Part shown: positions 1 to 64,000 of the stretch, piece by piece
Position numbering within the stretch: the stretch's first letter is position 1
Layout of the letters: the number at the start of each line of letters is the position of its first letter
Assembly: GCA_965243735.1 (NCBI GenBank)
Contig: CBDEVZ010000008.1
Location: 3,867,180 to 3,931,179, forward strand
Source: an uncultured Candidatus Binatia bacterium
Lineage (GTDB): Bacteria; Desulfobacterota; Binatia; Bin18
Direction of reading: 5' to 3'
DNA length: 64,000 nucleotides
Program-made: the position numbers and the translations under genes
The notes under the pieces: model-generated
Seen by the model: the letters and a program-made list of their open reading frames with translations, nothing else
The model's database searches: none
Told to the model about the DNA's origin: nothing

Positions 1-297
1 GATACGTTACTCAACCCGACGGTCATTGTCGAAGTCCTGTCGGCTTCCACAGAAGCCTACGACAGAGGCGACAAGTTTGCCCACTACCGACGCTTGGCGT
101 CTCTCCACGACTATGTGCTTGTTTCTCAGGACGCCGTCCGCGTCGAGCACTACGTGCGGCAAGGAGAAAAGTGGGTGCTTTCCGAGGCCAGCCTGCCGAC
201 AGACACCGTGTCCCTGGCTTCGATTCAGTGCACGCTGGTCTTGGAAGACATCTACGACAAAGTCCGGTTCGACACTGCGGACAACACAGCCGGTTAA
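1..297 (+). CDS. Uma2-family (DUF820) endonuclease, C-terminal part; 5' end lies outside the window
   Basis: Frame 1 is open from nt 1 (DTLLNPTVIVEVLSASTEAYDRGDKFAHYRRLASLHDYVLVSQ...) and matches the conserved Uma2 core EVLSxSTxxxDRxxKxxxYxxxgIpEYWlV. Stop at 295-297. Confidence 0.6.
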   Translation, partial: DTLLNPTVIVEVLSASTEAYDRGDKFAHYRRLASLHDYVLVSQDAVRVEHYVRQGEKWVLSEASLPTDTVSLASIQCTLVLEDIYDKVRFDTADNTAG

Positions 298-312
298 TAC
301 AGGAAGAGTGCC

Positions 313-1332
313 ATGCAACACGCCATGTTCCTGCCCTACGACACCCCCGGCACGATGATCGAGTGGGCGCGCAAGCTTGAGCAGGCCGGCTTTGACTCGG
401 CCTGGCAGGGCGAGCTGACCAACTCGGCGCTGATCCCGCTGGCTGCGGTGGCGCCGGCCGTCGAGCGCATCAAGCTCGGCGCCGGGGTGGTCCTGGCCTT
501 CACCCACAGCCCGGTCATGCTGGCCTTTGAGGCGCTTGACCTGGACTATTTCAGTCAGGGCCGCTTCATCCTGGGCCTGGGCGTGGCCCACCCCAACCGC
601 AACAACAACTGGTATGCGGGCCACGACGCGGGCAAGCCGGTCAGCCAGATGCGGGAGTATATCAAGGTCGTGCGTCTGGTCATGGACACGGCCCAGCAGG
701 GCGGCGGCAGCATCGAATACGAGGGCAGATTTTATCAGATCAAGGCGCGCAGCTTTTTTGGTCGCTCGACTCCCCAGCCACGTCCGCGCCTGCCGATCTA
801 TGTGGCGGCGGTCAAGCCCCGCATGGCCGCCCTGACCGGCGAAGTCGCCGACGGCCTGGTCGGCAACCCGATGTTCTCGGCCAAACACGTCGGCGACAAT
901 ATCCTGCCAAATCTGGCTGCGGGCCTGCGCAAGGCTGGCCGCCAACGCTCGGAGGTCGAAGTCCTGGGCCAGTGCTTTGCCGTGCTCGACGACGATCTGG
1001 CGACCGCCTACCGGATCGGAGCCGGCGCCATGCTGTTCAGCATCTGGGCGATGATCTACGACGATATTTTTGCCGCCCACGGCTTTGCCGAAACCGTGGC
1101 GGCGGTGCGCGCCACCCAGCGCACTCCGCAGCGCATGGACGCAATCGAGTTGATTCCCAGGGACATGGTGGACGCTTTTTGCGCGGTCGGGCCGGTCGAC
1201 CGGGTCCGGGCCAAGATCAACGAACGCGAGGGTCTGCTCGACACCGTCATCGTTGCCGTGCCGAATACCGGCACCACGGCCGAGCAGCGCGACCACTATC
1301 GGAACAAGCTGATTGCGGCCTTCGCGGAGTAG
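313..1332 (+). CDS. LLM-class (luciferase-like) flavin-dependent oxidoreductase
   Basis: 339-aa ORF with TIM-barrel LLM signatures (FDSAWQGEL, ILGLGVAHPNRN). Start ATG follows the AGGAAGAG region at ~300-307. Confidence 0.8.
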   Translation: MQHAMFLPYDTPGTMIEWARKLEQAGFDSAWQGELTNSALIPLAAVAPAVERIKLGAGVVLAFTHSPVMLAFEALDLDYFSQGRFILGLGVAHPNRNNNWYAGHDAGKPVSQMREYIKVVRLVMDTAQQGGGSIEYEGRFYQIKARSFFGRSTPQPRPRLPIYVAAVKPRMAALTGEVADGLVGNPMFSAKHVGDNILPNLAAGLRKAGRQRSEVEVLGQCFAVLDDDLATAYRIGAGAMLFSIWAMIYDDIFAAHGFAETVAAVRATQRTPQRMDAIELIPRDMVDAFCAVGPVDRVRAKINEREGLLDTVIVAVPNTGTTAEQRDHYRNKLIAAFAE

Positions 1333-1349
1333 AGAAAGCCCAAGATTTT

Positions 1350-2708
1350 TCAGATCCGCACCTGGGACCAGCTCCCGGTCTCCCAGCTCCACACGAATAC
1401 CGCGGACTGGATCAAACGATAGACGATATTCAGATTCCAGATCGCCAGCAGCCCCAGGCCAAACGCCGCGCTGAGCACGAACGCCAGGGGTAGAAAAAAG
1501 CACCACTGCAGGGCCAGGGAAATCACCATCACCCGCCGGCTGTGGCCGGCCCCGTAGTGGGCGCTCATCAGCACCATGCCGATGACCTCCAGGGCCATAG
1601 TGGCGGCGGTCAGCTGGAGCGGCAGGCGCGCCAGGTCGAGGGTTATCGGATCGCGCAAAAAGAGACCCAGAAACACATCCGGGATCAGCACCGCAGGCAG
1701 CGCCAGCAGCCCCACGCACACCATGGCCAGACGGACGACCAGCCAGGCCCAGGCGCGTGCCTCGTCAACCGCACCCGCCCCCAGGGCCTGGCCGACCAGC
1801 GAGGCGGCCGCCAGGCCAAAGCCGTTGGTCAGCAACATCCAGAACAACAGCAGATTCGACAGCACGTGGCCGGCCGCCAGCTCGGCCGTGCCGATTGTGC
1901 CCAGAATCCAGAAGAACAGGGTCATGCCCAGGGCAAAGAAGATGTGCTGGACGCCGGCCGGAACCGACAGGCGGATCAGCGTCCACAGGGTTGCCCGGTC
2001 CGGCCGCCGGACCAGAAAGCCAGCGCCCCGGGCACGCCGGTAGGCGGTCAGCAGATAGGCCAGCGAGCCGACCGACAGCGCCGTTGTCGTCCCGATGCCG
2101 GCCCCCAACACACCCAGCGCCGGCGCCCCCAGGTTGCCGAATATCAACACCCAGTTCAGAAAGATGTTGATCACATTCATCAGAATGATCGTGCGCATAT
2201 AAATCGCCGACAGATTGACCGCATTCCAGTAGCCGCGAAACACAAAATTCGTGCCCATCGCGGTCAGGCCGACCAGCCGGGCCTGGAGGTAGTGGGTGCC
2301 CTGACTGGCGACTGCGGCATCCTGGCTGAGAAGCGGGAAGAAGCTCGGGGCGGCAAAGATGAGCCACACCGACAGCGGAATCCCCAGCACCAGCACCAGC
2401 AGCAGGCCGCCGTTCAGGGGCACGGCAATCTCACCTCGACGCCCCGCCCCCAGCCAGCGCGCCGCAGTCGCCTGCACGCCGGTTGACAGGCCCATGATGA
2501 ACGCGCCGCAGGTGAAAGTGGTAAACCCGGCCAGCCCGACCGCAGCCAGCGCATCGTCGCCCAGGGAGCCGACCATGGCCGTATCGACCAGATTCATAAT
2601 ATTCTGCGACACCATGCCGCCCATGATGGGCAGGGCCAGGCTGAGAATGCGGCGCAGGGACGAGACAGACCGGACGGCAAGGTCTGGGGGAGGAGAATCG
2701 GCGTGCAA
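1350..2708 (-). CDS. MATE family efflux transporter
   Basis: 452 aa, about 12 predicted TM segments, N-terminal LALPIMGGMVSQNIMNLVDTAMVG motif typical of MATE/NorM. Confidence 0.8.
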   Translation of the reverse strand: MHADSPPPDLAVRSVSSLRRILSLALPIMGGMVSQNIMNLVDTAMVGSLGDDALAAVGLAGFTTFTCGAFIMGLSTGVQATAARWLGAGRRGEIAVPLNGGLLLVLVLGIPLSVWLIFAAPSFFPLLSQDAAVASQGTHYLQARLVGLTAMGTNFVFRGYWNAVNLSAIYMRTIILMNVINIFLNWVLIFGNLGAPALGVLGAGIGTTTALSVGSLAYLLTAYRRARGAGFLVRRPDRATLWTLIRLSVPAGVQHIFFALGMTLFFWILGTIGTAELAAGHVLSNLLLFWMLLTNGFGLAAASLVGQALGAGAVDEARAWAWLVVRLAMVCVGLLALPAVLIPDVFLGLFLRDPITLDLARLPLQLTAATMALEVIGMVLMSAHYGAGHSRRVMVISLALQWCFFLPLAFVLSAAFGLGLLAIWNLNIVYRLIQSAVFVWSWETGSWSQVRI

Positions 2709-2777
2709 GGGGAGACTTTCGGTTGAACGTGCGGCTCTTTGCCTGTCACGTCGTCTGAGAGAGGGATCGCGCGGGGT

Positions 2778-3785
2778 CTAGGCCAGCAGCGGCATGACAT
2801 CCTGGCCGAAGCGCTCCAGCTCCTCAATCAGCGGATGGAACTGCAACAGAAACGTCTCCACCCCAACGGCCTCAAAGGCGCGCATACGCTCGGCGATCTG
2901 AGCCGGGGTGCCAACCAGTCCGGCTGCGGTCCCGCCGTTCGTGCCCAGGGTCTGGGCTTCGTACGAGCCCGTTTTGATCATCACGACCTCTTTGTCGTAG
3001 CCGGTGAGTTTGTCCTGCCGCAACGCGACCAAACGCTCAAATTCGGCCTGGGCTTCGCGCTCGGTGTCACGACAAATCACAAACGCCGACATGCCGAAAC
3101 GGGGCTGTCGGCCGTATTCCGCAGCCAGCCCTCGGACGTGGCCGATGATGTCGGCGATGTGTTCGACCGGCCGGCCGTTGATCAGAAAAATGTCGGCCAT
3201 TTTCGCCCCCAACCGACGGCCGGGTTCTGATTCGCCCCCGACATAGATGGGTGGATGCGGCTGTTGGACGGGCTTGGGGGACAGGCGCGTCTCCTTCACC
3301 TGGTAGTAGTGTCCGGCAAAGCTGTAGCGCTCCTGCGTCCAGCTGCCCTTGATGATCGTCAGAAACTCTTCAGACCGGGCGTAGCGCTCGTCGTGGGGCA
3401 GGATGGGCGCACCGAGCATTTCGAACTCGGTCAGCCACCAGGCCGACACCAGATTGATCGCCATCCGCCCGTGGCTGATGTGGTCGATATTGCTGGCCAT
3501 CTTGGCGATGACGCCGGGCGCCCGAAAGCCGGGCTTGACCGCAGTAATAATCTCAATCTTGTCGGTGACGGCCGCCAAGGCGCTCGCCGTCGACCAGGCG
3601 TCGAGCTGGTCGAGCCCGGGTTCGACCGGATTCATGAAGTGCTCAGCGATGAGCAAGGTCTCGAAGCCGAGCCGCTCGGCCAACAGCGTCGCGCGCTTGG
3701 TCGAGGCAAACGAGGCGTCACAGGTTTCCGGGCGAGTTGAAATAATCCAATTGCCATACACCGACGGCCAAAACCCCAATCGCAT
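2778..3785 (-). CDS. LLM-class flavin-dependent oxidoreductase
   Basis: 335 aa with FETLLIAEHF and MAINLVSAWW motifs of luciferase-like monooxygenases. Confidence 0.8.
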   Translation of the reverse strand: MRLGFWPSVYGNWIISTRPETCDASFASTKRATLLAERLGFETLLIAEHFMNPVEPGLDQLDAWSTASALAAVTDKIEIITAVKPGFRAPGVIAKMASNIDHISHGRMAINLVSAWWLTEFEMLGAPILPHDERYARSEEFLTIIKGSWTQERYSFAGHYYQVKETRLSPKPVQQPHPPIYVGGESEPGRRLGAKMADIFLINGRPVEHIADIIGHVRGLAAEYGRQPRFGMSAFVICRDTEREAQAEFERLVALRQDKLTGYDKEVVMIKTGSYEAQTLGTNGGTAAGLVGTPAQIAERMRAFEAVGVETFLLQFHPLIEELERFGQDVMPLLA

Positions 3786-3954
3786 CAGCGCCCCTCTCCT
3801 CGAAGCAATCTCTTCCGCAGGCTACGTGTGGCTCTCGGATGTGTCAATGAGAAACGCCCATTCAACTGTAACGATCCCGGCCACGCCCCTCCCCTTTTCT
3901 GGCTCCGGCTGTTAGACAAAAGGACGAGCGAGGACATTGAGAAAAGGAGTTGGC

Positions 3955-4821
3955 ATGACACACACGATTGGTCTTCTCCACCCCGGAGAAATGGGAGCAA
4001 CGGTTGGGGCGGCCGCCCGGCTGAACGAGGTGCCGGTCGTGTGGGCCTCGGACGGGCGTGGTCCCCAGACCCGTGGCCGGGCCGAGGAGGCGGGTTTGAC
4101 CGACGTGGGCTCCCTGCCCGCCGTGGTTGAACACAGCCATATTATCCTCAGTGTGTGTCCGCCCCACGCCGCAACCGAACTGGCCCGCGCCGTGGCCGAG
4201 CAGCGCTTTTCGGGCGTCTACGTTGACGCCAACGCCGTGTCTCCGGCCACCAGCCGGGACGTGCGGCAGATTGTCGAGGCCACAGGGGCGCGCTTTGTTG
4301 ACGGCGGCATCATCGGCCCGCCGGCTCTGAAGCCGGGCACGACCCGTCTGTATCTGTCCGGCGCCGAGGCCGCACGGGTGGCGGCCTGTTTTCGTCACGG
4401 CCCGCTTGAGGCGTGTGTCCTCGACGGTCCGCCGGGTGCGGCCTCGGCCCTCAAGATGACGTATGCGGCCTATACCAAGGGCTCGGCCGCCCTGCTGATT
4501 GCGATTCGGACCCTGGCCCTGCATGAGGGCGTTGACGCGGCGCTGATCGGTGAGTGGGAACTGTCACAGGCCGGGCTGCCCGGCCGCTCGGCCGGCGCGG
4601 TGCGGGCCAACGCCAGAAAAGCCTGGCGCTTCAGCGGTGAGATGGAAGAGATTGCCGACACCTTTGCGGCCGCCGGGCTGCCGGACGGTTTTCACCGCGC
4701 CGCCGCCGAAGTTTACCGGCGCATGAGCGGCTATAAAGACGCGGCCAGCCCGCCCTCGGTTGAAGACGCCGCACGCCAGATCCTGGCAGGAACGGCTTCG
4801 GACAAAAACTCCGCGAGCTGA
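3955..4821 (+). CDS. NAD(P)-binding dehydrogenase-like protein (6PGDH NAD-binding / DUF1932 type)
   Basis: N-terminal Rossmann GxxGxxG (IGLLHPGEMGATVG). ATG at 3955 has an AAAGGAG RBS at 3943-3949; the track's 3937 start is a TTG. Confidence 0.6.
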   Translation: MTHTIGLLHPGEMGATVGAAARLNEVPVVWASDGRGPQTRGRAEEAGLTDVGSLPAVVEHSHIILSVCPPHAATELARAVAEQRFSGVYVDANAVSPATSRDVRQIVEATGARFVDGGIIGPPALKPGTTRLYLSGAEAARVAACFRHGPLEACVLDGPPGAASALKMTYAAYTKGSAALLIAIRTLALHEGVDAALIGEWELSQAGLPGRSAGAVRANARKAWRFSGEMEEIADTFAAAGLPDGFHRAAAEVYRRMSGYKDAASPPSVEDAARQILAGTASDKNSAS

Positions 4822-4856
4822 GTCCTTTGACGCTATTGCCCGGCAGGAGGAATCCC

Positions 4857-5420
4857 GTGCAACACGAGCTGCAGCTCGACGATGGCTCGGCGGTCTTAAT
4901 CCGCCCCTATCAGCCTGACGACGTACCGCTCCTGTATGAGGCCGTGCGCGAATCCATCAACGAGGTCGCGCCGTGGCTGCCGTGGTGCCACCCGGACTAT
5001 GCTCTGGAAGAGAGCCGGAGCTGGATTGAGACGCGGGCCGAGGCGTGGGCGCGGGGCACGGAGTATGACTTCGCCATGATCGACACGGCACGCGGGCGGT
5101 TGCTCGGAGGGTGCGGCATCAATGCCCTGAATCGGGCCAACCAGTTCGCCAATCTCGGCTACTGGGTGCGCACCAGCCGGACCCGTCGCGGGGTGGCGAC
5201 CGCTGCCGCCCGGTGTCTTGCGGCCTTTGGTTTCCGCGAGCTTGGCCTGATTCGGATCGAAATCGTCATCGCCACGGCGAACACGGCCAGCCAGCGCGTG
5301 GCGGAAAAGCTGGGCGCGACCCGCGAAGGTGTACTGAGGAACCGCATACTGGTCCGCGACCGAGTGCATGACGCCGTGATGTTCTCGCTGATCCCGTCCG
5401 ACAGGATTGAGTCAGGCTGA
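4857..5420 (+). CDS. GNAT family N-acetyltransferase (RimJ/RimL-like)
   Basis: GNAT acetyl-CoA binding motifs (RRGVATAAARCLAAFGF...). GTG at 4857 is preceded by AGGAGG at 4845-4850 and is in frame with the track ORF. Confidence 0.75.
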   Translation: MQHELQLDDGSAVLIRPYQPDDVPLLYEAVRESINEVAPWLPWCHPDYALEESRSWIETRAEAWARGTEYDFAMIDTARGRLLGGCGINALNRANQFANLGYWVRTSRTRRGVATAAARCLAAFGFRELGLIRIEIVIATANTASQRVAEKLGATREGVLRNRILVRDRVHDAVMFSLIPSDRIESG

Positions 5421-5801
5421 GTCGATTCTCAGATCCGTATGGCGCGCGAGCACGCTGAAATCGGCATCCCGATGCAGGACAGGCACCCCGGCACGGATAG
5501 CGATAGCGCCAATCAGGCAATCAATCATCTTGCGGACAGTCTCCCCTTCTTGGCGACAGAGGCGATACAGGGCAGCCGCCTCGTCGTAATCGGCAGGTCT
5601 GATTGGAATGACAGCTGCGCGCGCCAACAACCGACGGAGTGCCTGCAGATGCCTGTCGTCACGTGCGCCAGCGAGCACTTCCATCCGAATCACGTCGCAG
5701 GTCGCGATTTCGCCCGCCAACAGCGTCTCAACACGATTGCAGGTCGCCGACCCGGTATCACGCAGAAACTCGATCCAGGCCGACGTGTCAATCAGGATCA
5801 C
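5412..5801 (-). CDS. vapC: Type II toxin VapC (PIN-domain ribonuclease)
   Basis: MILIDTSAWIEFL start with a conserved PIN acidic residue, 129 aa. Start overlaps the upstream antitoxin stop by 4 nt. Confidence 0.8.
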   Translation of the reverse strand: MILIDTSAWIEFLRDTGSATCNRVETLLAGEIATCDVIRMEVLAGARDDRHLQALRRLLARAAVIPIRPADYDEAAALYRLCRQEGETVRKMIDCLIGAIAIRAGVPVLHRDADFSVLARHTDLRIDSA

Positions 5802-6001
5802 GTTGAACGATTGGCGCGTAACGTGTCGAGGTCAGCGTCCCAGCCCGAGCCGCGCAGCTGGCGCGCTTCGTCAACACTGAGGGGTTCAGCGGCAAGGGCT
5901 CGAAGTGCGAAGTTGATCGCCTCACGCTTCGTAGCCAGTTGGTAGCGACGCATAACCTCGGCGCATGCCTCGTCGTCGATATCCACATTGGTGCGCGACA
6001 T
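5798..6001 (-). CDS. vapB: Type II antitoxin VapB
   Basis: About 67 aa (MSRTNVDIDDEACAEVMRRY...). Sits immediately upstream of, and overlaps, vapC. Confidence 0.65.
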   Translation of the reverse strand: MSRTNVDIDDEACAEVMRRYQLATKREAINFALRALAAEPLSVDEARQLRGSGWDADLDTLRANRST

Positions 6002-6087
6002 ACACCTCCCGTACACCATCCCTCACGAAGGCGCAATTCACGACCACGTCACGGCTTCAGTTCTGCCCAGTCGGAGCAGAGCGCATT

Positions 6088-6128
6088 GTCAGATTACGCT
6101 TCGCTCATCCGACCTGCCGGGCTGCGCC
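6088..6128. repeat. REP-like palindromic unit (GTAGG...CGGAT.ACGCTTCGC..ATCCG)
   Basis: gattacgcttcgctcatccgacctgc is an imperfect hairpin closely related to the units at 6811-6907 and 18791-18866. Confidence 0.5.
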
Positions 6129-6222
6129 ACATTGCAGACTTGGGCTTGATACTATCGCAGGAGAGATATATCCGAGAGGCATCAAAAGATATCTTTTAGA
6201 GATTTCCAAAGAGGAGGCTCGC

Positions 6223-6462
6223 ATGGGCGCAAAATCTCATATTTCCAAATGGGGCAGCAGCTTGGCCGTCCGTATTCCCAAGCCCATCGCTGAGCAATGG
6301 GGTGTGCGCGAGGGCTCTGCCATTGAAATCGTTCCGCGTGGCGAGCAGCTTGTCCTGCGAAAGAGGACCTATAAGCTGGCCGATATGCTGGCCCAGGTGA
6401 CGGCCGAGAATCTCCATCCCGAGCTGGACACCGGCCCGGCCCAAGGCAATGAGGAATGGTAG
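6223..6462 (+). CDS. mazE: Type II antitoxin MazE/PemI (SpoVT/AbrB fold)
   Basis: 79 aa (MGAKSHISKWGSSLAVRIPKPIAEQWGV...). GAGGAGG RBS at 6211-6217. Overlaps mazF by 7 nt. Confidence 0.8.
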   Translation: MGAKSHISKWGSSLAVRIPKPIAEQWGVREGSAIEIVPRGEQLVLRKRTYKLADMLAQVTAENLHPELDTGPAQGNEEW

Positions 6463-6809
6463 AGCAGCCGCATGTCCCGGACACGGGGGACGTTGTGTGG
6501 CTGCCCTTCACACCCCAAGCCGGACATGAACAAGCCGGGCGCCGGCCCGCTCTGGTGCTGAGCCCCCGCAGCTACAACGAGAAAACCAGTCTGGCGCTCT
6601 TCTGCCCCATCACATCCAGAGTCAAGGGCTACCCCTTCGAGGTCTCCCTTCCCAACACAGGCCCCATCACCGGAGTCATTCTTGCCGACCAGATTAAAAG
6701 CCTGGACTGGCGAGCACGGCGAATCCGCTTTGCATCACAGGTTCCGTCTCGGGTGCTTGACGAAGTCCTGGCGAAGCTGGCTGTCCTCTTGGATCGAAAC
6801 AGCTCGTGA
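6456..6809 (+). CDS. mazF: Type II toxin MazF/PemK endoribonuclease
   Basis: 117 aa; DVVWLPFTPQAGHEQAGRRPALVLSP...LALFCPITS is the canonical PemK/MazF core. Confidence 0.85.
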   Translation: MVEQPHVPDTGDVVWLPFTPQAGHEQAGRRPALVLSPRSYNEKTSLALFCPITSRVKGYPFEVSLPNTGPITGVILADQIKSLDWRARRIRFASQVPSRVLDEVLAKLAVLLDRNSS

Positions 6810-6810
6810 G

Positions 6811-6907
6811 TTTCGTAGGTTGGCTTAGCGCGAAGCGCGTAAGCCGACACGACCGGGTGGATCGTCTTATCGGATGACGCTTCGCGTATCCGGCCTACCG
6901 GGCTGCC
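6811..6907. repeat. Pair of REP-like palindromic units (BIME-like)
   Basis: gtaggttggcttagcgcgaagcgcgtaagccgac and gtcttatcggatgacgcttcgcgtatccggcctac. Hairpin-forming; same family as 6088 and 18791. Confidence 0.5.
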
Positions 6908-6913
6908 CAGTCC

Positions 6914-7972
6914 TCAGCCACACGCCAGGGCGTACACATTCTTGACCCCGGCCGGCAGCGGATACTCGGCCCAGGTCGCGCCGTCGTCCTGGGTGCCGAA
7001 GACCTGACCGGTGCTGTTCACCCCGTACACGCAGCCGGCGTCTCGACGACTCGGTGCGATCGCCATCATCGTCCGCCGGGGGGTCACATCGTGGTCAAAG
7101 CGCTGCCAGGTCTGACCCAGATCCTGACTGCGATAGATGGCGCCGGACTTGCTCAGCGCGGCCGGGCTGAGTGCGGCGTACAGCGTGTTGGGGTCGTGCG
7201 GAGCGACCTGAATATCGCGGGCGTAGGAAAAGGGCGAGGCGCGCCAGATTTCCATCTCCTGCCAGCTGTCACCCCGGTCGGGGCTGCAAAACATGCCCAT
7301 CCGGGTAGCCAGGAAAACCGTGCCGGGCCGGGCCGGGCTGACCTCCAGAGCATGGGTGTCCATCATGCCCTCGGTGTTGGTATCGCTGCCGAGCTGGCTC
7401 TTGAGGTGGTCGCGCTCGACCAGATCCAGCAGCGCCGGCGTACAGTCGTGCCAGGTCTCCCCGGCGTCGGAGCTGCGCATCACCCCGCCGACTTCTAGCC
7501 CGGCGTACACCTCATCCGGGTTGCTGGGATCGGTCGTCATCCGAATCACCCGCATGGGAAAGCCCATGTGCACCCCACCCTGCGTCTCAAGCACGGCCAG
7601 CCGACGCCAGCTCTCGCCACCGTCATCGCTGCGGTACACCACGGCCGGAGCCGTGCCCAGATACATGATGTCCGGGTTCTGGGGATGAAAAATAATCGTC
7701 CACACCACCGCGCCACGCTCCGGAAAATCGAGCCGCTGCCAGTGAGCGCCGCTGTCGGTCGTCCGATACGGACCGTCCTGGGTGCCGAGGTAGATGACCT
7801 GCGGGTCCTGGGGATGAATGGCAATCGCCCGGACCTCAACCTTGTCGGGCAGGCCGTTGCTGAGCGACTGCCAGTCGCTCTCGCCCACCACCTGGCGAAA
7901 CAGGCCACCGACCGCCCCGTCCTCTCCAGCCCCTGACCACTGGGCAGCTCCGGAATAGACATAGTGTGTCAT
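6914..7972 (-). CDS. BNR/sialidase-like repeat beta-propeller protein (Ycf48-/glycosyl-hydrolase-like)
   Basis: 352 aa with repeated SxDxGxTW BNR motifs (TTDSGAHWQRL, RSDDGGESWRRL, SSDAGETWHD, SPDRGDSWQEM, SQDLGQTWQRF, TQDDGATWAEY). Confidence 0.6.
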   Translation of the reverse strand: MTHYVYSGAAQWSGAGEDGAVGGLFRQVVGESDWQSLSNGLPDKVEVRAIAIHPQDPQVIYLGTQDGPYRTTDSGAHWQRLDFPERGAVVWTIIFHPQNPDIMYLGTAPAVVYRSDDGGESWRRLAVLETQGGVHMGFPMRVIRMTTDPSNPDEVYAGLEVGGVMRSSDAGETWHDCTPALLDLVERDHLKSQLGSDTNTEGMMDTHALEVSPARPGTVFLATRMGMFCSPDRGDSWQEMEIWRASPFSYARDIQVAPHDPNTLYAALSPAALSKSGAIYRSQDLGQTWQRFDHDVTPRRTMMAIAPSRRDAGCVYGVNSTGQVFGTQDDGATWAEYPLPAGVKNVYALACG

Positions 7973-8064
7973 ACAAGACCCCCTTCGATCCTTAGGCTGT
8001 TCCGACCATACGCACTGCCGCTGGCATAATGCAAGCCGCCGTTCGATTTTTCTCTCGCCCCTCT

Positions 8065-8093
8065 TGTTTTCGCTTTTTTTTCGCCTATAGAAT
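8065..8093 (+). promoter_or_regulatory. Putative sigma70-like promoter (TTGTTT-15-TATAGAAT), near-leaderless
   Basis: AT-rich island in a GC-rich background, 7 nt upstream of ATG 8101. Confidence 0.3.
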
Positions 8094-8100
8094 ATTCAGT

Positions 8101-8505
8101 ATGAAGACACAGTCCAAGCCCAGGCGGCGTGCGGCCGCAGTCCAGCCCCGGCCGGTCTTGTCCGACCCCCGGGCGCTGAAGCGGGCGTATGTCGAGCACA
8201 CCCGTCGCCTCGGCCCGGACTTCGATGCCATCGACGGCTGGCTGATGGATCATCGGCCGGAGCTGTGGCAACAGATTCACCGCCAGGATGACGAGCTGTT
8301 TCGACTTCGCAGCCTGGCCACGGGCGAGCGCGAGTATACGGCCAGCCTTGAGAACTTTATCGGCCTGTATCAGGAAGCCGAGCGCCTGTACTACGAAGCC
8401 AGGCCCGATGAGTTGAGCCTGCCGCTGCTGGGCGAAGGCGAAAGCGTGGCCGTGTACTTCACCCTGGCCAACGGTTCCGTGCATAAGGTCAGCGGCATCG
8501 GCTAG
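8101..8505 (+). CDS. Hypothetical protein
   Basis: 134-aa ORF from MKTQSKPRRR. No recognisable domain. Coding plausibility rests on codon bias only. Confidence 0.4.
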   Translation: MKTQSKPRRRAAAVQPRPVLSDPRALKRAYVEHTRRLGPDFDAIDGWLMDHRPELWQQIHRQDDELFRLRSLATGEREYTASLENFIGLYQEAERLYYEARPDELSLPLLGEGESVAVYFTLANGSVHKVSGIG

Positions 8506-9428
8506 GCCGTATCCGTCAGCCCCCGATTGAAACCCGCCCGCGAATAGCCCACTCGTTCCTCTCCCATGCGCTCGATCAGGGCGGCCATCAGGCGCCGGGT
8601 GGTGTCCGGCCCGAACCAGCCCGGATAGCCGTGCTGGGCCAGCCGCTCGGGCACACGGCGACGGCGCGAGCGGGCGCCCTTGGCCCCGTCGCCGTGGAAA
8701 AAATCGTCAACAATGACCCGCCGGCACGCGTCGGCAATCAGCCCGGCAAAGCGCTCGGGGTTGTGGGGCAGGGCCGGAGAAACGCTGATCTGGGTAAAAA
8801 TCCCCCGCGCCGTCGCAGCCCGGGCAACGGCCAGACGGCGTTCAACCGTGGCGCAGCCGGGGGTCAGCTTGCGTCGCACACTATCGTCGTCGGTCTCAAT
8901 GGTCAGGTTCAGCACCGCAGTTGGAATGGCCGCAATCAGCTCGAAGTAGCGCTCGACCAGGGGCGAGCGCGTTTGCAGCACCAGGAGAGCGGGCGGAAAG
9001 CGGCCCAAGACCTCAAGACATCGGCCGGACAGCCCATATCGGGGTTCGAGCCTGGGCTGGAAGGGGTCGGTTGAACCCGAACAGTAGATACGTGGCCGGA
9101 TGTCCCGTCGGGCCAGTCTGTCCAGCTCTCGCTCCAGGACTTCGGCAATGTTGATCTTGGCCGTGACCCACTCGCCCCAGGCCCGCCCGTCGGCATGAAA
9201 GCGCTGGACCTGGCTTTCGGCAACGTAACAGTAGAAACACGAGCTGCCGTACGAGCAGCCCCAGTAGGGGGTCAGGCTGTGGCTGAAGCCGGACAGGAAC
9301 CCGCCGGTTTTGGTCAGGGCCGATTTGACGCGCCTGTGGCGGATGGTGAGCACGCCCCCCTTCTGCCCCGTCCGCCCGTCGGCTGTCAACACCGCACCCG
9401 GCTTGACGCTGTCGGCCCCGACCTGCAT
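8502..9428 (-). CDS. Radical SAM protein, SplB-like DNA repair photolyase family (COG1533)
   Basis: TPYWGCSYGSSCFYCY matches the NPYxGCxHGCxYCY cluster of spore-photoproduct-lyase-like radical SAM enzymes. 308 aa. Confidence 0.65.
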   Translation of the reverse strand: MQVGADSVKPGAVLTADGRTGQKGGVLTIRHRRVKSALTKTGGFLSGFSHSLTPYWGCSYGSSCFYCYVAESQVQRFHADGRAWGEWVTAKINIAEVLERELDRLARRDIRPRIYCSGSTDPFQPRLEPRYGLSGRCLEVLGRFPPALLVLQTRSPLVERYFELIAAIPTAVLNLTIETDDDSVRRKLTPGCATVERRLAVARAATARGIFTQISVSPALPHNPERFAGLIADACRRVIVDDFFHGDGAKGARSRRRRVPERLAQHGYPGWFGPDTTRRLMAALIERMGEERVGYSRAGFNRGLTDTA

Positions 9429-9436
9429 AGACTGGG

Positions 9437-9488
9437 CGCCCAGAATCTGATGCCCAGAACCTGACGCCCAGAACCTGACGCCCAGGAG
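9437..9488. repeat. Tandem direct repeat, 3 copies of gcccagaa(c/t)ctga(c/t) plus a partial copy
   Basis: Fills most of the 66-bp divergent intergenic region between the radical SAM gene and the MFS gene. Ends at the MFS RBS (AGGAGGGGG). Confidence 0.5.
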
Positions 9489-9494
9489 GGGGCC

Positions 9495-10802
9495 ATGGAG
9501 TCACGCCCGCAACCGTCCCATACCGTCCCGCCCGCCGTCCCGCCCGGCCGCTCCTGGCCACGCCGCTACAACCTGGTCGGGCTGTGTTTTCTGAGCACCT
9601 TCATCTGCTACATCGACCGGGTCAATATCTCGGTGGCCATCATCCCCATGGCCGAAGAGTTCGGCTGGGATCAAACCACCCGCGGCATTGTGCTGTCGTC
9701 CTTTTTCTACGGCTATCTGGCCACCCAGGTGTTTGGCGGCTGGCTGGCCGACCGCTTTGGCGGCAAAATCGTGCTGGGCATCGGCGTGGTGTGGTGGTCG
9801 GTGTTCACCCTGATCACCCCGCCGGCTGCGGCCCTGTCTTTCGCCGTCCTGTTTCTGGCTCGGGTCGGCATGGGTCTGGGCGAGGGGGTGGCCTTTCCGG
9901 CCATCTACAACCTGTACGCGCGCTGGATCCCCAAACAGGAACGCGCCCGGGCAGCGGCCCTCAACGCCAGCGGCGTTCCCCTGGGGACGGTCGGCGCCCT
10001 GCTGCTGACGCCGACCATCGTGATCGCGCTGGGCTGGCCGTGGGTGTTCTACCTGTTCGGCATTCTGGGCTTCGTGTGGTACGGCCTGTGGCACTTCCTG
10101 ACCACCGATACCCCCGACAGCCATCCCGGTGTGCCTCCCTCGGAGTTGGAGTTTATTCGCAACAACGTCCCGCCGGTGCCCAAAAACGAGACGATTCCGT
10201 GGGCGCAGCTGTTATCCAAGGTGCCGGTCTGGGCCATCATCATCAATCATTTTTGTTCAAACTGGGGCTTTTATGTGCTCCTGACCTGGCTGCCGACGTA
10301 TTTCACCCAGGCCCTGGGCGTCGACCTGTCCCAGGTTGGGCTGTACACCATTCTGCCCTGGCTGGCCATGTTTCTGATGGCCAATGTCGCCGGCTGGGTG
10401 GCCGACAAGCTGATCGAATCCGGCCTGTCGGTGACGTTCGTACGCAAGCTGATGCAGACCATCGGCTTTCTGGGACCGACCATCTTTCTGAGCCTGATCG
10501 GCAGTGTCAGCTCCGCCCCGCAGGCGATTGCCTACATATGTTGCGCCCTGGGGCTGAACGCCTTTGCCCTGGCCGGCTTTGGCGTCAACCACCTGGATAT
10601 CGGCCCGCGCTACGCTGGCATTCTGCTCGGTTTTTCCAACACCGCGGGCACCATACCGGGCATCGTGGGCGTGACCCTGACCGGCTATCTGCTGGATGTC
10701 ACCGGCTCGTGGGGGCTGGTGTTCTCGATTGCGGCCGGCATCTACCTGTTCGGCCTGCTGGTGTGGCTGCTGTTTGCGACCGGCGAGCGGGTCTTCGAGT
10801 AG
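9495..10802 (+). CDS. MFS transporter (anion:cation symporter / ACS-like)
   Basis: 435 aa, 12 TM segments, YIDRVNISVA and GGWLADRFGGK motifs. Confidence 0.8.
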   Translation: MESRPQPSHTVPPAVPPGRSWPRRYNLVGLCFLSTFICYIDRVNISVAIIPMAEEFGWDQTTRGIVLSSFFYGYLATQVFGGWLADRFGGKIVLGIGVVWWSVFTLITPPAAALSFAVLFLARVGMGLGEGVAFPAIYNLYARWIPKQERARAAALNASGVPLGTVGALLLTPTIVIALGWPWVFYLFGILGFVWYGLWHFLTTDTPDSHPGVPPSELEFIRNNVPPVPKNETIPWAQLLSKVPVWAIIINHFCSNWGFYVLLTWLPTYFTQALGVDLSQVGLYTILPWLAMFLMANVAGWVADKLIESGLSVTFVRKLMQTIGFLGPTIFLSLIGSVSSAPQAIAYICCALGLNAFALAGFGVNHLDIGPRYAGILLGFSNTAGTIPGIVGVTLTGYLLDVTGSWGLVFSIAAGIYLFGLLVWLLFATGERVFE

Positions 10803-10819
10803 GGGCGACGCCGAATGTC

Positions 10820-13819
10820 TCACCCCGCCTGCTCGTAGGCAAGCTCGAACACGATATCGGTCAGGTGGTGCCGGAAGTCGGCGTCGTCCATGAACTTCTT
10901 GAACAGTTTGGTGTCGTCGTTCATCACCGAGACCATCACCTGCCGCAGCGCCTTGTCGTGCTCGATGCGGGCGTTCTCTTTGTCCGAGTTCTGCCGGGCG
11001 TTTTGGAACGCGGTATTCTCGGCCACGCGAGCGGGGATCGTCTGGGTGATGAGCTGCCGCACGCGGTCGGCGTCGTCCCAGTCGATGTCGCCGAACTGCT
11101 CGTTGAAGACCCGCAGGATGTTCGACAGCCGGTCCAGCTCGGGTTCTGGCCGATGACCGTCGCCGGGGGGCGGCACCGGCTCGACCTCGGCGTCCGCGTC
11201 AGGCAGCGCGATCTGCTGCATGGCCCGCTTCTCGACCCGGTAGCTGTCCATGTCGATGGCGTCGAGGATGCCCTTGGACAGGTCCTCCTCCTGGGGCGAG
11301 GGCAGCTTGGAGATCAGGAAATTCAGGAAGATTGAGCGCGTCTCCCAGGCGGCGTTGGTGTAGGGCAGGACCGACGACAGGAAGGCATAGGTCCGCACAA
11401 AGCCCTTGGCCTTGCCCTTGAAGTTGACCTGTCCGTCTTCGTCCAGGTCGTTCCGGTAGGTGTCCACGCAGGCGTCGAGAATGGGGTCGAGCTGGTCGCG
11501 CTCGGCCCCGCCCAGATAGCGCGACACAAAGTCGTCGATCTGCTCCGCAGCATAGACCTGGGCGCCGTCGAGGTCGGCCTGCAAGTCATGCAGCTTATTG
11601 GGGTCGGTCTCATCGGCCAGAATCGTCGCCCGATAGAAGTCGGCAAAGGCAGCGCGGATGGTGTCGGCGTCGTTCAGAAAATCCAGCACGAAGACATCGT
11701 GCTTCTTGGGATGCGCCCGGTTGAGGCGCGACAGGGTCTGCACCGCCTTGACGCCCGACAGGGTCTTGTCCACGTACATGGTGTGCAGCAGGGGTTCGTC
11801 ATAGCCGGTCTGGAACTTGTCGGCACACACCAGGAAGCGGTAGGGGTCGGCCTGGATCTTCTCGGCAATCTTGGCGGACGGAAAGCCGTTCAGCGCCGCC
11901 TCGCTGACCTTGGCTCCGTTGAACTCGGGCTCGCCGGAAAACGCCACGATGGCCCGGTAGCGGCTCTTGCGCTCTGTCAGATACTCGCGGATGGCGTGAA
12001 AGTACTGGATCGCGCGCGCAATGCCGTTGGTGACGACCATCGCCCGCGCCTGGCCGCCAATCCTGTTCTGGGCCAGCACCTGCTCATGGAAGTGATCGAC
12101 CATGATCTCGGCCTTGAGACGGATAGCGTGGTCGTGGCCCTCGACAAAGCGCCGCAGCTTTTTCTGGGCCTTTTTCGTATCGAACTGCGGGTCGTCGGCC
12201 ACCGTCTTGGCCAGCCTGTAGTAGCTGGCCACCGGCGTGTAGTGGCCGAGCACGTCCAGGATAAAGCCCTCCTGGATGGCCTGCTTCATGGTGTAGCTGT
12301 GAAAGGCGTGGTGTTTGACCGTGCCGTCGGCCTGGGGCTCGGGCTCGCCGAAGAGTTCCAGGGTCTTGTTTTTGGGCGTGGCGGTGAAGGCAAAGTAGCT
12401 GGCGTTGGGGAGCAGCTTGCGCGACTCCATCAAACGGTTGATCTGGTCCTCGTAGGTCTCCGCCTCGCCCTCCTCACCGGCCTCGGACAGCGCCTGGGCC
12501 ATGGCTGCACTGGTGCGGCCGCCCTGGCTGGAGTGGGCCTCGTCAATGATGATGGCAAAGCGCCGCCCACGCTGCTCGTTACCGATCTCGTCGAGGATGA
12601 AGGGGAACTTCTGCACGGTCGAGATGATCATCTTCTTGCCGGCCTCAATGAACCGACGCAGGTCGCCCGAGCGCTCGGCGGGGCCCAGCGTCGCCCCGAC
12701 CTGGGCGTACTGCCGGATGGTGTCGCGGATCTGCTTGTCCAGAATGCGGCGGTCGGTGACCACAACGATCGAATCGAAGACCGGGGCGTCGTCCTGTGTC
12801 AGCCCGATCAGCTGGTGGGCCAGCCAGGCGATGGAGTTGCTCTTGCCGCTGCCCGCCGAGTGCTGGATCAGGTAGCGTCGGCCCGCCCCGCGTGTCCCGG
12901 CGTCGGCCAGCAGCCGACGCACCACGTCGAGCTGGTGGTAGCGCGGCCAGACCTGGGTCTTCTTTTTCCGGCCCGTCTTGTCGTCCTTTGACTCCACCAC
13001 CTGGGCGTAGTTCTCCAGGATGTTGGTCAGGCTTACGCGGCTCAGCACTGCGCGCCACAGGTAGTCGGCCTTGAGCCCGCTGGGATTGGGCGGGTTGCCC
13101 GCGCCGTCGTTCCAACCCCGGTTGAAGGGCAGGAACCACGAGGACTTGCCCTGGAGATGGGTGCAGAAGCGCACCTCACTCTCGTCCAGCGCGAAGTGGG
13201 CCACGCAGCGGCCAAACGCAAACAGCTGCTCGCGCGGGTTGCGGTCCCGCATGTACTGCTGGACCGCGTCGTCCACCGTCTGCTTGGTCAGGCTGTTCTT
13301 GAGTTCAAAGGTAAAGACCGGCAGGCCGTTGATGAACAGCCCGATGTCCAGCGCCCGCTGGGTTTCGTCGCGGCTGTAGCGCAGCTGACGGGTGACGCTG
13401 AAGCGGTTCTGCTCGAAGCGTTCCTGAGCCTTGTCGTTCCCGGCCGAAGGCGTGCCGTAGAACAAGTCCAGGTCGTGCGGCCCGTGCTTGATGCCGTGGC
13501 GCAGCACGTCGATGGTGCCGCGTTTGGCAATCTCGCCCTGGAGCCGGGCCAGGAACTTGCGCCGCGTCGGGCCGTCCTCGGACAGTCCCAGCGAGTCCGC
13601 GGCCTTGGGCTGGGTCGCGCGCAGAAAGGCGCGGAGCTGGACCACATCGACGCAGTACTCGCGGTCGTAGTCGTGGGGGTTGCCGCCACTCCAGCCCACC
13701 CCGCCGTAGCCGGCAGGTGGTTCGGCTGCGGTGCCGGCTGCGGGCGGCTCGCAGGGATGGCCGGCCAGTGCGGTGCAGATCAGGCGTTCGAGGCCGCGTT
13801 CGCTGGTGTCGGTGGTCAT
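10820..13819 (-). CDS. hsdR: Type I restriction enzyme R subunit HsdR
   Basis: 999 aa; SF2 helicase motifs (HSAGSGKS Walker A, DEAH box IIIDEAHSSQ), N-terminal nuclease region, HsdR C-terminal domain. Confidence 0.9.
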   Translation of the reverse strand: MTTDTSERGLERLICTALAGHPCEPPAAGTAAEPPAGYGGVGWSGGNPHDYDREYCVDVVQLRAFLRATQPKAADSLGLSEDGPTRRKFLARLQGEIAKRGTIDVLRHGIKHGPHDLDLFYGTPSAGNDKAQERFEQNRFSVTRQLRYSRDETQRALDIGLFINGLPVFTFELKNSLTKQTVDDAVQQYMRDRNPREQLFAFGRCVAHFALDESEVRFCTHLQGKSSWFLPFNRGWNDGAGNPPNPSGLKADYLWRAVLSRVSLTNILENYAQVVESKDDKTGRKKKTQVWPRYHQLDVVRRLLADAGTRGAGRRYLIQHSAGSGKSNSIAWLAHQLIGLTQDDAPVFDSIVVVTDRRILDKQIRDTIRQYAQVGATLGPAERSGDLRRFIEAGKKMIISTVQKFPFILDEIGNEQRGRRFAIIIDEAHSSQGGRTSAAMAQALSEAGEEGEAETYEDQINRLMESRKLLPNASYFAFTATPKNKTLELFGEPEPQADGTVKHHAFHSYTMKQAIQEGFILDVLGHYTPVASYYRLAKTVADDPQFDTKKAQKKLRRFVEGHDHAIRLKAEIMVDHFHEQVLAQNRIGGQARAMVVTNGIARAIQYFHAIREYLTERKSRYRAIVAFSGEPEFNGAKVSEAALNGFPSAKIAEKIQADPYRFLVCADKFQTGYDEPLLHTMYVDKTLSGVKAVQTLSRLNRAHPKKHDVFVLDFLNDADTIRAAFADFYRATILADETDPNKLHDLQADLDGAQVYAAEQIDDFVSRYLGGAERDQLDPILDACVDTYRNDLDEDGQVNFKGKAKGFVRTYAFLSSVLPYTNAAWETRSIFLNFLISKLPSPQEEDLSKGILDAIDMDSYRVEKRAMQQIALPDADAEVEPVPPPGDGHRPEPELDRLSNILRVFNEQFGDIDWDDADRVRQLITQTIPARVAENTAFQNARQNSDKENARIEHDKALRQVMVSVMNDDTKLFKKFMDDADFRHHLTDIVFELAYEQAG

Positions 13820-14895
13820 GAGCCAGCGTGCAAAGCGCCTGAATCGATCCAGTCCTTCTCCGACAGGACATCAAGCGCAAGTTTAATCTGGCGCCGGGAA
13901 AACTTCTTCTTTCCCTCATTCCAGGCATAGGTCTGCCGAACGACATCACTTATAGTTTTGCCCTGCTCCTTACTGACGACCCAGTGAACCGTGGACAACA
14001 GTTCCAGGCCGAACGACGACTCAAAGCCTTCGACCAAGTCGGTCACCTTGTTGAAACGCTCGCGCGTTTTCGGGTGACTCTCGAGAAAGACGTTCGCGTC
14101 CTCGATTGCGCCGGGCACAAGTTCAAGTTGCTTACCGGGAGTATCGCCGCCATCGGCGTAGCCAGAGATGAAGTGTCCCTCAACCTTGTGCAGCACATGG
14201 CGCAAATTTTCTGCGTAGGGACCATAAGGCGCTTTTTGATACTTGAGTCGCAAGCGCTCGCCGGATTCCTGCATAAAATACAGAAGCTTGTGCACTTCCA
14301 ACAACGTCACAAACGGGTCCAGCAAGCCACGAAGATAGCAATCGATAAGCCCAACCAGCACAGCCCGTCCCGCTGTCATCTTGGGCACGTCACTGGAATG
14401 GTTGATCCGCTTGTCTAGCGGCCTGCCCCCTGGCTCGAACAACACGATCTTCAAATCATTAAACCCTCGCAGCATCGACTCGATACGTGGACGTACTTCA
14501 GACCAAGCTAGCCCCCCGAGACCACTCCCAAGCGGCGGGAGGGCAATCGACCGGATATTGAGAGCCCGGATTTCCTCCGCTAGGGCGGTAAGACCAGCAT
14601 CAATATCCTCCATTCGACTCTTGCCTCGCCAGTGGCGCTTAGTCGGAAAATTTATGATGTACCGCGGATACATCTGGCCGGTCTCGAAGACAAACATACG
14701 ACCCGGCTGTACCTCATTTCGCTTGCAGGCAGCAGCATAAGATTTGAAGTTCTCGGGGAAGGCTTTCTTGAACTGAAGCGCGATGCCACGGCCCATGACA
14801 CCGACACAGTTGACGGTATTGACCAACGCTTCGGCATCTTCAGCGATGATGTCGCCCGTCTTGTATTCGATCATGACGGCCCTCCTTTCGGTCAA
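13816..14895 (-). CDS. darG: DarG antitoxin (macrodomain ADP-ribosylglycohydrolase)
   Basis: N-terminal macrodomain (VNTVNCVGVMGRGIALQFKKAFPENF) plus the C-terminal DarT-binding region. 359 aa. Stop overlaps hsdR ATG (ATGA). Confidence 0.8.
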   Translation of the reverse strand: MTERRAVMIEYKTGDIIAEDAEALVNTVNCVGVMGRGIALQFKKAFPENFKSYAAACKRNEVQPGRMFVFETGQMYPRYIINFPTKRHWRGKSRMEDIDAGLTALAEEIRALNIRSIALPPLGSGLGGLAWSEVRPRIESMLRGFNDLKIVLFEPGGRPLDKRINHSSDVPKMTAGRAVLVGLIDCYLRGLLDPFVTLLEVHKLLYFMQESGERLRLKYQKAPYGPYAENLRHVLHKVEGHFISGYADGGDTPGKQLELVPGAIEDANVFLESHPKTRERFNKVTDLVEGFESSFGLELLSTVHWVVSKEQGKTISDVVRQTYAWNEGKKKFSRRQIKLALDVLSEKDWIDSGALHAGS

Positions 14896-15551
14896 TAATA
14901 CCAGCTGCGCTTGATTTCGACAGGTGGTTTATGCGTGGCGGTTTCAAGGGCTGCGCTGGCGCGGCCGTAGGCTGGATGTGAATACACGCCGATGCGCGAA
15001 ACCAGCTTCCAGGGGAAACGATGTTCGACCAGGAATTCTGCCTGTTTGCCCTCCTTTACCGATGAAGAGAGCCCCCGGCCGGACCAGCGATCACTCCGTA
15101 CGGCGTCCCAGTCAATCTCGCCCAGTCGGGACAAGTCGGAGCGATCCTTAAAGTAGCGGGCCCCAGCGTTCGACAACGTGAAGGCCCACCGTTGTTCGTG
15201 TTCCTCCGCCCAAGCAATGGTCTGGAATAAGTCCGCCTCCAGATGAACAATGAGTTCCTGCCCACCGCGATAGGCTAATTCAGGATGATTCGCCATATGG
15301 AGCAGGTAGAGCATGACGGACCGCGGGCAGAAGTAGAACGGCACGCACTGACCCACGTAGAGACCTGAATGACTGGTGAGCGTGAGTTCGGTCAGCCGCC
15401 GCTGCTTGATATTGCTCATACCGATTGCGGTGCCAGATGGTAAGCGTTGAACAACCTCTGCATCGCACCAGAGGAAGCCGTCCGCAATGACCGAGGGCAA
15501 CCGGTCGACGTGGACGATATGGTAAATCTTTGGCTCGGCGGGCATTGGCAT
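14892..15551 (-). CDS. darT: DarT toxin (DUF4433 ssDNA thymidine ADP-ribosyltransferase)
   Basis: KIYHIVHVDRLPSVIADG start and conserved ...QAEFLVE... DarT motif. ATG at 15551 (TTG at 15557 is also possible). Overlaps darG by 4 nt. Confidence 0.8.
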   Translation of the reverse strand: MPMPAEPKIYHIVHVDRLPSVIADGFLWCDAEVVQRLPSGTAIGMSNIKQRRLTELTLTSHSGLYVGQCVPFYFCPRSVMLYLLHMANHPELAYRGGQELIVHLEADLFQTIAWAEEHEQRWAFTLSNAGARYFKDRSDLSRLGEIDWDAVRSDRWSGRGLSSSVKEGKQAEFLVEHRFPWKLVSRIGVYSHPAYGRASAALETATHKPPVEIKRSWYY

Positions 15552-15599
15552 GGTCAATGCTCAACATCCGACGGTTCTTGCCCGTTGTCGGCCTCGGGC

Positions 15600-15629
15600 T
15601 CAGCGGCGTTCGGAGGTGTCGGTGGTCAT
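15600..15629 (-). pseudogene. Duplicated 5' fragment of hsdR (MTTDTSERR-stop)
   Basis: atgaccaccgacacctccgaacgccgctga is near-identical to the first 8 codons of hsdR (13796-13819, MTTDTSERG). Confidence 0.5.
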
Positions 15630-15649
15630 TGTGGGTCTGCTTGGTCTGT

Positions 15650-15743
15650 GAACAGGTTTATGACCCGAAGGCCATCGTAGTCCCGCTCCTCGCTGAACCC
15701 CTCGGAATAGACTACGTCGCAGCCCAGGGTACGTGCTGCTCAC
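15650..15743 (-). pseudogene. vapC remnant with internal deletion (~310 bp missing)
   Basis: Aligns to the 3' end of the intact vapC at 21307-21741 (…gcagcccaggg…), then jumps directly to the GTG start overlapping the vapB stop. The reading frame is destroyed. Confidence 0.55.
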
Positions 15744-16087
15744 CCGCGCTTGAGGTCTTCGTCTTCGGTGGCGGCCGCTGCCCGAGCCTCGGCCCTGGCT
15801 CTGGCCCGGTCGTACAGTTCCTCGCGCGTGAGGTTATCGGATATCCGCAGGCCTACGGCGCGAGCATCGAAATCCTCGAATACCTCGCGCAACATCCCCC
15901 GACAGCGTTCGGCTTCCGTCTCCACGTTCGTCTCGTTGGACGCCGTGCCGCCGGCGCGGTCCGCAACAAGACTCTTCAGGTAGTTCCGCACCAGATCCGA
16001 CACCGAGGTGTCCAACTCCGCCGCCCGAATACGGGCGAGGAGATAGGTTTCTTCGTCAACGGATACAGCGATGTTTTTTATGGCCAT
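15740..16087 (-). CDS. vapB: VapB-like ribbon-helix-helix antitoxin (paralogue 1)
   Basis: MAIKNIAVSVDEETYLLARIRAAELDTSVSDLVRNYLKSL. About 85% identical to the antitoxin at 21738-22079, whose partner is an intact PIN toxin. Confidence 0.6.
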   Translation of the reverse strand: MAIKNIAVSVDEETYLLARIRAAELDTSVSDLVRNYLKSLVADRAGGTASNETNVETEAERCRGMLREVFEDFDARAVGLRISDNLTREELYDRARARAEARAAAATEDEDLKRG

Positions 16088-16176
16088 AGCCTCACAATTT
16101 CTGAGAGACACAGCATAGGTTCCCATTGACCGACGGGCAACACCTCCAACGTCGTACGGGGGCAGCCAGATTCGGT

Positions 16177-16198
16177 AGGGGCGACCGGCCGGTCGCCC
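16177..16198. terminator. Perfect 22-bp palindrome GGGGCGACCGGCCGGTCGCCCC immediately 3' of the hsdS stop
   Basis: Strong GC hairpin abutting the hsdS stop (16199-16201). No U-tract, so it may be an attenuator or processing signal rather than an intrinsic terminator. Confidence 0.35.
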
Positions 16199-17605
16199 CT
16201 ACGCGACGTCAGTGTCGAGAGCGTCGTCCAGGGCGTCGTCGGCAGCCAGAGGATCGACCTCGGGCAGCGCGGCCGCCGCCTCGCGCACGTCGAGCTTGCC
16301 GGTAACGACATCAGCGATCAGGCGGGTGCGGTATTCGTGGAGGCGTGTGACTAGCCCGCGAGCACCGTCCATCGCCGCTGCAACGTTGCGCGTTGATCTC
16401 CTGAGGAAATCAACAATCATTCTCTGCTCGTCTTCAGGCGGGATGGCAACGGCAAGGACTTGCCAGCGTTCTGTGGGAAGGCGGCGAGTACCATGACCAG
16501 CCTCATCTATCAACGGCACGAAAGCGTCTTGCGCCGAATCCAATGCGCGCGCCAGAAATTCTGCCTCGATTCCCAAGACTGGCATCAGGGCCTTCATGTC
16601 TTGATTGATTGTCACGGGGCTCGTGATCCAGGCAATGGGAACCTTCCGAGCCAAGATCATCCCGCGGACGACCATCAGAACCGCTGGCGGATCGATCAGG
16701 CGTAGCGATGTTTCGTGAACAGCAGCCTCTGTGACCTTCATACCTGAGTCACAGATAGTCTCTCGCTTCATGTCTTTCGGCGTGACCCAGGGGATTGATC
16801 CATCCCAAAATCGCCGGTTTTCCATACTCGGCGTCATGCCGCCAACAACCATCCCGCATTGGCGCAGCTTCTTTACCTCCCAATGCGCCGGCACCTCGCC
16901 CAGCCACTCGACGCCGGAGGGCTTGTAGGCTGGGTAGGGCTGGCCGGTGCGCACGTTGATCTGGCCGGTGACGGCTTGGTGGATGATGGCCTGCTTCTGC
17001 TCCTCCAGCAGCGCAATCAGCTTCTGTTTGGCGCGGATGTAGCGCTGGATGCGCCAGTCGGCGTGGTCGAGGAAGCGGACGATGGCGGTTTGTTCGGACT
17101 CGGGCGGCCACCCCAGATAAATACTACCGACTATGTCGGTGTTCAGATTGAGTTGTGTTCCGAGCTTTCCCAATCTTGCGAACGGTGCTCTACACGAAAA
17201 CACACGGTATAAGAACTCGACATTGCCACGAAACTGAGGGAAGTAAACAAATCCATCATGAATGCAACATTGGATATTCGTGATGATCGGCTTTCCCACG
17301 GAACCAGCAATGCTGAGGAACAGCGCTCCTGGTTGTAATCGCACACTCAAAGATTGCCCTAGCCGAGAAAGGCGTTGTGTCGCCTTCTCAAGATAGTGAT
17401 TGCTCGCCGTTACATCGGCAATACGTACCCACGCATATTCGCCACTATCATCAAAATATCTTGTGTCACCAATTGGCCTTGGAGAGGCACCCCGCTTGAC
17501 TAAAGATAAGCTCTTCAGCCGCCGCACCTCCCAATGCGCCGGCACCTTCCCCAGCCACGGCACACCGGAATCTTTGTAAGCAGGATAAGGTTTGAGGCTC
17601 TCCAT
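16199..17605 (-). CDS. hsdS: Type I restriction-modification specificity subunit HsdS
   Basis: 468 aa with two target-recognition domains separated by conserved repeats (VPAHWEVRRLKSL ... VPAHWEVKKLRQ). Confidence 0.85.
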   Translation of the reverse strand: MESLKPYPAYKDSGVPWLGKVPAHWEVRRLKSLSLVKRGASPRPIGDTRYFDDSGEYAWVRIADVTASNHYLEKATQRLSRLGQSLSVRLQPGALFLSIAGSVGKPIITNIQCCIHDGFVYFPQFRGNVEFLYRVFSCRAPFARLGKLGTQLNLNTDIVGSIYLGWPPESEQTAIVRFLDHADWRIQRYIRAKQKLIALLEEQKQAIIHQAVTGQINVRTGQPYPAYKPSGVEWLGEVPAHWEVKKLRQCGMVVGGMTPSMENRRFWDGSIPWVTPKDMKRETICDSGMKVTEAAVHETSLRLIDPPAVLMVVRGMILARKVPIAWITSPVTINQDMKALMPVLGIEAEFLARALDSAQDAFVPLIDEAGHGTRRLPTERWQVLAVAIPPEDEQRMIVDFLRRSTRNVAAAMDGARGLVTRLHEYRTRLIADVVTGKLDVREAAAALPEVDPLAADDALDDALDTDVA

Positions 17606-17607
17606 CA

Positions 17608-17733
17608 GACTGCTTGGATGGGACCGGGATAGCGGACCACTTTGGTGTCGGTGGTCAGCAGGGTGATATTCTCAACCTGCGCTTGGGCGATGAGAATGCG
17701 GTCGAAGGGGTCATTGTGAATCGGCGGGAGCAG
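17608..17733 (-). pseudogene. PIN-domain (VapC, COG3744-type) C-terminal remnant
   Basis: Alternative frame encodes LLPPIHNDPFDRILIAQAQVENITLLTTDTKVVRYPGPIQAV, matching the LHRDPFDRLLIAQAqvEglpLvTaD C-terminus of VapC. No PIN N-terminus is present. Its TGA overlaps the hsdS ATG (TGATG). Confidence 0.55.
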
Positions 17734-18656
17734 GCCGACAGCACTCCCCCGAACATCTTCTCTATCTCGGGACCGCCCATGCTATCGAAGTCGTCGGGGA
17801 CCTGGATGTGTCCGGCCATGAAACCCAGGCGGGACGATGGTGTTCCATCGGGAAGTGCAAAGCCGAACTCACGCCGCAGACGGTCATACGCCTCCCGCGC
17901 CTCGGAACCGCGCCGGGCGGCCGCCTCGTGAAGCTGCTTCAAGTCCGCTCCGCCGTACAGGAGATCGACCGTATCGGCAATGAACTGCTCGATATGGGGA
18001 TCGCTGGCGTCCTGCTGGACAACCCAGCGCCAAAACCGCGCCATGCGTGTATCGTCAGGCTGGCTATAATCTTCCGGTTGTAGACCCGCGACCACCCAGG
18101 GCTTCCCCAAACGGAGGTCGGGATTGACCGAATCCTGGTACGACCACATGCGCAAGCCTGCCATGAGGGCCGCGCAAATGAACGCCCCATTGGACGTAGC
18201 TCGATCACTCCTGGCCGCCTCTCCGTTGTGTCCACGACAGCGGTCCATCTCGCGCAAGTATGACTCGACTTCGTGCTTGAGGGCGTAACTCGAACGTTTC
18301 GGCGGAGCCGGTCCATTGAAGCGACGCGCCCAGCCACACCCCTTCGGGCGATAGCTCAGCGACACCCGGCCCTCCACAAAATACTCCAACGTGTTGCGAA
18401 TACCCCGCTCATCCTGCCCGCCCGCCCGTAACGCATCCCGCGCTGCGTCCAAATCAGCGGGAATACACTCTATCTCCCAACGCTCCAAGTGCGTGCTCTC
18501 GGCAGAAAAAATACGGCGACGACGACGCACTTGTCCCAAGCCATGCGCATTGAGCAGAGGATAGGCTGCCAGAACCCGCTCGCGTTCCGCATCAAAAAAT
18601 CCTGGGTCCGAAAGCAACCGAGCGGCTCTCAACCACAACTGTTGGCTCTTCGTCAT
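17655..18656 (-). CDS. Hypothetical protein embedded between hsdM and hsdS (orfX)
   Basis: 333-aa ORF with no recognisable domain, and own promoter and RBS (AGGGA). The last ~40 codons overlap the PIN remnant in another frame and are probably read-through. Confidence 0.5.
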   Translation of the reverse strand: MTKSQQLWLRAARLLSDPGFFDAERERVLAAYPLLNAHGLGQVRRRRRIFSAESTHLERWEIECIPADLDAARDALRAGGQDERGIRNTLEYFVEGRVSLSYRPKGCGWARRFNGPAPPKRSSYALKHEVESYLREMDRCRGHNGEAARSDRATSNGAFICAALMAGLRMWSYQDSVNPDLRLGKPWVVAGLQPEDYSQPDDTRMARFWRWVVQQDASDPHIEQFIADTVDLLYGGADLKQLHEAAARRGSEAREAYDRLRREFGFALPDGTPSSRLGFMAGHIQVPDDFDSMGGPEIEKMFGGVLSACSRRFTMTPSTAFSSPKRRLRISPC

Positions 18657-18698
18657 TAAGAATCCCTGGTACTTGGATTAAACCCCTTACGATTCAAT

Positions 18699-18727
18699 CC
18701 AATATGAACTTTTGCTCATCTTGTCAA
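18699..18727 (-). promoter_or_regulatory. Putative sigma70 promoter for orfX (TTGACA-17-TATTGG)
   Basis: Minus-strand ttgacaagatgagcaaaagttcatattgg in an AT-rich patch about 45-70 nt upstream of the orfX ATG. Confidence 0.4.
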
Positions 18728-18790
18728 AAGTTCGCTATCCTCGCTCAGTCCTGCCGTCAGGCTAGAGCAATTCACCATGATGTGTAGCCG

Positions 18791-18866
18791 TGTAGGTCGG
18801 GTTAGCCGCAGGCGTAACCCGACGACATCCCGCACGTGTCGGATTACGCTTCGCTAATCCGACCTA
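18791..18866. repeat. Pair of REP-like palindromic units (BIME-like)
   Basis: gtaggtcgggttagccgcaggcgtaacccgac ... gtgtcggattacgcttcgctaatccgacctac, between hsdM and orfX. Confidence 0.5.
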
Positions 18867-18900
18867 CTACAGCCTATCGGGAAACGCTTTAGTGAGACGG

Positions 18901-20869
18901 CTATGCTCGGATGATCTCGTCGAGCAACCCCTCGGTCTCCTGCTCCAGCGCCAGAATATCGGCCCGGATCTCATCCAGGCTGCGCAGGGGCTGCGGCGTG
19001 TAGAAGTAGCGGGTGAAGCTGATCTCGTAGCCAATCTTTGCGCTGTCGGGCTGGACCAGGCGTCGGCGGCGTAGGGCAGGACCTCGCGCCGCAGGAAGGC
19101 TTCGATGCCGCCGACCTCTTGCAATGGAATCTGCTCGGTGTCGCGCAGGTCAGTGTCGGGCTCGTACTCGACCACCGTCGGCCGGCCGTTGATGCTGGTC
19201 GCGAACAAGCCGTGCAACGGGTCGGCCTCGGTGCCCCGCTTGTGAATCTTCCTGATGACGGGCGGCGCGTCCTCGCTGCGTTCGCCGTTCTCCTTGAGCT
19301 TCTTGAGTTCGGCAGATTTGTAGGCGCGGTCGGGGTCGGCGCCCCGGATACGTAGCGGCCGTTCGACTGTGACCTTCCAGTAGCCGAAGGCGGCGTTGTC
19401 GAAAATTTTGCTCTGCTCGGTCTCCTCGAAGTCGAGAAAGGTGTCGCAGATGCGGGCGATGTCGTCCTCCGCCAACTCGCAGTTCTTCTTGCCCAGGTTC
19501 TTGCGCAGCGGTTGGTGCCAGTTGGTGGCGTCGATGAGCTGCACCTTGCCCCGGCGCTGGGTGGGCTTGCGGTTGCTCAGCACCCACACATAGGTGGCGA
19601 TGCCGGTGTTGTAGAACATATTGAGCGGCAGGGCGACGATGGCTTCCAGCCAGTCGTTTTCGATAATCCAGCGGCGGATGTTGCTCTCGCCCTGGCCGGC
19701 GTCGCCGGTGAACAGCGAGCTGCCGTTGTGGACCTCGGCGATGCGGCTGCCGAGCGGGGTGTGTTGCTTCATCTTGGACAGCTTGTTGACCAGGAACAGC
19801 AGCTGGCCGTCGCTGGAGCGGGTGACCAGGGAATACTCTGGGTCGCCGTCATGCTCGATCACAAAGCGCGGGTCGCGCATGTCGGTCTTGCCGCCCATGC
19901 GCTCCAGGTCGGTCTTCCAGCTCTTGCCGTAGGGCGGGTTGGACAGCATGAAGTCGAACTCGCGGGCCGGGAAAGCGTCGTTGGCCAGGGTCGAGTGCTC
20001 CGGGCCGCCAACGATGTTGTCGGCGGCTTCGCCCTCGCCCTTGAGTAGCAGGTCGGCCGTGCAGATGGCGTAGGTCTCGGCGTTGATCTCCTGACCGTAG
20101 AGGTGGGTGGACACGTCCTTGGCGTGCGCGGCGGCGAGCTGGCGTAGGGTGTCCTCGGCCACGGTCAGCATGCCGCCGGTGCCGCAGGCGCCGTCGTACA
20201 GCAGATAGGTGCCCGACTTGATCGCGTCGGCGATGGGCAGGAAGACGAGCTTGGCCATCAGCCTCACCGCGTCGCGTGGGGTCCAGTGTTCGCCGGCCTC
20301 CTCGTTGTTCTCCTCGTTGAAACGGCGCACCAGCTCTTCAAAGATCGAACCCATGCCGTGGTTATCGAGACCGGGGTGCTTGACCGAGCCGTCGGCGTTC
20401 CTGACCGGGGCCGGGCTCAGGTTGATGTCGGGCGAGGTCAGCTTCTCGATCAGCGTGCCCAGGGCGTCGGCTCTGGACAGCCGCGGAATCTGGTTGCGGA
20501 ACTCGAAGTTGTCGAGGATGTCCTGCACGTTGGGCGAGAAGCCGTCGAGATATGCCTCGAAGTCGGCCGTCAGCTGCTGACGGTTGGCGCGGGCCTTGAG
20601 GTCGCGCAGGGTGAACTTCGAGGTGTTGTAAAAGGCTTGGCCTGCGGCCTGGCGCAGGCCAAGCCTTGCTCAACGACGCTTGCGGCGTCGAGCGTGGCCT
20701 TCATGTCGAGGACAGCCCGCTTACTGTCTTCCAGCACCGCATCGAGCCGGCGCAGGACGGTCATGGGCAGGATCACGTCGCGGTACTTGCCGCGCACGTA
20801 CAGGTCGCGCAGCACGTCGTCGGCAATGCCCCAGATGTAGTTGGCAATCCAGTTCAGGTCGGTGCTCAT
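18901..20869 (-). pseudogene. hsdM: Type I RM N6-adenine DNA methyltransferase HsdM, disrupted by two single-base frameshifts
   Basis: Three collinear frames carry an HsdM N-domain (MSTDLNWIANYIWGIADDVLRDLYVRGKYRDVILPMTVLRRLDAVLE, 20570-20869), the catalytic core with NPPYG (track ORF 18867-20528), and the canonical C-terminus (...KIGYEISFTRYFYTPQPLRSLDEIRADILALEQETEGLLDEIIRA, to stop at 18901). The shifts lie near 20650-20680 (missing C in a ggccctg run) and near 19055-19060 (missing G in a tggg run). Confidence 0.75.
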
Positions 20870-21021
20870 CTTTGTGCTTCTCCCTGATCGGCGCTCGTGC
20901 CCATGCGCTCGTGCCAGATGACGATATTTTCCACGGTAATGCGATGTCCGGCGATGCGCGGCTTGCCGCCTGATATGCCAGGGGTAATCTCAATATGTTG
21001 ATGCAAAGTTTCCGTCGCCAT
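20866..21021 (-). CDS. DUF433-like small protein (51 aa), translationally coupled to hsdM
   Basis: MATETLHQHIEITPGISGGKPRIAGHRITVENIVIWHERMGTSADQGEAQR has the GGKPcIrGTRItV core of DUF433. AGAGGA RBS; its TGA overlaps the hsdM ATG. Below the 60-aa cut-off of the track. Confidence 0.5.
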   Translation of the reverse strand: MATETLHQHIEITPGISGGKPRIAGHRITVENIVIWHERMGTSADQGEAQR

Positions 21022-21138
21022 CTGAATTTCCTCTTTCTCTCATCTCTAACGTATGATGCACATTACCCGGCATCTCCTCTTCCCAGCCGTGCAGAAGCCG
21101 CTGGGCCGGAGAGAACCCACCCCGCCGCTCACGCGGCA

Positions 21139-21182
21139 CCCCTCCGAGGAGGGGATGGAGGTGGTTCCCCTCCTCGGAGGGG
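21139..21182. promoter_or_regulatory. Hairpin with 16-bp arms CCCCTCCGAGGAGGGG / CCCCTCCTCGGAGGGG in the leader of the DUF433-hsdM transcript
   Basis: Perfect inverted repeat with a 12-nt loop, between the hsdR-fragment repeat and the DUF433 start. Followed on the plus strand by gggtttcttttt. Confidence 0.35.
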
Positions 21183-21233
21183 TGGCCGAAGGCCGGGGTG
21201 GGTTTCTTTTTGCATCACACGTCTCTAGCTGTA

Positions 21234-21310
21234 GGCGGCTCGCACGGGTGGCCGGCCAGCGCGGTGCAGATCAGGCGTTCGAGGCCGCGTTCGCTGGCAT
21301 CGCTGGTCAC
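21234..21310 (-). pseudogene. Duplicated 5' fragment of hsdR (~77 bp; GTG-TSDASERGLERLICTALAGHPCEPP...)
   Basis: About 90% identical to hsdR nt 13743-13819. Its GTG overlaps the vapC stop (GTGA), as the real hsdR ATG overlaps the darG stop. Confidence 0.6.
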
Positions 21311-21741
21311 GGGGTTTCCGATTCTTCCAGAAACGGGTTTATGACTCGGAGGCTGTCGTAGTCCTGCTCCGAGCTGAGATCTTCCGAGTAGACGGCATCG
21401 CAGCCCAGGGCGCGCGCCGCCGCGAGAATCGCCCCGTCCCAGTAAGACAGCCGGAAGCGTTGGCTGATAGCAACGCCGACGCGAAACACCTCAAAGGTGA
21501 CGTCCTGCACCGGAAAGCGACCGATGCTCTCGATAAATTCCAGCGCATGGTCTTGGGTGATCGCTCCTGGACGGTTGGAGCGCGTTGCCTGGTGATAGAA
21601 CTCTTGCAGCACCTGCACCGACAGCGCCAAGTCCCCTGTGTTCAGCAGGCTGAGAGCACGAAGACGCTTGTCAGCGTCCTCGGACAGAGCGCTCACCGCG
21701 TATAGCAGCACGTTCGTATCGACAAAGCGCACGGCGCTCAC
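21307..21741 (-). CDS. vapC: Type II toxin VapC (PIN domain)
   Basis: GTG start overlapping the vapB stop (GTGA). VSAVRFVDTNVLLYAVS... with PIN acidic residues. 144 aa. Confidence 0.8.
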   Translation of the reverse strand: MSAVRFVDTNVLLYAVSALSEDADKRLRALSLLNTGDLALSVQVLQEFYHQATRSNRPGAITQDHALEFIESIGRFPVQDVTFEVFRVGVAISQRFRLSYWDGAILAAARALGCDAVYSEDLSSEQDYDSLRVINPFLEESETP

Positions 21742-22079
21742 CCGCGCTTGAGGTCTTCGTCTTCGGCGGCAGCCGCTGCCTGAGCCTCGGCCCTGGCTCT
21801 GGCCCGGTCGTACAGTTCCTCGCGGGACAGGTTGTCGGCCATGCGTAATCCGCCGCCGTTGGCCGTGATCTTCTTGATGACCTGGCACAACATCCTCCGG
21901 CGGCGTTCGGCTTCCGTCTCCACGTCCGGCTCGTTGGATGCCGTGCCGCCAGCGCGGTCCGCAACGAGGCTCTTCAGGTAGTTCCGCACCAGAGCCGACA
22001 CCGAAGTGTCCAACTCCGCCGCCCGAATACGAGCGAGCCGATGGGTTTCTTCGTCAACGGATACGGTGATGTTTTTCAT
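21738..22079 (-). CDS. vapB: VapB-like ribbon-helix-helix antitoxin (paralogue 2)
   Basis: MKNITVSVDEETHRLARIRAAELDTSVSALVRNYLKSL. GAGG RBS. Palindrome TGTGTAACACA at 22100-22110 is a likely operator. Confidence 0.65.
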   Translation of the reverse strand: MKNITVSVDEETHRLARIRAAELDTSVSALVRNYLKSLVADRAGGTASNEPDVETEAERRRRMLCQVIKKITANGGGLRMADNLSREELYDRARARAEAQAAAAAEDEDLKRG

Positions 22080-22257
22080 GAGCACAGCCTCACAATTTCT
22101 GTGTAACACAGCATAGGTTCTCATTGACCGCCGGGCAACACCTCAGGCGCTGCGTGGGGGTAGCCAGATCCGGTAGGAGCGATGCGATATCTCGTGTGGA
22201 GGGGTAGGACATTCCATCATCCTGAGGCATTGTTACTATGAGAACAGGGGTGCTGCC

Positions 22258-22740
22258 ATGACAGCAAGACAGATTCGCTTCCAGGACCTGCCGAGTCTCG
22301 TCGGCCAGGAGGTCGGCGTGTCGGACTGGTACCTCGTCACCCAGCAGGCCGTCGATGCCTATGCTGCGGCGACCAACGACCACCAGTGGTTTTGCGAAGA
22401 TGTGGAGCGCGCCGCAAAAGAATCACCCTTTGGCGGAACGGTGGCGCCGGGCTATTTCATCCTGGCCCTTGCCCCAGGACTGCTCAAAGAAATCTGGTAC
22501 CTTCGGGGGGCGCGGCTGGGCATGAACTACGGCATCAACCGCCTGCGCTTCCCGGCCCCGCTCCGCATCGGCAAACGGGTGCGCCTGCGGCTCAGCGTCT
22601 GCGGTGTCACACCCGTGGCGGATGGACAGGAAGTCAGCCTGCGCCTGTCGTTTGAAGTGGAGGGCGGCAAGAAGCCGGTGTGTGTTGCCGAGCCGGTGTA
22701 TCGCTATCTTGATCGTTATCTTGATCGCTATCTGGGCTGA
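22258..22740 (+). CDS. MaoC-family dehydratase (hot-dog fold)
   Basis: 160 aa; the hot-dog region ...GYFILALAPGLL... resembles R-specific enoyl-CoA hydratase-like proteins. Confidence 0.7.
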   Translation: MTARQIRFQDLPSLVGQEVGVSDWYLVTQQAVDAYAAATNDHQWFCEDVERAAKESPFGGTVAPGYFILALAPGLLKEIWYLRGARLGMNYGINRLRFPAPLRIGKRVRLRLSVCGVTPVADGQEVSLRLSFEVEGGKKPVCVAEPVYRYLDRYLDRYLG

Positions 22741-22818
22741 ACCGCTCGCTCGTCGCGCAGGACGCGCCGGGGCTGCGGAAAGCAGTCCTGCGTGCCGTGG
22801 AATGGGACCGACTTGGGA

Positions 22819-24726
22819 TCAGTCCTGCTTGCCGTTCTGCTCGGCCGCCCCGTTCTGGCCGCCGTCGCCCGCCTCAAAGGCCAGCAGGGCGTTGCCCGGC
22901 ATGCCGCCCCAGAAGCCGTAGCCGGAGAAGACGTACAGCATGCCGCCGGCAATGGTCGGGCCGGGTCCGTCGAGCGAGCCGCCCTTGGTGCTGACCTCGT
23001 TGACCGAGTAGTACTCCTGGGCCGTGTCATAGTCCCACACAATCGACCCGTCGTGGGTCGAGTAGGCTCGCAGGTGGCCGTCCACCGAGCCGGAGAACAC
23101 CACCCCGGGCAGGACCGAGATGGCCGCCGACTGGGCCGGGCTGCAGTTGACCTTGTCGCCGCAACCGGGCGGCGGGGTGAACCACAGTTTCTCGCCGGTC
23201 TCAATGCGGTAGGCCGAGATGCCGCCGCCCTGTGTGCTGTCAATTGAGGACGTGATCGAACCCTCGCCGGTCCGATTGATATTGACCTTGACGTCGGACA
23301 GGGCGACATAGATATTCGACTCGTCCGCAGCCGGCCCCCACTGGATACCGCCCAGAATGCCGCCCGCCCCGGCCCGCTGCTGCCACAGGATTTTGCCGTC
23401 CTGGTCAGGATCGACGGCGTGTACCACGCCCGACTTCTGGCCGGCCAGCAGGATACGCTTGCCGTCGGGCAGCTCGCGCAGAATGGCCGACGAGCCGAAG
23501 TCCAGGTCCGGTCCGCGTGCCTCCGGGCAGTTGGTGTCATCGCCCGACTCACAGGCGATATTGAACGCATCGCCCTTGGTGAACTGCTGGGTCCAGATAT
23601 TCTCTCCGGTCTCCATGTCAAAGGCCATGATCGCGTCGCTGGTGTCCGAGGCCGGGTCCGAGTAGTTATCGCCGGTGGTCACATACACCCGCTTGAGCTT
23701 GGGGTCGAGCGTCGGGCTGGCCCACACCCCAACCCCGGACGGTCCCCACAGCTGGACGCCAATCTTGTTCTTGCGGACTTTTTTGGGTTCATCGACCGTG
23801 TACGACTTCCACAGCAGCTCGCCGGTCGTGGCGTTGAGCGCGCTGATGCTGCCCCGGAAGGTGCAACACTCGTAGTCGGCTTCGCCGCCCGCCCCCTCTT
23901 CAAACGAGGCCATGCCCACGTACAGGCGGTTGTCGTGCAGGGCCGGGCTGGCGGTGATCCGACCGGTCGGATGCTGCTCGATCTGGGTTTTCCAGATCAG
24001 CTCGCCGGTCCGGGCATCGAGCGCATAGGCGTTTCGCTCCACATCGCCGAAATAGGCCGCGTAGCGCGGCGGGTCGCTGCCCTCCAGGAGGCCGACCGTC
24101 ACGGTTGAGCGCACCCCGGCCCCGGTCGCATGAGCCCAGTACAAACAGCCGGTCTCGGCGTTCAGGGAAAACACCACCCCCCGCATGCTGCCGATATAGA
24201 TCCGCCCGCCAAACACCGTCGGCTGAGAGGTCTGGTAGTTCTCGGGCAGGCCGAACGACCACTTGAGCTTGAGATTGGGAATGTCGGCTGCGGACAGGCC
24301 GGCCTTGTCCGCCGGCTGAAAGCGGGCGTTGCTGATACCGCCACCCCAGCCGTTCCAGTTGGCGGCCTGCTCGGACAGGTCGAGCTGGCCCGGCAACAGC
24401 GAACAGTAGGTCCACGCTGCGGCCTGGTCGTCGCGCGTCGCGCCAAACTCTTTTTCCGAGATATAGGCCGCGATGGCCAGCCGCTCGACCTTGGTCCGCA
24501 TCACCCCCTGGAAGACCATCCGGCCGACTTCGAGCGAACGCATGATGAACTCGGGCGGCAGTTTGCGCATGATCCCGAGTTTGGGCGCGCGGGCCACCGA
24601 GTCATGACACTTGGCGCAGTGCGCATTGTACAGCGCCTCGCCGTCGGGCCCGGCCACGCTGACAGCCCAGGCCGGTCCGCTCAGCAGCATCAGACACGCG
24701 GCAACCAGAATCCCTGTGCGGTACAT
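22819..24726 (-). CDS. PQQ-repeat beta-propeller quinoprotein with N-terminal c-type cytochrome domain, secreted
   Basis: Signal peptide, CAKCH haem-binding motif, then repeated AxDAxTGExxW PQQ propeller motifs. ATG at 24726 has a GAAGGAGGG RBS. Confidence 0.7.
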   Translation of the reverse strand: MYRTGILVAACLMLLSGPAWAVSVAGPDGEALYNAHCAKCHDSVARAPKLGIMRKLPPEFIMRSLEVGRMVFQGVMRTKVERLAIAAYISEKEFGATRDDQAAAWTYCSLLPGQLDLSEQAANWNGWGGGISNARFQPADKAGLSAADIPNLKLKWSFGLPENYQTSQPTVFGGRIYIGSMRGVVFSLNAETGCLYWAHATGAGVRSTVTVGLLEGSDPPRYAAYFGDVERNAYALDARTGELIWKTQIEQHPTGRITASPALHDNRLYVGMASFEEGAGGEADYECCTFRGSISALNATTGELLWKSYTVDEPKKVRKNKIGVQLWGPSGVGVWASPTLDPKLKRVYVTTGDNYSDPASDTSDAIMAFDMETGENIWTQQFTKGDAFNIACESGDDTNCPEARGPDLDFGSSAILRELPDGKRILLAGQKSGVVHAVDPDQDGKILWQQRAGAGGILGGIQWGPAADESNIYVALSDVKVNINRTGEGSITSSIDSTQGGGISAYRIETGEKLWFTPPPGCGDKVNCSPAQSAAISVLPGVVFSGSVDGHLRAYSTHDGSIVWDYDTAQEYYSVNEVSTKGGSLDGPGPTIAGGMLYVFSGYGFWGGMPGNALLAFEAGDGGQNGAAEQNGKQD

Positions 24727-24740
24727 GTATCCCTCCTTCA

Positions 24741-25007
24741 CTATTTCTCAATCACGATGCGCCAGCGGGCGCCCTGTTCAGGGTCGGCGTACTCGTCGAT
24801 ATCCACGATGGCGTAGCCCTCGGCCTCAGCCGCACGGGGAATATCGCGGCGTCCCTTGGGGTCGTCGATCAGCAGCTCCAATACGTCGCCCCGCTCCAGG
24901 TATTCGAGCCGCACCTTGGCCTTGGCCCAGTTCAAGGGACATTTGACGCCGTGCAGATTCATCTGTTCGGTCTTGTGCTCAGTCTTGTGCTCAGTCTTGG
25001 CGGGCAT
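24741..25007 (-). CDS. TusA-like sulfurtransferase family protein
   Basis: VKCPLNWAKAKVRLEYLERGDVLELLIDDP resembles the TusA/SirA CPxP fold. N-terminus uncertain: M at 25007 or 24962. The first 15 codons hold a 13-nt tandem repeat (24963-24992). Confidence 0.5.
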   Translation of the reverse strand: MPAKTEHKTEHKTEQMNLHGVKCPLNWAKAKVRLEYLERGDVLELLIDDPKGRRDIPRAAEAEGYAIVDIDEYADPEQGARWRIVIEK

Positions 25008-25120
25008 CGGCAGTGTACATAGCAGACCCGAACCGGCTTGTCAGCGCAAAGCGGCCGACGCTGACGCCGGGCGGCTTTTCGGCTATGCTGGGCCGACCTG
25101 CCCCAAACGCAGAACACTGA

Positions 25121-27139
25121 ATGGAGAGCGGAGCGGTGAGCGACGAAACACGACCTGCCAGATACACGCTGCGCCCGGAGTCCGACGACCGGGCCAGGCG
25201 CTTCCTGATCGACTACAAGGAAGAACTCAACCCCTCGCAGTACGAGGCGGCCGTCACCCATAAGGGGCCGCTGCTGGTCCTGGCCGGGGCGGGCAGCGGC
25301 AAGACCCGCACCCTGGTGTTTCGGGTGGCGCGCATGGTTGAGGAGGGGATCGACCCGGCGTCCATCCTGCTGCTGACCTTCACCCGGCGGGCGGCCGAAG
25401 AGATGCTGCAACGGGTCGAGGCGCTCCTGGGCAGCCGCTGCGACCGGGTCACCGGCGGCACCTTTCACTCCTTCGCCAACACCATCCTGCGCCGCTACGC
25501 CCAGCTGCTGGGCTTTGCCAACGCCTTCACCATTCTGGACCGCAGCGACTCCGAGGACGTGATCAATCTGATCCGCAGCCGCATGGGCCTGGACAAGAAG
25601 GAGCGCCGCTTTCCCCGCAAGCAGACCATTCTGGAAATCCTGAGTCTGGCGGCCAACAAGACCTGCGGCGTGGCTGCGGTGCTGGACGAACAGTTTCCGC
25701 ACCTGTTCGACGAGCTGGACGAGCTGGGTCAGATTGCGGACTATTACCGGGACTACAAGCGCGAGCGCAGCCTGCTCGACTACGACGATCTGCTCAGCTA
25801 TCTGCGCGAGCTGCTGCGCGGCCATCCCGAGCTGGCCGAGCGGCTGTCGCGCACCTTCCACTACATCATGGTCGATGAGTACCAGGACACCAACCGGCTC
25901 CAGGCCGATATCGTCCGGCTGCTGGCCCACTCCCACGACAACGTGATGGCGGTCGGCGACGACGCCCAGTCGATCTACAGTTTTCGGGGCGCAACGGTGC
26001 GCAACATCTTTGAGTTTCCCGACCTCTTTCCCGGCACCAAAGTCATCAAGCTGGAAGAGAATTACCGCAGCACCCAGCCGATCCTGGATCTGTCCAACGA
26101 AATCATCCTGCAGGCCAAGGAAAGCTATACCAAAAACCTGTTCACCCGCCGCGAGGCCGGCATCAGGCCGGTCCTGGTTGAGGCCGACAGCGAACGCTAC
26201 CAGTCGCGCTTTGTCGGTCAGAAAATCCTGGAGCTGCACGAATCCGGGGTGCCGCTGCCCGAGATCGCCGTCCTGTTCCGCTCCAGCTTCCACTCCTTCG
26301 ATCTGGAGATCGAGCTGGGCCGACGCAACCTCCAGTTCGTCAAACGCGGCGGCTTCAAATTCATTGAAACCACCCACATCAAGGACGTGCTGGCCCATCT
26401 GCGGATCATTGCCAACCCCCAGGATGCGGTCTCGTGGTACCGCGTCCTGCTGCTGCTCGACGGCGTCGGAGCCAAGAGCAGCGAGAAAATTCTGGCCCAC
26501 GTGCTCGACGCGCCCGACCCGTTCCAGGGCTTGGCCGGCTACCGGGGCCGCGGTGCGGTCAACACGGCCCTGAAGAGCCTGGCCGAAGCCCTGCAACAGG
26601 CCAGGGATGAGGGGCTGAAACCGGCCGAACAGCTCGAAGTCATCGTGCGCTACTATGGGCCGATCCTGAAACACCGCCACCGTGACGACTACCCCAAGCG
26701 CCAGAAGGACCTGGAGCACTTCACCATCATCACCGAGCGCTACCGCAGCCTGGACCGGATGCTGTCCGACATGGCGCTTGAGCCGCCAACCAGCAGCGTG
26801 GACAATGTCCTGGCCACCGACGGCGAGGACGAGGGGCTGCTGACCCTGTCAACCATTCACTCGGCCAAGGGCCTGGAGTGGAACTCGGTGTTCATCATCT
26901 GGGCGGTCGAGGGCCGCTTTCCGAGCCTGTACAACAAGGACGACGACGAACTCGAAGAAGAGCGGCGGCTGATGTATGTGGCGGCCACCCGGGCCAAAGA
27001 GAACCTGTTTATCACCTACCCGATCAACGTCTTTGATCGGGCCACCGGCATGCTGCTCAACCGCCCGTCGCGCTTTTTGGACGGCATTCCCCGGCGTATT
27101 CTGACCCCGGTCATGCTGATGGAAGACGACGACGAGTAA
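25121..27139 (+). CDS. ATP-dependent DNA helicase, UvrD/PcrA/Rep family
   Basis: 672 aa; SF1 motifs (AGAGSGKT Walker A, DEYQDT, QSIYSFRGA and others). Confidence 0.85.
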   Translation: MESGAVSDETRPARYTLRPESDDRARRFLIDYKEELNPSQYEAAVTHKGPLLVLAGAGSGKTRTLVFRVARMVEEGIDPASILLLTFTRRAAEEMLQRVEALLGSRCDRVTGGTFHSFANTILRRYAQLLGFANAFTILDRSDSEDVINLIRSRMGLDKKERRFPRKQTILEILSLAANKTCGVAAVLDEQFPHLFDELDELGQIADYYRDYKRERSLLDYDDLLSYLRELLRGHPELAERLSRTFHYIMVDEYQDTNRLQADIVRLLAHSHDNVMAVGDDAQSIYSFRGATVRNIFEFPDLFPGTKVIKLEENYRSTQPILDLSNEIILQAKESYTKNLFTRREAGIRPVLVEADSERYQSRFVGQKILELHESGVPLPEIAVLFRSSFHSFDLEIELGRRNLQFVKRGGFKFIETTHIKDVLAHLRIIANPQDAVSWYRVLLLLDGVGAKSSEKILAHVLDAPDPFQGLAGYRGRGAVNTALKSLAEALQQARDEGLKPAEQLEVIVRYYGPILKHRHRDDYPKRQKDLEHFTIITERYRSLDRMLSDMALEPPTSSVDNVLATDGEDEGLLTLSTIHSAKGLEWNSVFIIWAVEGRFPSLYNKDDDELEEERRLMYVAATRAKENLFITYPINVFDRATGMLLNRPSRFLDGIPRRILTPVMLMEDDDE

Positions 27140-27153
27140 AGCGGCCCCAGGGC

Positions 27154-28233
27154 TCAGGCGCGCTCGTGCGCCTCGGGCAAACGACAGCGCAGCAGCTTGG
27201 ACTCAAAAACCGCGCCCAGCAGCATCTCTCCGTTATGGACCGCAGCAATGCTGGCCGCCGAGAGTTCCTCCCCACTGCCGACATACACGTCTTCGAGGCC
27301 CGTTCCGTCGGACTCCAGCCGCACCACCCGGCTTGGCGAGAGCGCCTGGGGACTGCTGGCGTGGGCGAGCAGCTTGACCATATTGGGGTGGGTGGCAATC
27401 CAGATATGGCCCTGCTCGTCGATATCAATATTGTCGGGACCGCGCCCGACCTCCACGGCTTGGTCGAAGCTCAGGCTGCCGTCAGCAGACGTGCGGCGGT
27501 AGATACGCAGGCTGTCGGCGCGCGTCTCGGTAATCAGGACACGGTTGGTCCGGGCGTCAAACTGAATGCCGTTGGCAAAGGCCAGCTCGCTCAGCACGAC
27601 ACTGGCCACCTGGCCGTCAAAATACACCACATCCGAGTTGGCCAGACCGAAAAACCGCTCCAGGCGCATGCCCATCCCGTCCAGATAGCCCTGATCATTG
27701 GTCAGATAGAACTGGCGCGGGCCAACCGCCGCAATATCGTTCGGCGACCGAAAGAGCAGGTTGGCAATCGTATCCAGGTGGCGCAGGCCGTCCTCGGACA
27801 CGGCAAAGATTTCAACGCTGTGACCGGCTCGGGGCCGGCCCGGCACGGTATGGTTGACCACAAACAGCAGGACCTGATCGCGGTCGGTGCGAAACAGGCT
27901 GATGCCGTGGGGGTGAAACGGGCTGATCTGCTCGGTTCCGGCCAGCGCCTGGGGAACGCTGTCGGGCTTTGACAGGTCGAGCCGGTATATCCGGCCGGGC
28001 AGGTCGGCCCCGTGCCGGTGCGCCCATCTGTCGTCAGACGAGAGATAGGCCACTCCGGCCGGGCGGTCGATGGCGATATCTTCGGGTCCGGGCGGTCCGG
28101 GGACGACCGTACAGCTACCGGCAAAGTGGGGGACGAGCGGATCGAACACGCCCAGGGCGGACGACACGGCCAACACCATCAGGCTCAGGGAGACCCCGAG
28201 CATCACGCTTCCAAGCACAACCACCTCTCGCAT
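27154..28233 (-). CDS. Secreted SMP-30/gluconolactonase/arylesterase-like six-bladed beta-propeller protein
   Basis: Signal/TM N-terminus; strictosidine-synthase/paraoxonase-like repeats. Family call is tentative. Confidence 0.45.
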   Translation of the reverse strand: MREVVVLGSVMLGVSLSLMVLAVSSALGVFDPLVPHFAGSCTVVPGPPGPEDIAIDRPAGVAYLSSDDRWAHRHGADLPGRIYRLDLSKPDSVPQALAGTEQISPFHPHGISLFRTDRDQVLLFVVNHTVPGRPRAGHSVEIFAVSEDGLRHLDTIANLLFRSPNDIAAVGPRQFYLTNDQGYLDGMGMRLERFFGLANSDVVYFDGQVASVVLSELAFANGIQFDARTNRVLITETRADSLRIYRRTSADGSLSFDQAVEVGRGPDNIDIDEQGHIWIATHPNMVKLLAHASSPQALSPSRVVRLESDGTGLEDVYVGSGEELSAASIAAVHNGEMLLGAVFESKLLRCRLPEAHERA

Positions 28234-28286
28234 CCCACTCCTCCTTGGGCTCGCCCGCGCGCGCCCTGTCCGCGTCTACATCGAGT

Positions 28287-28703
28287 CTACATTTGGGGCA
28301 TTTTGGGTACCTTGGGCAGATCCGGGTTCATCACATCCCACGGCTGGGCACTGTCGGTATAAATGTCTACGGCCGGACGAAACCAGCTCGGGTCATCCAG
28401 GCTGGCCGCCTTGAGACCGACGATATCGGGGTTGGCGGACAGCTTCGAGAAGATGCCCGATCCGCACTCGGGGCAGAACCCGCGGCTGACCGTCTCGCCG
28501 CTGTCCGACTGGCTGGTGTAGTAGGTGGGCTCGCCCTGGGTGATGGTGAGGGCGTCTGTGGGCACGGCCAGCACCGGGGCATAGGCCGTACCGGTGGTCC
28601 GCTGACAATCGCGGCAGTGACAGTTGATCGAAAACAGCGGCGCGGCGCGGCTTTCGTAGCGAATCGCGCCGCACAGACATCCGCCCGAAAATGGAGCTGG
28701 CAT
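28287..28703 (-). CDS. GFA family protein (glutathione-dependent formaldehyde-activating / CENP-V zinc fold)
   Basis: GGCLCGAIRY...CHCRDCQRTTG...CPECGS cysteine pattern of GFA. Confidence 0.7.
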   Translation of the reverse strand: MPAPFSGGCLCGAIRYESRAAPLFSINCHCRDCQRTTGTAYAPVLAVPTDALTITQGEPTYYTSQSDSGETVSRGFCPECGSGIFSKLSANPDIVGLKAASLDDPSWFRPAVDIYTDSAQPWDVMNPDLPKVPKMPQM

Positions 28704-28867
28704 ACAGGACCTCCGCGTATGTTGCTCCCAACACAAGTAGCGCATTCCGCAGGCCAGGAGAAGAGGGCGGAGAGGGGAAAGGCGCCTCTTGCATCCCGGC
28801 CCGGATCATTTTATGTCGGGAACACCCGTGCAACGGGAAGATGACGGCACGCTCAAGGAGGAACGGC

Positions 28868-29323
28868 ATGGCATCCAAAGCAAAACTTGACGGAGAATAC
28901 GTCCACGTCAGCTCAGTCGCCTGGCAACCCTTTCCGGGCGAATTTTCAGCCGGCGGCATCCAGTGGAAGCTTCTCCACGTCTCGCCCGAAGCCGGCGCGT
29001 GGACGGCCATCTTTGACTGCCCGCAGGGCTCGTCTTTTGCCAGACATATCCATGTCGGACCGGGCGAATACTTTCTGACCAAGGGGAAAATGGAAGTCCG
29101 GGGCGGCAGCGGGGACGGCGGCGCCACCGCGAGCGCAGTCGGCTATGGCTATGAGGCCTGCAACGCGCGTCACGACCAGACGAATTTTGTCGAAGACAGC
29201 GAGTTCTATATGACCTTCCTGGGCCCCTTGCAGTTTATTGACGAGGACGGCAACACCCTGGCCGTGGTCGGCTGGGAACAGGCCCAGGCGCTGTGGGCCC
29301 AGCAGACGGGCGAGGCTGAATAG
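28868..29323 (+). CDS. Cupin domain protein
   Basis: FARHIHVGPGEYFLTKGKMEV metal-binding cupin motif. 151 aa from MASKAKLDGE. Confidence 0.5.
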   Translation: MASKAKLDGEYVHVSSVAWQPFPGEFSAGGIQWKLLHVSPEAGAWTAIFDCPQGSSFARHIHVGPGEYFLTKGKMEVRGGSGDGGATASAVGYGYEACNARHDQTNFVEDSEFYMTFLGPLQFIDEDGNTLAVVGWEQAQALWAQQTGEAE

Positions 29324-29341
29324 GGGCCTGCCCGCCCCGTA

Positions 29342-30421
29342 TCAGCGCCACGGCTCGACCAGAATCTTGGCGTGCCGCTCGGGCGAGGCCAGCTCCTCAA
29401 AGGCTCCGGCCACGCCCTCGATCCCGACCTTGCCGGTAATCAGCGGCTCGAGCGGCAGCTTGCCATCGGCAATATTGTACAGCGTCTGGCTGAACTCCTC
29501 GCGCGTATAGCCGAGGACGAACTGGAGGTTCAGCTCCTTGTTGATGCCGAACATGGGCTGGATGGTGTCGCTTTCCATGCACACCCCAACGACCACAATC
29601 CGGGCGCCGTGGGGGGCTGAACTCATCATCTGGTCAATCACCCCGGGCACGCCGACACACTCGAACAGGACCGCCGGTCGCAGCGGCGGACCGGTCGCCC
29701 ACGGCGCCTGTTGGGGCGCCGTGTCGGGGTCGGCCACCGCAGCCTCTTTCCAGCTGGCGTAGGGCGAGTGCTGGCGCGGATCGATGACCACATCCGCGCC
29801 CATGGCCTCGGCCAGCTGACGCCGACGGGGGGAGAAGTCCGCAGCCACGACGGGCCGGACATCCTTGAGGCGCAGGGCCGCAATCACGGCCAGGCCGACC
29901 GGACCGCAGCCAATCACCAGCGGCACATCGTCCTTGTCCAGCCGCGCCATCTGGACCGCGTGGTAGCCAACCGCCAGCGGCTCGGTCAGGGCCGCGTATT
30001 CGGTGTCGAGGCCGTTCGGCACCTCCAGCAGCAGTCCCTCGGTCAGCCGCATCAGCTCGCCGTAGCCGCCCGGGTTGTCGTTTGAGTAGCCGACCGTTTC
30101 CACGCCCGCAGGACGGATCAGGACCGGCATCGAGCAGGCCCGGGTGCCGGCTTTGAGCGTCTTGCTCGTCTCGGGCCCGTGGTCAAGCACCTCAACGCAG
30201 AACTCGTGGCCCATGACAATGTCACGTTTGAGGTCCATGTTGAACGCGCCGCCCGACTGCTTGGAAATCTCGACCAGCTTCTGGGCGTGCTTGAGGGTGT
30301 GCAGGTCTGAGCCGCAGATGCCGCAGGCCAGGGTTTTGACCAGGACTTCGCCCGGTCCGGGCTGTGGAGTCGGGACATCATCAACCACCAGTTTTTGGTC
30401 TCGCATCACCGCCGCGCGCAT
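29342..30421 (-). CDS. Zinc-dependent alcohol dehydrogenase (MDR family)
   Basis: GHEFCVEV catalytic Zn motif, LACGICGSDLH structural Zn, VIGCGPVGL NAD-binding. Confidence 0.8.
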   Translation of the reverse strand: MRAAVMRDQKLVVDDVPTPQPGPGEVLVKTLACGICGSDLHTLKHAQKLVEISKQSGGAFNMDLKRDIVMGHEFCVEVLDHGPETSKTLKAGTRACSMPVLIRPAGVETVGYSNDNPGGYGELMRLTEGLLLEVPNGLDTEYAALTEPLAVGYHAVQMARLDKDDVPLVIGCGPVGLAVIAALRLKDVRPVVAADFSPRRRQLAEAMGADVVIDPRQHSPYASWKEAAVADPDTAPQQAPWATGPPLRPAVLFECVGVPGVIDQMMSSAPHGARIVVVGVCMESDTIQPMFGINKELNLQFVLGYTREEFSQTLYNIADGKLPLEPLITGKVGIEGVAGAFEELASPERHAKILVEPWR

Positions 30422-30474
30422 TGTCGTGTCTCCTTCTTGTCTTCCGCCGTTCCGCGTTTATCATTCAGCAGGCA

Positions 30475-31827
30475 TTATTCCCGTTTCGTCCGCATGGTCA
30501 CAAACTCTTCGGCTGCGGTGGGATGAATCCCGATGGTCGCGTCAAACTGGGCCTTGGTCGCCCCGCACTTCACGGCCACCGAAAAGCCCTGGATGATCTC
30601 GCCGGCCTCGGGACCGACCATATGGCAGCCCAGCACCCGGTCGGACGCCGGGTCAACCACGAGTTTCATGAATGTCCGTTCGGCCCGGCCGCTCAGCGTA
30701 TGCTTGAGGGGTCGGAAGCTCGAGGTGTAGACGTCGATGGCCGGGTAGCGCTGGCGCGCCTCGTCCTCGGTCAAACCGACTGTGCCAATCGGCGGGTGGC
30801 TGAAGACTGCGGTGGCCACATTGGTGTGGTCGGGCTGGGTCGGCCGGTCGTGAAACAGGGTCTCGGCCACAGCCTGGCCCTCGGCAATGGCCATGGGCGT
30901 CAGGTTCAGCCGGTCGGTGCAATCGCCAATGGCAAAGATGTGCGGCACTGTGGAGCGCGAGTAGGCGTCAACCGTGACCGCGCCAATGTCGTTCATCTCC
31001 ACCCCAGCGGCTTCGAGCCCGATATTGTAGGTGTTCGGCAGACGCCCGGTGGCGTACATGATCAGGTCGGTTTCCAGACGCGTGCCGTCTCCGAGGGTGG
31101 CTGTGAGCCCACCGTCGTGTTTGTCGATCCGGGCGATATCGGCCTTGAAACGCAGATCGACCTCGCGCTTGCGCATCTCCTCGGCCAGCACGCTGCGGAC
31201 ATCGGCATCAAAACCGCGCAAAAACAACTCGCCCCGGTACAGCTCGGTCACCTCAACGCCGAGGCCGTGGAAAATCGTGGCAAACTCGACCGCAATATAG
31301 CCCCCGCCAACGATGATGACCCGTTGCGGCAGGCGGTCCAGATAAAACGCCTCGTTGGACGAGATGGCGTGTTCGATGCCGGGGATCTGGGGCAGATACG
31401 GCCAGCTGCCGGTCGCCACCAGGATGTACTCGGCCGTATACGAGCGGCCGTCGACGGCAACCGTGTGCGGGTCGACGAGCCGCGCCCGGCCCTCGATAAT
31501 CTCCGCCCCGGCGTTGCTCAGCAGGTTGCGATAGATGCCGTTGAGGCGTTCGATCTCCACGTTTTTATTGGCGACCAGGGTCGGCCAATCGACGCTCGGC
31601 TGACCCACGCTCCAGCCAAAGCCGGCCGCGTCTTCAAAATGATCCCGAAACTCGGCCGCATACACAAACAGCTTTTTTGGAATACAGCCGACATTCACGC
31701 ACGTTCCGCCCAGGTAGCGTTCCTCAACAACGGCCACCCGCGCGCCATAGGCTGCGGACATGCGGCTGGCGCGCACTCCGCCCGAGCCGGCGCCGATCAC
31801 AAACAGGTCATAGTCATACGTACTCAT
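30475..31827 (-). CDS. Glutathione-disulfide reductase-like FAD/NAD(P) pyridine nucleotide-disulfide oxidoreductase
   Basis: [13 protein letters not shown] redox-active disulfide motif, GAGSGG FAD site. 450 aa. Confidence 0.8.
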
Positions 31828-31832
31828 GCCGC

Positions 31833-32126
31833 CTACCTTTCAGCGAAAATGTCCTCGGCTTTTTCGTGCAGAATAATCAGCGGGTCGCGGGGATCGCCCA
31901 GCGCCAGGGCGCTTTTTGTCGGACGGGTCAGGGCCACCGGCGAACAGGCGTAGCGCTCGGCCAGTTTGCACGCCTCCTGAATCAGGGCCTCGGCCTGGGC
32001 GCGCGGGTCGGCCGTCGCAATCAGCTCCGACAGCTGGTTCTTTTCGTTTTCCAGCTCGTACCAGAACTGGGCCGCCCGGCGAAACAGGGGGGTCTCAATC
32101 GGCAGGATTTTTTCCACTCCACGCAT
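31833..32126 (-). CDS. Hypothetical small protein (97 aa)
   Basis: [34 protein letters not shown]... Immediately upstream of, and co-directional with, the reductase gene. Domain unknown. Confidence 0.35.
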
Positions 32127-32168
32127 GGATTTTTCATAGCAGTTTTTGTGTGATTTACTAGACGCCGC

Positions 32169-33032
32169 ATGGACCGCTTCGATCTCGACACCGCCTACTG
32201 GCTGGCCCGGGCGGCCCGGGCCGCCTATCCGGACCGGCTGCACGACGGCCCCAGCCGGCTCGGCGTGGAGCGGGTGCAGGTGTTTGAGCGGGGCGTGGTG
32301 GCCGGTTTTGCCGGACGCTGGGGCGAGAGTATCGTAGTCGCCTTTCAGGGCACGCCAACACCGAACAAGGGCGGTCAGCCGCGGCAGCTGGCCGAGGCCC
32401 TGGCAACCGGACTGGATACCGGGCTGACGCGTCACAAGGGCGTGCCGGGGGCGATCCACCGCGGCTTTGCCCGCGCGCTTGGCACCCTCACCACGCTCAT
32501 GCCCGAACTTCTGCGTAGCGTGTCGGACACCCGCCACAGGCCGCACGTGTGGCTGACCGGTCACAGCCTGGGCGGAGCCCTGGCCATCCTGGCCGCCCAG
32601 TGCGTTGCGGGCCGGCCCGGTCCGCTGCCGTGCGTGTATACCTATGGCGCGCCACGGGTCGGCAACCGGGCCTTTGGCCAGGGCTACGCCCCGGTCCATT
32701 ACCGGCTGGAGCGGCGCAAAGACCTCGTCCCCTACGCCTTTCCGCTTTACACCGCAGGATTTCTGTGGGGAGCCTGGCACCCCCTGCTGCTGCCCCTGTC
32801 CCTGCCCTTCTCCGGCCTGCCGGGCAGGTATAAGCATACCGGCATCCGCTGCTGCCTGGACGGAGGGCGGCTTGAGATTGGCGGCACCTTCGAGCCGCTG
32901 GTCGACCCGCTGGACATGGTTGCGGCCCGGCTGGGCAGGGAACACAATATCGACACCTATCTGGCCGACCTCGAAAAGAAGCCCCGCATCACCCATCGCG
33001 CTGTGGTGCAAGAGGTCGCGCCGGCGGGCTGA
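32169..33032 (+). CDS. Lipase class 3 (alpha/beta hydrolase) family protein
   Basis: VWLTGHSLGGALA nucleophile elbow typical of fungal-type lipase_3. 287 aa. Confidence 0.75.
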   Translation: MDRFDLDTAYWLARAARAAYPDRLHDGPSRLGVERVQVFERGVVAGFAGRWGESIVVAFQGTPTPNKGGQPRQLAEALATGLDTGLTRHKGVPGAIHRGFARALGTLTTLMPELLRSVSDTRHRPHVWLTGHSLGGALAILAAQCVAGRPGPLPCVYTYGAPRVGNRAFGQGYAPVHYRLERRKDLVPYAFPLYTAGFLWGAWHPLLLPLSLPFSGLPGRYKHTGIRCCLDGGRLEIGGTFEPLVDPLDMVAARLGREHNIDTYLADLEKKPRITHRAVVQEVAPAG

Positions 33033-33046
33033 AGGAGGAGACGCGC

Positions 33047-33700
33047 GTGGCACATTCCGATGTCGAGTGGTATCTGAACGGCGAATACTGTGAGGCGTGC
33101 AGCTGCGATTACGTCTGCCCCTGCCTGTATACCAACCTGGAGGCGTTGCCCAGCCGCACCTCGTGTACTGCGCTGGGCGGCTACCACATTGAGACCGGAC
33201 GGTTTGGCGATACGGTTCTGGACGGGCTGAATTTTGCTACGGTCGTGCGCTCTCCCGGAGCGATGATTGAGGGCAACTGGACGGTGGGGCTAATTGTGGA
33301 CGAGCGGGCCAGCCCGGACCAGCGGCAGGCCCTGACCGCGATTGCCAGCGGCCAGCACGGCGGCCCGTTCGCCCCGCTGGCCCATCTGGTCGGCGATTTC
33401 CGCGGCGTCGAAGCCAGGCCCATCCAGTTTGTCAAGAACAGTGACCACAGCCGCACCCTGACGATTCCCGGCGCCGTGGAGCACCAGGTTGAAGGGATGA
33501 TGAGTCCGGTCGTTCCCAACCAGCCGCTGATGATGGATAATACCCTGCACTTCGCCAATACACGCATCGGGCTGGCCAGAGTCGTGCGGATGCTGGTTAA
33601 CGCCTTTGGCATTGACTGGCAGGACACGAGCGGACAGGCCAACGGCCACTACACCGCGATTCGATGGCGCAGCGACAGCGACACCCCACTCTCGACCTAA
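33047..33700 (+). CDS. DUF1326 domain protein
   Basis: N-terminal CEACSCDYVCPC cysteine cluster characteristic of DUF1326. Confidence 0.55.
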   Translation: MAHSDVEWYLNGEYCEACSCDYVCPCLYTNLEALPSRTSCTALGGYHIETGRFGDTVLDGLNFATVVRSPGAMIEGNWTVGLIVDERASPDQRQALTAIASGQHGGPFAPLAHLVGDFRGVEARPIQFVKNSDHSRTLTIPGAVEHQVEGMMSPVVPNQPLMMDNTLHFANTRIGLARVVRMLVNAFGIDWQDTSGQANGHYTAIRWRSDSDTPLST

Positions 33701-33712
33701 AGGAGAGCAGCG

Positions 33713-35158
33713 ATGACAGACCAATTTGTCGATCTCGACGCAACCGCCCAGGCTGAACTGATCCGCAACGGCGAGGTGCAGGCCCTCGAACTCGTCGAGG
33801 CGGCCATTACCCGGATTGAAAAACTCAACCCCCAGCTTAACGCGGTCATCCATCCCCTGTTCGAAAAGGCCTGCGCCCAGGCGAGGTCTGCCGAACTGCC
33901 CGACGGCCCGTTTCGGGGCGTCCCGTTTGTCATGAAAGACCTGCTCGGCGGTCCGGCCGGTGAGCCCCTGCACAACGGCATGCAGCTACTCAAAACGCTC
34001 GGCTATACCTCGCCCCAGGACACCTATCTGTCGGAAAAATTTCGGCAGGCCGGATTCATCAGCGTGGGCCGCACCAATACCCCCGAGTGGGGCCTGATGG
34101 GCACGACAGAGCCGGCCGCCTACGGTCCGACCCACAACCCGTGGAATCTGGCCCACTCGCCCGGCGGCTCGAGCGGGGGCAGTGCGGCTGCGGTCGCCGC
34201 CCGGCTGGTGGCCGTCGGCCACGGCGGAGACGGCGGGGGTTCACTGCGCATCCCGGCCAGCATGTGCGGCATTGTCGGCCTCAAGCCGAGCCGTGGCCGG
34301 CTGTCTCTGGGACCGGCCATGGGCGAGTGCTGGCACGGCCTGGCCACCGAAGGGGTAATGACCCGTTCCGTCCGCGATATGGCCGGCGTGCTCGACGCCG
34401 CGGCCGGCACCATGCCGGGCGACCCGTATGCTGCGCCGTCTCCAGCGCGGCCCTACCAAGAGGAAGTCACCCGCCAGCCCGGTCGCCTGCGGGTCGGCCT
34501 GATGCTGCAAACGCCGGCCAACAGAACGCCCCTGCACGGCGAGTGCAAGACGGCGGTCGAGCAGACCGGCCGGCTGCTCGAATCGCTCGGCCACAGCGTT
34601 GAGGTCGCGCATCCGGCCGCCTACGACGAGCCCGAATGGCTGGCCCACTTCGGGCGGGTGGTCCAGGCTCATAGCAGCTTCACCGCCCATGACCTCGGCA
34701 CGGCCCTCGGGCGGGCCTTGGAGCCGGACGATGTGGAGCCGTATACCTGGGGACTGATTGAGGAAGGCCGCAAGGTTTCGGCCGAGCACTACCTGGCCTC
34801 GGCCAACTGGCTCCAGATCTGGACACGGCGGATGGCGAGCTGGTGGACCGAGGGTTTTGACCTGCTGGTCACCTCGACGCTCGGTGAGCCGCCGCCGGTA
34901 CTGGGCGATATGGGCGGCCCGAGCGAGGACGTTGTGGCCAAGTGGCAGCGCAATATCGAGGTAATTCCGTTCACCCCGGCGTGTAATGCCACCGGACAGC
35001 CGGCCCTGTCACTGCCCCTGGCCTGGAGTGCCGACGGGCTGCCGATCGGCGTCCATTTCGTGCCGGCCTACGGACACGAAGACCTGCTGCTGCGGCTTGC
35101 GGCCCAGCTCGAAGCGGCCCAGCCGTGGGCGACCCAGCGTCCCCCGGTGTGCGCCTGA
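33713..35158 (+). CDS. Amidase (amidase-signature family)
   Basis: GGSSGGSAAAVAA signature, Ser-cisSer-Lys triad context. 481 aa. Confidence 0.85.
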   Translation: MTDQFVDLDATAQAELIRNGEVQALELVEAAITRIEKLNPQLNAVIHPLFEKACAQARSAELPDGPFRGVPFVMKDLLGGPAGEPLHNGMQLLKTLGYTSPQDTYLSEKFRQAGFISVGRTNTPEWGLMGTTEPAAYGPTHNPWNLAHSPGGSSGGSAAAVAARLVAVGHGGDGGGSLRIPASMCGIVGLKPSRGRLSLGPAMGECWHGLATEGVMTRSVRDMAGVLDAAAGTMPGDPYAAPSPARPYQEEVTRQPGRLRVGLMLQTPANRTPLHGECKTAVEQTGRLLESLGHSVEVAHPAAYDEPEWLAHFGRVVQAHSSFTAHDLGTALGRALEPDDVEPYTWGLIEEGRKVSAEHYLASANWLQIWTRRMASWWTEGFDLLVTSTLGEPPPVLGDMGGPSEDVVAKWQRNIEVIPFTPACNATGQPALSLPLAWSADGLPIGVHFVPAYGHEDLLLRLAAQLEAAQPWATQRPPVCA

Positions 35159-35319
35159 GAGACACAGCCCATCGGCCGGAAACCTAGGCCACCAAGCTCC
35201 GGGCTGAAGATGCTTCGGCCCGGCGCCTGTTTTGCCTAAAATTCTTCAGCCGCGCCTGGCCGGCCTTGACCCGTAAGCCCTTAATTTTCCTACACTCGCT
35301 CCCGGCCACCGATCCCGCC

Positions 35320-35358
35320 GCGTCCGATACCGGCCACAGTGTTAAGTTTGGGCGGGCA
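35320..35358. repeat. Direct repeat A (gcgtccgata-N-agtgttaag-ttggg...gggcgggc), downstream boundary of the arsM module
   Basis: About 85% identical to the copy at 36773-36818 (which has a 7-nt insertion), same orientation. Confidence 0.45.
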
Positions 35359-35493
35359 GCCACACCCGTCGGCAGGGGAGGCTCACCCAACAACAGGGCC
35401 AGGCCATAAGACACTCTTTCACGAGGCCCTTACTGCTGCTGAGCGAACTCCGGGCGCAGAATCTCTGTCTCGGGGCAAGAGGGGGATCTCTGC

Positions 35494-36312
35494 TCAGCCC
35501 ACAGAGGGTTTCCGCGCGCGGACGAAGGCACTGCCGAACTTGCCGTCCACCTCAGCGGCCACGGCCTCCACATCAATCCCTGTGTCGGAAAGATAGGCCC
35601 GCGCATCCTCGATACGGTAAATCCGCGTGGGCTCCAGAGCGATATCAACAAAGCCCGCCCGAGCGAGTTTGGTCCGGTAGTCGTGCTCTTCCAACGCGCC
35701 GGCGATACACCCGATCCACAGTTCAAGGTTACGTTGAATCGGCTCCGGGATCGCTCCACGCACGACAATGTCCGACACCGCAAACCGGCCGTCTGGGCGC
35801 AGCACGCGAAAAGCTTCCGAGAGGACGCGATCTTTGTCTGCTGCCAGATTAATCACGCAGTTGGAGATAATGACGTCAACCGCGTTGTCAGGCAGCGGAA
35901 TGGCTTCCATCTCGCCTTTCAGAAACTCGACATTGTCGAGCCCCGCCTTGCGTTGGTTGTCGCGCGCTAAGGCCAGCATTTCGTCGGTCATATCGAGACC
36001 ATAGACTTTTCCTGTGGGACCGACTCGGCGGGCCGACAGGAGCACATCTATCCCGCCGCCCGAGCCGAGATCGAGCACGGTCTCGCCTGGGTTGAGCTGG
36101 GCCAGGGCTGTGGGGTTGCCACAGCCGAGCGAGGCGGCAAGCGCCTCCAGCGGAAGCCCCGCGATCTGCTCCTCGGCGTAGAGGTGGGAGGTAATCGGAT
36201 CATCGGCACTCGCGGTTGCCGCCCCGCAGCACGCCCGGTCCCCCTGGGCGGCTTGGAGCGCCGCCTTGCCGTACACTGCCTTGACTTGCTGTTTCACATC
36301 CTGGCTTTGCAT
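35494..36312 (-). CDS. arsM: Arsenite S-adenosylmethionine methyltransferase ArsM
   Basis: N-terminal CCG cysteine pair, [12 protein letters not shown] motif, SNCVINL and C-terminal Cys (IGCIAGAL) typical of ArsM/AS3MT. AAGGAGG RBS. Confidence 0.8.
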
Positions 36313-36431
36313 GCTGACCTCCTTCTGTCGCGTGCTGGCTTCTGCCCGAACTCGAAGGCCGTGTCGACGGAGTGCCCGGGCAGACTCCGCCGCAGGGGAA
36401 CCGGCGTGCCCTGGTCGAACAGGACTTTCAT
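36296..36431 (-). pseudogene. DUF5615 (Mut7-C/PIN-like toxin) N-terminal remnant, truncated by arsM
   Basis: MKVLFDQGTPVPLRRSLPGHSVDTAFEFGQ matches the DUF5615 N-terminus, then runs into the arsM RBS and start. Its ATG overlaps the DUF433 stop (ATGA). Confidence 0.55.
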
Positions 36432-36648
36432 GCCGGGCTGGACGCCGTTAGCGACCGGGCCGCATGCTCCAGGACGGAGGCGGCTTGCCAGCTCGCCACG
36501 CCAGGGAACCATGCGAGGAATTGGTCCAGCGTCGCCCCGTCTTTGAGATTCTCGAACAACGCGGCGCCCGGGTGCCGCGAAAGACCCAGGCCCCGCCACA
36601 CTTGCCCGGGTCGCGCTCAACGGCCGGACACGTTTCCCAGTCGGTCAT
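36428..36648 (-). pseudogene. DUF433 antitoxin-like protein with a 1-nt frameshift
   Basis: MTDWETCPAVERDPGKCGGAWVFRGTR in one frame, then ALFENLKDGATLDQFLAWFPGVASWQAASVLEHAARSLTASSPA in the -1 frame. Together they form a full-length DUF433. Shift near 36560-36570. Confidence 0.6.
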
Positions 36649-36772
36649 AGACTCACCTCCTCCTCTGCATAGCGGAGGAGCCCGCCTGATCGCAAGTTCC
36701 TCCGCAGCGGCGGGACCGTGGCGCGGGAAGACTCGGATTTTCCTGCATCCGGGCGCGGACGCTCAGGCGGCT

Positions 36773-36818
36773 GCGTCCGATAACGCCTCAAGTGTTAAGC
36801 TTGGGAGAGAGGGCGGGC
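36773..36818. repeat. Direct repeat B, upstream boundary of the DUF433/arsM module
   Basis: gcgtccgataacgcctcaagtgttaagcttgggagagagggcgggc. See repeat A. Confidence 0.45.
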
Positions 36819-36954
36819 TCATCTCCAAAGGCGCATAACAATGTTTATCCTACATGCTCAAACGGCTGTCCGGATCGGCGACCAGAGTCAGCTTGCTGAT
36901 GTTGGGAACACAGTCATTCAGGATCGCGTCTCGCCAGTGACTCATTAGCCACAC

Positions 36955-37848
36955 TCAATTCGTCCCATTCATCCTTGTGTCGATCAATTGCTTCAAGGTA
37001 ACAAAGTCGGCGGGCTGGACACTCGTGTCTTTTTGCAGAAGATCCTTCACGATCTCATTGATTTTTTCGCGGCCTTGTAGAACAGTCCCGTCCATTGCTT
37101 GCACGGAAAAGCAACCGGAATTAATGACCTGGGCAAAGACTTTCTTACCTTGAACCATGCACAGCCATTCGCCCGTGCCAAAGGCGAGAGTGCTCTGACC
37201 ACCTGTCATAAGTTCTACACATTCATGGAACCTGTGTTCCACTTCATCTGCTGAAACCGTTTGGTCAACAGTTGACCGATACTGACCGAATTGGTTCGCG
37301 TTTATCAGCCTTTGAAGGGCTTTTCCTTTTGTGGAAAAGTCCGCAGGATTCGAGAACTTTTCTATCCAGTTCCTCTTCAATTCCTCTCGTATCGATATCA
37401 CGACGTGGTTTGCGGCATCAAGAAATAGTCGCTCGTTGGCGCATTTCAGGACTTTTTCTTCAAGATCGCCCTGGCTGGCCTGACAAAACTGTGAGTGGAG
37501 GAGATAGGCTGGCTCTAAAAAATAGTTTTCGATTTCACGCCGTCTCCAAACAAGGAGGTTGCGCGTCGCGGGATTAGGGAAATTATTCCAGCACCGGTCT
37601 ACGAAGTCATCCTTGTGGTGATCGCGGTCGATCAAGAAATAATATGTCGGGTGGTAGCTGCTTAAGGCCTCTGCAACACTTTCTACGTAGAACGATGGGC
37701 CGAGAGTCTCAATCTGGATCCTATTATCGAACAATTCGTTGAGCGCTTTGGAATCAACCGATTCCTCATCTTTCCCTTCCACAAAGAGCACATGTTGGCC
37801 TTGAAATCGGACTTCTTCGGCACGGATTCCTCTTTTTACGCTGACCAT
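36955..37848 (-). CDS. DUF4435 (OLD-type TOPRIM-like) protein, AriB/AbiLi-like
   Basis: VLFVEGKDEESVD matches the xLxVEGxxD TOPRIM motif of DUF4435. 297 aa. Overlaps and follows the ATPase gene. Region visibly AT-richer than flanks. Confidence 0.6.
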   Translation of the reverse strand: MVSVKRGIRAEEVRFQGQHVLFVEGKDEESVDSKALNELFDNRIQIETLGPSFYVESVAEALSSYHPTYYFLIDRDHHKDDFVDRCWNNFPNPATRNLLVWRRREIENYFLEPAYLLHSQFCQASQGDLEEKVLKCANERLFLDAANHVVISIREELKRNWIEKFSNPADFSTKGKALQRLINANQFGQYRSTVDQTVSADEVEHRFHECVELMTGGQSTLAFGTGEWLCMVQGKKVFAQVINSGCFSVQAMDGTVLQGREKINEIVKDLLQKDTSVQPADFVTLKQLIDTRMNGTN

Positions 37849-37863
37849 TTATCTATCGTCCTC

Positions 37864-38937
37864 CTAATTGTTCAGGAGGAGAACACGCCGGTCTTCATTG
37901 ACCGAATCCATAATATCTTCGGAATGGGTCGCCATGATGTATTGGTTCTGAGGAGCCAAATCCACAAGCTGCTTCATGAAACTACGATGCCATTGAGCAT
38001 TGAGATGCAACTCCGGCTCATCGATAAACACCACAGAGGGATTGTCCTTCGTGTGATCCCAAATCAGGAAAAGCGTGGAGATAATTTCCTTTTGGCCGGA
38101 ACTCAGGCCGTCGAAGGCGAAGGAATCTTTTCCAGTTCTAGGTTTGACGCGGACTTCAACGGTGTTGTCGGGAGACGGCCGAAGCTTGTGGATCTCGCCT
38201 CCCGCATAAAACTTCATAAGATCGTTGAGCTTCTCAAGGGTCTCATCTGGATCCTCTTTCTCGACAAATTCAAACAAGTTGGCCCTACGCATTAAGGAGC
38301 GCAAAATCCTCAGTTTGAATATGCTCATAGGGAACTCATACCCCCTCCGCCGCCATCTCGGCGAGTGATCTCGTTCCACCATCATGCCTAGCTCTGGATT
38401 TCCTTCCTGAACTTTCCGGTAGCTATGGAACAGGAGAAAAGTGTTTTCGACGACCGGGTCCAGCGTAAAGCCACAAATTGCCTTGATGAGATGATCGGGA
38501 TCTCGCTCAGAGTCAAAGCGCTCATTCTCGCGTATCTTCTCGAGTAGCGACCCACCTGCTATTTTGACTAGGCCGTGACGATCTATTCGGATTCGTACCG
38601 GTCCTGACTCGTCGCCGAGAACAATGTCACCTTTAATTTCAGCATAGTGGGAACCCGCCTTGATAAGCAGGTCGGGCACATCCAATTCCGATCGGCCACC
38701 ATACAACTTGAAAAGCTCCTTGAAGCGCTTCACCCCCAAAGAGAGCGCTAGGAGTAGCAACGAACAACACTCGATAACCGATGTCTTTCCAAGGCCATTC
38801 TCGCTGCCCATGACGAGGATATCTGGATCATTAGGCATTCGTGGCGACGGGAAGTCCAACGCAAGCGCGTCGAGGCCTTTGTAATTGCGTATGGCTAGGT
38901 GCCTGATTTTAATTGGCAGGTTTGGGCCTCTCTGCAT
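37864..38937 (-). CDS. AAA_15/AAA_21 ABC-type ATPase, AriA/AbiLii-like
   Basis: GSENGLGKTSVIEC Walker A, ...VVFIDEPELHLN Walker B/D-loop, ATHSEDIM H-loop. 357 aa. Confidence 0.65.
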   Translation of the reverse strand: MQRGPNLPIKIRHLAIRNYKGLDALALDFPSPRMPNDPDILVMGSENGLGKTSVIECCSLLLLALSLGVKRFKELFKLYGGRSELDVPDLLIKAGSHYAEIKGDIVLGDESGPVRIRIDRHGLVKIAGGSLLEKIRENERFDSERDPDHLIKAICGFTLDPVVENTFLLFHSYRKVQEGNPELGMMVERDHSPRWRRRGYEFPMSIFKLRILRSLMRRANLFEFVEKEDPDETLEKLNDLMKFYAGGEIHKLRPSPDNTVEVRVKPRTGKDSFAFDGLSSGQKEIISTLFLIWDHTKDNPSVVFIDEPELHLNAQWHRSFMKQLVDLAPQNQYIMATHSEDIMDSVNEDRRVLLLNN

Positions 38938-39113
38938 GACAGCCTCCCTGTATTATCACCGCTCTTAGTATAGTTACCTGTGCCCACGAAAGGGGACACA
39001 CTGCGCCTTCCTTACGACACTCGGGCCACATCGCAACATCGCATCTGATAAGGACCGTTGTGTCAAGCTCAGGCGCTGGTTCGACCCACGTCACAGCCCA
39101 GCAGCCATTCGCT

Positions 39114-39392
39114 TCACTGCCGCGTGCGGAACGATTGGGCGGGCTCCTGGCGCCGAATCCACTCGCGCAGTGCTTCGTTGATCCGCGTCTGCCAGCCGCG
39201 GCCACCGGCCTTGAAGTGGGCCAGCACGTCGGGCGACAGCCGGATAGTCGTGGACACTTTCGGGCTGGCGACCGGCGGCCGCCCACGGCGGACCGGTGCC
39301 TTGGCAAACTTCTCTGGCCACTCGCCCGCCGATAAGTCCGGGGCCGTGTCTGGGTCAAAATCGCGAGGTGTAGAGCGCTCGTTCCCGTTCAT
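39114..39392 (-). CDS. BrnA-like antitoxin (orphan)
   Basis: TTIRLSPDVLAHFKAGGRGWQTRINEALREWI matches the BrnA RHH-like core. Only ~140 bp of AT-rich non-coding DNA lies upstream, so no brnT is present. Confidence 0.5.
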   Translation of the reverse strand: MNGNERSTPRDFDPDTAPDLSAGEWPEKFAKAPVRRGRPPVASPKVSTTIRLSPDVLAHFKAGGRGWQTRINEALREWIRRQEPAQSFRTRQ

Positions 39393-39533
39393 TATCGAAC
39401 TCGATCCTCAGTATTTTTGTTACTACATTAAAGATAGCTCTAACGATGAAGTCAAGCGAGTATCGAGGTATCGATCTGCTACTCATGGGAGCTGAAGATT
39501 CTTCGGTCCGCGTTTCGAAGGGGTGTCCGGAGT

Positions 39534-41276
39534 CTAGCGGAGAATGATCGGCAGCACGATGTGTGAGGGTCGCAGCTCGTCGTGAAATACGCGCTGCAGG
39601 GCCGGCTCCAATCGGCCGGCTTCGGCAGCGCTCTGCCCCGTCTGGGGATTCCGATCAAAACGAGGAAAATTCGAGCTGGCGATCTCAAGCCGGATACGGT
39701 GGCCGGCTTTGAACACATTGCTCGTCGCCCACAGGTCGAGGGTGTATTCGTACACCTCGCCCGGGGTGAGCGGTTTCGCCCGGGTTTTCGACTCCCGGTA
39801 GCGACCACGAATAATGCCGTCGCTGAGGTTGCGCGCGTAGCCGTCCGGCGCCACGTCTACCAGCTTGGCCGTAAAGTCGGTATCGACCGCGCTGGTCGCC
39901 GCATACAGCGTCACGCCGAGCGGCCCGGTTACCTCAAGGTCGCGCTCCAGAACGGGGCTGGTATAGACCAGCACGTCCGCCCGTTCTTCAATCGGTCGCT
40001 GATCGAAGGCTCCGCCCGGCATCGCGGCTGGCCAGCCGGTCACGGCTCCGCCCCTGGTCGGGACCGGGTCGCGCGGGTCTGAGACATACACGTCGGCCGG
40101 CTCGCCGCCGGGCGCATCAAGGCTGAGCAGCCCGTCTCCACCCAGACTGTTCGCCTGTCCCTCGCTGTGCAGGTAGTGCTTGGTGTACCGGGTCCGGGCC
40201 AGCGGCCACTCGTTCTCGGTCCGCCAGGTGTTCGCTCCCATGGTGAAGAGACGGACCGGCGGCTCGTCGAGCAGGCCGTTGGGTTTGCCCTTCAGCCAGT
40301 AATCAAACCATTTGATATGCAGGCCGTCCAAATCCGCGACAAGACTGTGGCTGGCAAAGCCGAAGTCAACATCGCCCACAACGTTGCCGAGCGGCAGGGT
40401 GTGGTACCAGGGGCCGATGACCAGCTTTTGCCCCTGCCGCGCCTGGGGCGTGCCGCCGCGCTCGCGCATGCCCACATAGTTGCGGAGCGTTCCGCCCAGG
40501 AAAATGTCATGCCAGCCGCCGACGTTGCAGGCCGGCACTCTGACGGAGCCGTGCTGGGCTTCAATGCTCCAGCGCGCCCAGTAGTCATCATCGTCGGGAT
40601 GGGCCAGCCAGTCGTAAAAATACGGGGCGGCTTCGGCCAGGAGCGGAAAGTCCGCGAGCGGCAGGTGTTGAAACAGCTGGGGCAGCCGGTCGATGGACCC
40701 GATGAGAGCACCCAGTTTTTCACCCCCATCAGGCTGGGCCCGGCTCAGACGCGCAGCCGTATCGGGCGCCAGACGGGCCAGGGTCCAGCTGGCGTTAAAG
40801 CCCAGGGCAAACGCTCCGCCCTGATACGTCCAGCCCTCATGGTAGTCCGAGGCTGTAATCAGCGGAAAGATGGCTTTGAGGTGCGGCGGCGCGCTCAGCG
40901 CCGCCAGCCACTGGGTCGCCCCGACATACGACGCGCCGTACATGCCGACCTGGCCGTCCGACCAGGCCTGGGCCGCGCACCACTCAACGCTGTCATAACC
41001 GTCCGTGATATCGTCCCGGAAGGCATAAAACTCGCCCCCGGACGCATACCGACCCCGGGTGTCCTGAATCACCACCGCATAGCCTTCACTCGCCGTGCGG
41101 ACAACGTCAAGCATCAGGATCACGCCGGCCAGTAGAGCCTTGTTATACGGTGTCCGCTGGAGGATGACCGGATATTTTCCAGCTGTGGTCGGGCGGTAGA
41201 CATCGGCCCGTAAGACCGTGCCGTCGCGCATGGGTACGGGAACATCCTTGTCAATAATGAGACTCGCGTATGACAT
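39534..41276 (-). CDS. CocE/NonD family hydrolase (X-Pro dipeptidyl-peptidase S15 alpha/beta hydrolase)
   Basis: 580 aa from MSYASLIID (GAGGGGAA RBS); GASYVG nucleophile region, C-terminal jelly-roll domain. The track ORF's 75-codon N-terminal extension is rejected. Confidence 0.75.
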   Translation of the reverse strand: MSYASLIIDKDVPVPMRDGTVLRADVYRPTTAGKYPVILQRTPYNKALLAGVILMLDVVRTASEGYAVVIQDTRGRYASGGEFYAFRDDITDGYDSVEWCAAQAWSDGQVGMYGASYVGATQWLAALSAPPHLKAIFPLITASDYHEGWTYQGGAFALGFNASWTLARLAPDTAARLSRAQPDGGEKLGALIGSIDRLPQLFQHLPLADFPLLAEAAPYFYDWLAHPDDDDYWARWSIEAQHGSVRVPACNVGGWHDIFLGGTLRNYVGMRERGGTPQARQGQKLVIGPWYHTLPLGNVVGDVDFGFASHSLVADLDGLHIKWFDYWLKGKPNGLLDEPPVRLFTMGANTWRTENEWPLARTRYTKHYLHSEGQANSLGGDGLLSLDAPGGEPADVYVSDPRDPVPTRGGAVTGWPAAMPGGAFDQRPIEERADVLVYTSPVLERDLEVTGPLGVTLYAATSAVDTDFTAKLVDVAPDGYARNLSDGIIRGRYRESKTRAKPLTPGEVYEYTLDLWATSNVFKAGHRIRLEIASSNFPRFDRNPQTGQSAAEAGRLEPALQRVFHDELRPSHIVLPIILR

Positions 41277-41337
41277 ATTTCCCCTCTTCTCCTGACTAAA
41301 AAACGTGCGGCGCCAGGCGGCGGTCGGAGACGCAGCC

Positions 41338-42495
41338 TCACACCGCCCGAATCTTGGGTAAGACCTCGCTGGCGAACAGGCGCAGACTCTGGGTTGCCAG
41401 CGCGTCCGGCAGGGAGCCGAACTGGAACATGGCCAGCAGGGTGCCCCGTTTGCCAACCTCACGCTGGCGCTTGATCTGGGCGATGACGCTGTCCGGGCCA
41501 CCCAAAATCACCGTCCCGTTCTCGATCCCCTCGTCCACGCTATAGCCCATGGCCTTGCCCGTCTCCTGGCTGGTCACATTCTTCAGCCAGTCGCGCATGC
41601 CAGCGACGCTCATATGCCCCGGGACCAGGGAGACGGTCCCAATGTCAAAGGAGGCCAGGGCCCGAAAAAAATGGTACTCCAGGTGCGTCTCCGCCTCCAG
41701 CCGCGCCTTTGCATCGTTCTCCCCAACATAGATTGCGCAGATGGCGGCGAACATATCGTCGAAGTCCTCGGCCACGGGAATGTCCTGTTCCCCGGCCAGC
41801 CGACGGTAGGTCTCGGAGATGTAACGGGTCCGGTCCAGGCTGACCCAGGGGGTGGCGATATACGTCCGGTTCTGGACGGCGAAGTCCAGGCTGTCCAGGC
41901 TGTTGGCCGCCATCCATATTTTTGGATACGGCTTCTGGAGCGGCCGGGGCCAGATATTATAGTTCCGCACCCGATAATACTCGCCGTCGAAGTTAAACGG
42001 TCCCTCGGTTGACAGCGCTTTTATCACCAGGGCAAACCCCTCTCGAAAGCGTGCCTGGGACTCGGCCGGGTTGACCCCATAGGACAGATACTCGGTCGGA
42101 AAGCCCCGCAGGGCGCCCCAGATGAACCGCCCGCCGCTGAGATGGTCGAGCATCGCCACCTCCTCGGCGACCATGAGCGGATGGTGGAGAGGGATGCACG
42201 AGCCGGTCACCGCCACCTTCAGGCGCTTGGTGCGCTGCGAGACTGCGCCGGCCATGACGTGGGTCGAGGGAACGAGGGCGCAGAATCCACCCCCGCCGTG
42301 GTGCTCCTGACAGGTGAAGCCGTCAAGACCGAGTTCGTCGCTGAGCGCAATGCGGTCGAGTTCTTGCTGGAGCAGGGCGTTGCCCCGCTGTGGATCGAAA
42401 TACGTATTCGACAGCGGATACGAGCCGGGCACACCGACCGGGGCATCCTCCGGCAGGTCAGGCCAGCCAAACAACACCATATTGAAGATTTTCAT
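41338..42495 (-). CDS. LLM-class flavin-dependent oxidoreductase
   Basis: 385 aa from MKIFNMVLFGW. Luciferase-like TIM barrel. Start overlaps the upstream hydrolase stop by 4 nt. Confidence 0.75.
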   Translation of the reverse strand: MKIFNMVLFGWPDLPEDAPVGVPGSYPLSNTYFDPQRGNALLQQELDRIALSDELGLDGFTCQEHHGGGGFCALVPSTHVMAGAVSQRTKRLKVAVTGSCIPLHHPLMVAEEVAMLDHLSGGRFIWGALRGFPTEYLSYGVNPAESQARFREGFALVIKALSTEGPFNFDGEYYRVRNYNIWPRPLQKPYPKIWMAANSLDSLDFAVQNRTYIATPWVSLDRTRYISETYRRLAGEQDIPVAEDFDDMFAAICAIYVGENDAKARLEAETHLEYHFFRALASFDIGTVSLVPGHMSVAGMRDWLKNVTSQETGKAMGYSVDEGIENGTVILGGPDSVIAQIKRQREVGKRGTLLAMFQFGSLPDALATQSLRLFASEVLPKIRAV

Positions 42496-43334
42496 CGGAC
42501 CGTTCCCTCTCGGCCTGCGCTGAAGGTTCGGATAGCCTCGACGACGGCCTCGGGGTTCTCGACGTACGGCAGATGGCCGGCGTCGGGAATCGTCGCACTG
42601 CGGGCCTGGGGCAGGCTGGAGGTCCACACCCCGGCGTGGGACGGATCGAGCAGCGGATCGTTCGCCCCCCACACCACTAGCGTCGGCGTGGTCAGCAAAA
42701 ACAGCCGGTGAGTCAGGCGGCGGTCGTGGAGGTAGGGATCGAACACCAGCCGGATGCTGGCGCTGCGGCTCTGGATAAAGGCGTCGTGCCAGTCGGCCAG
42801 ACGCGGAACGTAGGTCCGGCTCTGTTCGCCGTCCGGCTCGGTGAAGAAATAGCCGGGCAGCCGGGCCGGGTCGGTGTAAAAGATATTCGGCACCGCAGTC
42901 CAGTCTCGGACGAGACCCAGGGGGGCGATCAATACCAGCCGAGATACACGCTCGGGTCTGAGCAGGGCCAGCTCGGCGGCGACCCAGCCTCCCAGGCAGG
43001 AGCCGACCAGGATGGGCTGTTGGAGTCCCAGGCTATCCAGGAAGCGCAGCAGCAGGAGCGCCAGGTCGTGCGGCGTTCGCATCCAGTCCGGTGCGGTTGA
43101 GCGACCGTAGCCGGGCAGGTCCGGGACGTACAGCTGAAACAGCTCGGCCAGCCGGGCATGGTGGGGCATCCAGCCGGGCTCGCCCCACAACCAGTGCAGC
43201 CAGACCAGGGTCTGACCCTGACCGGCGCGTCGATAGCTCAGCCGGATATCGGATTCTCCAGGCAGGTGCAGAACTTGTGTTTCAAGCCTGGGTGAGGCGG
43301 CTCCGACCTCCGTTTGTGCGCTGCTGTCCCCCAT
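42492..43334 (-). CDS. Alpha/beta hydrolase
   Basis: VGSCLGGWVA nucleophile elbow, HG oxyanion region. 280 aa. Confidence 0.75.
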   Translation of the reverse strand: MGDSSAQTEVGAASPRLETQVLHLPGESDIRLSYRRAGQGQTLVWLHWLWGEPGWMPHHARLAELFQLYVPDLPGYGRSTAPDWMRTPHDLALLLLRFLDSLGLQQPILVGSCLGGWVAAELALLRPERVSRLVLIAPLGLVRDWTAVPNIFYTDPARLPGYFFTEPDGEQSRTYVPRLADWHDAFIQSRSASIRLVFDPYLHDRRLTHRLFLLTTPTLVVWGANDPLLDPSHAGVWTSSLPQARSATIPDAGHLPYVENPEAVVEAIRTFSAGREGTVR

Positions 43335-43453
43335 CGGTTCTCTCCTTGGCGGGCTTCCGATACGTGCCGCAGCTGGACAAGAAAGTCAAATGTACAGTAT
43401 AGGTCGGCCATGCCCGCAGGTTCTCCGACCCGAGAGAGACACAGAGGACACGC

Positions 43454-43936
43454 ATGCAATTTCTCACCACCGATCTGTGCGACGCCCATCCCGACCTGGT
43501 GCGGGTTGTGGAACCGCTGTTCACCAACTACGGCGGCAAGGTCTGTTTCGGCGGGCCGATTGTCACCGTCAAGTGCCACGAGGACAATTCGCTAGTGCGC
43601 GACACCGCGGCCACCCCCGGCCACGGCAGGGTCATGGTCGTCGATGGCGGAGCGTCCATGCGACGCTCCCTGCTGGGTGACATGATCGCGGAAAACGCGG
43701 TCAAAAATGGCTGGCAGGGGTTTATCATCTACGGCTGCATTCGGGACGTGGACGCGATCCGGGAGCTGGACATCGGCGTTCAGGCGCTGGGCCGGATTCC
43801 GCTCAGGACGGACAAGCGCGGGGTTGGCCAGCGCGATATTGCGGTCACGTTCGGCGGGGTGACCTTCAGGCCCGGCGAGTTTGTGTACGCCGACAACAAC
43901 GGCATCATCGTTTCGGCTCAGGATCTCGTTTCCTGA
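43454..43936 (+). CDS. RraA family protein (RNase E regulator / HMG-CHA aldolase-like)
   Basis: 160 aa; ...[15 protein letters not shown]...VMVVDGGAS...[10 protein letters not shown] RraA/MenG fold. Confidence 0.75.
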
Positions 43937-44044
43937 GCCTCCCAAGCCCGCCCAGCCCGCGCTTTTTTCTCCGTCGGAAGCCTCGGCTTTCTCTTGTATT
44001 CCGCCCCATTCTCGACAATAAGGGAGGGCAGGAGGGACACAGCC

Positions 44045-44650
44045 ATGAAAGTGAGCGGCGCCCTGGCCTGGCACCCCGAGGTGGCCATGAGCCAGGAAGA
44101 GATCGACGATTTCCTGTCGGGTCGCTGGGTCGCTCGGCTGGCCACCATCGGCCCCGACGGTTACCCGCACGTCAGCCCGCTGTGGTACTACTGGGACGGG
44201 CGCTGTGTGTACATGGCGCTGACCCACACCCGCAAACCCTGCAAGCATCTGCGCCACAACCCGCGCTGTTCGCTGGCCATCGACATGGACGACCGACCGC
44301 TGATGGGCATGCGCAGCAATCTGGCCAAGGCGGTGATCATCACCGGTGAGGCCGAGCTGACCCCAGTCGGCTCGGACAAAACGGTCACGATCGAGGCCGG
44401 TCCGTGGCAGGGCGAGTACCGGCCCGAGCAGGTAGTAGCGATGATCGGCAGCCGCTATCCGCTGTCCAGCCGCGACGGAGCGCTCGGCTTTACCCTGGAG
44501 TCCTACCGCGAGCTGTTCTCCCAACCCGGCATCGAACACAGCCAGCTGTTCAAGGACAACGTCGGACGGGTAGTGACCAAGATCACGCCCAAGAAAATTC
44601 AGGCCTGGGATTTTTCAAAAGCGCCAATTGGGACAACGGACAACGCGTGA
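44045..44650 (+). CDS. Pyridoxamine 5'-phosphate oxidase-like FMN/F420-binding protein
   Basis: RLATIGPDGYPHVSPLWYYWDG split-barrel motif. Start at MKVSGALAWHP. Confidence 0.6.
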   Translation: MKVSGALAWHPEVAMSQEEIDDFLSGRWVARLATIGPDGYPHVSPLWYYWDGRCVYMALTHTRKPCKHLRHNPRCSLAIDMDDRPLMGMRSNLAKAVIITGEAELTPVGSDKTVTIEAGPWQGEYRPEQVVAMIGSRYPLSSRDGALGFTLESYRELFSQPGIEHSQLFKDNVGRVVTKITPKKIQAWDFSKAPIGTTDNA

Positions 44651-44669
44651 AGCAGACCAGGAGGGAGTC

Positions 44670-46109
44670 ATGCTCGATCTTGTGATCAAAGGCGGACAGG
44701 TGGTCACTCCCCAGGCCGTTGGGGAGATGGATATCGGCATTCAGGGCGAGAAAATTGCCGCTGTCGGCTGGGCGGGCAGCCTGGCTGCGGACGCCGGGCG
44801 GGAGATTGACGCGACGGGCAAGATCGTCATTCCGGGCGGCATCGAACCCCACGCCCATATCGGCATTCCGGTGCCCAGCGAGTGGTCCGGTCAGCCCGAC
44901 ATCATGACCCAGCCACCCCAGGACGCCAGTCGGGCGGCCGCCTTTGGCGGGGTGACGACGATTGTCGATTTTGCCGGCGACCTGAGTCTGGAGGACAGGG
45001 GCGACGCGCCGGCCAAGTCGATCATGAGCGTGGTGGAAGAACGCCGTGACGTGTTTCGGACCCACGCCTACACCGACTATACCTTCCACTATATTCTGGC
45101 CGGCGAGGTGGCGCCGGAGACCATTGGCGAAATCGGCGAGGCCGTGCAGGAGGGCGTGGCCAGCTTCAAGATCTTCACCACCTTTCATCCCATCCGGGTG
45201 CCCTACGGCCAGCTGTCGGCCATCTTTGCCGAGGTGGCCAAGCACGGCGGCATTATGGCCGTGCATGCCGAAGAGGATGAGATCGTGCGCTACATGACCG
45301 AGAAGCTCAAGCGCGAGAACCGTGCCCAGGGCTACAACCTGCACCTGGTGCATAACAACCTGTCCGAGGATCTGGCCTTCCGGCATGTGATCCGGCTGGC
45401 CCAGCACAGCGGCGCCGGGATCTACTTTGTGCATACCACGGCCAAGGAGGGCGTGGCGGCCATTGCCGAGGCGCGCGCCGCCGGTCAGCCGGTGTACGGC
45501 GAGGCGCTGCACAACTATCTGGAGTTCACCTGCGAAGACTACAAGAAGCCCGGCGGCACCGCCATTCACACCTACCCGGCGATCAAGTTCGCCGACGACC
45601 GCGACGCGCTGATCGCCGGTCTGATGGACGGCCGGCTGGCCACCACCGCCACCGACGAATACACCACCCACAAGGGCCCCAAGCTGTGGGGCGGCACCAT
45701 CGAAACGGTATGCGGCGGCCACAACGGGATCGAAACCCGCATCCCGGTCGCCTACACCAAGTTTGTGGCCGAGCGCAACATGCCGCTGCAACGCTTTGTG
45801 GACATTACCTCGGCCAACGCGGCCAGGCTGCTCGGGCTCTACCCGCAGAAAGGGGCGATTCAGCCCGGCAGCGACGCCGACCTGGTCATATTCGATCCCG
45901 GGCTGCACAAGACCATCAGCCTCGACGACCTGCACGCCAACTCCGACTACAGCATCTGGGAGGGCTATGCCAGTCAGGGCTGGCCGGTCATGACCCTGCT
46001 GCGGGGCAAGGTGATTGTTGAGGACGGCAAGCTGGTCGGCAGCTCGACCGACGGCCGCTGGCTCAAGCGGCGGGTGTCCGGGGATGTGATCTCGCGGCCG
46101 GTGGTGTAG
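44670..46109 (+). CDS. Dihydropyrimidinase / D-hydantoinase (cyclic amidohydrolase)
   Basis: GGIEPHAHIG metal-binding motif, carboxylated-Lys context. 479 aa; GGAGGGA RBS. Confidence 0.85.
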   Translation: MLDLVIKGGQVVTPQAVGEMDIGIQGEKIAAVGWAGSLAADAGREIDATGKIVIPGGIEPHAHIGIPVPSEWSGQPDIMTQPPQDASRAAAFGGVTTIVDFAGDLSLEDRGDAPAKSIMSVVEERRDVFRTHAYTDYTFHYILAGEVAPETIGEIGEAVQEGVASFKIFTTFHPIRVPYGQLSAIFAEVAKHGGIMAVHAEEDEIVRYMTEKLKRENRAQGYNLHLVHNNLSEDLAFRHVIRLAQHSGAGIYFVHTTAKEGVAAIAEARAAGQPVYGEALHNYLEFTCEDYKKPGGTAIHTYPAIKFADDRDALIAGLMDGRLATTATDEYTTHKGPKLWGGTIETVCGGHNGIETRIPVAYTKFVAERNMPLQRFVDITSANAARLLGLYPQKGAIQPGSDADLVIFDPGLHKTISLDDLHANSDYSIWEGYASQGWPVMTLLRGKVIVEDGKLVGSSTDGRWLKRRVSGDVISRPVV

Positions 46110-46139
46110 CCCGCCGGACAGCCGGCAAAGGAGGACAGG

Positions 46140-47036
46140 ATGAATCGGACTCTGACTGTGGCGGCCGCTCAGCTCGGCCCCAGCTCGACGGACAAAGCCC
46201 GCACCGTGGAGCGCATGGTCGGCCTGCTGGAGGAAGCCGGGCGACGCGAAGTGGAGTTGCTGACCTTTCCCGAACTGTCGCTGAGCCCCTACTTTGCGAC
46301 GCAGGTGCGCGAGTCGTGGCACGGCTTTGTGGAGACGGACTTTCCGCCGGCCCAGACCGAGGCGCTGTTCGCCGCCGCCCGACAGGCCGGGCTGCACTGG
46401 CTGTTGCCGTATGCCGAGCGGCAGGACAGCCAGGTCCATAACTGCGCAGCCCTGATCGACCCCCAGGGCGAGCTGGTCCATAAATACCGCAAAGCCCATA
46501 TTCCCGGCGTGGTCGAACCGCGCTGGGAGGGACCCGATATTTTTGAGAAGCGCTATTTTGCGCCGGGCGATCTCGGCTTTCCGGTCACCGCCCTGCCCAA
46601 GGTCCAGTTCGGCAGCCTGATCTGCTACGACCGGCGCTTCTCGGAGGCCTACCGCGCCCTGGCCCTGGGCGGGGCTGAGTTGATCTGCATCCCGTATAAC
46701 ACCCCGACCTTTGGCCAGCCGCGCGCCACCGCCCACGAAACGGCCGAAATCCTGCTGCGCGCCGCCGCGATTGAGAACCAGCTGTTCATTGTCGCGGCCG
46801 GCAAGGCCGGAACCGAGAACGGCCTGGAATACATCGGGGGCAGCGAAGTCATCGCCCCGAGCGGTCAGGTGTTGGCCAGGGCCAAAACCGACGGCGACGA
46901 ACTAGTGGTGGCGACCGTGGAGCTGGATACGATCGACAACCTGAAAGCCAAGTGGGATTTTCTGCCCGACCGTCGGCCCGAGCTGTATCACAGCCTGACA
47001 CAAACGCCCGCACAAAAGGGGGGAGACCATGAGTAA
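46140..47036 (+). CDS. Carbon-nitrogen hydrolase, N-carbamoyl-D-amino-acid hydrolase-like
   Basis: Nitrilase-superfamily E-K-C triad context (LTFPEL, ...KYRKAH..., ICYDRRF). Adjacent to the hydantoinase. Confidence 0.75.
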   Translation: MNRTLTVAAAQLGPSSTDKARTVERMVGLLEEAGRREVELLTFPELSLSPYFATQVRESWHGFVETDFPPAQTEALFAAARQAGLHWLLPYAERQDSQVHNCAALIDPQGELVHKYRKAHIPGVVEPRWEGPDIFEKRYFAPGDLGFPVTALPKVQFGSLICYDRRFSEAYRALALGGAELICIPYNTPTFGQPRATAHETAEILLRAAAIENQLFIVAAGKAGTENGLEYIGGSEVIAPSGQVLARAKTDGDELVVATVELDTIDNLKAKWDFLPDRRPELYHSLTQTPAQKGGDHE

Positions 47037-47895
47037 GCCAGCCTACGACATAGATGTCGAAGATGTTGAATACCTGCGCCACGGCGACAAGCCGCTGCTG
47101 GCCCGTTTGTTCAAACCGCGCGGCCGCGGACCCTTCCCGCTGATTATCGAACTCCACGGCGGGGCCTGGTGTCTGGGCGACCGGCTGATGGACACGCCGA
47201 TCAACGAACCGCTGGCACACAGCGGGGTGGTGGTCGCCGCCCTCGACTTTCGGGTTCCGCCCGACGCCTCCTACCCCGGCTCGCTGGTCGATATCAACTA
47301 CGCCATCCGCTGGTTCAAGACCCAGGCCGCCAGCCTGGGCGGCAATCCCGACAAGGTCGGCATCCTGGGCAGCTCCAGCGGCGCGCACCAGGCCGTGCTG
47401 CTCGGCATGCGGCCCCACGACGCCCGCTACTCGGCCCTGCCCCTGCCGGCCGGTTCAATGGTCGTCGATGCCCGGGTGCAATGCGTAATTCCGTGCTGGC
47501 CGGTCATCGACCCACTGGCGCGCTATCACTACGCCAAGAAACTCGTCGCCGGCGGTAAGCCCTACCCCGAGCTGGCCGACCTCGTCATCCCTCTGCACGA
47601 CAAGTACTGGAAGACCGAGCAGGCCATGGCCGAGGGCAACCCGGTGCTGGCCCTGGAACGCGGCGAGGAGGCCGAGCTGCCGCCGGTCCTGTACATTCAG
47701 GGCACCGAAGACAAAGCCCACCCCCGGCCCGATCTCGACCGTTTTGTCGAGCACTACCGCGCGGCCGGCGGTCAGGTCCAGCTTGAGCTGTTCGAGGGCG
47801 AGGCCGAGGGCTTTGCCATTCGCAAGCCCGACGCGCCGGCCTCCCGACAGGCGATTGACAAGATCGTCACCTTTGTCCACCAGCAGCTCGGCTAG
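47029..47895 (+). CDS. Alpha/beta hydrolase fold-3 esterase/lipase
   Basis: ELHGGAW oxyanion motif (HGGG variant) and GSSSGA nucleophile elbow. Confidence 0.7.
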   Translation: MSKPAYDIDVEDVEYLRHGDKPLLARLFKPRGRGPFPLIIELHGGAWCLGDRLMDTPINEPLAHSGVVVAALDFRVPPDASYPGSLVDINYAIRWFKTQAASLGGNPDKVGILGSSSGAHQAVLLGMRPHDARYSALPLPAGSMVVDARVQCVIPCWPVIDPLARYHYAKKLVAGGKPYPELADLVIPLHDKYWKTEQAMAEGNPVLALERGEEAELPPVLYIQGTEDKAHPRPDLDRFVEHYRAAGGQVQLELFEGEAEGFAIRKPDAPASRQAIDKIVTFVHQQLG

Positions 47896-47912
47896 ACGCG
47901 GAGGGACACGGC

Positions 47913-48755
47913 ATGAACGGCACGACACGACTCCGACAGCTGTTAGACCGGCCCGGCCTGCTGCTCGCCCCCGGCGCCCACGATGTGATGACCGCCCGTC
48001 TCATCGAGGCCCAGGGCTTTGAGGCCCTGTATCTGAGCGGCTTTGCCACCTCGGCCAGCATGCTGGGCATTCCGGATCATTCGCTGATCAGCATGACCGA
48101 GCTGCTGAGGCGCGCCCAGGACGTGGCGGCCGCCGTCGATATTCCCATTATCTCCGACATTGATGACGCCGGCGGAACGCCGCTCAACGCCCGGCGGACG
48201 ATCCGCCTGGCCGAGCAGGCCGGCATTGCCGGCATGCATGTGGAGGATTTGATCCCGGGCAAGCATTTCACCGGCCACAAGGACCGGCTGTGTACGGTGG
48301 AACAGGCGGCCGACCGGATCAAAGCCATGGCCGACGCGCGCACCGACTCCGATTTTGTGATTATTGCCCGCTCCGACGCCATCGGCGTGACCTCCCTCGA
48401 CGACGCCATACAGCGCGCCACGGCCTACGCCGAAGCCGGGGCCGACCTCCTGTTCCTGCCCTATCTGCGTCTCGAAGACACCAGGCAGACGGCCGAGGCC
48501 CTGCCCAAGCCGCTGCTCAACGTGGTGATTGACACGCCCAAAGCCGAGCTCGAAGCCGCCGGCCTCAAGGTCGCCATCTATCCAGTCCAGAGCCTGTTTC
48601 TGGCCTATGTGGCCGCCCGAGACATGCTCAAGGAACTCAAGGACTCAGGCACCATCGCCAACTTCTCCGAGCGCGGTCCATCGTGGAAGGAGTTCAACGA
48701 GTTCATCGGCACCACCCAAGCCACCCAACTGGCCGAGAAATACCGCATTGTGTGA
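47913..48755 (+). CDS. Isocitrate lyase/PEP mutase family protein (methylisocitrate-lyase / CPEP-mutase-like)
   Basis: GAHDVMTARLIEAQGFEALYLSGF...ISDIDDAGG motifs. Confidence 0.75.
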   Translation: MNGTTRLRQLLDRPGLLLAPGAHDVMTARLIEAQGFEALYLSGFATSASMLGIPDHSLISMTELLRRAQDVAAAVDIPIISDIDDAGGTPLNARRTIRLAEQAGIAGMHVEDLIPGKHFTGHKDRLCTVEQAADRIKAMADARTDSDFVIIARSDAIGVTSLDDAIQRATAYAEAGADLLFLPYLRLEDTRQTAEALPKPLLNVVIDTPKAELEAAGLKVAIYPVQSLFLAYVAARDMLKELKDSGTIANFSERGPSWKEFNEFIGTTQATQLAEKYRIV

Positions 48756-48856
48756 CGTGGCTCGCTCCGCTCCCGGCTCCAGATTTTCCCCCCTCCCAGG
48801 CTAGGTAGGAGGGGGAACAATCCTTATGCTTGACGCGGTAGGACGCTATCGATCCC

Positions 48857-49222
48857 ATGTTTGACGCCAACGCCCCGCTGACGACCTACGAACAGGCCAG
48901 CCTGGACTTGCAGCAGGCCAGTGTGGACTTGCAGCAGGCCAGTGTGGATGCTGCGCTGGCCGGCAATGAGATCGCCCTGCGGGTCGGCGTCGGCCAGGCG
49001 GCCGTCGTCCTGACGGTCGGCTTGATCCAGGCCGGCGTGGTGGGCTGGGGCATTCGCTATATGGTGCGGATGAGTGATCGGCGCGAACAGCAGCATGCCG
49101 ACCGCCACGCCGAAACGCTGGAAGCGCTGCGCCTGCAAGCCACCGCCAGCCGCGAGCAGCACACAGCTACCATGCGGGCCTCGGAAGCGCTGATCGAGCG
49201 CACCGCCCCGTCCCACGCATAG
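48857..49222 (+). CDS. Hypothetical protein with internal 21-nt tandem repeat (QASLDLQQASVDLQQASVD) and a hydrophobic segment
   Basis: ORF only; repeat at about 48896-48950. Low confidence that it is expressed. Confidence 0.3.
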   Translation: MFDANAPLTTYEQASLDLQQASVDLQQASVDAALAGNEIALRVGVGQAAVVLTVGLIQAGVVGWGIRYMVRMSDRREQQHADRHAETLEALRLQATASREQHTATMRASEALIERTAPSHA

Positions 49223-49300
49223 CCACTGGCGGTCTGGTCGTGCGCCGTGCCCCGTCGCCGTGCGTACAGTCCCCATCCCCTGAACTCACGAGGTGGCAGG

Positions 49301-50350
49301 ATGTCAGTGCCGAATATTTTCAAATACGCAACTAAGGAACTGTCACAGGACGCCGTCATTTGTTGGCTCGTAGCCTGCGCGAAAGACGCAGAGGAGCCAC
49401 ACAGAGAGCGGGGAATGGCGTTCATCCGCAGATTGTGGACCCATTATGATTACGCCACAAATGGGTCAGGGGACAGGCGGTGCACCATCATCGCCATCAA
49501 AGGGCCGCAACCCCAGCACCAGAAAATTGACGTCTATTTTCAAGCCAGAGTGAACGGCAAAACCGTCAGCTTCATCATCGAAGACAAGACGGACGGGAAG
49601 ATAGACAGTGCCCAACTCCGCCGGTACAGGGACCAGATTCCCGGCAACAAGTGTCTGATCTGCTACAAGACCGGCTACGTGTTCGATGACGATCGCCAGG
49701 AGGCGGAGCAGGCGTGTTTCGGCGTCTTCAACGCCGAGGATATGCTCGCCTTTCTCAATGCTGTCTCAGTCCAGGACGACCATGAGATATTGCGCCAATA
49801 CCGTGCCCATCTAACCGATGTAGTTAATGAGAGAACGACAGCTCTGGAGAACTGGGATTTAGCCTACGATTTCGTTCAGTACGAGTTCATGAGCAAGCTC
49901 AGAGATCGGATAGTCGAACATAGGGGCCGCTGGGTAGGTTTCTTGCCCAGTGGGATGCAGTCCGATTGGCCGGACTCCGTAGGCCGAGGGAAGAATCTGG
50001 GCGGCGGGCCTTGGACCCAGTACTGGTTCTGTAGGCACCTATTCTGGCGGCTCGACGATGATCATCGGTTGCGGTTAATGGTATCGACGCAGGAGGCGTC
50101 GGAACTGGGCGGCTGGAACGAGGAGGTCTGGAACCGGTGGTACGAGATGTTCTTGTCGTTGGGGAACGATATTGAAGTACCTGCCGAGGCGCCTCAGAGG
50201 CGTTGGCGTCGGGGTGACAAGTTCGTCAAGGAGGGTGTAGTCGGGGCGATAAACCTTGGTGCGGCTCTGTCCGCGAACGCCGATGGCCTCGAAGCTACAT
50301 TGGAAAAAGTTGTGCGACTCCACTGCGCATTTATTAAGCAGATCGCCTAG
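49301..50350 (+). CDS. Hypothetical protein, possible PD-(D/E)xK nuclease-like
   Basis: 349 aa from MSVPNIFKY (AGGTGG RBS). ...TVSFIIEDKTDGKID resembles a D...E-x-K restriction-endonuclease-like core. AT-richer than flanks. Fold assignment is speculative. Confidence 0.4.
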   Translation: MSVPNIFKYATKELSQDAVICWLVACAKDAEEPHRERGMAFIRRLWTHYDYATNGSGDRRCTIIAIKGPQPQHQKIDVYFQARVNGKTVSFIIEDKTDGKIDSAQLRRYRDQIPGNKCLICYKTGYVFDDDRQEAEQACFGVFNAEDMLAFLNAVSVQDDHEILRQYRAHLTDVVNERTTALENWDLAYDFVQYEFMSKLRDRIVEHRGRWVGFLPSGMQSDWPDSVGRGKNLGGGPWTQYWFCRHLFWRLDDDHRLRLMVSTQEASELGGWNEEVWNRWYEMFLSLGNDIEVPAEAPQRRWRRGDKFVKEGVVGAINLGAALSANADGLEATLEKVVRLHCAFIKQIA

Positions 50351-50507
50351 CGCCGCCGCCTACACCCCGGACTGAACAATCTTCGGCTTGGCGGGCGGTT
50401 GACCCGCGATTCGTTCAGATCGGCCTGAGAACGAACCAAAATAGCCCGAAATGGGGCGTCAGCACTTCTAACAAATCGTCCTTGTTTAAGCTTGGGAAGG
50501 GAGAACG

Positions 50508-51434
50508 ATGAAGGATACGGTAAAATCAATTGTAGCGAGTGTAGCTGGCCACTTGGCTCTTGATCCACACTGTGGCCAGGCAGTCCCGTTCAATATTGTC
50601 GAGCCGTTCGGTCCGAGACAGAACCACCGACACTGTCCAGCCAACCCACCCAAGGCCAGATTCGCGCGAATCCTCACGGCCGACCGGCTGGCTATGATAG
50701 GGTTAGCTGCCAAGACGTGGCTGGCTGGAAATCCGCCCGAGATGGCAGACGTGAGCGCAGTCGTGGACGCCGCAATATCACGCCTCGTTCCCGATGGACC
50801 GGACGGGCTACCCGACCCCTCCCACAGCGACGTACAGGCGTACTTCTGGCTGGGCAACAAGAAGACAAAAGTCCAAGACAAGGTGGGTCAACTCAATTCG
50901 CGCCAGCAGCGGGAACTGACCACGCAACTGACCCAGCTCCTAGACACCGTCCGGGCTGAATGCGTTCCGCAACTAGAGACTCTCCCGCCAACGGCGGCCG
51001 ATGAAGAGTCTTTCGACCCGAACAATGAGGAAGACACGCGACAGCGGACTGAGCGAACGACCACACAACGCGACGGGCAAACAGAGTTTCGAGAGTCTGT
51101 AATTGCCGCATATGCAGGGAAGTGTGCGATTACAGCCTGCTCCATTCGTGCTGTCCTTGAGGCAGCGCATATCATTCCGTATCGCGGTGCTCATACAGAT
51201 AAGATATCTAACGGCCTCCTCCTCCGTGTCGATCTGCATAGATTGTTCGATCGCAAGTTACTGGCAATCGACCCAGAGACGATGGAAGTTCTTCTTGCTC
51301 CTCATCTGGAGGATAGCGAGTACAGAAATTGGTGTGGACGCCGTATTCGGCTACCGAAAAATACAAAGGACCAGCCAAACACAGAAGCTCTAAGAATGCA
51401 CCTTGAGGCTTGTAGGAACGCCTGGGGAGAATAG
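50508..51434 (+). CDS. HNH endonuclease domain protein (HNH_2-like C-terminus) with unknown N-terminal domain
   Basis: C-terminal GKCAITACSIRAVLEAAHIIPYRGAHTDKISNGLLLRVDLHRLFD matches the C-x2-C...H-I-x-P...N-G-L...H-x-x-FD HNH pattern. AAGGGAG RBS. Confidence 0.6.
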   Translation: MKDTVKSIVASVAGHLALDPHCGQAVPFNIVEPFGPRQNHRHCPANPPKARFARILTADRLAMIGLAAKTWLAGNPPEMADVSAVVDAAISRLVPDGPDGLPDPSHSDVQAYFWLGNKKTKVQDKVGQLNSRQQRELTTQLTQLLDTVRAECVPQLETLPPTAADEESFDPNNEEDTRQRTERTTTQRDGQTEFRESVIAAYAGKCAITACSIRAVLEAAHIIPYRGAHTDKISNGLLLRVDLHRLFDRKLLAIDPETMEVLLAPHLEDSEYRNWCGRRIRLPKNTKDQPNTEALRMHLEACRNAWGE

Positions 51435-51793
51435 AGGGGGTCTCAAAAATGACGAAGCGCCTCTCTAAGGCCACCTCCGCGTGTTGCGGTCAGCGGTCGG
51501 CCGGCCACGATAGCAGCTCCAATAGCGCTCGATCCCGGTCGAAGAAGCGATCCGTCACGCTCTTGAATCGCTCTTCCGGCCGCTCCCTGCACTCGACCAT
51601 GCCAAGCACCATCGGCTCGACCAGAATCTTACGGCGCGTGTCGCGTTTGTGCACTTCCTGACTGGCGAGTGCTTTGAGGCGGAGTGTCTCGGCCTTGAGG
51701 CATGCCGTGTGCGCTTCAAGTTGCTGGATTCGGTACTGTCGTCGTGTTGCGGCGTGACGGGAGAGGCATAGCCTCTCCCATTCAGCATGAGAC

Positions 51794-53323
51794 TTACCGC
51801 CTGCCCTCCCAGCACAGACGCTCCTGTTCGCGGGGCTGTTCAACCACCCGGCACTCGGCGTCAAGCAGCATGGTCGAGCGTTTGGAGGCCTCGAACTTGG
51901 GCCAGGCCAAGTCTGTGGTGCCCGGATCGCCGCTGCGGGCAAAGGCAATCCAGGCGTCCATGATTTTCTCGGCCAGCGGCGTTGCGCCCGGGCCGGCGAA
52001 ATCGGCAATGCCCGGCTGGGCCTGGGTGCCAAACACAAACGGCAGATCCAGGGCGTGACAGGCGCCCAGCCCCTTGAGCGGCGACTGCCAGTCCAGCCGG
52101 TAGGCGTACACCTGATTGGTATGAGCGGTCTGAGCCTCAGCCAGGCGGTCGGCCGGAATACGGAACACATAATCCGTATCGACCGCCACATACACGTCGT
52201 GGTTGCTGGCCGGCTCGCCCCGGGCGGCTCGGGCCTGGCGGTAGGTGTCGCGCACCCGCACCCCGGTCGCAATGTCCTCGGGTGAGGTCACCCGTCCGGC
52301 ACAGGCAATGGCCAGGGCCTCGTCGGACAGCTCCAACCCGCCGACCATACCGGTCATCAGCTTCGACTCCTCGCCGGTCGTGCCAATCAGAATCGGGATG
52401 TCTGCGGCGTGACCGGCCCGTACCGCCTCAATCGGCGACATGCTCAGCACGTGTCCGTCAATCACGGGCCGAAAGGGCATTTCGGGCGGGCGACCCTGGC
52501 TCAGGCCATCGAACAACTCTTGCTCAAGCGCAGCCTGGGTCTCCAGGATCGAGGCGACGGGCAGGCCGCGCAGGGCTTGGAGATCGTCCAGTGCGACCCC
52601 GGCGAGGTCGGCAAAGCGGCGGGCGGTTTCGCCTGCGGCTTCGAGTGACAGGGCGTGATGGCCAGCGCCGCTCTGTGGAATGGCGCGCTGAAACAGGCCC
52701 CGCGCCAGGGGCGAGACAAGCACGCTGCTGACGCTCATGCCGCCGGCTGACTCGCCAAAAATCGTGATGTTGTCGGGATCGCCGCCGAAATTGGCAATCT
52801 CGTCCCGCACCCAGGCCAGCGCCTGGATCTGATCCAGCAGACCAAAGTTGGTCCGTGCCTCGTCCAGCCCGTCGGCCAGACACAGAAAACCCAGGACGCC
52901 GAGACGATAGTTAATGGTGACCACGACCACGTCGCCGCGCTCGGCCAGATGACTGCCGTCGTACAGCGGCGGCGAGCCCGAGCCCATGGTAAACGCCCCG
53001 CCATGAATCCAGAACAGAACCGGACGCTTGGCCCCGTCGAGCGCCGGAGTCCAGACGTTCAGATACAGGCAGTCCTCGGCCTGGGGCTCTTCGGGAATGA
53101 GGGCGGGCAGCAGGCCGTTAAGGGCCGGATTGGGAACCTGTAGGGAGGTCGCTCCGAACTGGTTGGCGTCCCGTACCCCGTCCCATTTATGAGGCGGTGC
53201 GGGCGGGGCAAAACGCCGCTCGCCGACCGGCGGGGCGGCAAACGGAATGCCCTTAAAGGCCACCGAGTCTCCCTGGTCGGTGCCTCGGAGTTGTCCATAG
53301 CTGGTTGTGACAGTCGTGCTCAT
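51794..53323 (-). CDS. Carboxylesterase type B (para-nitrobenzyl esterase-like)
   Basis: 509 aa from MSTTVTTSYGQL; FGESAGG nucleophile motif, HGGAF oxyanion region. The 117-codon upstream extension in the track is rejected. Confidence 0.8.
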   Translation of the reverse strand: MSTTVTTSYGQLRGTDQGDSVAFKGIPFAAPPVGERRFAPPAPPHKWDGVRDANQFGATSLQVPNPALNGLLPALIPEEPQAEDCLYLNVWTPALDGAKRPVLFWIHGGAFTMGSGSPPLYDGSHLAERGDVVVVTINYRLGVLGFLCLADGLDEARTNFGLLDQIQALAWVRDEIANFGGDPDNITIFGESAGGMSVSSVLVSPLARGLFQRAIPQSGAGHHALSLEAAGETARRFADLAGVALDDLQALRGLPVASILETQAALEQELFDGLSQGRPPEMPFRPVIDGHVLSMSPIEAVRAGHAADIPILIGTTGEESKLMTGMVGGLELSDEALAIACAGRVTSPEDIATGVRVRDTYRQARAARGEPASNHDVYVAVDTDYVFRIPADRLAEAQTAHTNQVYAYRLDWQSPLKGLGACHALDLPFVFGTQAQPGIADFAGPGATPLAEKIMDAWIAFARSGDPGTTDLAWPKFEASKRSTMLLDAECRVVEQPREQERLCWEGRR

Positions 53324-53532
53324 AGCCCTTCTCCTTGTGTTGCAAAAAGTTCTGCGCCGATACGGTGTTAGAGCCCATACCGGCCAATCATGCAGACCCG
53401 GCCTGCCCGTGTCAATTGAACACACCCGCCCCTCGCATACCGGCTCCGGCCCAGGCGCGGCACGAGGAGATCGCTTGCACCGCAGCACGCCCGGACGTAG
53501 GATACCCACACTACGCCACAACGGAGGTCGGT

Positions 53533-55881
53533 ATGGCAGATGGCGGCACAGGAAAAATGGTCGGCGCCGAGGTTCGCCGGGTGGAAGACCCGCGCGTGCT
53601 ACTGGGCCAAACCGAGTATGTTGACGATCTGGCGCCGCCGGACTGCGTAGCCCTGGCCTTTTGCCGCAGCCCATACGCCCACGCTCGCATCAGTCAACTT
53701 GACACCAGCGCGGCCCAGGCCCATCCGGGCGTGCTGGCCGTGCTGACCGGGGCGGACATCGCCGACGCGATCAAGCCGATGCGGGTCGAGTTCGATCCCG
53801 GCAAAAACCCGACCTACAAGTCGTGTGACTGGCCGGTGTTGGCCCAGACCAAGGTCCGTCTGGTCGGCGACCCGGTTGCCGCAGTGGTGGCCACCGACCG
53901 CTATATCGCCGAGGACGCCGCCGCCCTGATTGAGGTGGACTACGAGCCGCTCGACGCCGTCTGGGACCCGGAGCAGGCTCTGGAGCCTGACGCGCCCCTG
54001 GTCCATGAGGAGTGGCCGGATAATCTGATGGAGACCGGGGCGGCCACGATCGGCGAGGTGGACGGCGTGTTTGAGGCCGCCGCGTGTGTGGTCAGCGAGC
54101 GCTTCACCACCGCCCGGCATATGGCCCTGCCCATGGAAACCCGCGGCTGTGTGGCCCAATATGAGGCGGGCGCCGACAGTCTGAGCGTCTGGTCATCCAC
54201 CCAGGTGCCGCACGTCCTGCGCTCCAGCCTATCCGACCTGCTCGACCTGCCTGAACAGCAGCTGCGGGTCATTGCGCCCGATGTCGGGGGCGGCTTTGGT
54301 CTCAAGGCCAGCACCTTTCCAGAAGAGATACTGACCGCCTATGCGGCCCGTCGGCTGGGCCGACCGGTCAAGTGGATCGAAGACCGGCGCGAGCACCTGT
54401 CGGCCTCGCTGCACGCCAAGCATCAGATTGTCGAGGCCGAACTCGCCCTGACCGAGGGCGGCACAATGCTCGGCTTTCGAGGCCGTTTTCTGAGCGATGC
54501 GGGCGGCTATTCGACCTATCCGTGGAGTTCGTCGTTTGAGGTCTCGCACGCCGCCTTCTCGATTCCCGGACCGTATAAAATTTCCGCCTTTCAGGTCGAG
54601 ACCAAGGCTGTGGCGACCAATAAGGCGCCCATCGGCGCCTACCGAGGGGTAGGCATGCCAGTCGCTGTGCTGACCATGGAACGGCTGATCGACATGGCCG
54701 CCGAGCGGCTCGGCATCGATCCGGCCGAACTTCGGCTGCGCAACATGATCCGCAACGAGGACCACCCCTACACGAACATCATCGGCTCGGAGATCGAGAG
54801 CGGCAGTCACCGTGAAGCCCTGCAAAAGGCGCTCGATATCCTTGGCTACCAGGACTTCCGCGCCCGGCAGGAGCAGGCGCGTCAAGCCGGGCGCTACCTC
54901 GGGGTGGGCATCGCCAGCTATGTCGAGGGCACCGCCCCCAGCTCTGAGGTCATGCAGTCCTCGGGTCTGGCGGTCGGCGGCGACGAAGGGGTGACCATCC
55001 GCGTCGAGACCGACGGCACGGTCAGCGTCCTGACCGGGACCACAGCTCACGGCCAGGGACACCAGACGACCCTGGCCCAGATGACCGCCGATGAGCTGGG
55101 CGTGCCCCTGGCGGCGATCAGAGTCGTGCAGGGCGATACCGCAGTTGCGCCCGACGGCTGGGGCACCTGGGGCAGCCGGTCGGCGGTGGTCAGCGGGGGA
55201 GCGATTGCGATTACGGCCAAGCAGCTACGCACCGACATTTTTGAGGCGGCCTCGCGTTTGAGCGAAATCCCGCCCGAGGATCTCGACCTTGTCGAAGGGA
55301 TAATCGTGCGCCGCCAGGACGCTATCCAGGTCGTGAGCCTGGCCGAGTTGGCCGACAGTCTGCCCGCCCAGCTCCAGGCCACCGGCCGCTACGAGCCGCC
55401 GGCCGCCACCCACTCCAACGCAACCCACCTCGCCAGCGTCGAGGTCGATACCAAGACCGGCCAAGTCACGCTGCTGCGCTACATCGTAGTCGAAGACTGC
55501 GGCACTATGCTCAACCCGCTCATTGTCGAAGGCCAGATCCAGGGCGGGGTGGCCCAGGGCATTGGCATGGCCCTGTACGAGCACGCCGTCTACGACGAAA
55601 ACGGACAGTTGCTGACCGGGACCTTGCTGGACTATCTGATTCCCACTGCGGCCGATGTGCCGCAGGTCGAAATCGCCCATCTTGAGAGCCCCTCACCCTA
55701 TGTGCCGAGCGGCATCAAGGGCATGGGGGAGGCCGGCGCGATTGCCCCGCCAGCCGCGATTGCCAATGCCGTGGCCGACGCCCTGCGGCCGTTCGGCGTG
55801 CGGGTCAACAGCCTGCCGCTGACCCCGGAACAGGTACTGGCAATGCTCGACCGAGCCCGAGCGGACAAGGCCGGCGAGTGA
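53533..55881 (+). CDS. Xanthine dehydrogenase/aldehyde oxidase family molybdopterin-binding subunit (CoxL-like)
   Basis: 782 aa from MADGGTGKM (GGAGGT RBS). Ald_Xan_dh_C and C2 domains (GGGFG, ...GEAG...). No CoxS/CoxM partner is adjacent. Confidence 0.85.
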   Translation: MADGGTGKMVGAEVRRVEDPRVLLGQTEYVDDLAPPDCVALAFCRSPYAHARISQLDTSAAQAHPGVLAVLTGADIADAIKPMRVEFDPGKNPTYKSCDWPVLAQTKVRLVGDPVAAVVATDRYIAEDAAALIEVDYEPLDAVWDPEQALEPDAPLVHEEWPDNLMETGAATIGEVDGVFEAAACVVSERFTTARHMALPMETRGCVAQYEAGADSLSVWSSTQVPHVLRSSLSDLLDLPEQQLRVIAPDVGGGFGLKASTFPEEILTAYAARRLGRPVKWIEDRREHLSASLHAKHQIVEAELALTEGGTMLGFRGRFLSDAGGYSTYPWSSSFEVSHAAFSIPGPYKISAFQVETKAVATNKAPIGAYRGVGMPVAVLTMERLIDMAAERLGIDPAELRLRNMIRNEDHPYTNIIGSEIESGSHREALQKALDILGYQDFRARQEQARQAGRYLGVGIASYVEGTAPSSEVMQSSGLAVGGDEGVTIRVETDGTVSVLTGTTAHGQGHQTTLAQMTADELGVPLAAIRVVQGDTAVAPDGWGTWGSRSAVVSGGAIAITAKQLRTDIFEAASRLSEIPPEDLDLVEGIIVRRQDAIQVVSLAELADSLPAQLQATGRYEPPAATHSNATHLASVEVDTKTGQVTLLRYIVVEDCGTMLNPLIVEGQIQGGVAQGIGMALYEHAVYDENGQLLTGTLLDYLIPTAADVPQVEIAHLESPSPYVPSGIKGMGEAGAIAPPAAIANAVADALRPFGVRVNSLPLTPEQVLAMLDRARADKAGE

Positions 55882-56023
55882 GGCAGCTCATCGTCGAAGA
55901 CCACGCAGAACACCCCCACCGGAATGTTGCAGCGCCTGATGGAAGAATGGTAGGGCGTTGTCAGGATGGCACGGGGTCTACGGTATTTCCGAGGCAGCAA
56001 ACAAAACAGCGGAGAACAAGACC

Positions 56024-57631
56024 ATGCTGCGTGAGTACCGGCTGACCAACTTCAAAGCCTTCGGCGACACCGTCACCATCCCTATTCGTCCGCTCACGCT
56101 GATCTTTGGAGCGAATTCGTCCGGCAAGAGTTCAATTTTCCAATCGCTGCTGCTCCTGAAGCAGACGCTTAAGGAGGCGAAAAATCCCGAAACCGCCCTC
56201 CTCCCCAACGGAAGCTTGGTCGATCTAGGTATGTACAGAGATTTCGTTTACCGGCATGAGACAGAACGCAACTTCGAGGTTGGAGCAAGGTTTACTCTCG
56301 ATAATTCGCCTACTGCATCATGGGAACAGAGAATCTTCAAAAGATTGAATCTGGAGACTGTAGGTCTCAACATTGTGTTCGGATACAAGACAGAGGCATA
56401 CGCTGTTACTCCTAGTCATCTGAACATAGACGCTGGGGAAGAGTCTCGACCCTCTATTTTTTATTCCAAGTTCTTTGGCGGAAGTAACATCCAAGTTGCA
56501 ATTGACCCTGAGACAGAATATTGGCATCATCTGCTATGGGAAACCGCAAGGCGCCAATTGTTTTCAGACCAGAGACAGGACCACGGCAGATTCCATAAAT
56601 TTTTGCCAACCTCTTGGCAACAAAATCCCCATAAAAATACGCTGAAGGAGATTGTAGAAGATCGAATGAAAGGTACGACGTTTACTGTTCCTTGCAACTA
56701 CAAGAACTTTCTTCTATATTTTCCATCAGAGTTTCTGCTGCAACCCGCTCACAGCTCCCACTTTGTTGAATTTAAGGAGTCAATTAGAGGACCCGCCCAA
56801 TCTTTAGCTAAGTCGCTAAAGAAGCGCCTACCATCCACAAGCGCTAGATTGAACGCGGAGCGAGTAACAGAATTATTGAAGATCGTGCTCAATGGAGCCC
56901 TTTCCAATACTCAGCAGATTTGTTCCTCTTTCCATTCCCTTTGGGAGAATTTTATACATTTAGGCCCCCTGCGAGACGAGCCAGAGCGCTATTATTCTTT
57001 CAGCGGAGATACAACCGACTATGTTGGTCAATCAGGCGAATCTCTGCCTTCTATTCTTTTCGAGGATCAGGAACTGATAGAACAAACTAATAGCGACCTA
57101 GAACGGCTCGGTACCAAATACAAAGTTAAATTCGACAAACTACAATACGAGGATGCAAGCCGGAGCAACGTTTTTTCTCTTCGCCTTGTTCATACAGACA
57201 CCGCCATAGACGCTAGCCTACGGGATGTTGGCTTCGGCATCAGCCAAGTGCTGCCCATCGTCGTGCAAAGCCGCCTCTCCGAGAAGAAAACGCTCTTGAT
57301 CGAACAACCGGAAATCCATCTTCATCCCGCTCATCAAGCCGAACTCGGAGACCTGTTTATCAGGTCTGCCAAAGAACGGGGCAATACCCTTCTGCTGGAA
57401 ACGCACAGCGAACACCTGATACTTCGCATCTTGCGCCGAATCCGAGAGACAACTGAGAATGGTCTACCTGAAGACTTCCCTGCTATCCGTCCGGAGGATG
57501 TGGCTGTGCTGTACGTCCAACCCAGCGAGAACGGCGCTCAGGTCGTTGAGATACCTATAACCGAAGACGGTGAATTCGCCTATCCTTGGCCGGGAGGCTT
57601 CTTTGCAGAACGTGTGAAGGAGCTGTTCTAA
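56024..57631 (+). CDS. AAA_15-type ABC ATPase with DUF3696-like C-terminal motif (OLD/SMC-like)
   Basis: FGANSSGKSSIFQSL Walker A, ...LLIEQPEIHLHP Walker B/D-loop, LETHSEHLILRILRRIRE H-loop/DUF3696 signature. 535 aa. AT-richer than flanks. Confidence 0.7.
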   Translation: MLREYRLTNFKAFGDTVTIPIRPLTLIFGANSSGKSSIFQSLLLLKQTLKEAKNPETALLPNGSLVDLGMYRDFVYRHETERNFEVGARFTLDNSPTASWEQRIFKRLNLETVGLNIVFGYKTEAYAVTPSHLNIDAGEESRPSIFYSKFFGGSNIQVAIDPETEYWHHLLWETARRQLFSDQRQDHGRFHKFLPTSWQQNPHKNTLKEIVEDRMKGTTFTVPCNYKNFLLYFPSEFLLQPAHSSHFVEFKESIRGPAQSLAKSLKKRLPSTSARLNAERVTELLKIVLNGALSNTQQICSSFHSLWENFIHLGPLRDEPERYYSFSGDTTDYVGQSGESLPSILFEDQELIEQTNSDLERLGTKYKVKFDKLQYEDASRSNVFSLRLVHTDTAIDASLRDVGFGISQVLPIVVQSRLSEKKTLLIEQPEIHLHPAHQAELGDLFIRSAKERGNTLLLETHSEHLILRILRRIRETTENGLPEDFPAIRPEDVAVLYVQPSENGAQVVEIPITEDGEFAYPWPGGFFAERVKELF

Positions 57632-57635
57632 CGAT

Positions 57636-58584
57636 GATCCACGAATATGCGCTGGAGCCCGAGCTTGTTGCATCATGGCATGACCGAATACGGGGCCGAA
57701 TTTTTATTGATAAGTTCGGCCCCGACACAGGAAGACTTGTTTCACGGTACCCAAACAAGACGAAGTGGGCAGATCTGCTCCGAAAGGCTTTCGAGGAAAC
57801 CTTTGGCGGAACTCCTGGCGAAAAGGAAACGGCACGGGGACGAATAGAAGAACTGAGAAAACAATTCATGTCTCCTCCCGCGGTCAAGCGTTCGGAATGC
57901 GTATGGGACGCTAACCGCGGCTGGCTCGTCAACGCAGAGAGCGAACATACACGCAAGCCCTTTCACGCAATCCTTGCTCGTGATAACCCCCACGCAAATG
58001 TAAAGATAATAGTTGAAAATGATGTCATAGACCGTAAGGCTACACGTTGGGACACCCCGATTACGGTCACCGTCAAACGAGCGGCGGAAGAAATGGCAAA
58101 ATGTGTTACGCCGATGCTACGCTGTGCAACAAAGATACTCTTTGTTGATCCGAACTTTCGGGCAAACAAAAAGGAATTTCGGGAACCGTTAGCAGCGTTT
58201 CTTCGGAGCGTTGACACACAAACTTCGAAGATAACTATCGAACTCCATACAGAAGAACGAGATGACACGCCGAGCTGGACAGAGTTTCGGAAAGAATGTG
58301 AGAACAAACTGCCTCCCATCATTCCCAAAGGCTTAACGCTCACGGTGTATCGTTGGAAGGAACGCGAGGGCGGCGAAAAGCTGCATAATCGTTACATACT
58401 GACGGACATTGGTGGTGTGTCTTTTCTGACCGGGCTCGACGAGGGCGACCCAGGGATGACTGATGACGTTTCGCGTCTCAGCGCCGCCACTTATAACCAG
58501 CGATGGAATGACTACGACGAGCGAAACGGTGTGTTTAAACTCGACCGCGAAACTTTTTCAGTCGAAGGTCAAGCAATTGGTTAA
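57636..58584 (+). CDS. Hypothetical protein, partner of the AAA_15/DUF3696 ATPase
   Basis: 316 aa, starts 5 nt after the ATPase stop, same low GC. No recognisable domain. Weak HNRYILTDIGGV motif. Confidence 0.45.
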
Positions 58585-58594
58585 GTACGAACGC

Positions 58595-59110
58595 TCACAA
58601 CAACCGGAACTGACGCAGCACGGCGGCAACCTTTTCGTCGCCCTGCCCAAGCGAGCGCAGCGCTTCAAATAGAGAGTGCAGGTTCTCCCGGTTACGGGCC
58701 AGCTCGTCTTCGATCCCCTCGACTTTGCTCTGAACTGGCCGCACCATCGTCCGGCGGTCCCATAGCGCAAAGCCAATTGTAGCTGCCACGAGAGCAGCAA
58801 AAGCACCAAGCATCCCCAGCATGAGCTGACCCAGTTCGGCGAATCGGGCGTTCATGTCCTGCCGGAGCTGTTGGAACTGGGTCTGCATATCGGCCCGCAG
58901 CTGCTGATTCTGGGTCTGCATGTCAGTTCGCAGCTGGGTAATGGCTGTGGTATTCGCCTCGATTTTCGTCGCCAGGTGGGTTTGTCCGGCTTCCAGTTTG
59001 GTCAAGCGTTCGATGATCTCCCGGTCGGAGATGCGCGGCGCGGTCTCGACCGCTCCCACAGCGCCAGAGCAGAGCAGCGCCAGGAGCACGGTCAGGACGG
59101 CAGTCTTCAT
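58595..59110 (-). CDS. Hypothetical secreted/membrane coiled-coil protein
   Basis: Signal peptide (MKTAVLTVLLALLCSGAVGA), Q-rich coiled coil (LRTDMQTQNQQLRADMQTQFQQLRQDM), C-terminal TM helix. Confidence 0.4.
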   Translation of the reverse strand: MKTAVLTVLLALLCSGAVGAVETAPRISDREIIERLTKLEAGQTHLATKIEANTTAITQLRTDMQTQNQQLRADMQTQFQQLRQDMNARFAELGQLMLGMLGAFAALVAATIGFALWDRRTMVRPVQSKVEGIEDELARNRENLHSLFEALRSLGQGDEKVAAVLRQFRLL

Positions 59111-59299
59111 ACGCCTTCGCATGACCATCATCAAACGCGACCAAGGCGGCGAAGTCAACCGGCGATCCGGCTCGGGCCGTCATCTGGTGGCGCCGTCTCC
59201 CGGGTCCGCCCACACACCTTGTCGGGCTGGCCCGATTCGGTTAGGGTAGTCCGATCTTTTGGCGTGAGCATATCCCTCAGGGGAAAGGAAGGAGTGACT

Positions 59300-60424
59300 A
59301 TGAGAATCGGAATGCAGATGGTGCTGCAAAACCATAAGGCCCACGACGACCGGGAAATGTACAAGAACGAAACCCGCCTGGCCATCGAGTCGGAGGGCAT
59401 GGGCTTCGATATCATCTGGCCGGTTGAGCACCATTTCTTTGATTACTCGATCTGCCCCGACAACATGCAGTATCTGAGCTATATCGCCGCCCGGACCGAG
59501 CGCCTCCAGCTGGCGACCGGCGCGATCATCCTGCCCTGGAACAATCCGATGCGTGTCGTCGAGAAGATGGTCCTCCTCGATCACCTGTCCGACGGACGGG
59601 CGGTCCTCGGTCTTGGTCGGGGTCTGTCACGGCGCGAGTATCGCGGCTTTGGCGTGGACATGTCCGAAGCCCGGGACCGCTTCAACGAATCGGCCGAGAT
59701 CATCGTCAAGGGCCTGGAAGACGGCTTTGTGGAAGCCGACACCCAGCACTACAAACAGGCGCGGATCGAGGTCCGGCCACGGCCGATCAAGACCTTCAAG
59801 GGCCGCCGCTACATGGTGTGCATGTCGCCCGAGTCGTTTGATGTGGCCGCCCGCCTGGGCCTGGGGGCGATGATGTTCTCCCAGATGGGCTGGGAAAAGG
59901 TTGCCGACAACATCCATCAGTACCGCGAGAACTTCCGCAAGCACAACAACGGGGAAGAAGCCCCGCCGATCAACTGCGCCGACTTTGTGGCCTGCACCGA
60001 GGACGTCAAGCGCGCCGAAGAGATCGCTCGGGTCAATATCGTCGGCTACTACTGGAGCGTGATGGAGCACTACGAGATGACCGGCGATCACTTTGCCGAA
60101 ACCGGCAAGTCCTACGCCCACTATGCCAACGCGGCCCAGCAGATGAAGGCCGCTGGCATGGACGCCGTGGTTGAGGACTTCCTGAGCGCCAACCTGTGGG
60201 GCACGCCCGACATGCTGCTTGAGAAGGTCCGCAAACGCCGCGAGGTCATCGGCGACTTTGAGATCAACGGCTGCTTCAGCTACCAGAGCCTGCCCTACGA
60301 TGAGGTCGAGCAGTGCATGCGCCTGTTCGCCAGAACCGTCGGACAAGAGCTGCACAGCTGGACGCCCAAGACCGGCCAGGCTCCGGTTGATGTGAGCGCG
60401 GATTCGACGCTGCAAGCCAAGTAA
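59300..60424 (+). CDS. LLM-class flavin-dependent oxidoreductase
   Basis: 374 aa from MRIGMQMVLQ (AAGGAAGGAG RBS); luciferase-like motifs. Confidence 0.8.
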   Translation: MRIGMQMVLQNHKAHDDREMYKNETRLAIESEGMGFDIIWPVEHHFFDYSICPDNMQYLSYIAARTERLQLATGAIILPWNNPMRVVEKMVLLDHLSDGRAVLGLGRGLSRREYRGFGVDMSEARDRFNESAEIIVKGLEDGFVEADTQHYKQARIEVRPRPIKTFKGRRYMVCMSPESFDVAARLGLGAMMFSQMGWEKVADNIHQYRENFRKHNNGEEAPPINCADFVACTEDVKRAEEIARVNIVGYYWSVMEHYEMTGDHFAETGKSYAHYANAAQQMKAAGMDAVVEDFLSANLWGTPDMLLEKVRKRREVIGDFEINGCFSYQSLPYDEVEQCMRLFARTVGQELHSWTPKTGQAPVDVSADSTLQAK

Positions 60425-60471
60425 GCCGGATGGGGCGCTTCATCACGCGCCCCCGATCCAGAACTCTTATA

Positions 60472-60496
60472 GCCCCGCCGCGTGCGGGGCTTTTTT
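60472..60496 (+). terminator. Rho-independent terminator (GCCCCGC-cgcgt-GCGGGGC followed by TTTTTT)
   Basis: 7-bp GC stem, 5-nt loop, U-tract; 48 nt after the LLM stop. The T-run overlaps the stop of the convergent NfeD gene. Confidence 0.55.
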
Positions 60497-60929
60497 ATGG
60501 CCCGCGCTCTTCCGGGGCGACGAGCAGAGTGAGGCCCCGAAAGGCGCGCACGGTCACCCGACTGCCGGCCGGCAGGACGGGATGGGCCTCTTCCTCGTGG
60601 AGCCGCTCAGGCTGCCCCGCCGCTTGATCGACAGGCTCAATTTCAGCCCGCCACAGCTCACCGTTGATCTGCACATAGCCCTGGGGATTCAGCGCCTGGT
60701 AGACCTGCCCCCGCGTTCCGAGCAGGCGCGCGGCCCCGGTTTTGACGTTGGACTCGTAGGCCGAGCGCACGTACGGATACAGGGCAAAGTCTTTGCCGAC
60801 GGCCAGGCCCAGCAGGACAAGACCGCTCCACAGCGGCAGATTGAGCCACGAGTGAGCCCCGACCAGAATCAGCCCCCACACGATCCAGCCCGGAATCTGG
60901 AGCAGCACATACTTGCGAAACGTCCCCAT
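60495..60929 (-). CDS. NfeD-like membrane protein (two TM helices plus OB-fold beta-barrel)
   Basis: N-terminal TM hairpin, C-terminal GTRGQVYQALNPQGYVQINGELWRAEI...GSRVTVRAFRGLTLLV NfeD short-form motifs. ATG is 2 nt downstream of the nuclease-helicase stop. Confidence 0.6.
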   Translation of the reverse strand: MGTFRKYVLLQIPGWIVWGLILVGAHSWLNLPLWSGLVLLGLAVGKDFALYPYVRSAYESNVKTGAARLLGTRGQVYQALNPQGYVQINGELWRAEIEPVDQAAGQPERLHEEEAHPVLPAGSRVTVRAFRGLTLLVAPEERGP

Positions 60930-60931
60930 AC

Positions 60932-63900
60932 TCAGCCTTCGGCCTCTGTCGGCTCGGGCGCTCGGGAGCCGTCTTCGACGACCCGGCAGAAGACATTCAC
61001 CGCCGCCATGTGGTCCAGCGTGGCGCAGTGCGTGCGGGCCAAGCCGGGGTGGGCCACCACAATGGCCAGGCTGCGCGCCCGGGACAGGGCGACATTCAAA
61101 CGGTTACGGTTGAACAGAAAGTCGATGCCGCGTGGCGACGCTTCGCCGTGGCTGGCACACATCGACACGATCACGATGGCCGCTTCCTGGCCCTGAAATT
61201 TATCGACCGAGCCGACCCGAGCCTGATCCCCCAGGGCCGCCTGCAACCGACGCACCTGCATATTATACGGGGCGACGAGCAGGATATCGTCGAGTCCGAC
61301 CGTCCCCGACGACCGGCCCTGCTCGTCGGTCAACTCGCGGCCCAGCAGCTCGTGGACGATCTCCCGGATCAGACCGACTTCTTCAGCGCTGGCCTGAGTA
61401 TTGCCCGCATGCTCAGCCGGCACGAAGACGAGACCCGCCTCGTGGCGGATATGACGCCCGCCGTCCGTCGGCCTGCGGACCAGCCGGTTTTTAGTCGGCG
61501 GCGCGGCCCGCAGGCGGCCGTCATACATGGCCTCGGAGATGAAGTGGCACAGCTGCGGATGGAGACGCCAGGTGGTGTCCAGAAAGAGCCCCAGCGTATC
61601 GGGAATGGTCGCCCGGCCCTGGAGCAGGTAGTCCAGAGTCGACTGGCCGCTGTGGCCGGGATGCGAGCCCTGTATCGGCTGGCCGAGCTGCATCTGGTCG
61701 CCCAACAGGACGAGGTTCCGGCTTGAGGCCGCCATGCCGATCAGATTGGCCGTCGAAACCTGCCCGGCCTCATCAACAAACAGATAGTCGAGCTGCTCCC
61801 GCATGGAGGCGGCGCTGAAGGCCCAGGCCGTGCCGCCGATCAGCCCGACCCGGTCCAGCTCGGACGCGGCGTCTCGAACGGATGGGACGTAGCGCGCCCC
61901 CTGGCAGTGACTGAAAAACGACGCGTCCGCCGGTCCGCCGACCTTGAGACAGTTGAGCTGTCCGTTCTGCTGTTCGGCGCATTTTTGCATCAGGTTCAGA
62001 ATCGCCGCATGACTGTTTGAGCTGATGCCGACGCGTTTCCCCTGGCCCAAGAGAGACACGATCACCGCAGCCGCCAGCGTGGTTTTACCCGTACCGGGCG
62101 GGCCCTGGATGCACAAGGTGGACTGGTCGAGCCCCGACACGAGCCGCAGCGCAGCCGCCCGCAGGTCTTCGTCGGGAGCGACCAAGGCCCGAGAGTCACC
62201 CCGGGGCGCTGAGGACAGGCGGGGGGGACGCCGGGCCAGGAAATCGGCCAGGGCCGGAGACAGCCGGCGATCCTCGTGCCAGCTTCGGGCGGTGTGCTCT
62301 ATGGCTTTGGCGATCACCTCGGCCGAGACGTGTTCGTCCGGAATCAGCGACAGCCTGGCCGGGGGAGGAGCGCCCCCGAGCTGCTTGAGCTTGCGCGGGC
62401 CGAACTTCAGACACACCCGACCGGCGTCCCGGTCCAGTTCATGGATGTCGGTCGTCATGTCGAGATCGTGGGCAAAAAAGCAGCTCGCGCCCTGGGTCAA
62501 CTTAGTGTCCTGGTCGGGATCGAAGGCGTACCAGAAGCCGGCGGATCTTTTGATAGGGATGGGCCGGTCCGACTCGCGGCGCAGTCCACCCAAACAGTCG
62601 AGGTCTTCAACCAGCTCCTGTTCGCTCATCGCCTGGCGGTCGAAGGTCGCCCACCACAGGGGCTTGTCCTCACGGCGGTGGAACTCGACCACGTTGCCCA
62701 GCATCTCCTGGGTTTGCCAGCGCTGAGTGTCCCCGGCCCGCTCTTGCTCCAGCTGGGGAATGTCAGCCAGCAGGCGCTCGGCCAGCTCGTGGCGTGGGTT
62801 GGGTTCGGCCGCACGCTCCGCGCCCTCCTCCTTGGCCGGTCCGGCTCCGGGCGGCAGCCAGGCGATGCCCGCCTCACGCTGCCGCTCCCGCAGCCATTCG
62901 GTGAGCTGCCAGGTCGATTCGCAGTCGTCACGGTTGTAGTCCCGAATCTCCCGCAGCAGCGGCGAGGCGCGCCAGTCCTGGGGCTGACCGCTGGCCAGCC
63001 AGTTTTCGTAGGCCACGACCGAGTCACCCGCCGTGCTGACCGGCCCGGTTCGGCGGGTGTCGCGGTACAGAGACTCGATGTTTTTGAGCGAGTAGCGCGG
63101 CTCGCCGACCCGCAGGCCCTGGCGTACAAGCGTATACAGATCGACAAACACATTGTGTCGCAGCAGCTCATCGACCTCGGTCTCACGGGTTCCGTAGCGG
63201 CCCATCAGGCGGCGCACCGCAGCGACTTCATAGTTGGCGTAATGGTAGATGTGCAGCGCCGGGTCAGCCTGCCAGCGGGCGAACACCCAATCGACAAAGC
63301 CTTCAAAGGCCCGCTTTTCCTGAGCGGCGTCGTGAGCCCACCAGTCGAGAAACTGGGGAGCGCCGTGTTCGAGGTAGGTCACCCCGAACAGGTATTCCAG
63401 CCCGCCCCTGAGCAGCGGATAGCCCTCGATGTCGAAATACACATCGAGCGGAGACTGGGGGGGCAGCAGGGCCAAGCCCTTGCGTGGGTCGTCCGGTGCG
63501 GGTTCCACGATGTGGTAGGCCGGTGTGTCGGTCTGGGCGGACGCAAGCTGGAGCCGGGCCTGATCCCGCAGCCGGACAAACACCGCGTCGTCCAGGCGCG
63601 CCACGTGCTTGCGGTCGGTTTCGGCCAGGCCGCGCAGCGTCTGGATACCTGCGGCGTGCAGCTTCTCGACCTGGGTCTGGATGATGTTGGCCACCCGGCT
63701 CAGATGATCGCTCGATTCGAGCAGCGCTTCGGCGTGCGACTGCCAGCGGCCGTTCTCATCCCACGGGTTGGGCAGCGGAGGACTGTCAGGGTCAAAGCCA
63801 GCCAGGAAGGCGACAAAGGCGTTCTTCAGCGCCCGGTAGTAATACACATAGTCGGCCGTCCGAAACGTGTGCGCCCGGTCGTCGCCCGTCACACAGTGCA

Positions 63901-64000
63901 GCTGCTCGGGACACCGCCCCTGGACCGCTTCGAGCAGGTCGGCATACGCGCACAGCTGGACCACAAACTCGGGTCGCACCATCCGCGCCAGCTTGGTCTC
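60932..64000 (-). CDS. RecB-family (TM0106-type) nuclease fused to SF1 DNA2/NAM7-like helicase; 5' end beyond window
   Basis: Over 1016 aa; PD-(D/E)xK nuclease region (LDVYFDIEGYP...), helicase Walker A GPPGTGKTT, AAA_12 C-terminal motifs. Frame still open at nt 64000. Confidence 0.7.
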   Translation of the reverse strand, partial: ETKLARMVRPEFVVQLCAYADLLEAVQGRCPEQLHCVTGDDRAHTFRTADYVYYYRALKNAFVAFLAGFDPDSPPLPNPWDENGRWQSHAEALLESSDHLSRVANIIQTQVEKLHAAGIQTLRGLAETDRKHVARLDDAVFVRLRDQARLQLASAQTDTPAYHIVEPAPDDPRKGLALLPPQSPLDVYFDIEGYPLLRGGLEYLFGVTYLEHGAPQFLDWWAHDAAQEKRAFEGFVDWVFARWQADPALHIYHYANYEVAAVRRLMGRYGTRETEVDELLRHNVFVDLYTLVRQGLRVGEPRYSLKNIESLYRDTRRTGPVSTAGDSVVAYENWLASGQPQDWRASPLLREIRDYNRDDCESTWQLTEWLRERQREAGIAWLPPGAGPAKEEGAERAAEPNPRHELAERLLADIPQLEQERAGDTQRWQTQEMLGNVVEFHRREDKPLWWATFDRQAMSEQELVEDLDCLGGLRRESDRPIPIKRSAGFWYAFDPDQDTKLTQGASCFFAHDLDMTTDIHELDRDAGRVCLKFGPRKLKQLGGAPPPARLSLIPDEHVSAEVIAKAIEHTARSWHEDRRLSPALADFLARRPPRLSSAPRGDSRALVAPDEDLRAAALRLVSGLDQSTLCIQGPPGTGKTTLAAAVIVSLLGQGKRVGISSNSHAAILNLMQKCAEQQNGQLNCLKVGGPADASFFSHCQGARYVPSVRDAASELDRVGLIGGTAWAFSAASMREQLDYLFVDEAGQVSTANLIGMAASSRNLVLLGDQMQLGQPIQGSHPGHSGQSTLDYLLQGRATIPDTLGLFLDTTWRLHPQLCHFISEAMYDGRLRAAPPTKNRLVRRPTDGGRHIRHEAGLVFVPAEHAGNTQASAEEVGLIREIVHELLGRELTDEQGRSSGTVGLDDILLVAPYNMQVRRLQAALGDQARVGSVDKFQGQEAAIVIVSMCASHGEASPRGIDFLFNRNRLNVALSRARSLAIVVAHPGLARTHCATLDHMAAVNVFCRVVEDGSRAPEPTEAEG

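Follow-up and report, generated by a model that had tools for sequence, protein, structure and literature searches.

How does a type I restriction-modification locus come to carry several toxin-antitoxin (TA) modules together with repeated pieces of its own restriction gene? The window analyzed here, 64,000 nucleotides of DNA from an uncultured Candidatus Binatia bacterium, contains an 11-kb composite type I restriction-modification defense island with TA passengers; islands of this kind are known, and this one is a well-documented case and not a new system. ORFs, Pfam and PADLOC bear out the mosaic gene order read in the first-pass annotation: on the minus strand, vapB2-vapC2-hsdR5' (82 nt)-hairpin-DUF433 fragment-hsdM (two frameshifts)-orfX-PIN remnant-hsdS-vapB1-deleted vapC1-hsdR5' (~25 nt)-darT-darG-hsdR. 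Coordinates are those of the window, and all features lie on its minus strand apart from a perfect palindrome and a hairpin that are given without strand. The G+C content is 55 to 58% in darTG, hsdS and orfX versus 63 to 67% in the flanks. The island is stacked and partly decayed: DarTG, VapBC2, HsdS and HsdR are intact, while two PIN toxins have been lost to deletions, DUF433 is cut short and hsdM is disrupted. The annotation had described three TA modules as translationally chained into the restriction gene. Only DarTG abuts the real hsdR; the relic to which vapBC2 is coupled has 28 codons and lies 7.4 kb upstream of that gene, and much of the island is decaying through deletions, truncation and frameshifts.

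The hsd genes differ in their state of preservation. The hsdR gene (10820 to 13819) encodes an intact restriction subunit of 999 amino acids with HSDR_N, SWI2_SNF2, ResIII and T1R_D3 domains (Pfam); its best match among database proteins is 97% identical. Also intact is hsdS (16199 to 17605), which contains an internal repeat and two target-recognition halves, matched by Methylase_S in two stretches and by PADLOC Specificity_I (E 4e-84). The hsdM gene (18901 to 20869) is a probable pseudogene with its HsdM_N and N6_Mtase domains split between reading frames. Three-frame translation and alignment with six relatives place two separate 1-nt deletions at about 20659 and about 19055, not the single frameshift noted before; these could be sequencing errors. 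A 51-residue 5' fragment of a DUF433 gene (20866 to 21021; PF04255, E 9e-10, model positions 1 to 35 of 56) is fused to the hsdM leader with an ATGA overlap, and full DUF433 genes lie in the hsdM-hsdS slot of three related loci (L053, L064 and L044). In the window this slot holds orfX (17655 to 18656), a member of a ~300-residue family whose 3' end runs into a PIN relic. No Pfam domain was found in the window ORF or its 166 homologues (typically 300 to 306 amino acids), and an AF2 model of orfX (pLDDT 67) gave no PDB match. Homologues elsewhere precede a PIN gene, overlapping it by 4 nt in L081 to L083, and tblastn with the L081 PIN protein recovered the last 45 codons of such a gene at 17608 to 17742 (42/45 residues identical, 93%; E 2e-25), which confirms the PIN remnant as real.

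The cassette next to hsdR encodes DarT (14892 to 15551; 219 amino acids), a single-stranded DNA ADP-ribosyltransferase toxin (PF14487, E 4e-63; PADLOC DarT), and the antitoxin DarG (13816 to 14874; 352 amino acids), which has a Pfam Macro domain and matches PADLOC DarG from residue 1 (E 1e-135). DarG also matches the macrodomains of PDB 5M3I and 5M31 (E 1e-49 to 1e-51), and 7YK3_B matches its C-terminal half. Aligned to Thermus DarT (7OMV), the window protein has a glutamate in KQAEFLV where the crystal sequence has alanine (KQAAFLV), a position that we take to be the catalytic glutamate mutated to alanine for the crystal. The 4-nt overlap claimed for darT and darG is absent; the darG ATG at 14874 follows an AAGGAGG Shine-Dalgarno sequence and lies 17 nt past the darT stop. 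The overlap of the darG stop with the hsdR ATG (ATGA) can be read in the sequence as claimed.

The two vapB-vapC-hsdR5' units differ in completeness. In the distal one, vapC2 (21307 to 21741) encodes an intact PIN toxin of 144 amino acids (PF01850, E 3e-12) and overlaps by GTGA the antitoxin-like gene vapB2 (21738 to 22124; probable start ATG at 22079); the intact VapBC2 pair is probably a self-contained TA module. The vapC2 stop in turn overlaps the GTG of an hsdR 5' scar (again GTGA, as previously read). This scar, a 28-codon ORF at 21226 to 21310, is 82 nt long, where 77 bp had been given. In the proximal unit, vapB1 (15740 to 16126; probable start ATG at 16087; weak DUF6364 match in Pfam) is now an orphan antitoxin-like gene. 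Of vapC1 only the GTG start and the last ~100 nt persist (15631 to 15743), crossed by a 47-residue ORF at 15600 to 15743; the ~310-nt deletion noted earlier is real, and the remnant is also out of frame. It is followed by a second hsdR 5' scar at 15604 to 15630 (ATGACCACCGACACC..CGAACGC), which matches the hsdR start in many loci and measures ~24 to 27 nt against the 30 bp proposed. Self-comparison of the window confirmed that the unit is present twice: 15738 to 16184 and 21736 to 22182 are 85.0% identical over 447 nt, 15603 to 15729 and 21284 to 21410 are 71.7% identical over 127 nt, and the true hsdR 5' end (13737 to 13818) matches 21228 to 21309 at 90.2% over 82 nt.

What joined these pieces? 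At the proximal junction (junction A), hsdR nucleotide ~25 is joined to a foreign hsdS, of which the last ~50 nt remain (15554 to 15603), and darT follows. This tail aligns with hsdS 3' ends that run to ...TGACCATG(darT) in three loci of the order hsdS-darTG-hsdR (L031, L041 and L074). On this alignment the relic reads as having come in with the darTG cassette, and junction A as the mark left when a vapBC-hsdR island and a darTG-hsdR island crossed over out of alignment. Junction A is also carried by L006 and L066, which confirms it in independent assemblies. An hsdR5'|hsdS3' junction has arisen independently in L053 (9075-9143|9151-9261), as has a vapB-vapC5'-darTG arrangement in L016. At the distal junction (junction B), L006 has upstream of hsdM a shorter vapC 3' relic and then ATGACCAC, in the same place as the 82-nt scar. 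Microhomology could not be clearly made out where the pieces of the window island join. Against the closest relative, L006, the block from 15800 to 13801 shows about 3 to 4 mismatches per 100 nt (~96% identity), but beginning at the hsdR start codon the density rises to about 10 per 100 nt (~90%), which makes L006 no closer there than other loci; this breakpoint supports recombination at the hsdR 5' end. The contents of the hsdM-hsdS slot vary within this lineage: L006 has a BrnT/CopG-like pair and L066 a Fic gene where the window has orfX and the PIN relic.

The wider hsd family shows 77 to 97% protein identity across metagenome-assembled genomes (MAGs) of a dozen phyla; MAGs with HsdR relatives in this range are labeled Binatia, Latescibacterota, Vicinamibacterales, Gamma- and Alphaproteobacteria, Spirochaetia, Gemmatimonadota, Desulfobacterales and others. 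In our sample of 80 related hsd loci, hsdS directly adjoins hsdR in 13/77 and hsdM adjoins hsdS in 8/61, and loci without direct contact have 0.2 to 8.8 kb of cargo between hsd genes. Both the hsdM-hsdS gap and the hsdS-hsdR gap serve as cargo slots, holding VapBC, DarTG, DUF433, Fic, Abi-type and other genes; the gene directly before hsdR encodes VapC in 14 loci and DarG in 10. Pfam assigned DUF433 (16), PIN (13), DUF6364 (9) and Y1_Tnp (6) in a sample of 150 cargo ORFs, along with DUF5615, Fic, Macro, DarT, AbiEii-like, Mrr, GmrSD and Schlafen. Extra HsdR N-terminal copies, that is, hsdR 5' pieces upstream of an intact hsdR, occur in 16 of the 81 sources counted; for additional HsdM 5' and HsdS 3' copies the corresponding counts are 6 and 2. 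Measured in DNA, the hsdR scars are 27 to >590 nt long. The idea that recombination at the hsdR 5' end reshuffles TA cargo, which would make the site a shuffling hotspot, thus gains support from the varying content of the slots, the recurrence of hsdR 5' pieces, the proximal junction and the identity breakpoint.

The island also carries repeated extragenic palindromes (REPs) and other noncoding elements. A perfect 28-nt GTAG-tagged REP palindrome (16175 to 16202) overlaps the hsdS stop codon. By alignment and a per-30-nt identity profile, the vapB-unit homology and the island itself both end at a REP right half at 22173 to 22182 (TCGCTCCTAC). A possible half palindrome, cgTCGCCCCTAC, at 10799 to 10810, with one mismatch to GGTCGCCCCTAC, lies just past the hsdR stop at the downstream edge, where L013 and L017 have a full REP; the argument from it is one of position alone, since the window does not contain more copies of the motif than chance would give. 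A doublet of a second GTAG-tagged REP type (18792 to 18867) lies between hsdM and orfX, and one of its arms recurs at 6087 to 6115. Downstream of hsdS, a promoter-like TTGCCC-17 nt-TATGCT (16112 to 16140), read by eye and below the consensus scan threshold, has a match at vapB2 (22110 to 22138), and a TTGCCC...TATAxT arrangement follows the REP in L001, L037, L049, L058 and L063, indicating that this promoter-like site is conserved in the family. A 91-nt three-way hairpin at 21114 to 21204 (-88 kcal/mol, z -7.6) had no Rfam match and has copies in L006 and L010.

We consider it probable that the composite island was built by successive recombinations between islands of one widely transferred hsd family. 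In this model hsdM, hsdS and hsdR would form a scaffold, and TA or abortive-infection cargo would collect in slots, both between these genes and upstream of hsdM. Each event would combine one homologous crossover in a conserved hsd gene with a second join, illegitimate or misaligned, that falls within the first ~25 to 82 nt of the resident hsdR, and would leave the older cargo followed by a short scar of the hsdR 5' end. Because the operon genes overlap end to end, the hsdR start would be one of few harmless sites for such a join, harmless since the incoming DNA brings a fresh, complete hsdR. Event A would have crossed an hsdS-vapBC-hsdR island with an hsdS-darTG-hsdR island to give vapB1-vapC1-hsdR'(25 nt)|hsdS tail(50 nt)-darT-darG-hsdR. 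Event B would have left vapB2-vapC2-hsdR'(82 nt) upstream of hsdM as the stump of a second hsd unit; no hsdS or hsdM lies upstream of it, and the unit could stem from a tandem second unit, a circular intermediate or a deletion. Decay would have followed, with loss of most of vapC1 and of the PIN gene after orfX, truncation of DUF433 and two frameshifts in hsdM. The order of events and the roles of donor and recipient are likewise our inference.

Could the vapB unit simply have been duplicated in place? Replication slippage or unequal sister-chromatid exchange, followed by divergence and deletions with no input from other islands, would fit two units in the same orientation in one island whose mutual identity, 85%, exceeds that to any sampled locus except L006 (at most 80%), and for this reason some recent common ancestry or gene conversion may be involved. 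Yet a divergence of 15% equals that between islands of different phyla, and the vapB identity is itself a mosaic, with 87 to 97% in the flanks and 53 to 67% in a patch of ~50 nt (per-30-nt profile). Moreover, junction A includes the tail of a foreign hsdS, and its darTG block has a history unlike that of the adjoining hsdR, and the junctions are common to L006 and L066 in different genomic contexts. We therefore regard in-place duplication as unlikely and, as part of the mosaic reading that we hold probable, take the vapB units for diverged alleles joined by recombination between islands, not for a recent duplication. The same 85% identity makes the repeats too different to be a collapse or expansion of the assembly. 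A chimeric join of strains or taxa through conserved hsd sequences, with the hsdM frameshifts as consensus errors, is a known risk where hsd genes are 80 to 97% identical in co-occurring taxa, but such joins fall within shared sequence and make no short gene stumps fused to unrelated DNA. It is rendered very unlikely by the presence of junction A in two independent assemblies and of the vapC-hsdR' relic upstream of hsdM in L006, by an hsdM deletion outside any homopolymer, and by one 59-kb database contig that carries HsdR (97%) and OrfX (98%) together.

The REPs raise a further possibility, namely, that they bound cassettes that an island RAYT (a Y1 HUH transposase) cuts and joins in an integron- or REPtron-like manner. 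All 40/40 REP copies in the hsd loci lie inside islands at module boundaries, with 0 in 145 kb of flanks (P 2e-12), RAYT-like genes occupy the hsdM-hsdS slot of 9 to 11 loci, and in the window the vapB-unit homology ends at a REP center, with half-REP sequences at both island edges. However, the scar breakpoints lie 25 to >590 nt into hsdR, away from REPs, cargo is found without any REP in 66/80 loci, the window has no RAYT, and its half-site count is at chance level. The 28-mer is a generic REP, because at least 120 metagenome contigs carry it in identical form beside ordinary housekeeping genes, with hsd genes in only 3 of them; site-specific cargo movement is accordingly judged very unlikely. 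Nor do the scars look like coupling ORFs or leaders retained for translation or stability of what follows. Both window fragments keep a start overlapping the upstream stop and stay open for 9 and 28 codons, and the 82-nt piece retains 90% identity to the intact hsdR; nevertheless, this piece is followed by a stop and the strong hairpin with no coupled gene, lengths and end points vary between loci, and most cargo-bearing loci lack such a fragment, making this reading very unlikely.

How would such a composite island work today? Restriction and modification have probably been lost, since HsdM is needed for both. The promoter-like site after hsdS probably drives a joint transcript of darT, darG and hsdR, and VapB1 is a possible residual regulator. 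DarT and DarG would act by DNA ADP-ribosylation and its reversal, as a putative abortive-infection module. The embedding of DarTG between hsdS and hsdR is already known, described and tested in EPEC: the functional RRDM island has DarTG2 between these two genes, as the window island has darTG, and its authors called the site a potential recombination hotspot (PMC12255303). The model proposed here, an anchor plus an illegitimate join, is the same as that put forward for the orphan immunity arrays of Vibrio cholerae T6SS clusters (PMC5361080).

All genes of the island are encoded on the minus strand, and two plus-strand genes flank them, one for an MFS transporter (9495-10802) and one for a MaoC-like dehydratase (22258-22740). 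At its upstream end, intact vapB2 (22124-21738) and vapC2 (21741-21307), the latter encoding a PIN domain, are followed by a copied hsdR 5' end of 82 nt with 28 open codons (21309-21228), a hairpin of 91 nt (21204-21114), a DUF433 fragment of 51 codons (21021-20866), hsdM (20869-18901), orfX (18656-17655), and the 3'-terminal 45 codons of a PIN gene (17742-17608), detected by tblastn with the PIN protein of locus L081, where it follows an orfX homologue. Then come intact hsdS (17605-16199), intact vapB1 (16126-15740), a vapC relic (15743-15631), a further hsdR 5' end of about 25 nt (15630-15604), and three intact genes, darT (15551-14892), darG (14874-13816), and hsdR (13819-10820). Domain calls were made with Pfam and PADLOC. 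Degradation affects vapC1, DUF433, hsdM, and the PIN gene that follows orfX.

Comparison of the window with itself yielded three matches: 15738-16184 versus 21736-22182 (85.0% over 447 nt), 15603-15729 versus 21284-21410 (71.7% over 127 nt), and 13737-13818 versus 21228-21309 (90.2% over 82 nt). Taken with Pfam, PADLOC, and tblastn, they show the gene order of the first-pass annotation to be right in nearly every particular, PIN remnant included. Its claim that a unit of vapB, vapC, and the hsdR start occurs twice is confirmed by the first two matches, and the deletion that it placed in the proximal vapC has indeed removed the toxin. The overlap that it reported between the vapC2 stop and the start of the hsdR fragment is also present, as is typical of loci in which vapBC directly precedes hsdR. 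The proposed 4-nt overlap of darT and darG does not hold, because darG starts at the ATG at 14874, behind AAGGAGG and 17 nt past the darT stop. The notion of toxin-antitoxin modules chained into the restriction gene applies to DarTG, which leads into the live hsdR, but vapBC2 is chained to a stump only.

Close relatives of HsdR number in the thousands, the best 120 being 84-97% identical. A scan of one genome per species returned 420 related stretches, of which 80, with 77-91% identity over the first 400 residues, were kept. These loci come from MAGs labelled Binatia, Latescibacterota, Vicinamibacterales and other Acidobacteriota, Gamma- and Alphaproteobacteria, Spirochaetia, Gemmatimonadota, Desulfobacterales, Rhodothermales, Planctomycetales, Acidimicrobiia, and others; hsdM DNA is 78-90% identical across related loci, and none of the 80 matches the flanks of the window in a synteny comparison. 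The family is, to judge from its genes, a very widely transferred type I system. Cargo slots were defined by mapping the window proteins onto the 80 loci and measuring the gaps. hsdS and hsdR are adjacent (42-84 nt) in 13 of 77 loci and otherwise 0.2-8.8 kb apart (median, 1.8 kb); hsdM and hsdS are adjacent in 8 of 61 and otherwise separated by 0.2-5.2 kb. The gene directly upstream of hsdR encodes VapC in 14 loci, HsdS in 12, DarG in 10, and VapB without VapC in 6. Pfam matches among 150 sampled cargo ORFs include DUF433 (16 ORFs), PIN (13), DUF6364 (9; a VapB-like family here), and Y1_Tnp (6), along with DUF5615, DUF6978, Fic, Macro, DarT, HEPN/NTase-type, AbiEii-like ATPase, HicB, Mrr, GmrSD, Schlafen, and others, indicating that the slots gather toxin-antitoxin and defence genes. 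Within the lineage of the window, three different cargoes are found in the hsdM-hsdS slot: the window has orfX and the PIN relic there, its closest relative, L006, has a BrnT/CopG-like pair, and L066 has a Fic gene. Turnover of one slot is therefore independent of that of the other.

HsdR is an intact ORF of 999 aa with Pfam matches to PF04313, PF18766, PF04851, and PF22679, covering an N-terminal nuclease region and an SF2 translocase. HsdS matches PF01420 in two stretches and the PADLOC Specificity_I profile across its full length and has an internal repeat, in keeping with two target-recognition domains. HsdM domains PF12161 and PF02384 are present, yet the gene is not intact: the frame is broken, as had been noted, and comparison with six close relatives resolves the break into two independent 1-nt deletions, one within a CCC run near 20659 and the other a missing A of TA(T/C) near 19055, where there is no homopolymer. 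The deletions may be either real mutations or errors. Since HsdM is needed for both restriction and modification in type I enzymes (PMC12255303), both activities would have been lost if the frameshifts are real. In three related loci (L030, L035, and L070), the HsdM match is broken into two overlapping pieces, which suggests a frameshifted hsdM there as well. Such frameshifts across loci would reflect either repeated hsdM decay in this family or an error mode common to the assemblies.

DarT matches PF14487 in Pfam (E 4e-63). Aligned to the Thermus DarT structure 7OMV, it has Glu (KQAEFLV) where the crystal sequence has Ala (KQAAFLV); we take this Glu to be the catalytic residue, mutated to Ala in the crystallized protein. 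The PADLOC DarG profile aligns across residues 1-340 of DarG, with residues 1-152 matching the macrodomains of PDB 5M3I and 5M31 and the C-terminal, DarT-binding domain (residues 166-335) matching PDB 7YK3_B. darG lies just downstream of darT, across a 17-nt spacer with a Shine-Dalgarno sequence inside. Fold, residue, and gene arrangement alike predict a thymidine-type, DarTG2-like toxin-antitoxin. By analogy with the enteropathogenic Escherichia coli (EPEC) island that carries DarTG2 in the same slot, it is probably the working abortive-infection module of the island. Locus L016 has a separate vapB-vapC(5' 255 nt)-darT arrangement (7605-8265), with a DarTG 63-69% identical to that of the window; as this arrangement is independent, darTG sits behind vapB with a broken vapC in two separate lineages.

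The vapC2 product matches PF01850 (E 3e-12), and the gene lies directly downstream of vapB2 with a GTGA stop/start overlap. For the VapB antitoxin fold, the match is a weak one to DUF6364 (E 0.003, below the Pfam cut-off); related cargo genes match DUF6364 or FitA-like RHH in Pfam. VapBC2 is probably an autonomous toxin-antitoxin pair. A promoter-like TTGCCC-17 nt-TATGCT, read by eye and below scan threshold, follows hsdS, with an identical one ahead of vapB2 and equivalents after hsdS in other loci; a scan for consensus promoters found none, and terminators were at chance level. vapB1, the relic ORF, darT, darG, and hsdR would form one transcription unit. The DUF433 fragment consists of the first ~46 codons of the gene fused to the hsdM leader, full DUF433 genes lie downstream of hsdM in L044, L053, and L064, and the fragment is a further stump. 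OrfX (17655-18656; AF2 pLDDT, 67) is a member of a family with ~166 proteins, ~300 aa in length, and has no Pfam domain and no PDB fold match. Its homologues in three other loci (L081, 8001-9286; L082; L083) overlap by 4 nt a downstream PIN gene of 128 aa that adjoins hsdR; OrfX could be a large, hitherto undescribed partner or antitoxin of a PIN toxin. The antitoxin-side genes VapB1 and OrfX appear to have been retained after toxin loss, in parallel with the orphan immunity genes of Vibrio cholerae type VI secretion system (T6SS) clusters.

Footprints in the window and its relatives point to recombination anchored in the conserved hsd genes. At the DNA level, copies of the hsdR 5' end, 27 to >590 nt long, lie upstream of an intact hsdR in at least 13 loci; at the protein level, 16 of 81 sources (the window and 15 other loci) have extra HsdR N-termini, 6 have extra HsdM 5' ends, and 2 have extra HsdS 3' ends. 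Two hsdR stumps each are found in L009 and L053, and two long ones in L066. The ~50 nt of the window that separate the proximal stump from the darT ATG align to the hsdS 3' end of L031, L041, and L074, three loci where hsdS runs straight into darT, and the ending TGACCATG into darT is common to all. This junction is therefore hsdR (nt 1 to ~25) fused to hsdS (last ~50 nt)-darT. Such a product would be expected from a misaligned crossover of an hsdS-vapBC-hsdR island with an hsdS-darTG-hsdR island; at this illegitimate joint there are patchy CTCGA/CGACAC matches only. L053 has a like junction (hsdR stump at 9075-9143, then hsdS tail at 9151-9261), which arose independently.

The junction of the window itself is found in L006, a Binatia MAG, and in L066. 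Against the window, L006 shows 0-8 mismatches per 100 nt over 15800-13801 (vapC relic, stump, darT, and darG) and ~10 per 100 nt from 13800 on, a change no more than 20 nt from the hsdR start codon at 13819. On the hsdR side its match is no better than that of any other locus, and upstream its similarity collapses inside vapB1. This profile indicates that a 2-kb darTG block moved between islands with hsdR genes 10% apart and that one crossover took place at the very start of hsdR. The island thus combines a truncated 5' copy of the anchor gene ahead of the insert, an intact copy behind it, the donor flank (the hsdS tail before darT), and a change of relatedness at the hsdR start. The stumps, the tail, and the identity break uphold the first-pass suggestion of recombination at the hsdR 5' end reshuffling the cargo.

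The upstream vapB2-vapC2-hsdR' (82 nt) unit has a counterpart in L006, where the hsdM leader is preceded by ATGACCAC and, before that, by ~95 nt from the 3' end of a vapC 90% identical to vapC2. The presence of a vapBC-hsdR stump ahead of hsdM is therefore older than the separation of the two lineages. Most simply, the unit would be what remains of a second hsd unit that lost its hsdR body; tandem or partial second hsd units are known in other loci, such as L075. An exact 24-nt search of JGI metagenomes for the junction of this stump with the hairpin did not find it. The hairpin (21114-21204) is a three-way structure of 91 nt (-88 kcal/mol; z, -7.6) and, on the plus strand, its stem is followed by TTTCTTTTT. 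It is 89-92% identical to copies in two Binatia loci (L006, 539-636; L010, 3303-3355), which lie at other positions and in the opposite orientation. Rfam gave no match anywhere in the island, hairpin included.

Might the two vapB units simply have been duplicated in place? Their repetition within one island is what such an event would give, but the copies have diverged, and their identity is mosaic, at 87-97% on either side of a ~50-nt patch at 53-67%, a pattern more readily explained by recombining alleles than by duplication and subsequent simple divergence. Also counting against duplication in place, which we disfavour, are the foreign origin of the hsdS tail and the different histories of neighbouring blocks. 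An assembly chimera is likewise disfavoured: assemblers do not produce stumps fused to unrelated DNA, and the junction shared with L006 and L066 must be old, real, and independently assembled.

The third alternative, that a site-specific REP/RAYT cassette system moves the cargo, draws on a perfect 28-nt palindrome, GTAGGGGCGACCGGCCGGTCGCCCCTAC (16175-16202), which overlaps the hsdS stop and has the features of a GTAG-tagged REP (GTAG at the start, CTAC at the end, and a G+C-rich stem). The palindrome marks module boundaries in 14 related loci (L001, L002, L013, L017, L037, L043, L048-L050, L053, L054, L058, L063, and L068), all 40 of its copies in hsd loci lie inside islands, with none in 145 kb of flanks (P 2e-12), and RAYT-like Y1_Tnp genes fill the hsdM-hsdS slot of 9-11 related loci. 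Against this, the scars are not at REPs and their breakpoints vary, most cargo-bearing loci lack the REP, and the identical 28-mer stands beside unrelated housekeeping genes in at least 120 metagenome contigs (L084-L203) from many environments. REPs are normally lineage-specific, and base-for-base conservation across so many contigs is unusual for one. The 28-mer as an island-specific cassette boundary worked by RAYT was rejected on that distribution, which makes it a generic REP and at most a passenger in islands. The window holds one full copy and no RAYT, half-REP motifs are at chance level in it (10 found, 8.2 expected), and none of the ORFs in the 10.8-22.2 kb interval, all of which are accounted for, is a recombinase of an integron-like or other site-specific system.

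The RAYT-like genes of related loci (L001, 6386-6913; L037, 5777-6310; L050, 6606-7142; L068, 3767-4300; also L002, L048, L054, L058, and L063) have NHVHGIV and WQRNYYEH motifs and a REP copy inside their own reading frame; their 3' end with the REP is repeated upstream of hsdS and other cargo genes. In L050, L053, L058, and L068, this REP lies within hsdR (~10240-10282; hsdR nt ~253), and these genes have a 30-42-nt in-frame excess in the N-terminal region, so the REP appears to be tolerated inside coding sequence. Between hsdM and orfX (18792-18867), a second type of REP (GTAG...CTAC) is present as an inverted doublet; one arm recurs at 6087-6115, 12.7 kb away and outside the island, and this type therefore probably belongs to the host genome.

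Defence genes are often embedded within other defence operons, and "guilt by embedding" is used for system discovery, but how embedding arises is rarely documented. The window and its 80 relatives preserve physical footprints of it, namely, the stumps, the carried-over hsdS tail, and the identity break at the hsdR start codon, and the later fate of such islands is visible in deleted toxins, kept antitoxins, and a decaying methylase. Recombination anchored in the hsd genes could be carried further, to a reading that we put forward as speculative and rather doubtful: the hsd family may be a cross-phylum "defence scaffold," with unusually conserved hsdM and hsdR as portable homology arms, in which a cell with one copy could acquire cargo from any other copy through a homologous crossover paired with an illegitimate one, the ordered hsdR, hsdS, and hsdM 5' stumps would record the sequence of acquisition, and orphan antitoxins (VapB1 and OrfX) would be kept as protection against re-invading toxin modules. 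If true, it would supply a general, directional mechanism for the embedding of defence genes in other defence systems. The understanding of type I R-M, DarTG, and VapBC functions is unchanged by the island.

The closest known system is the EPEC RRDM island, rptR-hsdM-hsdS-darT2-darG2-hsdR-M48, which is experimentally active against phages and whose hsdS-hsdR site looks like a recombination hotspot to its authors (PMC12255303). The window likewise has a thymidine-type DarTG between hsdS and hsdR, directly upstream of hsdR. It differs in lacking an RptR-like first gene and an M48 peptidase, in having VapB, a deleted VapC, and an hsdR stump between hsdS and darT, in its second vapBC-hsdR' unit upstream of a frameshifted hsdM, and in belonging to an hsd family that is spread across environmental phyla and known here from sequence only. 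In the E. coli prr locus, hsdM-hsdS-prrC-hsdR, EcoprrI is backed by the PrrC anticodon nuclease as a second line of defence, a single protein that is latent while bound to the Hsd complex and freed by the T4 Stp peptide (PMC3014915). A toxic effector gene occupies the hsdS-hsdR slot of a type I system in both, but the cargo of the window, as read from its genes, consists of self-contained toxin-antitoxin pairs, whereas PrrC is Hsd bound. VapBC-type PIN modules also adjoin type I hsd genes in Mycobacterium tuberculosis (vapBC21 next to hsdM/hsdS). Deletion of vapC21 alters hsdM and hsdS.1 transcript levels in that species (PMC7517352); the hsd family and the slot are other ones, and neither hsdR stumps nor duplicated units are described there.

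In V. cholerae T6SS orphan immunity arrays, as in Rhs/CDI C-terminal displacement, new toxin-immunity modules enter beside a conserved anchor gene; one homologous and one illegitimate crossover have been proposed, old toxins are lost, protective partners are kept, and gene stumps are left (PMC5361080). Similarly, VapB1, OrfX, and a DUF433 stump persist in the window although their toxins are gone; the anchors here are hsd genes rather than a T6SS structural or effector gene, and the scars, unlike arrays that grow downstream, consist of 5' fragments lying upstream of the live gene. Its palindrome shares tag and stem with GTAG-tagged REPs, and RAYT-like Y1_Tnp genes accompany the REP in related islands (PMC3733652), but a single full copy in 64 kb and an identical 28-mer across very many unrelated metagenome contigs set it apart from usual GTAG REPs. 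Overall, DarTG between hsdS and hsdR has already been described and functionally tested in EPEC, that slot has been known to house a toxic effector since the prr locus, and VapBC genes beside hsd genes are known from M. tuberculosis. The island of the window joins these as an example with heavier stacking and partial decay, and what it adds, together with its relatives, is clear physical evidence of how the stacking happens.

What the first reader, a model, noticed from the sequence alone, without database searches (positions are those of the whole stretch)
35300..36830. arsM cassette flanked by ~45-bp direct repeats has overwritten a DUF433-DUF5615 toxin-antitoxin pair
On the minus strand a DUF433 gene (frameshifted) is followed by a DUF5615 toxin start (MKVLFDQGTPVPLRRSLPGHSVDTAFEFGQ) with ATGA coupling. 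After ~32 codons the toxin gene runs straight into the RBS and ATG of an intact arsenite methyltransferase. Near-identical direct repeats (gcgtccgata..agtgttaag.ttggg..gggcgggc; 35320-35358 and 36773-36818) bracket the whole [DUF433-DeltaDUF5615-arsM] block. This looks like a cassette-type insertion or site-specific recombination footprint that removed a toxin and delivered an arsenic-resistance gene. It lies beside the PARIS-like island.
Basis: seen in the sequence. Interest (0 to 1): 0.6.

Follow-up and report, generated by a model that had tools for sequence, protein, structure and literature searches.

The report
arsM replaced toxin in variable island
A roaming 1-kb arsenic-methylation gene unit replaced most of the toxin gene of a resident toxin-antitoxin pair in a strain-variable defence island, and the flanking "direct repeats" are the island's own spacer repeats, not scars of that insertion.

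Summary
DUF433 is frameshifted by a 7-nt deletion. The first 29 codons of a DUF5615-like toxin follow it, ATGA-coupled, and run into the leader of an intact arsenite methyltransferase gene. A repeat brackets the block, but it is 69 nt at 71% identity, not "near-identical".

Relatives about 95% identical change the interpretation. The toxin-antitoxin pair is resident: two relatives carry it intact at the same PepS15/amidase site. The arsM unit (window 36349-35338) moves on its own and sits in at least five contexts.

- **5' junction:** it lies inside the toxin ORF, at about 5 nt of microhomology.
- **3' junction:** it lies inside the right-hand repeat, at a 12-nt box (AAACTTAACACT).

A syntenic relative joins arsM to DUF433 at a different point. 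The repeats belong to an island-specific unit "U" of about 70-100 nt. U follows each gene module: three copies here and more in relatives that lack arsM. U is not REP-like, not attC-like and not dif-like, and no recombinase gene was detected in the window.

The best reading is short-homology or illegitimate replacement in a hypervariable toxin-antitoxin/defence island, followed by antitoxin decay. The function of U is unresolved, so an unrecognised cassette-array system stays a minority possibility.

The parts
33713..35158 (+). Amidase gene, the conserved right flank of the island. In relative L007 a 123-nt copy of its 3' end is duplicated on the far side of the toxin-antitoxin pair.
   Evidence: Pfam Amidase 1.2e-92. 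94-96% DNA identity to L002, L007 and L010. L007 duplicate of window 35040-35162.
35199..35223 (+). Terminator-like hairpin downstream of the amidase gene. A look-alike of 18/21 nt lies at 39489-39509, just after the PepS15 stop.
   Evidence: Terminator scan. 21-nt pattern found twice in the window.
35271..35360 (-). It is chimeric: 35338-35349 and leftward are shared with the arsM unit of L020, and 35349 rightward is shared with the resident terminal repeat of L010 and L011.
35338..36349 (-). Mobile arsM unit of 1,012 nt: 37-nt leader with RBS, arsM CDS, and about 155 nt of 3' flank. It is 92% identical and collinear with L020, where it lies beside tRNA-Arg.
   Evidence: BLAST window 36349->35338 against L020 1060->2071. 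Alignments A5 and A6. tRNA.
35494..36312 (-). Intact arsenite S-adenosylmethionine methyltransferase (ArsM), 272 aa.
   Evidence: NF008823 at 367 bits, above the cutoff of 263. Pfam Methyltransf_31 1.4e-36. Homologues named arsenite methyltransferase.
36345..36431 (-). Remnant of the DUF5615/PIN_10-like toxin gene: codons 1-29 of 105, with its ATG in an ATGA overlap with the DUF433 stop.
   Evidence: tblastn with the L007 toxin. Alignment A6. Homology to L007, L010 and L011 ends at 36345.
36428..36648 (-). DUF433 antitoxin pseudogene, with a 7-nt deletion near 36563.
   Evidence: Alignment A7. Pfam DUF433 9e-14 on the repaired product.
36649..36704 (-). Native 5' leader of the toxin-antitoxin operon (palindromic GCGGAGGA...TCCTCCGC, then RBS). 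It is conserved wherever this pair occurs, including unrelated contexts.
36724..36810 (-). L011 has the full unit at the same place. L007 and L010 have only the TTAACAC-N8-TTATCGGACGCAG box.
36955..38937 (-). PARIS-like two-gene defence module (AriA-like ATPase 37864-38937, AriB-like 36955-37848). Its low G+C is 48-51%. It lies between U0 and U1.
   Evidence: PADLOC. Pfam AAA_15/AAA_21. Composition.
38992..39084 (-). Repeat unit U0, a third copy of the same unit, between BrnA and the PARIS-like genes.
   Evidence: Pattern match with 2 mismatches against 0.13 expected. MSA A4. nhmmer.
39114..39392 (-). BrnA-type antitoxin gene with no recognisable BrnT partner.
   Evidence: Pfam BrnA_antitoxin 9.4e-22. 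Sequence upstream. No Pfam hit for the 43-aa upstream ORF.
39534..41501 (-). Peptidase S15 gene, the conserved left flank of the island.
   Evidence: Pfam. Synteny in L002 and L010.

Best explanation
The 4.3 kb between the convergent peptidase-S15 and amidase genes is a strain-variable toxin-antitoxin/defence island of an uncultured Binatia lineage. Its resident core is a DUF433 (antitoxin)-DUF5615/PIN_10-like (toxin) operon.

A roughly 1.0-kb arsM unit (leader, arsM, about 155 nt of 3' flank) moves among at least five chromosomal contexts in this clade. Here it replaced toxin codons 30-105 and everything downstream, as far as the TTAACACT box of the island's terminal repeat.

The two junctions show about 5 nt and 12 nt of shared sequence. 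This points to illegitimate or short-homology recombination, possibly anchored on one side by homology. It does not point to site-specific cassette insertion. That mechanism is inferred, not shown.

Once the toxin was gone, the antitoxin was free to decay, and it carries a 7-nt deletion. arsM keeps its own RBS and sits where the toxin-antitoxin promoter could drive it; this too is inferred.

The direct repeats are two of three copies of an island-specific inter-module unit, U. U predates arsM at this locus. Its function is unresolved: promoter/regulatory element, or substrate for module shuffling.
For: - **Resident pair:** it is intact at the same site in L007 and L010, with flanks 94-96% identical.
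- **Variable island:** content differs in every relative.
  - L007: toxin-antitoxin pair only.
  - L010: DUF2806, a 207-aa gene, the pair, and an FRG/TPR protein matching PADLOC candidate PDC-S15.
  - L002: VapB-like gene, DUF433, arsM, truncated PIN and Phd.
  - Window: BrnA, PARIS-like genes, DUF433 pseudogene, toxin remnant and arsM.
- **arsM contexts (80-93% identical):** aminotransferase/TonB (L001, L021), amine oxidase (L003), ArsR (L004), next to tRNA-Arg (L020), and this island.
- **Unit limits:** window 36349-35338 is collinear with L020 at 92% identity. Toxin homology ends at 36345. Resident-repeat homology to L010 and L011 starts at 35349.
- **Different junction in L002:** it joins DUF433's last codon to about -85 of the leader, against toxin codon 29 to -34 here.
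- **U copies without arsM:** L011 has five b-box/U elements and L010 four. Two of these lay outside the training set: L011 709-763 at E=3.9e-7 and L010 7966-8049 at E=1.3e-6.
- **Antitoxin decay:** a 7-nt deletion in DUF433.
Against: - The right junction falls exactly at the conserved box of a repeat, and arsM in L020 is also followed by a degenerate copy of that box. This would equally fit a site-directed process acting on U.
- It cannot be decided whether the window and L002 share one ancestral arsM arrival followed by two different deletions, or had independent arrivals.
- Only nine usable relatives were obtained, all metagenomic.
- No expression data exist, so the promoter statements are inference.
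- The DUF5615 assignment of the toxin is below Pfam's cutoff.
Confidence: 0.7

Rival explanations
1. [DUF433-truncated toxin-arsM] is a single cassette inserted by site-specific recombination, and the two repeats are its attL and attR footprints.
For: Direct repeats in the same orientation bracket the block. The sequence between arsM and the amidase gene differs from that in L002.
Against: - Copy B and the toxin-antitoxin operon are resident in relatives that have no arsM at this locus.
- Copy A is chimeric.
- The arsM 5' junction lies inside the toxin ORF and differs in L002.
- The copies are only 71% identical, and their longest identical blocks are 9-10 nt.
- No integrase was detected.
Confidence: 0.05
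2. U repeats are the recombination sites of an unrecognised cassette-array system. Each module carries a U at its 3' end, as integron cassettes carry attC. arsM entered as such a module by recombination at the TTRACAC box. The junction inside the toxin arose later by deletion.
For: - A U or b-box follows every module in the window, L010 and L011, including the last one, which has no gene downstream.
- Modules differ between strains while U persists.
- The arsM/island boundary falls exactly at the box, and arsM in L020 carries the left part of U.
- At b2, L010 and L011 have conserved arms but an entirely different 8-nt spacer, and different cargo downstream.
- Window and L002 have different 5' junctions, as expected from later deletions.
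- In U0, U2 and L011 U3 the box can pair with a sequence around GGAAAAT. 73% of cells pair against at most 51% when slid, with one compensatory change.
Against: - There is no dyad symmetry, no attC R' box and no stable or conserved hairpin. Fold z-scores were +0.27, -2.70, +1.21 and +0.30, and alifold gave -6.9 and -3.5 kcal/mol with a positive covariation term.
- The pairing does not beat the shuffle controls (83 of 500 shuffles reach it).
- No recombinase was found in the window or in the 10-kb flanks of relatives.
- No U lies upstream of arsM in L020.
- The same toxin-antitoxin pair in L018 and L019 has no U.
Confidence: 0.17
3. U is purely a shared promoter or regulatory element. Its bipartite asymmetric box TTRACAC-N8-TTATCGGACGCAG has AAC-N18-CGC spacing, reminiscent of ECF-sigma promoters. 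It plays no role in recombination, and its position at junctions only reflects that modules are transcription units.
For: It always has the same orientation as the downstream genes and lies 38-126 nt upstream of start codons. The box is asymmetric with a variable spacer.
Against: - It is not a sigma-70 match.
- The terminal copies (window U2, L011 U3) have no gene downstream.
- The toxin-antitoxin operon functions elsewhere without it.
- The ECF resemblance rests on my own knowledge and was not tested.
Confidence: 0.3

Closest known systems
Displacement of toxin/effector genes that leaves orphan immunity or antitoxin genes (for example Vibrio cholerae T6SS effector-immunity arrays and Rhs/CDI orphan arrays; proposed homology-facilitated illegitimate recombination, PMC5361080)
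   Same: Incoming DNA replaces the toxic gene but spares its protective partner. One junction lies in shared sequence and the other at microhomology. The result is an array of orphan protective genes. Here these are DUF433 and BrnA in the window, and a VapB-like gene, DUF433 and Phd in L002.
   Different: The incoming gene is a metabolic resistance gene (arsM), not a new toxin-immunity pair. The shared sequence at the junction seen here is only 12 nt. The mechanism is inferred.
Integron gene-cassette arrays, including sedentary chromosomal integrons and CALINs
   Same: Arrays of 1-2-gene modules (toxin-antitoxin, defence, resistance) in one orientation. Modules are separated by roughly 70-100-nt repeats with conserved ends and a variable middle, and content varies by strain.
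   Different: U lacks the R'' / R' inverted core pair. Half the boxes read GAC rather than AAC, and there is no GTTRRRY. U has no conserved hairpin, and its most conserved block lies where attC is variable. No IntI or attI was found.
DUF433-PIN_10 (Mut7-C clan; COG2442/COG4634) type II toxin-antitoxin systems, for example VapB45/Rv2018 (PMC5499597, PMC2701414, PMC3834315)
   Same: The antitoxin has a DUF433 domain. The toxin is a DUF5615-like protein of about 105 aa. The genes overlap by 4 nt.
   Different: In the window the toxin keeps only 29 codons and the antitoxin is frameshifted, so the system is dead.
Genomic islands integrated at the 3' end of a gene, with duplication of that end
   Same: In L007 the toxin-antitoxin pair is bracketed by a 123-nt direct duplication of the amidase 3' end. 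L002 keeps 22 nt of it.
   Different: No integrase remains. The window has lost the duplicate.

Membership tests
Integron cassette / attC | R'' (RYYYAAC) at the 5' end paired with R' (GTTRRRY) at the 3' end of each site | tested here: not met
   GCTTAAC fits R'' in U1 and U2. U0, b2 and b3 read GCTTGAC or GTTGAC. No GTTRRRY lies 50-130 nt downstream in any copy.
Integron cassette / attC | Single-strand hairpin conserved across sites | tested here: not met
   Fold z-scores of the two copies on both strands were +0.27, -2.70, +1.21 and +0.30, with different folds. RNAalifold gave -6.9 and -3.5 kcal/mol with a positive covariation term. A hand-drawn R/L-type pairing reaches 73% paired but does not beat shuffles.
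Integron cassette / attC | IntI integrase and attI adjacent to the array | tested here: not met
   No integrase or recombinase domain in the 40 window ORFs scanned, nor in the precomputed Pfam annotation of relatives' flanks. ORFs under 200 aa were not all scanned.
Xer/dif-like (pdif-type) module | An 11-6-11 site with inverted inner arms (..ATAA / TTAT..) | tested here: not met
   Read on the + strand, the box is GCGTCCGATAA-N6-nnGTGTYAAGC. The left arm resembles a XerC arm. The right arm lacks the inner TTAT, and there is no dyad symmetry (comparison with the dif consensus is from my own knowledge).
REP/BIME-type dispersed intergenic repeat | Many copies scattered through the genome | tested here: not met
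   Only the three island copies occur in 64 kb. The 19-base pattern has one match in the 4.12-Mb genome of the relative, and about 4 chance hits are expected in the whole collection. Viral hits are at chance level.
attL/attR of a site-specifically integrated element | Identical core sequence in both flanking repeats; repeats created by the insertion | tested here: not met
   71% identity, with longest identical blocks of 10 and 9 nt and a spacer that differs. Both repeats exist in relatives without arsM.
Type II toxin-antitoxin, DUF433-DUF5615 (PIN_10) | Antitoxin with a DUF433 domain | tested here: met
   PF04255 at 9e-14 on the frame-repaired product. Intact 75-aa orthologues in L002, L007, L010 and L011.
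Type II toxin-antitoxin, DUF433-DUF5615 (PIN_10) | Toxin belongs to DUF5615 | tested here: inconclusive
   The full-length orthologue scores 20.9 bits against PF18480, E=3.4e-4, covering profile positions 1-89. This is below the 23.8-bit cutoff. Several homologues at 59-69% identity carry precomputed PF18480 hits, and some are named 'predicted nuclease of predicted toxin-antitoxin system'.
Type II toxin-antitoxin, DUF433-DUF5615 (PIN_10) | Both genes intact and translationally coupled | tested here: not met
   The ATGA coupling is present, but the toxin is cut after codon 29 and the antitoxin has a 7-nt deletion.
ArsM arsenite methyltransferase | Full-length match above the curated cutoff | tested here: met
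   NF008823 at 367.3 bits against a cutoff of 263, covering residues 2-270. Cysteines occur at CCG (28-29), GCGNP (64), SNCVIN (151) and GCIAG (202); reading these as the catalytic set rests on my own knowledge.
PARIS (AriA/AriB) | ABC-type ATPase plus a DUF4435/TOPRIM partner | tested here: met
   PADLOC gives AriAB 4.7e-21 and AriA 1.6e-17 for the ATPase. It gives AriAB 3e-09 and AriB 6.8e-05 for the partner. Pfam DUF4435 (0.02) and OLD-like TOPRIM (0.011) are only weak.
Homology-facilitated illegitimate recombination | One junction in a homologous anchor, the other at 3-10 nt of microhomology | tested here: inconclusive
   The left junction has about 5 nt of overlap (36345-36349). The right has 12 nt (35338-35349) within a repeat. 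The true donor and the length of its anchor are unknown.

The most novel reading that the evidence does not exclude
The U repeats are the sites of a previously undescribed cassette-array system in Binatia. In this model 1-2-gene modules (PARIS, PDC-S15, toxin-antitoxin pairs, arsM) each carry a roughly 70-100-nt U element at their 3' end. A recombinase encoded elsewhere shuffles them at the TTRACAC-N8-TTATCGGACGCAG box. This would be functionally analogous to integrons, but with a non-attC, unstructured, asymmetric site.
Probability: 0.15. Interest if true: 0.75.

Novelty: new member of a known kind. Interest (0 to 1): 0.4.

Why it matters
This is a clean, base-resolved example of how a toxin-antitoxin module dies. 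The toxin is displaced by useful cargo, and the freed antitoxin then decays. Relatives with intact, half-dead and differently rearranged versions of the same locus serve as controls.

It also shows that arsM moves as a small unit without any recognisable mobile-element machinery. That is relevant to how arsenic methylation spreads in soil bacteria.

Finally, the island-specific U repeats that separate defence and toxin-antitoxin modules are unexplained. If they prove to be recombination sites, they would define a new kind of cassette array.

Tried and rejected
- **Known RNA or tRNA:** Rfam at gathering thresholds and ARAGORN found nothing in the window.
- **Exact-protein look-ups:** the window's ArsM and amidase are not on record.
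- **Metagenome scan with the amidase:** it returned only two 77%-identical loci with no island.
- **REP-like dispersal:** rejected.
- **Viral origin of the box:** six hits, at about the number expected by chance and with unrelated flanks.
- **attC-like or other conserved structure:** rejected.
- **dif-like site:** the left arm resembles one, but there is no dyad symmetry, so it was rejected.
- **Sigma-70 promoter in U:** no match. My own spacing checks of TTGACA against TATCGG (10 nt) and of GAAAAT as a -10 element also failed.
- **PIN remnant in the 96 nt downstream of the arsM flank:** no significant similarity. That segment instead belongs to the arsM unit.
- **Second copy of the amidase 3' end in the window:** absent, though L007 and L002 have one.
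- **Integrase or transposase in the window:** none among 40 ORFs scanned.
- **Literature:** no paper holds both DUF433 and DUF5615.
Full report
**1. The observation**

All genes discussed here lie on the minus strand unless stated.

- **DUF433.** The ORF is split into two frames. Aligned with four relatives, it carries a 7-nt deletion (221 against 228 nt). The repaired product matches Pfam DUF433 at 9e-14.
- **Toxin remnant.** The DUF433 stop overlaps an ATG (ATGA). That ATG opens 29 codons that match the N-terminus of a 105-aa protein encoded full-length in relatives. The full-length protein matches DUF5615 only marginally (20.9 bits, cutoff 23.8). Some of its many homologues carry that domain or are named "predicted nuclease of predicted toxin-antitoxin system". 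DUF433-PIN_10 pairs are a described toxin-antitoxin family (PMC5499597, PMC2701414).
- **arsM.** After codon 29 the sequence turns into the leader, RBS and ATG of an intact arsM. It scores 367 bits against NF008823, cutoff 263.
- **The repeat.** It is only 71% identical. Its conserved blocks occur twice in the window, with none expected by chance.
- **Neighbours.** The neighbouring genes are PARIS-like.

**2. What relatives show**

The lineage is an uncultured Binatia bacterium (record title). Relatives with flanking genes 94-96% identical have very different content between the convergent peptidase-S15 and amidase genes.

| Locus | Content between PepS15 and amidase |
|---|---|
| L007 | Only the intact DUF433-DUF5615 pair, bracketed by a 123-nt duplication of the amidase 3' end |
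| L010 | DUF2806, a 207-aa gene, the intact pair, and an FRG/TPR protein matching PADLOC candidate PDC-S15 |
| L002 | VapB-like gene plus about 12 codons of a PIN start, 22 nt of the amidase duplicate, intact DUF433, arsM, a PIN gene cut at about codon 47, and Phd |
| Window | BrnA, PARIS-like genes, DUF433 pseudogene, toxin remnant, arsM |
| L011 | The same array in a different chromosomal context |
| L018, L019 | The same pair (92-93% toxin identity) in unrelated contexts, sharing only its roughly 55-nt leader |

The toxin-antitoxin pair is therefore the resident core of a hypervariable island.

**3. arsM is a separate, roaming unit**

arsM genes 80-93% identical sit in several contexts:

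- next to an aminotransferase and a TonB receptor (L001, which is the same genome as L007, and L021);
- next to an amine oxidase (L003);
- next to ArsR (L004);
- beside tRNA-Arg (L020);
- in this island (window and L002).

All share the leader and about 45 nt after the stop. L020 shares far more. Window 36349-35338 (1,012 nt) is collinear with it at 92% identity.

**4. The two junctions**

- **Left junction.** Toxin homology to L007, L010 and L011 ends at 36345, and L020 homology begins at 36349. The sequence reads GAGTT|CGGGCAGAAGCC. This is an illegitimate join at a few bases of microhomology, inside the ORF.
- **Right junction.** L020 homology ends at 35338, exactly after CTTAACACT. Homology to the terminal repeat of L010 and L011 begins at 35349. 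The overlap is 12 nt.

Its left edge came with arsM, and the remainder is resident.

L002 joins arsM differently. There the last DUF433 codon meets about -85 of the leader, and the 3' flank meets a truncated PIN gene at +48. Either one ancestral arrival was followed by independent deletions that removed toxins, or arsM arrived twice. I cannot tell which.

**5. What the repeats are**

Read in gene orientation, the unit "U" is:

(GCCCGCCC...)-TTRACAC-N8-TTATCGGACGCAG-about 27 nt-GGAAAAT-...

- **Copies in the window.** There are three: U0 after BrnA and before the PARIS-like genes, U1 (copy B) before the toxin-antitoxin operon, and U2 (copy A) at the island's end.
- **Copies in relatives.** L011 has five b-box/U elements and L010 four. 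Two of these were not used to build the profile yet are found by it: L011 709-763 at E=3.9e-7 and L010 7966-8049 at E=1.3e-6.
- **Position.** A U or its box follows every module, including the last, which has no gene downstream.
- **Specificity.** U is specific to this island. There are no other copies in 64 kb, and only one pattern match in the relative's 4.12-Mb genome. Hits elsewhere are at chance level.
- **What it is not.** It has no attC core pair, no conserved fold and no dyad symmetry. It is not a sigma-70 promoter match.
- **Recombinases.** None was detected among 40 ORFs of the window or in the annotated flanks of relatives.

**6. Most likely history**

- **Shown:** a resident toxin-antitoxin pair in a variable island, a 1.0-kb arsM unit with defined limits, two short-overlap junctions, and decay of the antitoxin.
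- **Inferred:** the replacement occurred by illegitimate or short-homology recombination. The U box, or longer homology in an unknown donor, may have served as an anchor. This resembles the displacement of T6SS effectors that leaves orphan immunity genes (PMC5361080). Loss of the toxin then removed selection on DUF433. arsM is probably read from the toxin-antitoxin promoter and uses its own RBS.
- **Pattern across the island:** orphan or widowed antitoxins recur. These are BrnA and DUF433 here, and a VapB-like gene, DUF433 and Phd in L002. This suggests that toxin loss is the common fate in this island.

**7. Verdict**

arsM did overwrite a toxin, and the repeats do mark module boundaries. But the repeats are not the footprint of the arsM insertion, and the bracketed block is not one cassette.

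As an instance of island turnover this is ordinary. The unexplained U repeats are the part worth following up.

Noticed in passing
window 10820-20528: A Type I restriction-modification system (HsdR 10820-13819, HsdS 16199-17605, HsdM 18867-20528) has a DarT-DarG (Macro) toxin-antitoxin pair (13816-15557) and an unassigned 333-aa ORF (17655-18656) embedded between its subunit genes. G+C there is lower, at 55-60%.
   Followed up: partly
window 55958-58584: A low-G+C (47-53%) pair: an AAA_15/AAA_21/DUF3696 ATPase (55958-57631) and an overlapping 332-aa ORF with no family (57586-58584). This is probably another two-gene defence system. An HNH_2 protein lies at 50508-51434.
   Followed up: partly
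window 39489-39509 and 35201-35221: A 21-nt sequence, GGnCCGAAGnATCTTCAGCnC (18/21 identical), occurs just after the PepS15 stop and again in the terminator-like hairpin downstream of the amidase gene. It therefore brackets the whole 4.3-kb island. I could not tell whether it is an old att remnant or two similar terminators.
   Followed up: partly
L007 91-213 versus 1166-1290; L002 9606-9627: In relative L007 the toxin-antitoxin pair is flanked by a 123-nt direct duplication of the amidase 3' end, and L002 keeps 22 nt of it. This is the signature of an old integration into the 3' end of the amidase gene. The window has lost it.
   Followed up: partly
window 39393-39533: The BrnA antitoxin gene has only 140 nt upstream and no recognisable BrnT toxin. 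In L002 a VapB-like gene is followed by only about 12 codons resembling a PIN start (VILVDTG...). Widowed antitoxins seem to be the rule in this island.
   Followed up: partly
L010 6365-6389 versus L011 2308-2332: At the box downstream of the toxin, the two relatives share both conserved arms and the left flank. Their 8-nt spacer is completely different (AAAGGTCC against TTCACCCC), and so is the cargo downstream.
   Followed up: no
L011 2230-2262: The toxin gene of L011 has a 1-nt deletion near its 3' end. This gives a 161-aa product instead of 105 aa and is another sign of toxin decay.
   Followed up: no
L001 9895-9990; L002 9926-10003: The conserved arsM leader of about 60-85 nt is an open frame in some copies. 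In L001 it forms a 31-aa ORF. In L002 it runs in frame from the ATG of the ATGA overlap into arsM. I did not test whether it encodes anything or is a regulatory leader.
   Followed up: no

Follow-up and report, generated by a model that had tools for sequence, protein, structure and literature searches.

Two adjacent genes of low GC content in the window (the whole 64-kb stretch of DNA analyzed here) raise the question of whether an ABC-type ATPase and an unannotated partner protein form an undescribed anti-phage system, as a first-pass annotation proposed, or a relative of one already known. Most likely the cassette is not wholly new but belongs to a known kind of anti-phage system, as a variant that lacks the sensor. 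The nearest references are HEC-03, a validated two-gene ATPase plus PIN system, and the NsnB-NsnC module of Menshen, whose three components (NsnA, NsnB, and NsnC) were dissected by Li et al. (NAR 2025, PMC12065111; Millman 2022 is cited there for the system). Gene 1 of the cassette is an NsnB-type ABC ATPase, and gene 2 is a predicted NsnC-type effector in which a PIN-like N-domain is fused to a PLD-fold domain.

Layout and composition of the cassette

Both open reading frames are real and lie on the forward strand, the ATPase gene (56024 to 57631; 535 aa) before the partner gene (57634 to 58584; 316 aa). The ATPase boundaries are those of the first-pass annotation, with the ATG at 56024 backed by alignment with homologues starting MLREYRLTNFKAFG. 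For the partner, the length and the end at 58584 that had been given hold with an ATG at 57634; the start had been placed at 57636, but the frame from there contains 19 stop codons, and the spacer between the ATPase stop and the partner ATG is 2 nt (TAA-CG-ATG) rather than 5 nt. A Shine-Dalgarno-like GGAG (56011 to 56014, forward strand), read from the sequence, sits 9 nt before the ATPase ATG and may function as such, and the junction between the genes (57617 to 57633, forward strand), with AAGGAG in the end of the ATPase gene, TAA at 57629 to 57631, and the 2-nt spacer, is a putative site of translational coupling. Promoter and terminator scans of the cassette gave nothing above shuffle expectation.

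No other 2.56-kb stretch of the window has a GC content as low as that of the cassette (0.492, versus a mean of 0.623 and an SD of 0.036). GC content is 0.483 in the ATPase gene and 0.505 in the partner gene, and GC3 is 0.513 and 0.502, respectively, versus 0.72 to 0.84 in six neighboring genes. Judged from this difference in GC3 and from flanking genes that vary across related loci, the cassette is horizontally acquired, as the first-pass annotation had concluded from its AT richness. The gene upstream of the ATPase encodes an XDH-family MoCo subunit, and the direct neighbors of the window cassette are housekeeping-type genes, as they are at related loci L002 and L009; a type I RM operon with DarTG embedded in it, an HNH gene, and a PARIS-like pair are found elsewhere in the window and fit a defense context. 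A scan of the window found no tRNA, integrase, or direct repeats flanking the cassette. A 23-nt imperfect inverted repeat brackets it (56022 to 56044 and 58601 to 58623; 19/23 complementary) and is somewhat rarer than in shuffles (1 in 10); we rejected it as a mobility signature because it is missing from related loci and located in coding sequence.

The ATPase

Pfam and PADLOC matches identify the product of gene 1 as an NsnB/HEC-03-type ABC (OLD-ABC, AAA_15) ATPase. Pfam finds AAA_15 (1.3e-24), AAA_21 (4.9e-18), and DUF3696 (6.5e-6, aa 488 to 534). Among PADLOC models, NsnB matches over the full length (2.2e-58; model positions 1 to 337 of 345), followed by PDC-M55A (5.5e-54) and the HEC-03 ATPase (5.4e-51); AriA reaches only 1e-27, and GajA and PtuA 1e-11 or weaker. 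NCBIfam repair equivalogs all fall far below cutoff, and no nuclease domain is fused to the ATPase.

The ABC core carries several noncanonical residues that recur in relatives. Walker A is GANSSGKS (aa 29 to 36; 56108 to 56131, forward strand, as are all features that follow), with G.N..GKS in 56/61 related ATPases. LGPLR (aa 313 to 317; 56960 to 56974) corresponds to [LIV]GP.R in 54 of the 61, and its arginine appears from the sequence to occupy the Q-loop glutamine position of ABC ATPases. In the signature-motif equivalent DVGFGISQ (aa 401 to 408; 57224 to 57247), GxG replaces SGG, as in 51/61 ATPases. Walker B and the D-loop, TLLIEQPEIHLHP (aa 423 to 435; 57290 to 57328), have E-Q as the acidic dyad; related ATPases have EQ (52/57) or EE (5/57). 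The H-loop and next helix, ETHSEHLILRILRRIRE (aa 459 to 475; 57398 to 57448), match [ET]THS in 57/61 ATPases. The Walker A, Walker B/D-loop, and H-loop motifs quoted in the first-pass annotation are thus all present, but the last of them had been taken as a mark of DUF3696; it is the ABC H-loop, within or adjoining the AAA_15 match and outside the Pfam DUF3696 match nearer the C terminus. The C-terminal DUF3696 tail (aa 488 to 535; 57485 to 57628) carries a conserved WPGGFFAERVKELF (WP.GFF in 54/61 ATPases) and, by analogy with AF3 models of NsnB4-NsnC2 (PMC12065111), is predicted to clamp the N-domain of the partner. In an alignment of 8 ATPases the ends are conserved and the middle varies in length and sequence; this variable insert (aa ~120 to 295; 56381 to 56908) is a candidate trigger-sensing surface, by analogy with other ABC-ATPase defense systems.

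The partner protein

The partner comprises a PIN-like N-terminal domain (aa 1 to 140; 57634 to 58053), with a near-invariant N terminus MIHEYALEPELVASW and a WLxNAExEH helix, and a predicted C-terminal domain of the PLD superfamily, MIT_C/PB-PLD1-like (aa ~141 to 300; 58054 to 58533). Sequence models do not reach it. Pfam, PADLOC, and NCBIfam gave no model match above chance for the window partner: PADLOC at E ≤ 1 returned nothing, including the HEC-03 partner and NsnC models, PLD Pfam families had no HMM-level match, and DddA-like (0.09) and type I S-subunit (0.035) matches were rejected as chance level. PDB-sequence profile searches with full-length (A1) and C-domain (A3) profiles reached no PLD protein; methylthioribose kinase came up there and was rejected as a chance match via the common string DPyF. 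Against MITD1, hhalign gave a probability of only 25%, and BLASTP of the C-domain gave no alignment. Among 54 partner relatives, weak matches were to the BrxL C terminus (11/54), NsnC (3/54), and MIT_C (PF16565; 2/54), with no PADLOC partner model other than BrxL and NsnC; one family member matches the C-terminal region of the BrxL model.

Because HMM searches fail, the PLD/MIT_C assignment rests mainly on predicted-structure comparison and motif collinearity. The AF2 model (pLDDT 83) places the C-domain in the PLD alpha/beta fold, and its nearest prokaryotic structural relatives are the nucleases SauUSI, NucT, Nuc, BfiI, and NgoAVII. In PB-PLD1/MIT_C domains, a D/E follows beta-2 and an H-D-R-type motif precedes beta-5 (PMC12065111). 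In the predicted model of the partner, D172 comes after strand 167-171 and H251-x-R253 precedes strand 253-257. The first of these elements is ILFVDPNFRA (58135 to 58164), a beta-strand leading into D172-P173-x-F175, which aligns with EDPYI of MITD1 and is represented by [VI][DE]PxF in 78/80 partners. The second, LHNRYILTDIGGVSFLTGLDEGD (58381 to 58449), holds H251-x-R253-x4-D258 and G267-L-D269-E, a predicted active-site or ligand-binding motif that aligns with IHDREIR...GLDYF of MITD1; its H-x-R occurs in 80/80 partners, mostly with N and not D in the middle, and no other pair of residues is invariant in the divergent alignment A3. Further conserved residues are E203/H205. The HKD motif reads H251-N-R253-x4-D258 with G-L-D-E eight residues later, and the canonical HxK(x)4D(x)6GSxN is absent: K is R in 80/80 partners, and there is no GSxN. 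MITD1, the closest solved relative of the domain, is a membrane-binding ESCRT-III partner and is not known to be catalytic. Given this, the R for K, and the missing GSxN, nuclease activity of the partner is not assured. In the N-domain, E4, E8, and E102 are invariant and E104 is near-invariant; the full D-E-D-D tetrad of VapC-like PIN domains is not evident from the conserved positions. With these conserved acidic residues, the PIN-like domain may not be a passive anchor.

The first-pass annotation described the partner as lacking any recognizable domain or known effector family. This stands at the HMM level, and PADLOC run on both proteins places the ATPase with NsnB and the partner nowhere; at the level of predicted fold and motif it does not stand, as the protein there resembles a known effector type, PIN-like with an MIT_C/PB-PLD1-type PLD domain.

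Conservation and genomic context of the pair

The ATPase lies directly upstream of the partner in 76/76 related loci, and in 74 of these pairs the two genes are -7 to +8 nt apart. Recurrence as a unit is well beyond chance, bearing out the first-pass treatment of the two genes as a pair, and the pair is obligate. In public data the partner family forms ~2,840 clusters at 50% identity, full-length and with strongly conserved motifs; no informative name or domain annotation was found for it in the sources searched, and it was not found in 2.9 million viral contigs.

Occurrence is patchy, flanking genes differ between loci, and contexts are non-syntenic. At L005 the pair sits beside type I RM, TIR, Mrr, and an integrase, toxin-antitoxin (TA) modules lie near it at L003 and L013, and TA modules, integrase, and IS elements are among the neighbors across L003, L005, L008, and L013. 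Related copies of the pair lie in defense islands, and the ATPase matches defense models very strongly, both in keeping with the first-pass reading of a defense-type ATPase-plus-effector pair. Some related loci carry tandem paralogous (duplicated) pairs. A sigma-54 activator beside the pair at L001, L002, L011, and L012 was rejected as a functional link, since its recurrence reflects shared synteny among related genomes.

The Menshen sensor gene is missing from these contexts. No nsnA lies upstream of the ATPase at any of the 55 related loci for which 1.5 kb or more of additional upstream sequence was available, the 64-kb window has no ORF of at least 120 aa bearing DG.QR (the NsnA mark), and no PF03235 occurs upstream of the pair in Pfam-annotated contexts.

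Proposed mechanism and alternative explanations

We think it fairly likely that the two genes were acquired horizontally and form an autonomous anti-phage module on a Menshen/HEC-03 chassis, without nsnA, that works as follows. By homology to published models, the ATPase would oligomerize through the canonical ABC head-to-head dimer interface, and the paired DUF3696 tails would clamp the conserved PIN-like N-domain of the partner, keeping effector monomers apart and inactive. With NsnA lacking, the infection cue may be perceived by the ATPase itself, most plausibly at the insert of aa ~120 to 295, and might be a phage protein, a nucleic acid, or a change in the nucleotide pool. The natural Walker B E-Q dyad suggests that the ATPase would act as a slow-hydrolyzing ATP-binding switch and not as a motor; a change in its nucleotide state could then release or re-orient the effector. 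Freed single PLD-type domains might dimerize in the manner of Nuc, BfiI, and Zucchini; once two H-x-R motifs had met in this way, the domains could cut nucleic acid, so that phage replication stops at the cell's cost. The module would thus probably act by abortive infection. The clamp-and-release steps are borrowed from the Menshen AF3 models, and an anti-phage role for this pair family is likewise suggested by analogy. The housekeeping-type neighbors of the window cassette speak against this reading.

The same defense chassis might instead kill by other means, which we consider unlikely: the MIT_C-type PLD domain could bind or hydrolyze membrane phospholipids, or the PIN-like N-domain could be an RNase effector, with the PLD domain as a regulatory or targeting module. 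Classical PLDs cleave lipids, the three conserved partner motifs align with MITD1, and the canonical HKD lysine and GSxN are missing; against a lipid-binding role, the universal H-x-R, D172, E203/H205, and GLD(E) argue for a catalytic or ligand site, and the nearest prokaryotic structural relatives are nucleases. PB-PLD1 itself is classed as a probable nuclease (PMC12065111). The RNase version gains from the retained N-domain glutamates and from the PIN partner of HEC-03, described as VapC-like, and loses from the conserved positions, among which a full D-E-D-D tetrad is not evident. We find it decidedly improbable that the pair is a TA-like module used by a mobile element for addiction or stabilization, with the ATPase keeping a toxic partner in check and with element maintenance or inter-MGE conflict, rather than phage defense, as the primary role. 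Such a module would fit the foreign composition, the TA modules, integrase, and IS elements at four related loci, the Pfam annotation of AAA_21 as "putative AbiEii toxin, type IV TA," and the toxicity of HEC-03 when induced, but at several loci, the window among them, the pair does not lie on a recognizable mobile element, with integrase, tRNA, and flanking repeats all missing, and the characterized members of the ATPase clade, Menshen and HEC-03, are phage defense systems. The TA-like and abortive-infection readings are also mutually compatible.

We give very little credence to a decayed, nonfunctional remnant of a three-gene Menshen operon after nsnA loss. NsnB is the best model for the ATPase, the partner has NsnC architecture, and sporadic domain or gene loss is described for Menshen (PMC12065111), yet nsnA is in position at 0/55 loci while the intact coupled pair is present at 76/76, full-length partners with strongly conserved motifs fill the ~2,840 clusters, and duplicated pairs exist in tandem. 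Distribution, conservation, and duplication therefore indicate a functional, independently evolving two-gene family and not repeated decay, and the distribution data largely refute the remnant reading. We also find it scarcely credible that the genes encode an SMC/RecF-like housekeeping ATPase for DNA repair and an accessory phosphodiesterase; against this stand the strongly foreign composition, the patchy and non-syntenic occurrence, the repair equivalogs far below cutoff, and the defense-system models as best ATPase matches.

Implications

In the published Menshen model, NsnA is the sensor that activates NsnB (PMC12065111). A conserved, even duplicated, NsnB-NsnC module without NsnA bears on that model and suggests that the ATPase can be the primary sensor. 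Only tentatively would we go further, to a pair that both senses and responds fully on its own, with the ATPase detecting infection, NsnA as an accessory, and the MIT_C-type PLD domain with its H-x-R acting as a genuine enzyme that release from the ATPase and dimerization turn on; if true, the pair would be the first tractable handle on the activity of a domain common to BrxL (BREX) and human MITD1. The two-gene system would be a convenient test bed for catalysis by MIT_C-type PLD domains. With ~2,840 clusters and no PADLOC 2.0 partner model, the partner family is large and invisible to annotation, and tools that require nsnA to call Menshen would miss NsnA-less pairs; the defense repertoires of soil and sediment lineages (Binatia, Rokubacteria) are consequently under-counted. 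No new principle is involved: that ABC ATPases regulate swappable effectors is a known theme, and the pair extends it.

Comparison with known systems

The pair resembles Menshen in its NsnB-type ATPase (AAA_15 ABC core plus DUF3696 tail), in the tightly coupled order of ATPase then effector, and in a partner that, like NsnC, joins a PIN-like N-domain to a C-terminal effector domain; NsnC effector types vary, and the one here is of the PB-PLD1/MIT_C type. NsnB is distinguished by Walker B DE changed to EN, SGG to GxG, and Q-loop Q to R (PMC12065111). The ATPase here has the GxG and an Arg at the presumed Q-loop position (positional equivalence by sequence), whereas its Walker B dyad is E-Q instead of E-N, both non-canonical. 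The pair also differs from Menshen in that the NsnA sensor gene (ParB-DUF262 plus ParBDB) is in neither the window nor the 55 related loci, most partners have H-N-R in place of H-D-R, N-domain sequences are strongly conserved in this partner family and hyper-variable in Menshen, and the PADLOC NsnC model does not match the window partner. Because the Menshen survey took NsnA as its seed, NsnA-less pairs fell outside it.

HEC-03 (Hma-embedded candidate 03), a two-gene ABC ATPase plus PIN protein, protects E. coli from phages, needs both genes, and is toxic on induction (Payne et al., bioRxiv 10.1101/2024.01.29.577857). It shares with our pair the two-gene layout with a PIN-fold partner and without a DUF262 sensor; however, its partner is described simply as a VapC-like PIN protein, whereas the one here has a PLD-type domain at the C terminus as well and no match to the HEC-03 partner model. 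No Hma system surrounds the window copy. PDC-M55, a putative PADLOC phage-defense candidate, is similar in its ATPase, and PDC-M55A is the best model for divergent ATPase paralogues in L003 and L008; PDC-M55B does not match this partner family, the partners of those paralogues included, nor does any other PADLOC partner model apart from the weak BrxL and NsnC matches among relatives, and we found no published description of the nature of PDC-M55B.

PARIS (AriA/AriB), Septu (PtuA/PtuB), and Gabija (GajA/GajB) likewise use an OLD-type ABC ATPase to hold or regulate a nuclease effector, one copy of which is bound asymmetrically by each ATPase dimer and is released or activated upon sensing (PMC12065111). 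Their effectors differ (Toprim/DUF4435 in AriB, HNH in PtuB, fused Toprim in GajA, versus PIN-like plus PLD here), no DUF4435-Toprim, HNH, or other such Pfam or PADLOC match occurs in the partner, and the AriA, PtuA, and GajA models match the ATPase 30 to 45 orders of magnitude more weakly than NsnB. The partner C-domain shares with MIT_C (human MITD1, BrxL C terminus) the D-P-[YF] strand end, H-x-R, and G-L-D loop in the MITD1 alignment, and departs from the HxK(x)4D(x)6GSxN of single-HKD PLD nucleases (Nuc, NucT, BfiI, Zucchini, and the SauUSI nuclease domain). A literature search for a two-gene anti-phage system of ABC ATPase plus PLD found no description. "Undescribed," as the first-pass annotation had it, is too strong for a chassis of NsnB-type ATPase plus PIN-fold partner that is known and, in two-gene HEC-03, validated; still new are the NsnA-less combination and a partner family that lies outside PADLOC 2.0 partner models and searchable papers.

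Gene structure and composition of the cassette

The ATPase gene lies on the forward strand, from an ATG at 56024 to a stop at 57631 (535 aa); this open reading frame is real as first annotated, and its start, set by homologue alignment, is confirmed because homologues begin MLREYRLTNFKAFG. The partner gene, also on the forward strand, has the 316 aa and the end at 58584 originally assigned to it, but the start proposed in the first-pass annotation, 57636, is out of frame (19 stops), and the true ATG is at 57634. The junction reads TAA-CG-ATG, a gap of 2 nt and not the 5 nt claimed.

The cassette is strikingly foreign in composition and was acquired horizontally. GC content is 0.483 for the ATPase gene and 0.505 for the partner gene, the cassette has the lowest GC of any stretch of equal size within the window (3.6 SD under the mean), and GC3 is about 0.50 (0.513 and 0.502, respectively) against 0.72 to 0.84 in all six neighbouring genes, in agreement with the earlier remark that both genes are AT-richer than their flanks. 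No tRNA, integrase, or flanking direct repeat marks the insertion in the cassette flanks. An imperfect inverted repeat of 23 nt lies almost exactly at the two ends of the cassette (56022-56044 and 58601-58623, 19/23 complementary); such repeats occur in about 1 in 10 shuffles of the region, both arms lie within coding sequence, and none is seen around the pair in related loci L001, L002, and L009, so that it is probably best read as chance. Convergent with the partner gene is a reverse-strand ORF of 187 aa (58595-59158) with intermediate GC3 (0.72), a signal/TM-like N terminus, Q-rich coiled-coil repeats (QLRxDMQTQ), and a second hydrophobic segment; it has no Pfam or PADLOC match and is not kept beside the pair elsewhere.

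An NsnB-type ATPase

Pfam places the ATPase in AAA_15 (1.3e-24), AAA_21 (4.9e-18), and DUF3696 (6.5e-6), while NCBIfam gives no match above cutoff. Three PADLOC models are far ahead of all others, namely NsnB, the ATPase of Menshen (2.2e-58, full length), PDC-M55A (5.5e-54), and the HEC-03 ATPase (5.4e-51); AriA (1e-27) and AbiLi, GajA, and PtuA (1e-11 or weaker) match far more weakly. We aligned the protein with eight ATPases adjoining partner homologues and checked the resulting motifs in 61 distinct relatives. Conservation is found in the N-terminal P-loop region and across the C-terminal third, and the stretch between them (aa ~120-295) differs among members in both length and sequence. 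The shared motifs are G.N..GKS, [LIV]GP.R, D[VI]G.G..Q (the GxG signature), ETHS, and the tail WP.GFF.ER..ELF, with Walker B conserved as h-h-h-E-Q-P-E-x-H-x-H. The motifs quoted in the first-pass annotation are present, but ETHSEHLILRILRRIRE (aa 459-475), taken there for the DUF3696 motif, is the ABC H-loop region, and the Pfam DUF3696 match lies further downstream (aa 488-534).

The Walker B dyad (window 57290-57328) is naturally E-Q in 52/57 ATPases and E-E in 5/57. In classical ABC ATPases the second position of Walker B holds the catalytic glutamate, and mutating it to Q traps the dimer with ATP bound. The natural E-Q dyad is the same change that experimenters make to hold ABC ATPases in the ATP-bound state, from which we infer that this ATPase may act as a slow-hydrolysing switch. 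Traits listed for NsnB are GxG, arginine where the Q-loop would have glutamine, and the Walker B dyad E-N, which is non-canonical (PMC12065111). The window's ATPase is similar in kind, with GxG, an arginine at the presumed Q-loop position, and Q where NsnB has N in Walker B.

Obligate pairing and absence of the sensor gene

In Pfam-annotated contexts of seven diverse partner homologues, an AAA_15/AAA_21(/DUF3696) ATPase is always directly upstream. Among 93 fetched loci, with the count limited to partner genes having at least 600 nt of upstream sequence (n = 76), an ATPase homologue is directly upstream on the same strand in 76/76, and the gap is -7 to +8 nt in 74 of these, most often 2 to 3 nt. 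The two genes are thus conserved as a unit in other genomes, the point on which the first-pass annotation had suggested that its two-gene system be checked, and the pair is obligate and probably coupled in translation.

Menshen is defined by its sensor gene nsnA (ParB-DUF262), and this gene is absent. The DG.QR signature occurs in no ORF of the 64-kb window, the gene upstream of the ATPase there encodes an XDH-family MoCo subunit, and of 55 related ATPase genes whose upstream sequence extends at least 1.5 kb further, none (0/55) has a DUF262 ORF directly upstream. Genuine DUF262 (DGQQR) proteins do occur occasionally, downstream of the pair only (locus coordinates: L001, 10145-12796; L033, 11889-12909; L045, 6476-8320; L046, 7204-9048), and may be either an NsnA-like partner whose gene has changed position or a GmrSD-type system of its own. 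Those in L045 and L046 are only ~300 nt downstream of the pair; the one in L001 combines GmrSD_N with Schlafen AlbA_2 and lies beyond a PhyH gene. Overall, these proteins look like separate island cargo.

Family and fold of the partner

Pfam, PADLOC, and NCBIfam return nothing for the window's partner, which accounts for its earlier description as having no nameable domain. That description stands at the level of sequence libraries, but by fold (AlphaFold2, Foldseek) and motifs the protein is PIN-like plus PLD. Its family is large and currently undetected: a 90%-clustered database holds 599 homologues, and among the 120 listed none has a Pfam domain and the few with names are called "hypothetical protein." With clustering at 50% identity, an exhaustive profile search recovered 2,840 cluster representatives (E ≤ 1e-3), 1,080 of them at E ≤ 1e-30; among the best 150 of the 2,840, most matches are near full length, in proteins of 300 to 330 aa. 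Invariant or near-invariant positions fall in four places, the first being the extreme N terminus (M-I-H-E-Y-A-L-E-P-x-L-V-x-x-W). Also conserved is a helix, W-L-x-N-A-E-x-E-H, with F-H-A-I-L after it. The C-terminal half contributes [IV]-D-P-x-F, E-x-H, and L-H-N-R-Y-I-L-T-D-x-G-G-x-x-F-x-x-G-L-D-E-G.

From 54 sequences, AlphaFold2 gives a confident model (pLDDT 83.2, pTM 0.75). Relatives listed in the fold comparison are FAM83A (9.9), the SauUSI nuclease domain (9.7), MITD1 (9.6), TrmB (9.6), NucT (9.3), vaccinia F13 (9.2), Nuc (8.7), Zucchini (8.4), BfiI (7.7), and NgoAVII (7.6), among which MITD1 has the highest identity (17 to 19%). Foldseek independently gave 17 matches at E ≤ 1e-3, all PLD or TrmBL2, in agreement. 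By predicted structure, the partner thus joins a PIN-like N-terminal domain to a PLD-fold C-terminal domain.

In the partner, H251-x-R253-x4-D258 is spaced like HxK(x)4D, with K replaced by R in 80/80 relatives; the GSxN of canonical PLD is absent, and a G-L-D-(E) loop follows in its stead. One family member, P0174 (452 aa), has an insertion of ~130-140 aa inside the C-terminal domain, between the GLD loop and the conserved "TDD..LL" segment, and the loop therefore tolerates large insertions. Just such a domain is PB-PLD1, an MIT_C-like member of the 15 NsnC effector families that also occurs at BrxL C termini; its D/E following beta-2 is conserved, and an "HDR" motif precedes beta-5 (PMC12065111). 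The modelled C-domain fits this published description, with D172 after strand 167-171 and H-x-R before strand 253-257. Weak matches among 54 relatives are to PADLOC BrxL (11/54; best, 1.1e-4), NsnC (3/54), and Pfam MIT_C (2/54), and in the one BrxL match inspected, partner residues 113-270 correspond to positions 510-662 of the 698 in the BrxL model. We also used hhalign to compare A3, a divergent-alignment profile of the C-domain, with the MIT_C sequence of MITD1 (identical to PDB 2ymb_A residues 101-257); with this single-sequence template the probability is only 25% (pairwise E, 7.7e-4 over 99 columns), and the alignment is collinear, pairing VDPyF with EDPYI, LHNRYIL with IHDREIR, and GLDEG with GLDYF. 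Because HMM and BLAST-level searches with the partner reach no PLD protein, the predicted MIT_C/PB-PLD1-type identity of the C-domain is based on fold and motif collinearity and not on sequence statistics.

Genomic and defence context

Related pairs are associated with defence islands. They lie between hsdRMS and a TIR protein, Mrr, and integrase in L005-7, beside YoeB/Phd and GIY-YIG in L003, beside an IS element and PDDEXK_4 in L008, and beside BrnT and ParE modules in L013 (Rokubacteria); in L002, L009, L011, and the window the pair is a solitary insertion among housekeeping genes. Two tandem ATPase-partner pairs are present in L003 (3491-8951), L004 (2-4106), and L008 (2309-8981). Both genes of the second pair are distantly paralogous to those of the first, with partners 29% and 19% identical, similar mostly over residues ~95-314 (the C-terminal two-thirds) and divergent in their N-terminal regions; no PADLOC model matches either partner paralogue. 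These tandem pairs (L003/L004, L008) resemble multi-copy Menshen genomes (PMC12065111). A search of 2.9 million viral contigs gave no relative. In several loci the pair has a sigma-54-dependent activator gene as its neighbour, upstream and divergent in L001, L002, L011, and L012 and downstream in L003 and L004; in the first four loci, to which the explanation is confined, adjacency reflects shared synteny (BNR/sortilin, activator, pair, with PhyH downstream in L001, L011, and L012).

The window as a whole holds much defence cargo, in patches of low GC. On the reverse strand at 36955-38937 (GC ~0.52), a 357-aa AAA_15/AAA_21 ATPase (PADLOC AriAB 4.7e-21, PtuA 4e-20, AriA 1.6e-17) adjoins a 297-aa ORF with no Pfam match (PADLOC AriAB 3e-9, AriB 6.8e-5), and judging from these matches the two look like a PARIS-like AriA/AriB system. 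Pfam and PADLOC also identify a reverse-strand type I RM operon (10820-18656) comprising the R subunit (10820-13819; REase_I, 1.2e-44), a Macro-domain DarG-like gene between the R and S subunits (13816-14895), DarT (14892-15557; Pfam DarT, 4e-63), the S subunit (16199-17605), and, after it, a 333-aa ORF with no match (17655-18656). DarT/DarG here is one defence system embedded in another, a case of the "guilt-by-embedding" idea. On the forward strand at 49247-51434 (GC 0.52-0.58), a 367-aa ORF without Pfam or PADLOC match precedes a 308-aa HNH_2 endonuclease (50.5-51.4 kb; PADLOC HNH, 1.7e-19), and the two may form another small defence or restriction module. A 1016-aa protein on the reverse strand (60932-63982) joins an RNase_H_2-superfamily nuclease domain to an AAA_11/AAA_12 SF1 helicase; the helicase portion at its C terminus matches Mokosh MkoA (3.3e-46), and its GC is host-like (GC3, 0.81).

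Proposed mechanism

Single-domain PLD enzymes such as Nuc, BfiI, and Zucchini build their active site across a homodimer, and partner monomers sequestered on the ATPase would therefore stay inactive. Going by homology to the NsnB4-NsnC2 AF3 models and to the Septu and PARIS complex structures summarised in PMC12065111, the ATPase would oligomerise and pairs of its DUF3696 tails would clamp the PIN-like N-domain of the partner. Extreme conservation is seen both in the tail (WP.GFF.ER..ELF) and over residues 1 to 15 of the partner, which fits an interface conserved on its two sides. A cue at the variable insert of the ATPase, or a change in nucleotide state, might then release the partner, which would dimerise and cleave nucleic acid; complex, trigger, catalytic activity, and substrate are all inferred. 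As the main alternative within this scheme, the MIT_C-type domain may lack nuclease activity and instead bind, or act on, membranes or lipids, or catalysis may reside in the PIN-like domain, which retains E4, E8, E102, and E104. The pair offers a simple system for asking whether an MIT_C-type PLD domain is an enzyme.

Comparison with known systems

The first-pass annotation had proposed a candidate undescribed defence pair. The cassette is a real defence-type cassette, but it is neither unrecognisable nor categorically new, being bracketed by Menshen and HEC-03, both of whose ATPase models match its own. A literature search, with Krishnan et al. 2020 and the Menshen supplements outside its coverage, found no paper on an NsnA-less NsnB-type ATPase with a PIN-like/PLD protein. 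HEC-03 is a two-gene system of an ABC ATPase and a PIN protein that protects E. coli against phages, requires both genes, and is toxic on induction, and its partner has been described only as a VapC-like PIN (bioRxiv 10.1101/2024.01.29.577857). The HEC-03 ATPase model matches the window's ATPase, but its partner model does not match this partner family; PDC-M55, an untested PADLOC candidate, has a similar ATPase. Menshen shares with the pair its ATPase type and effector architecture, including a PLD variant, but by definition requires NsnA; the Menshen survey in PMC12065111 took NsnA as its seed and nowhere considers pairs that lack it. The pair suggests that the NsnB-NsnC module is an autonomous unit, and the cassette belongs to the Menshen/HEC-03 kind as an NsnA-independent variant, lacking the sensor and carrying an MIT_C/PB-PLD1-type effector.
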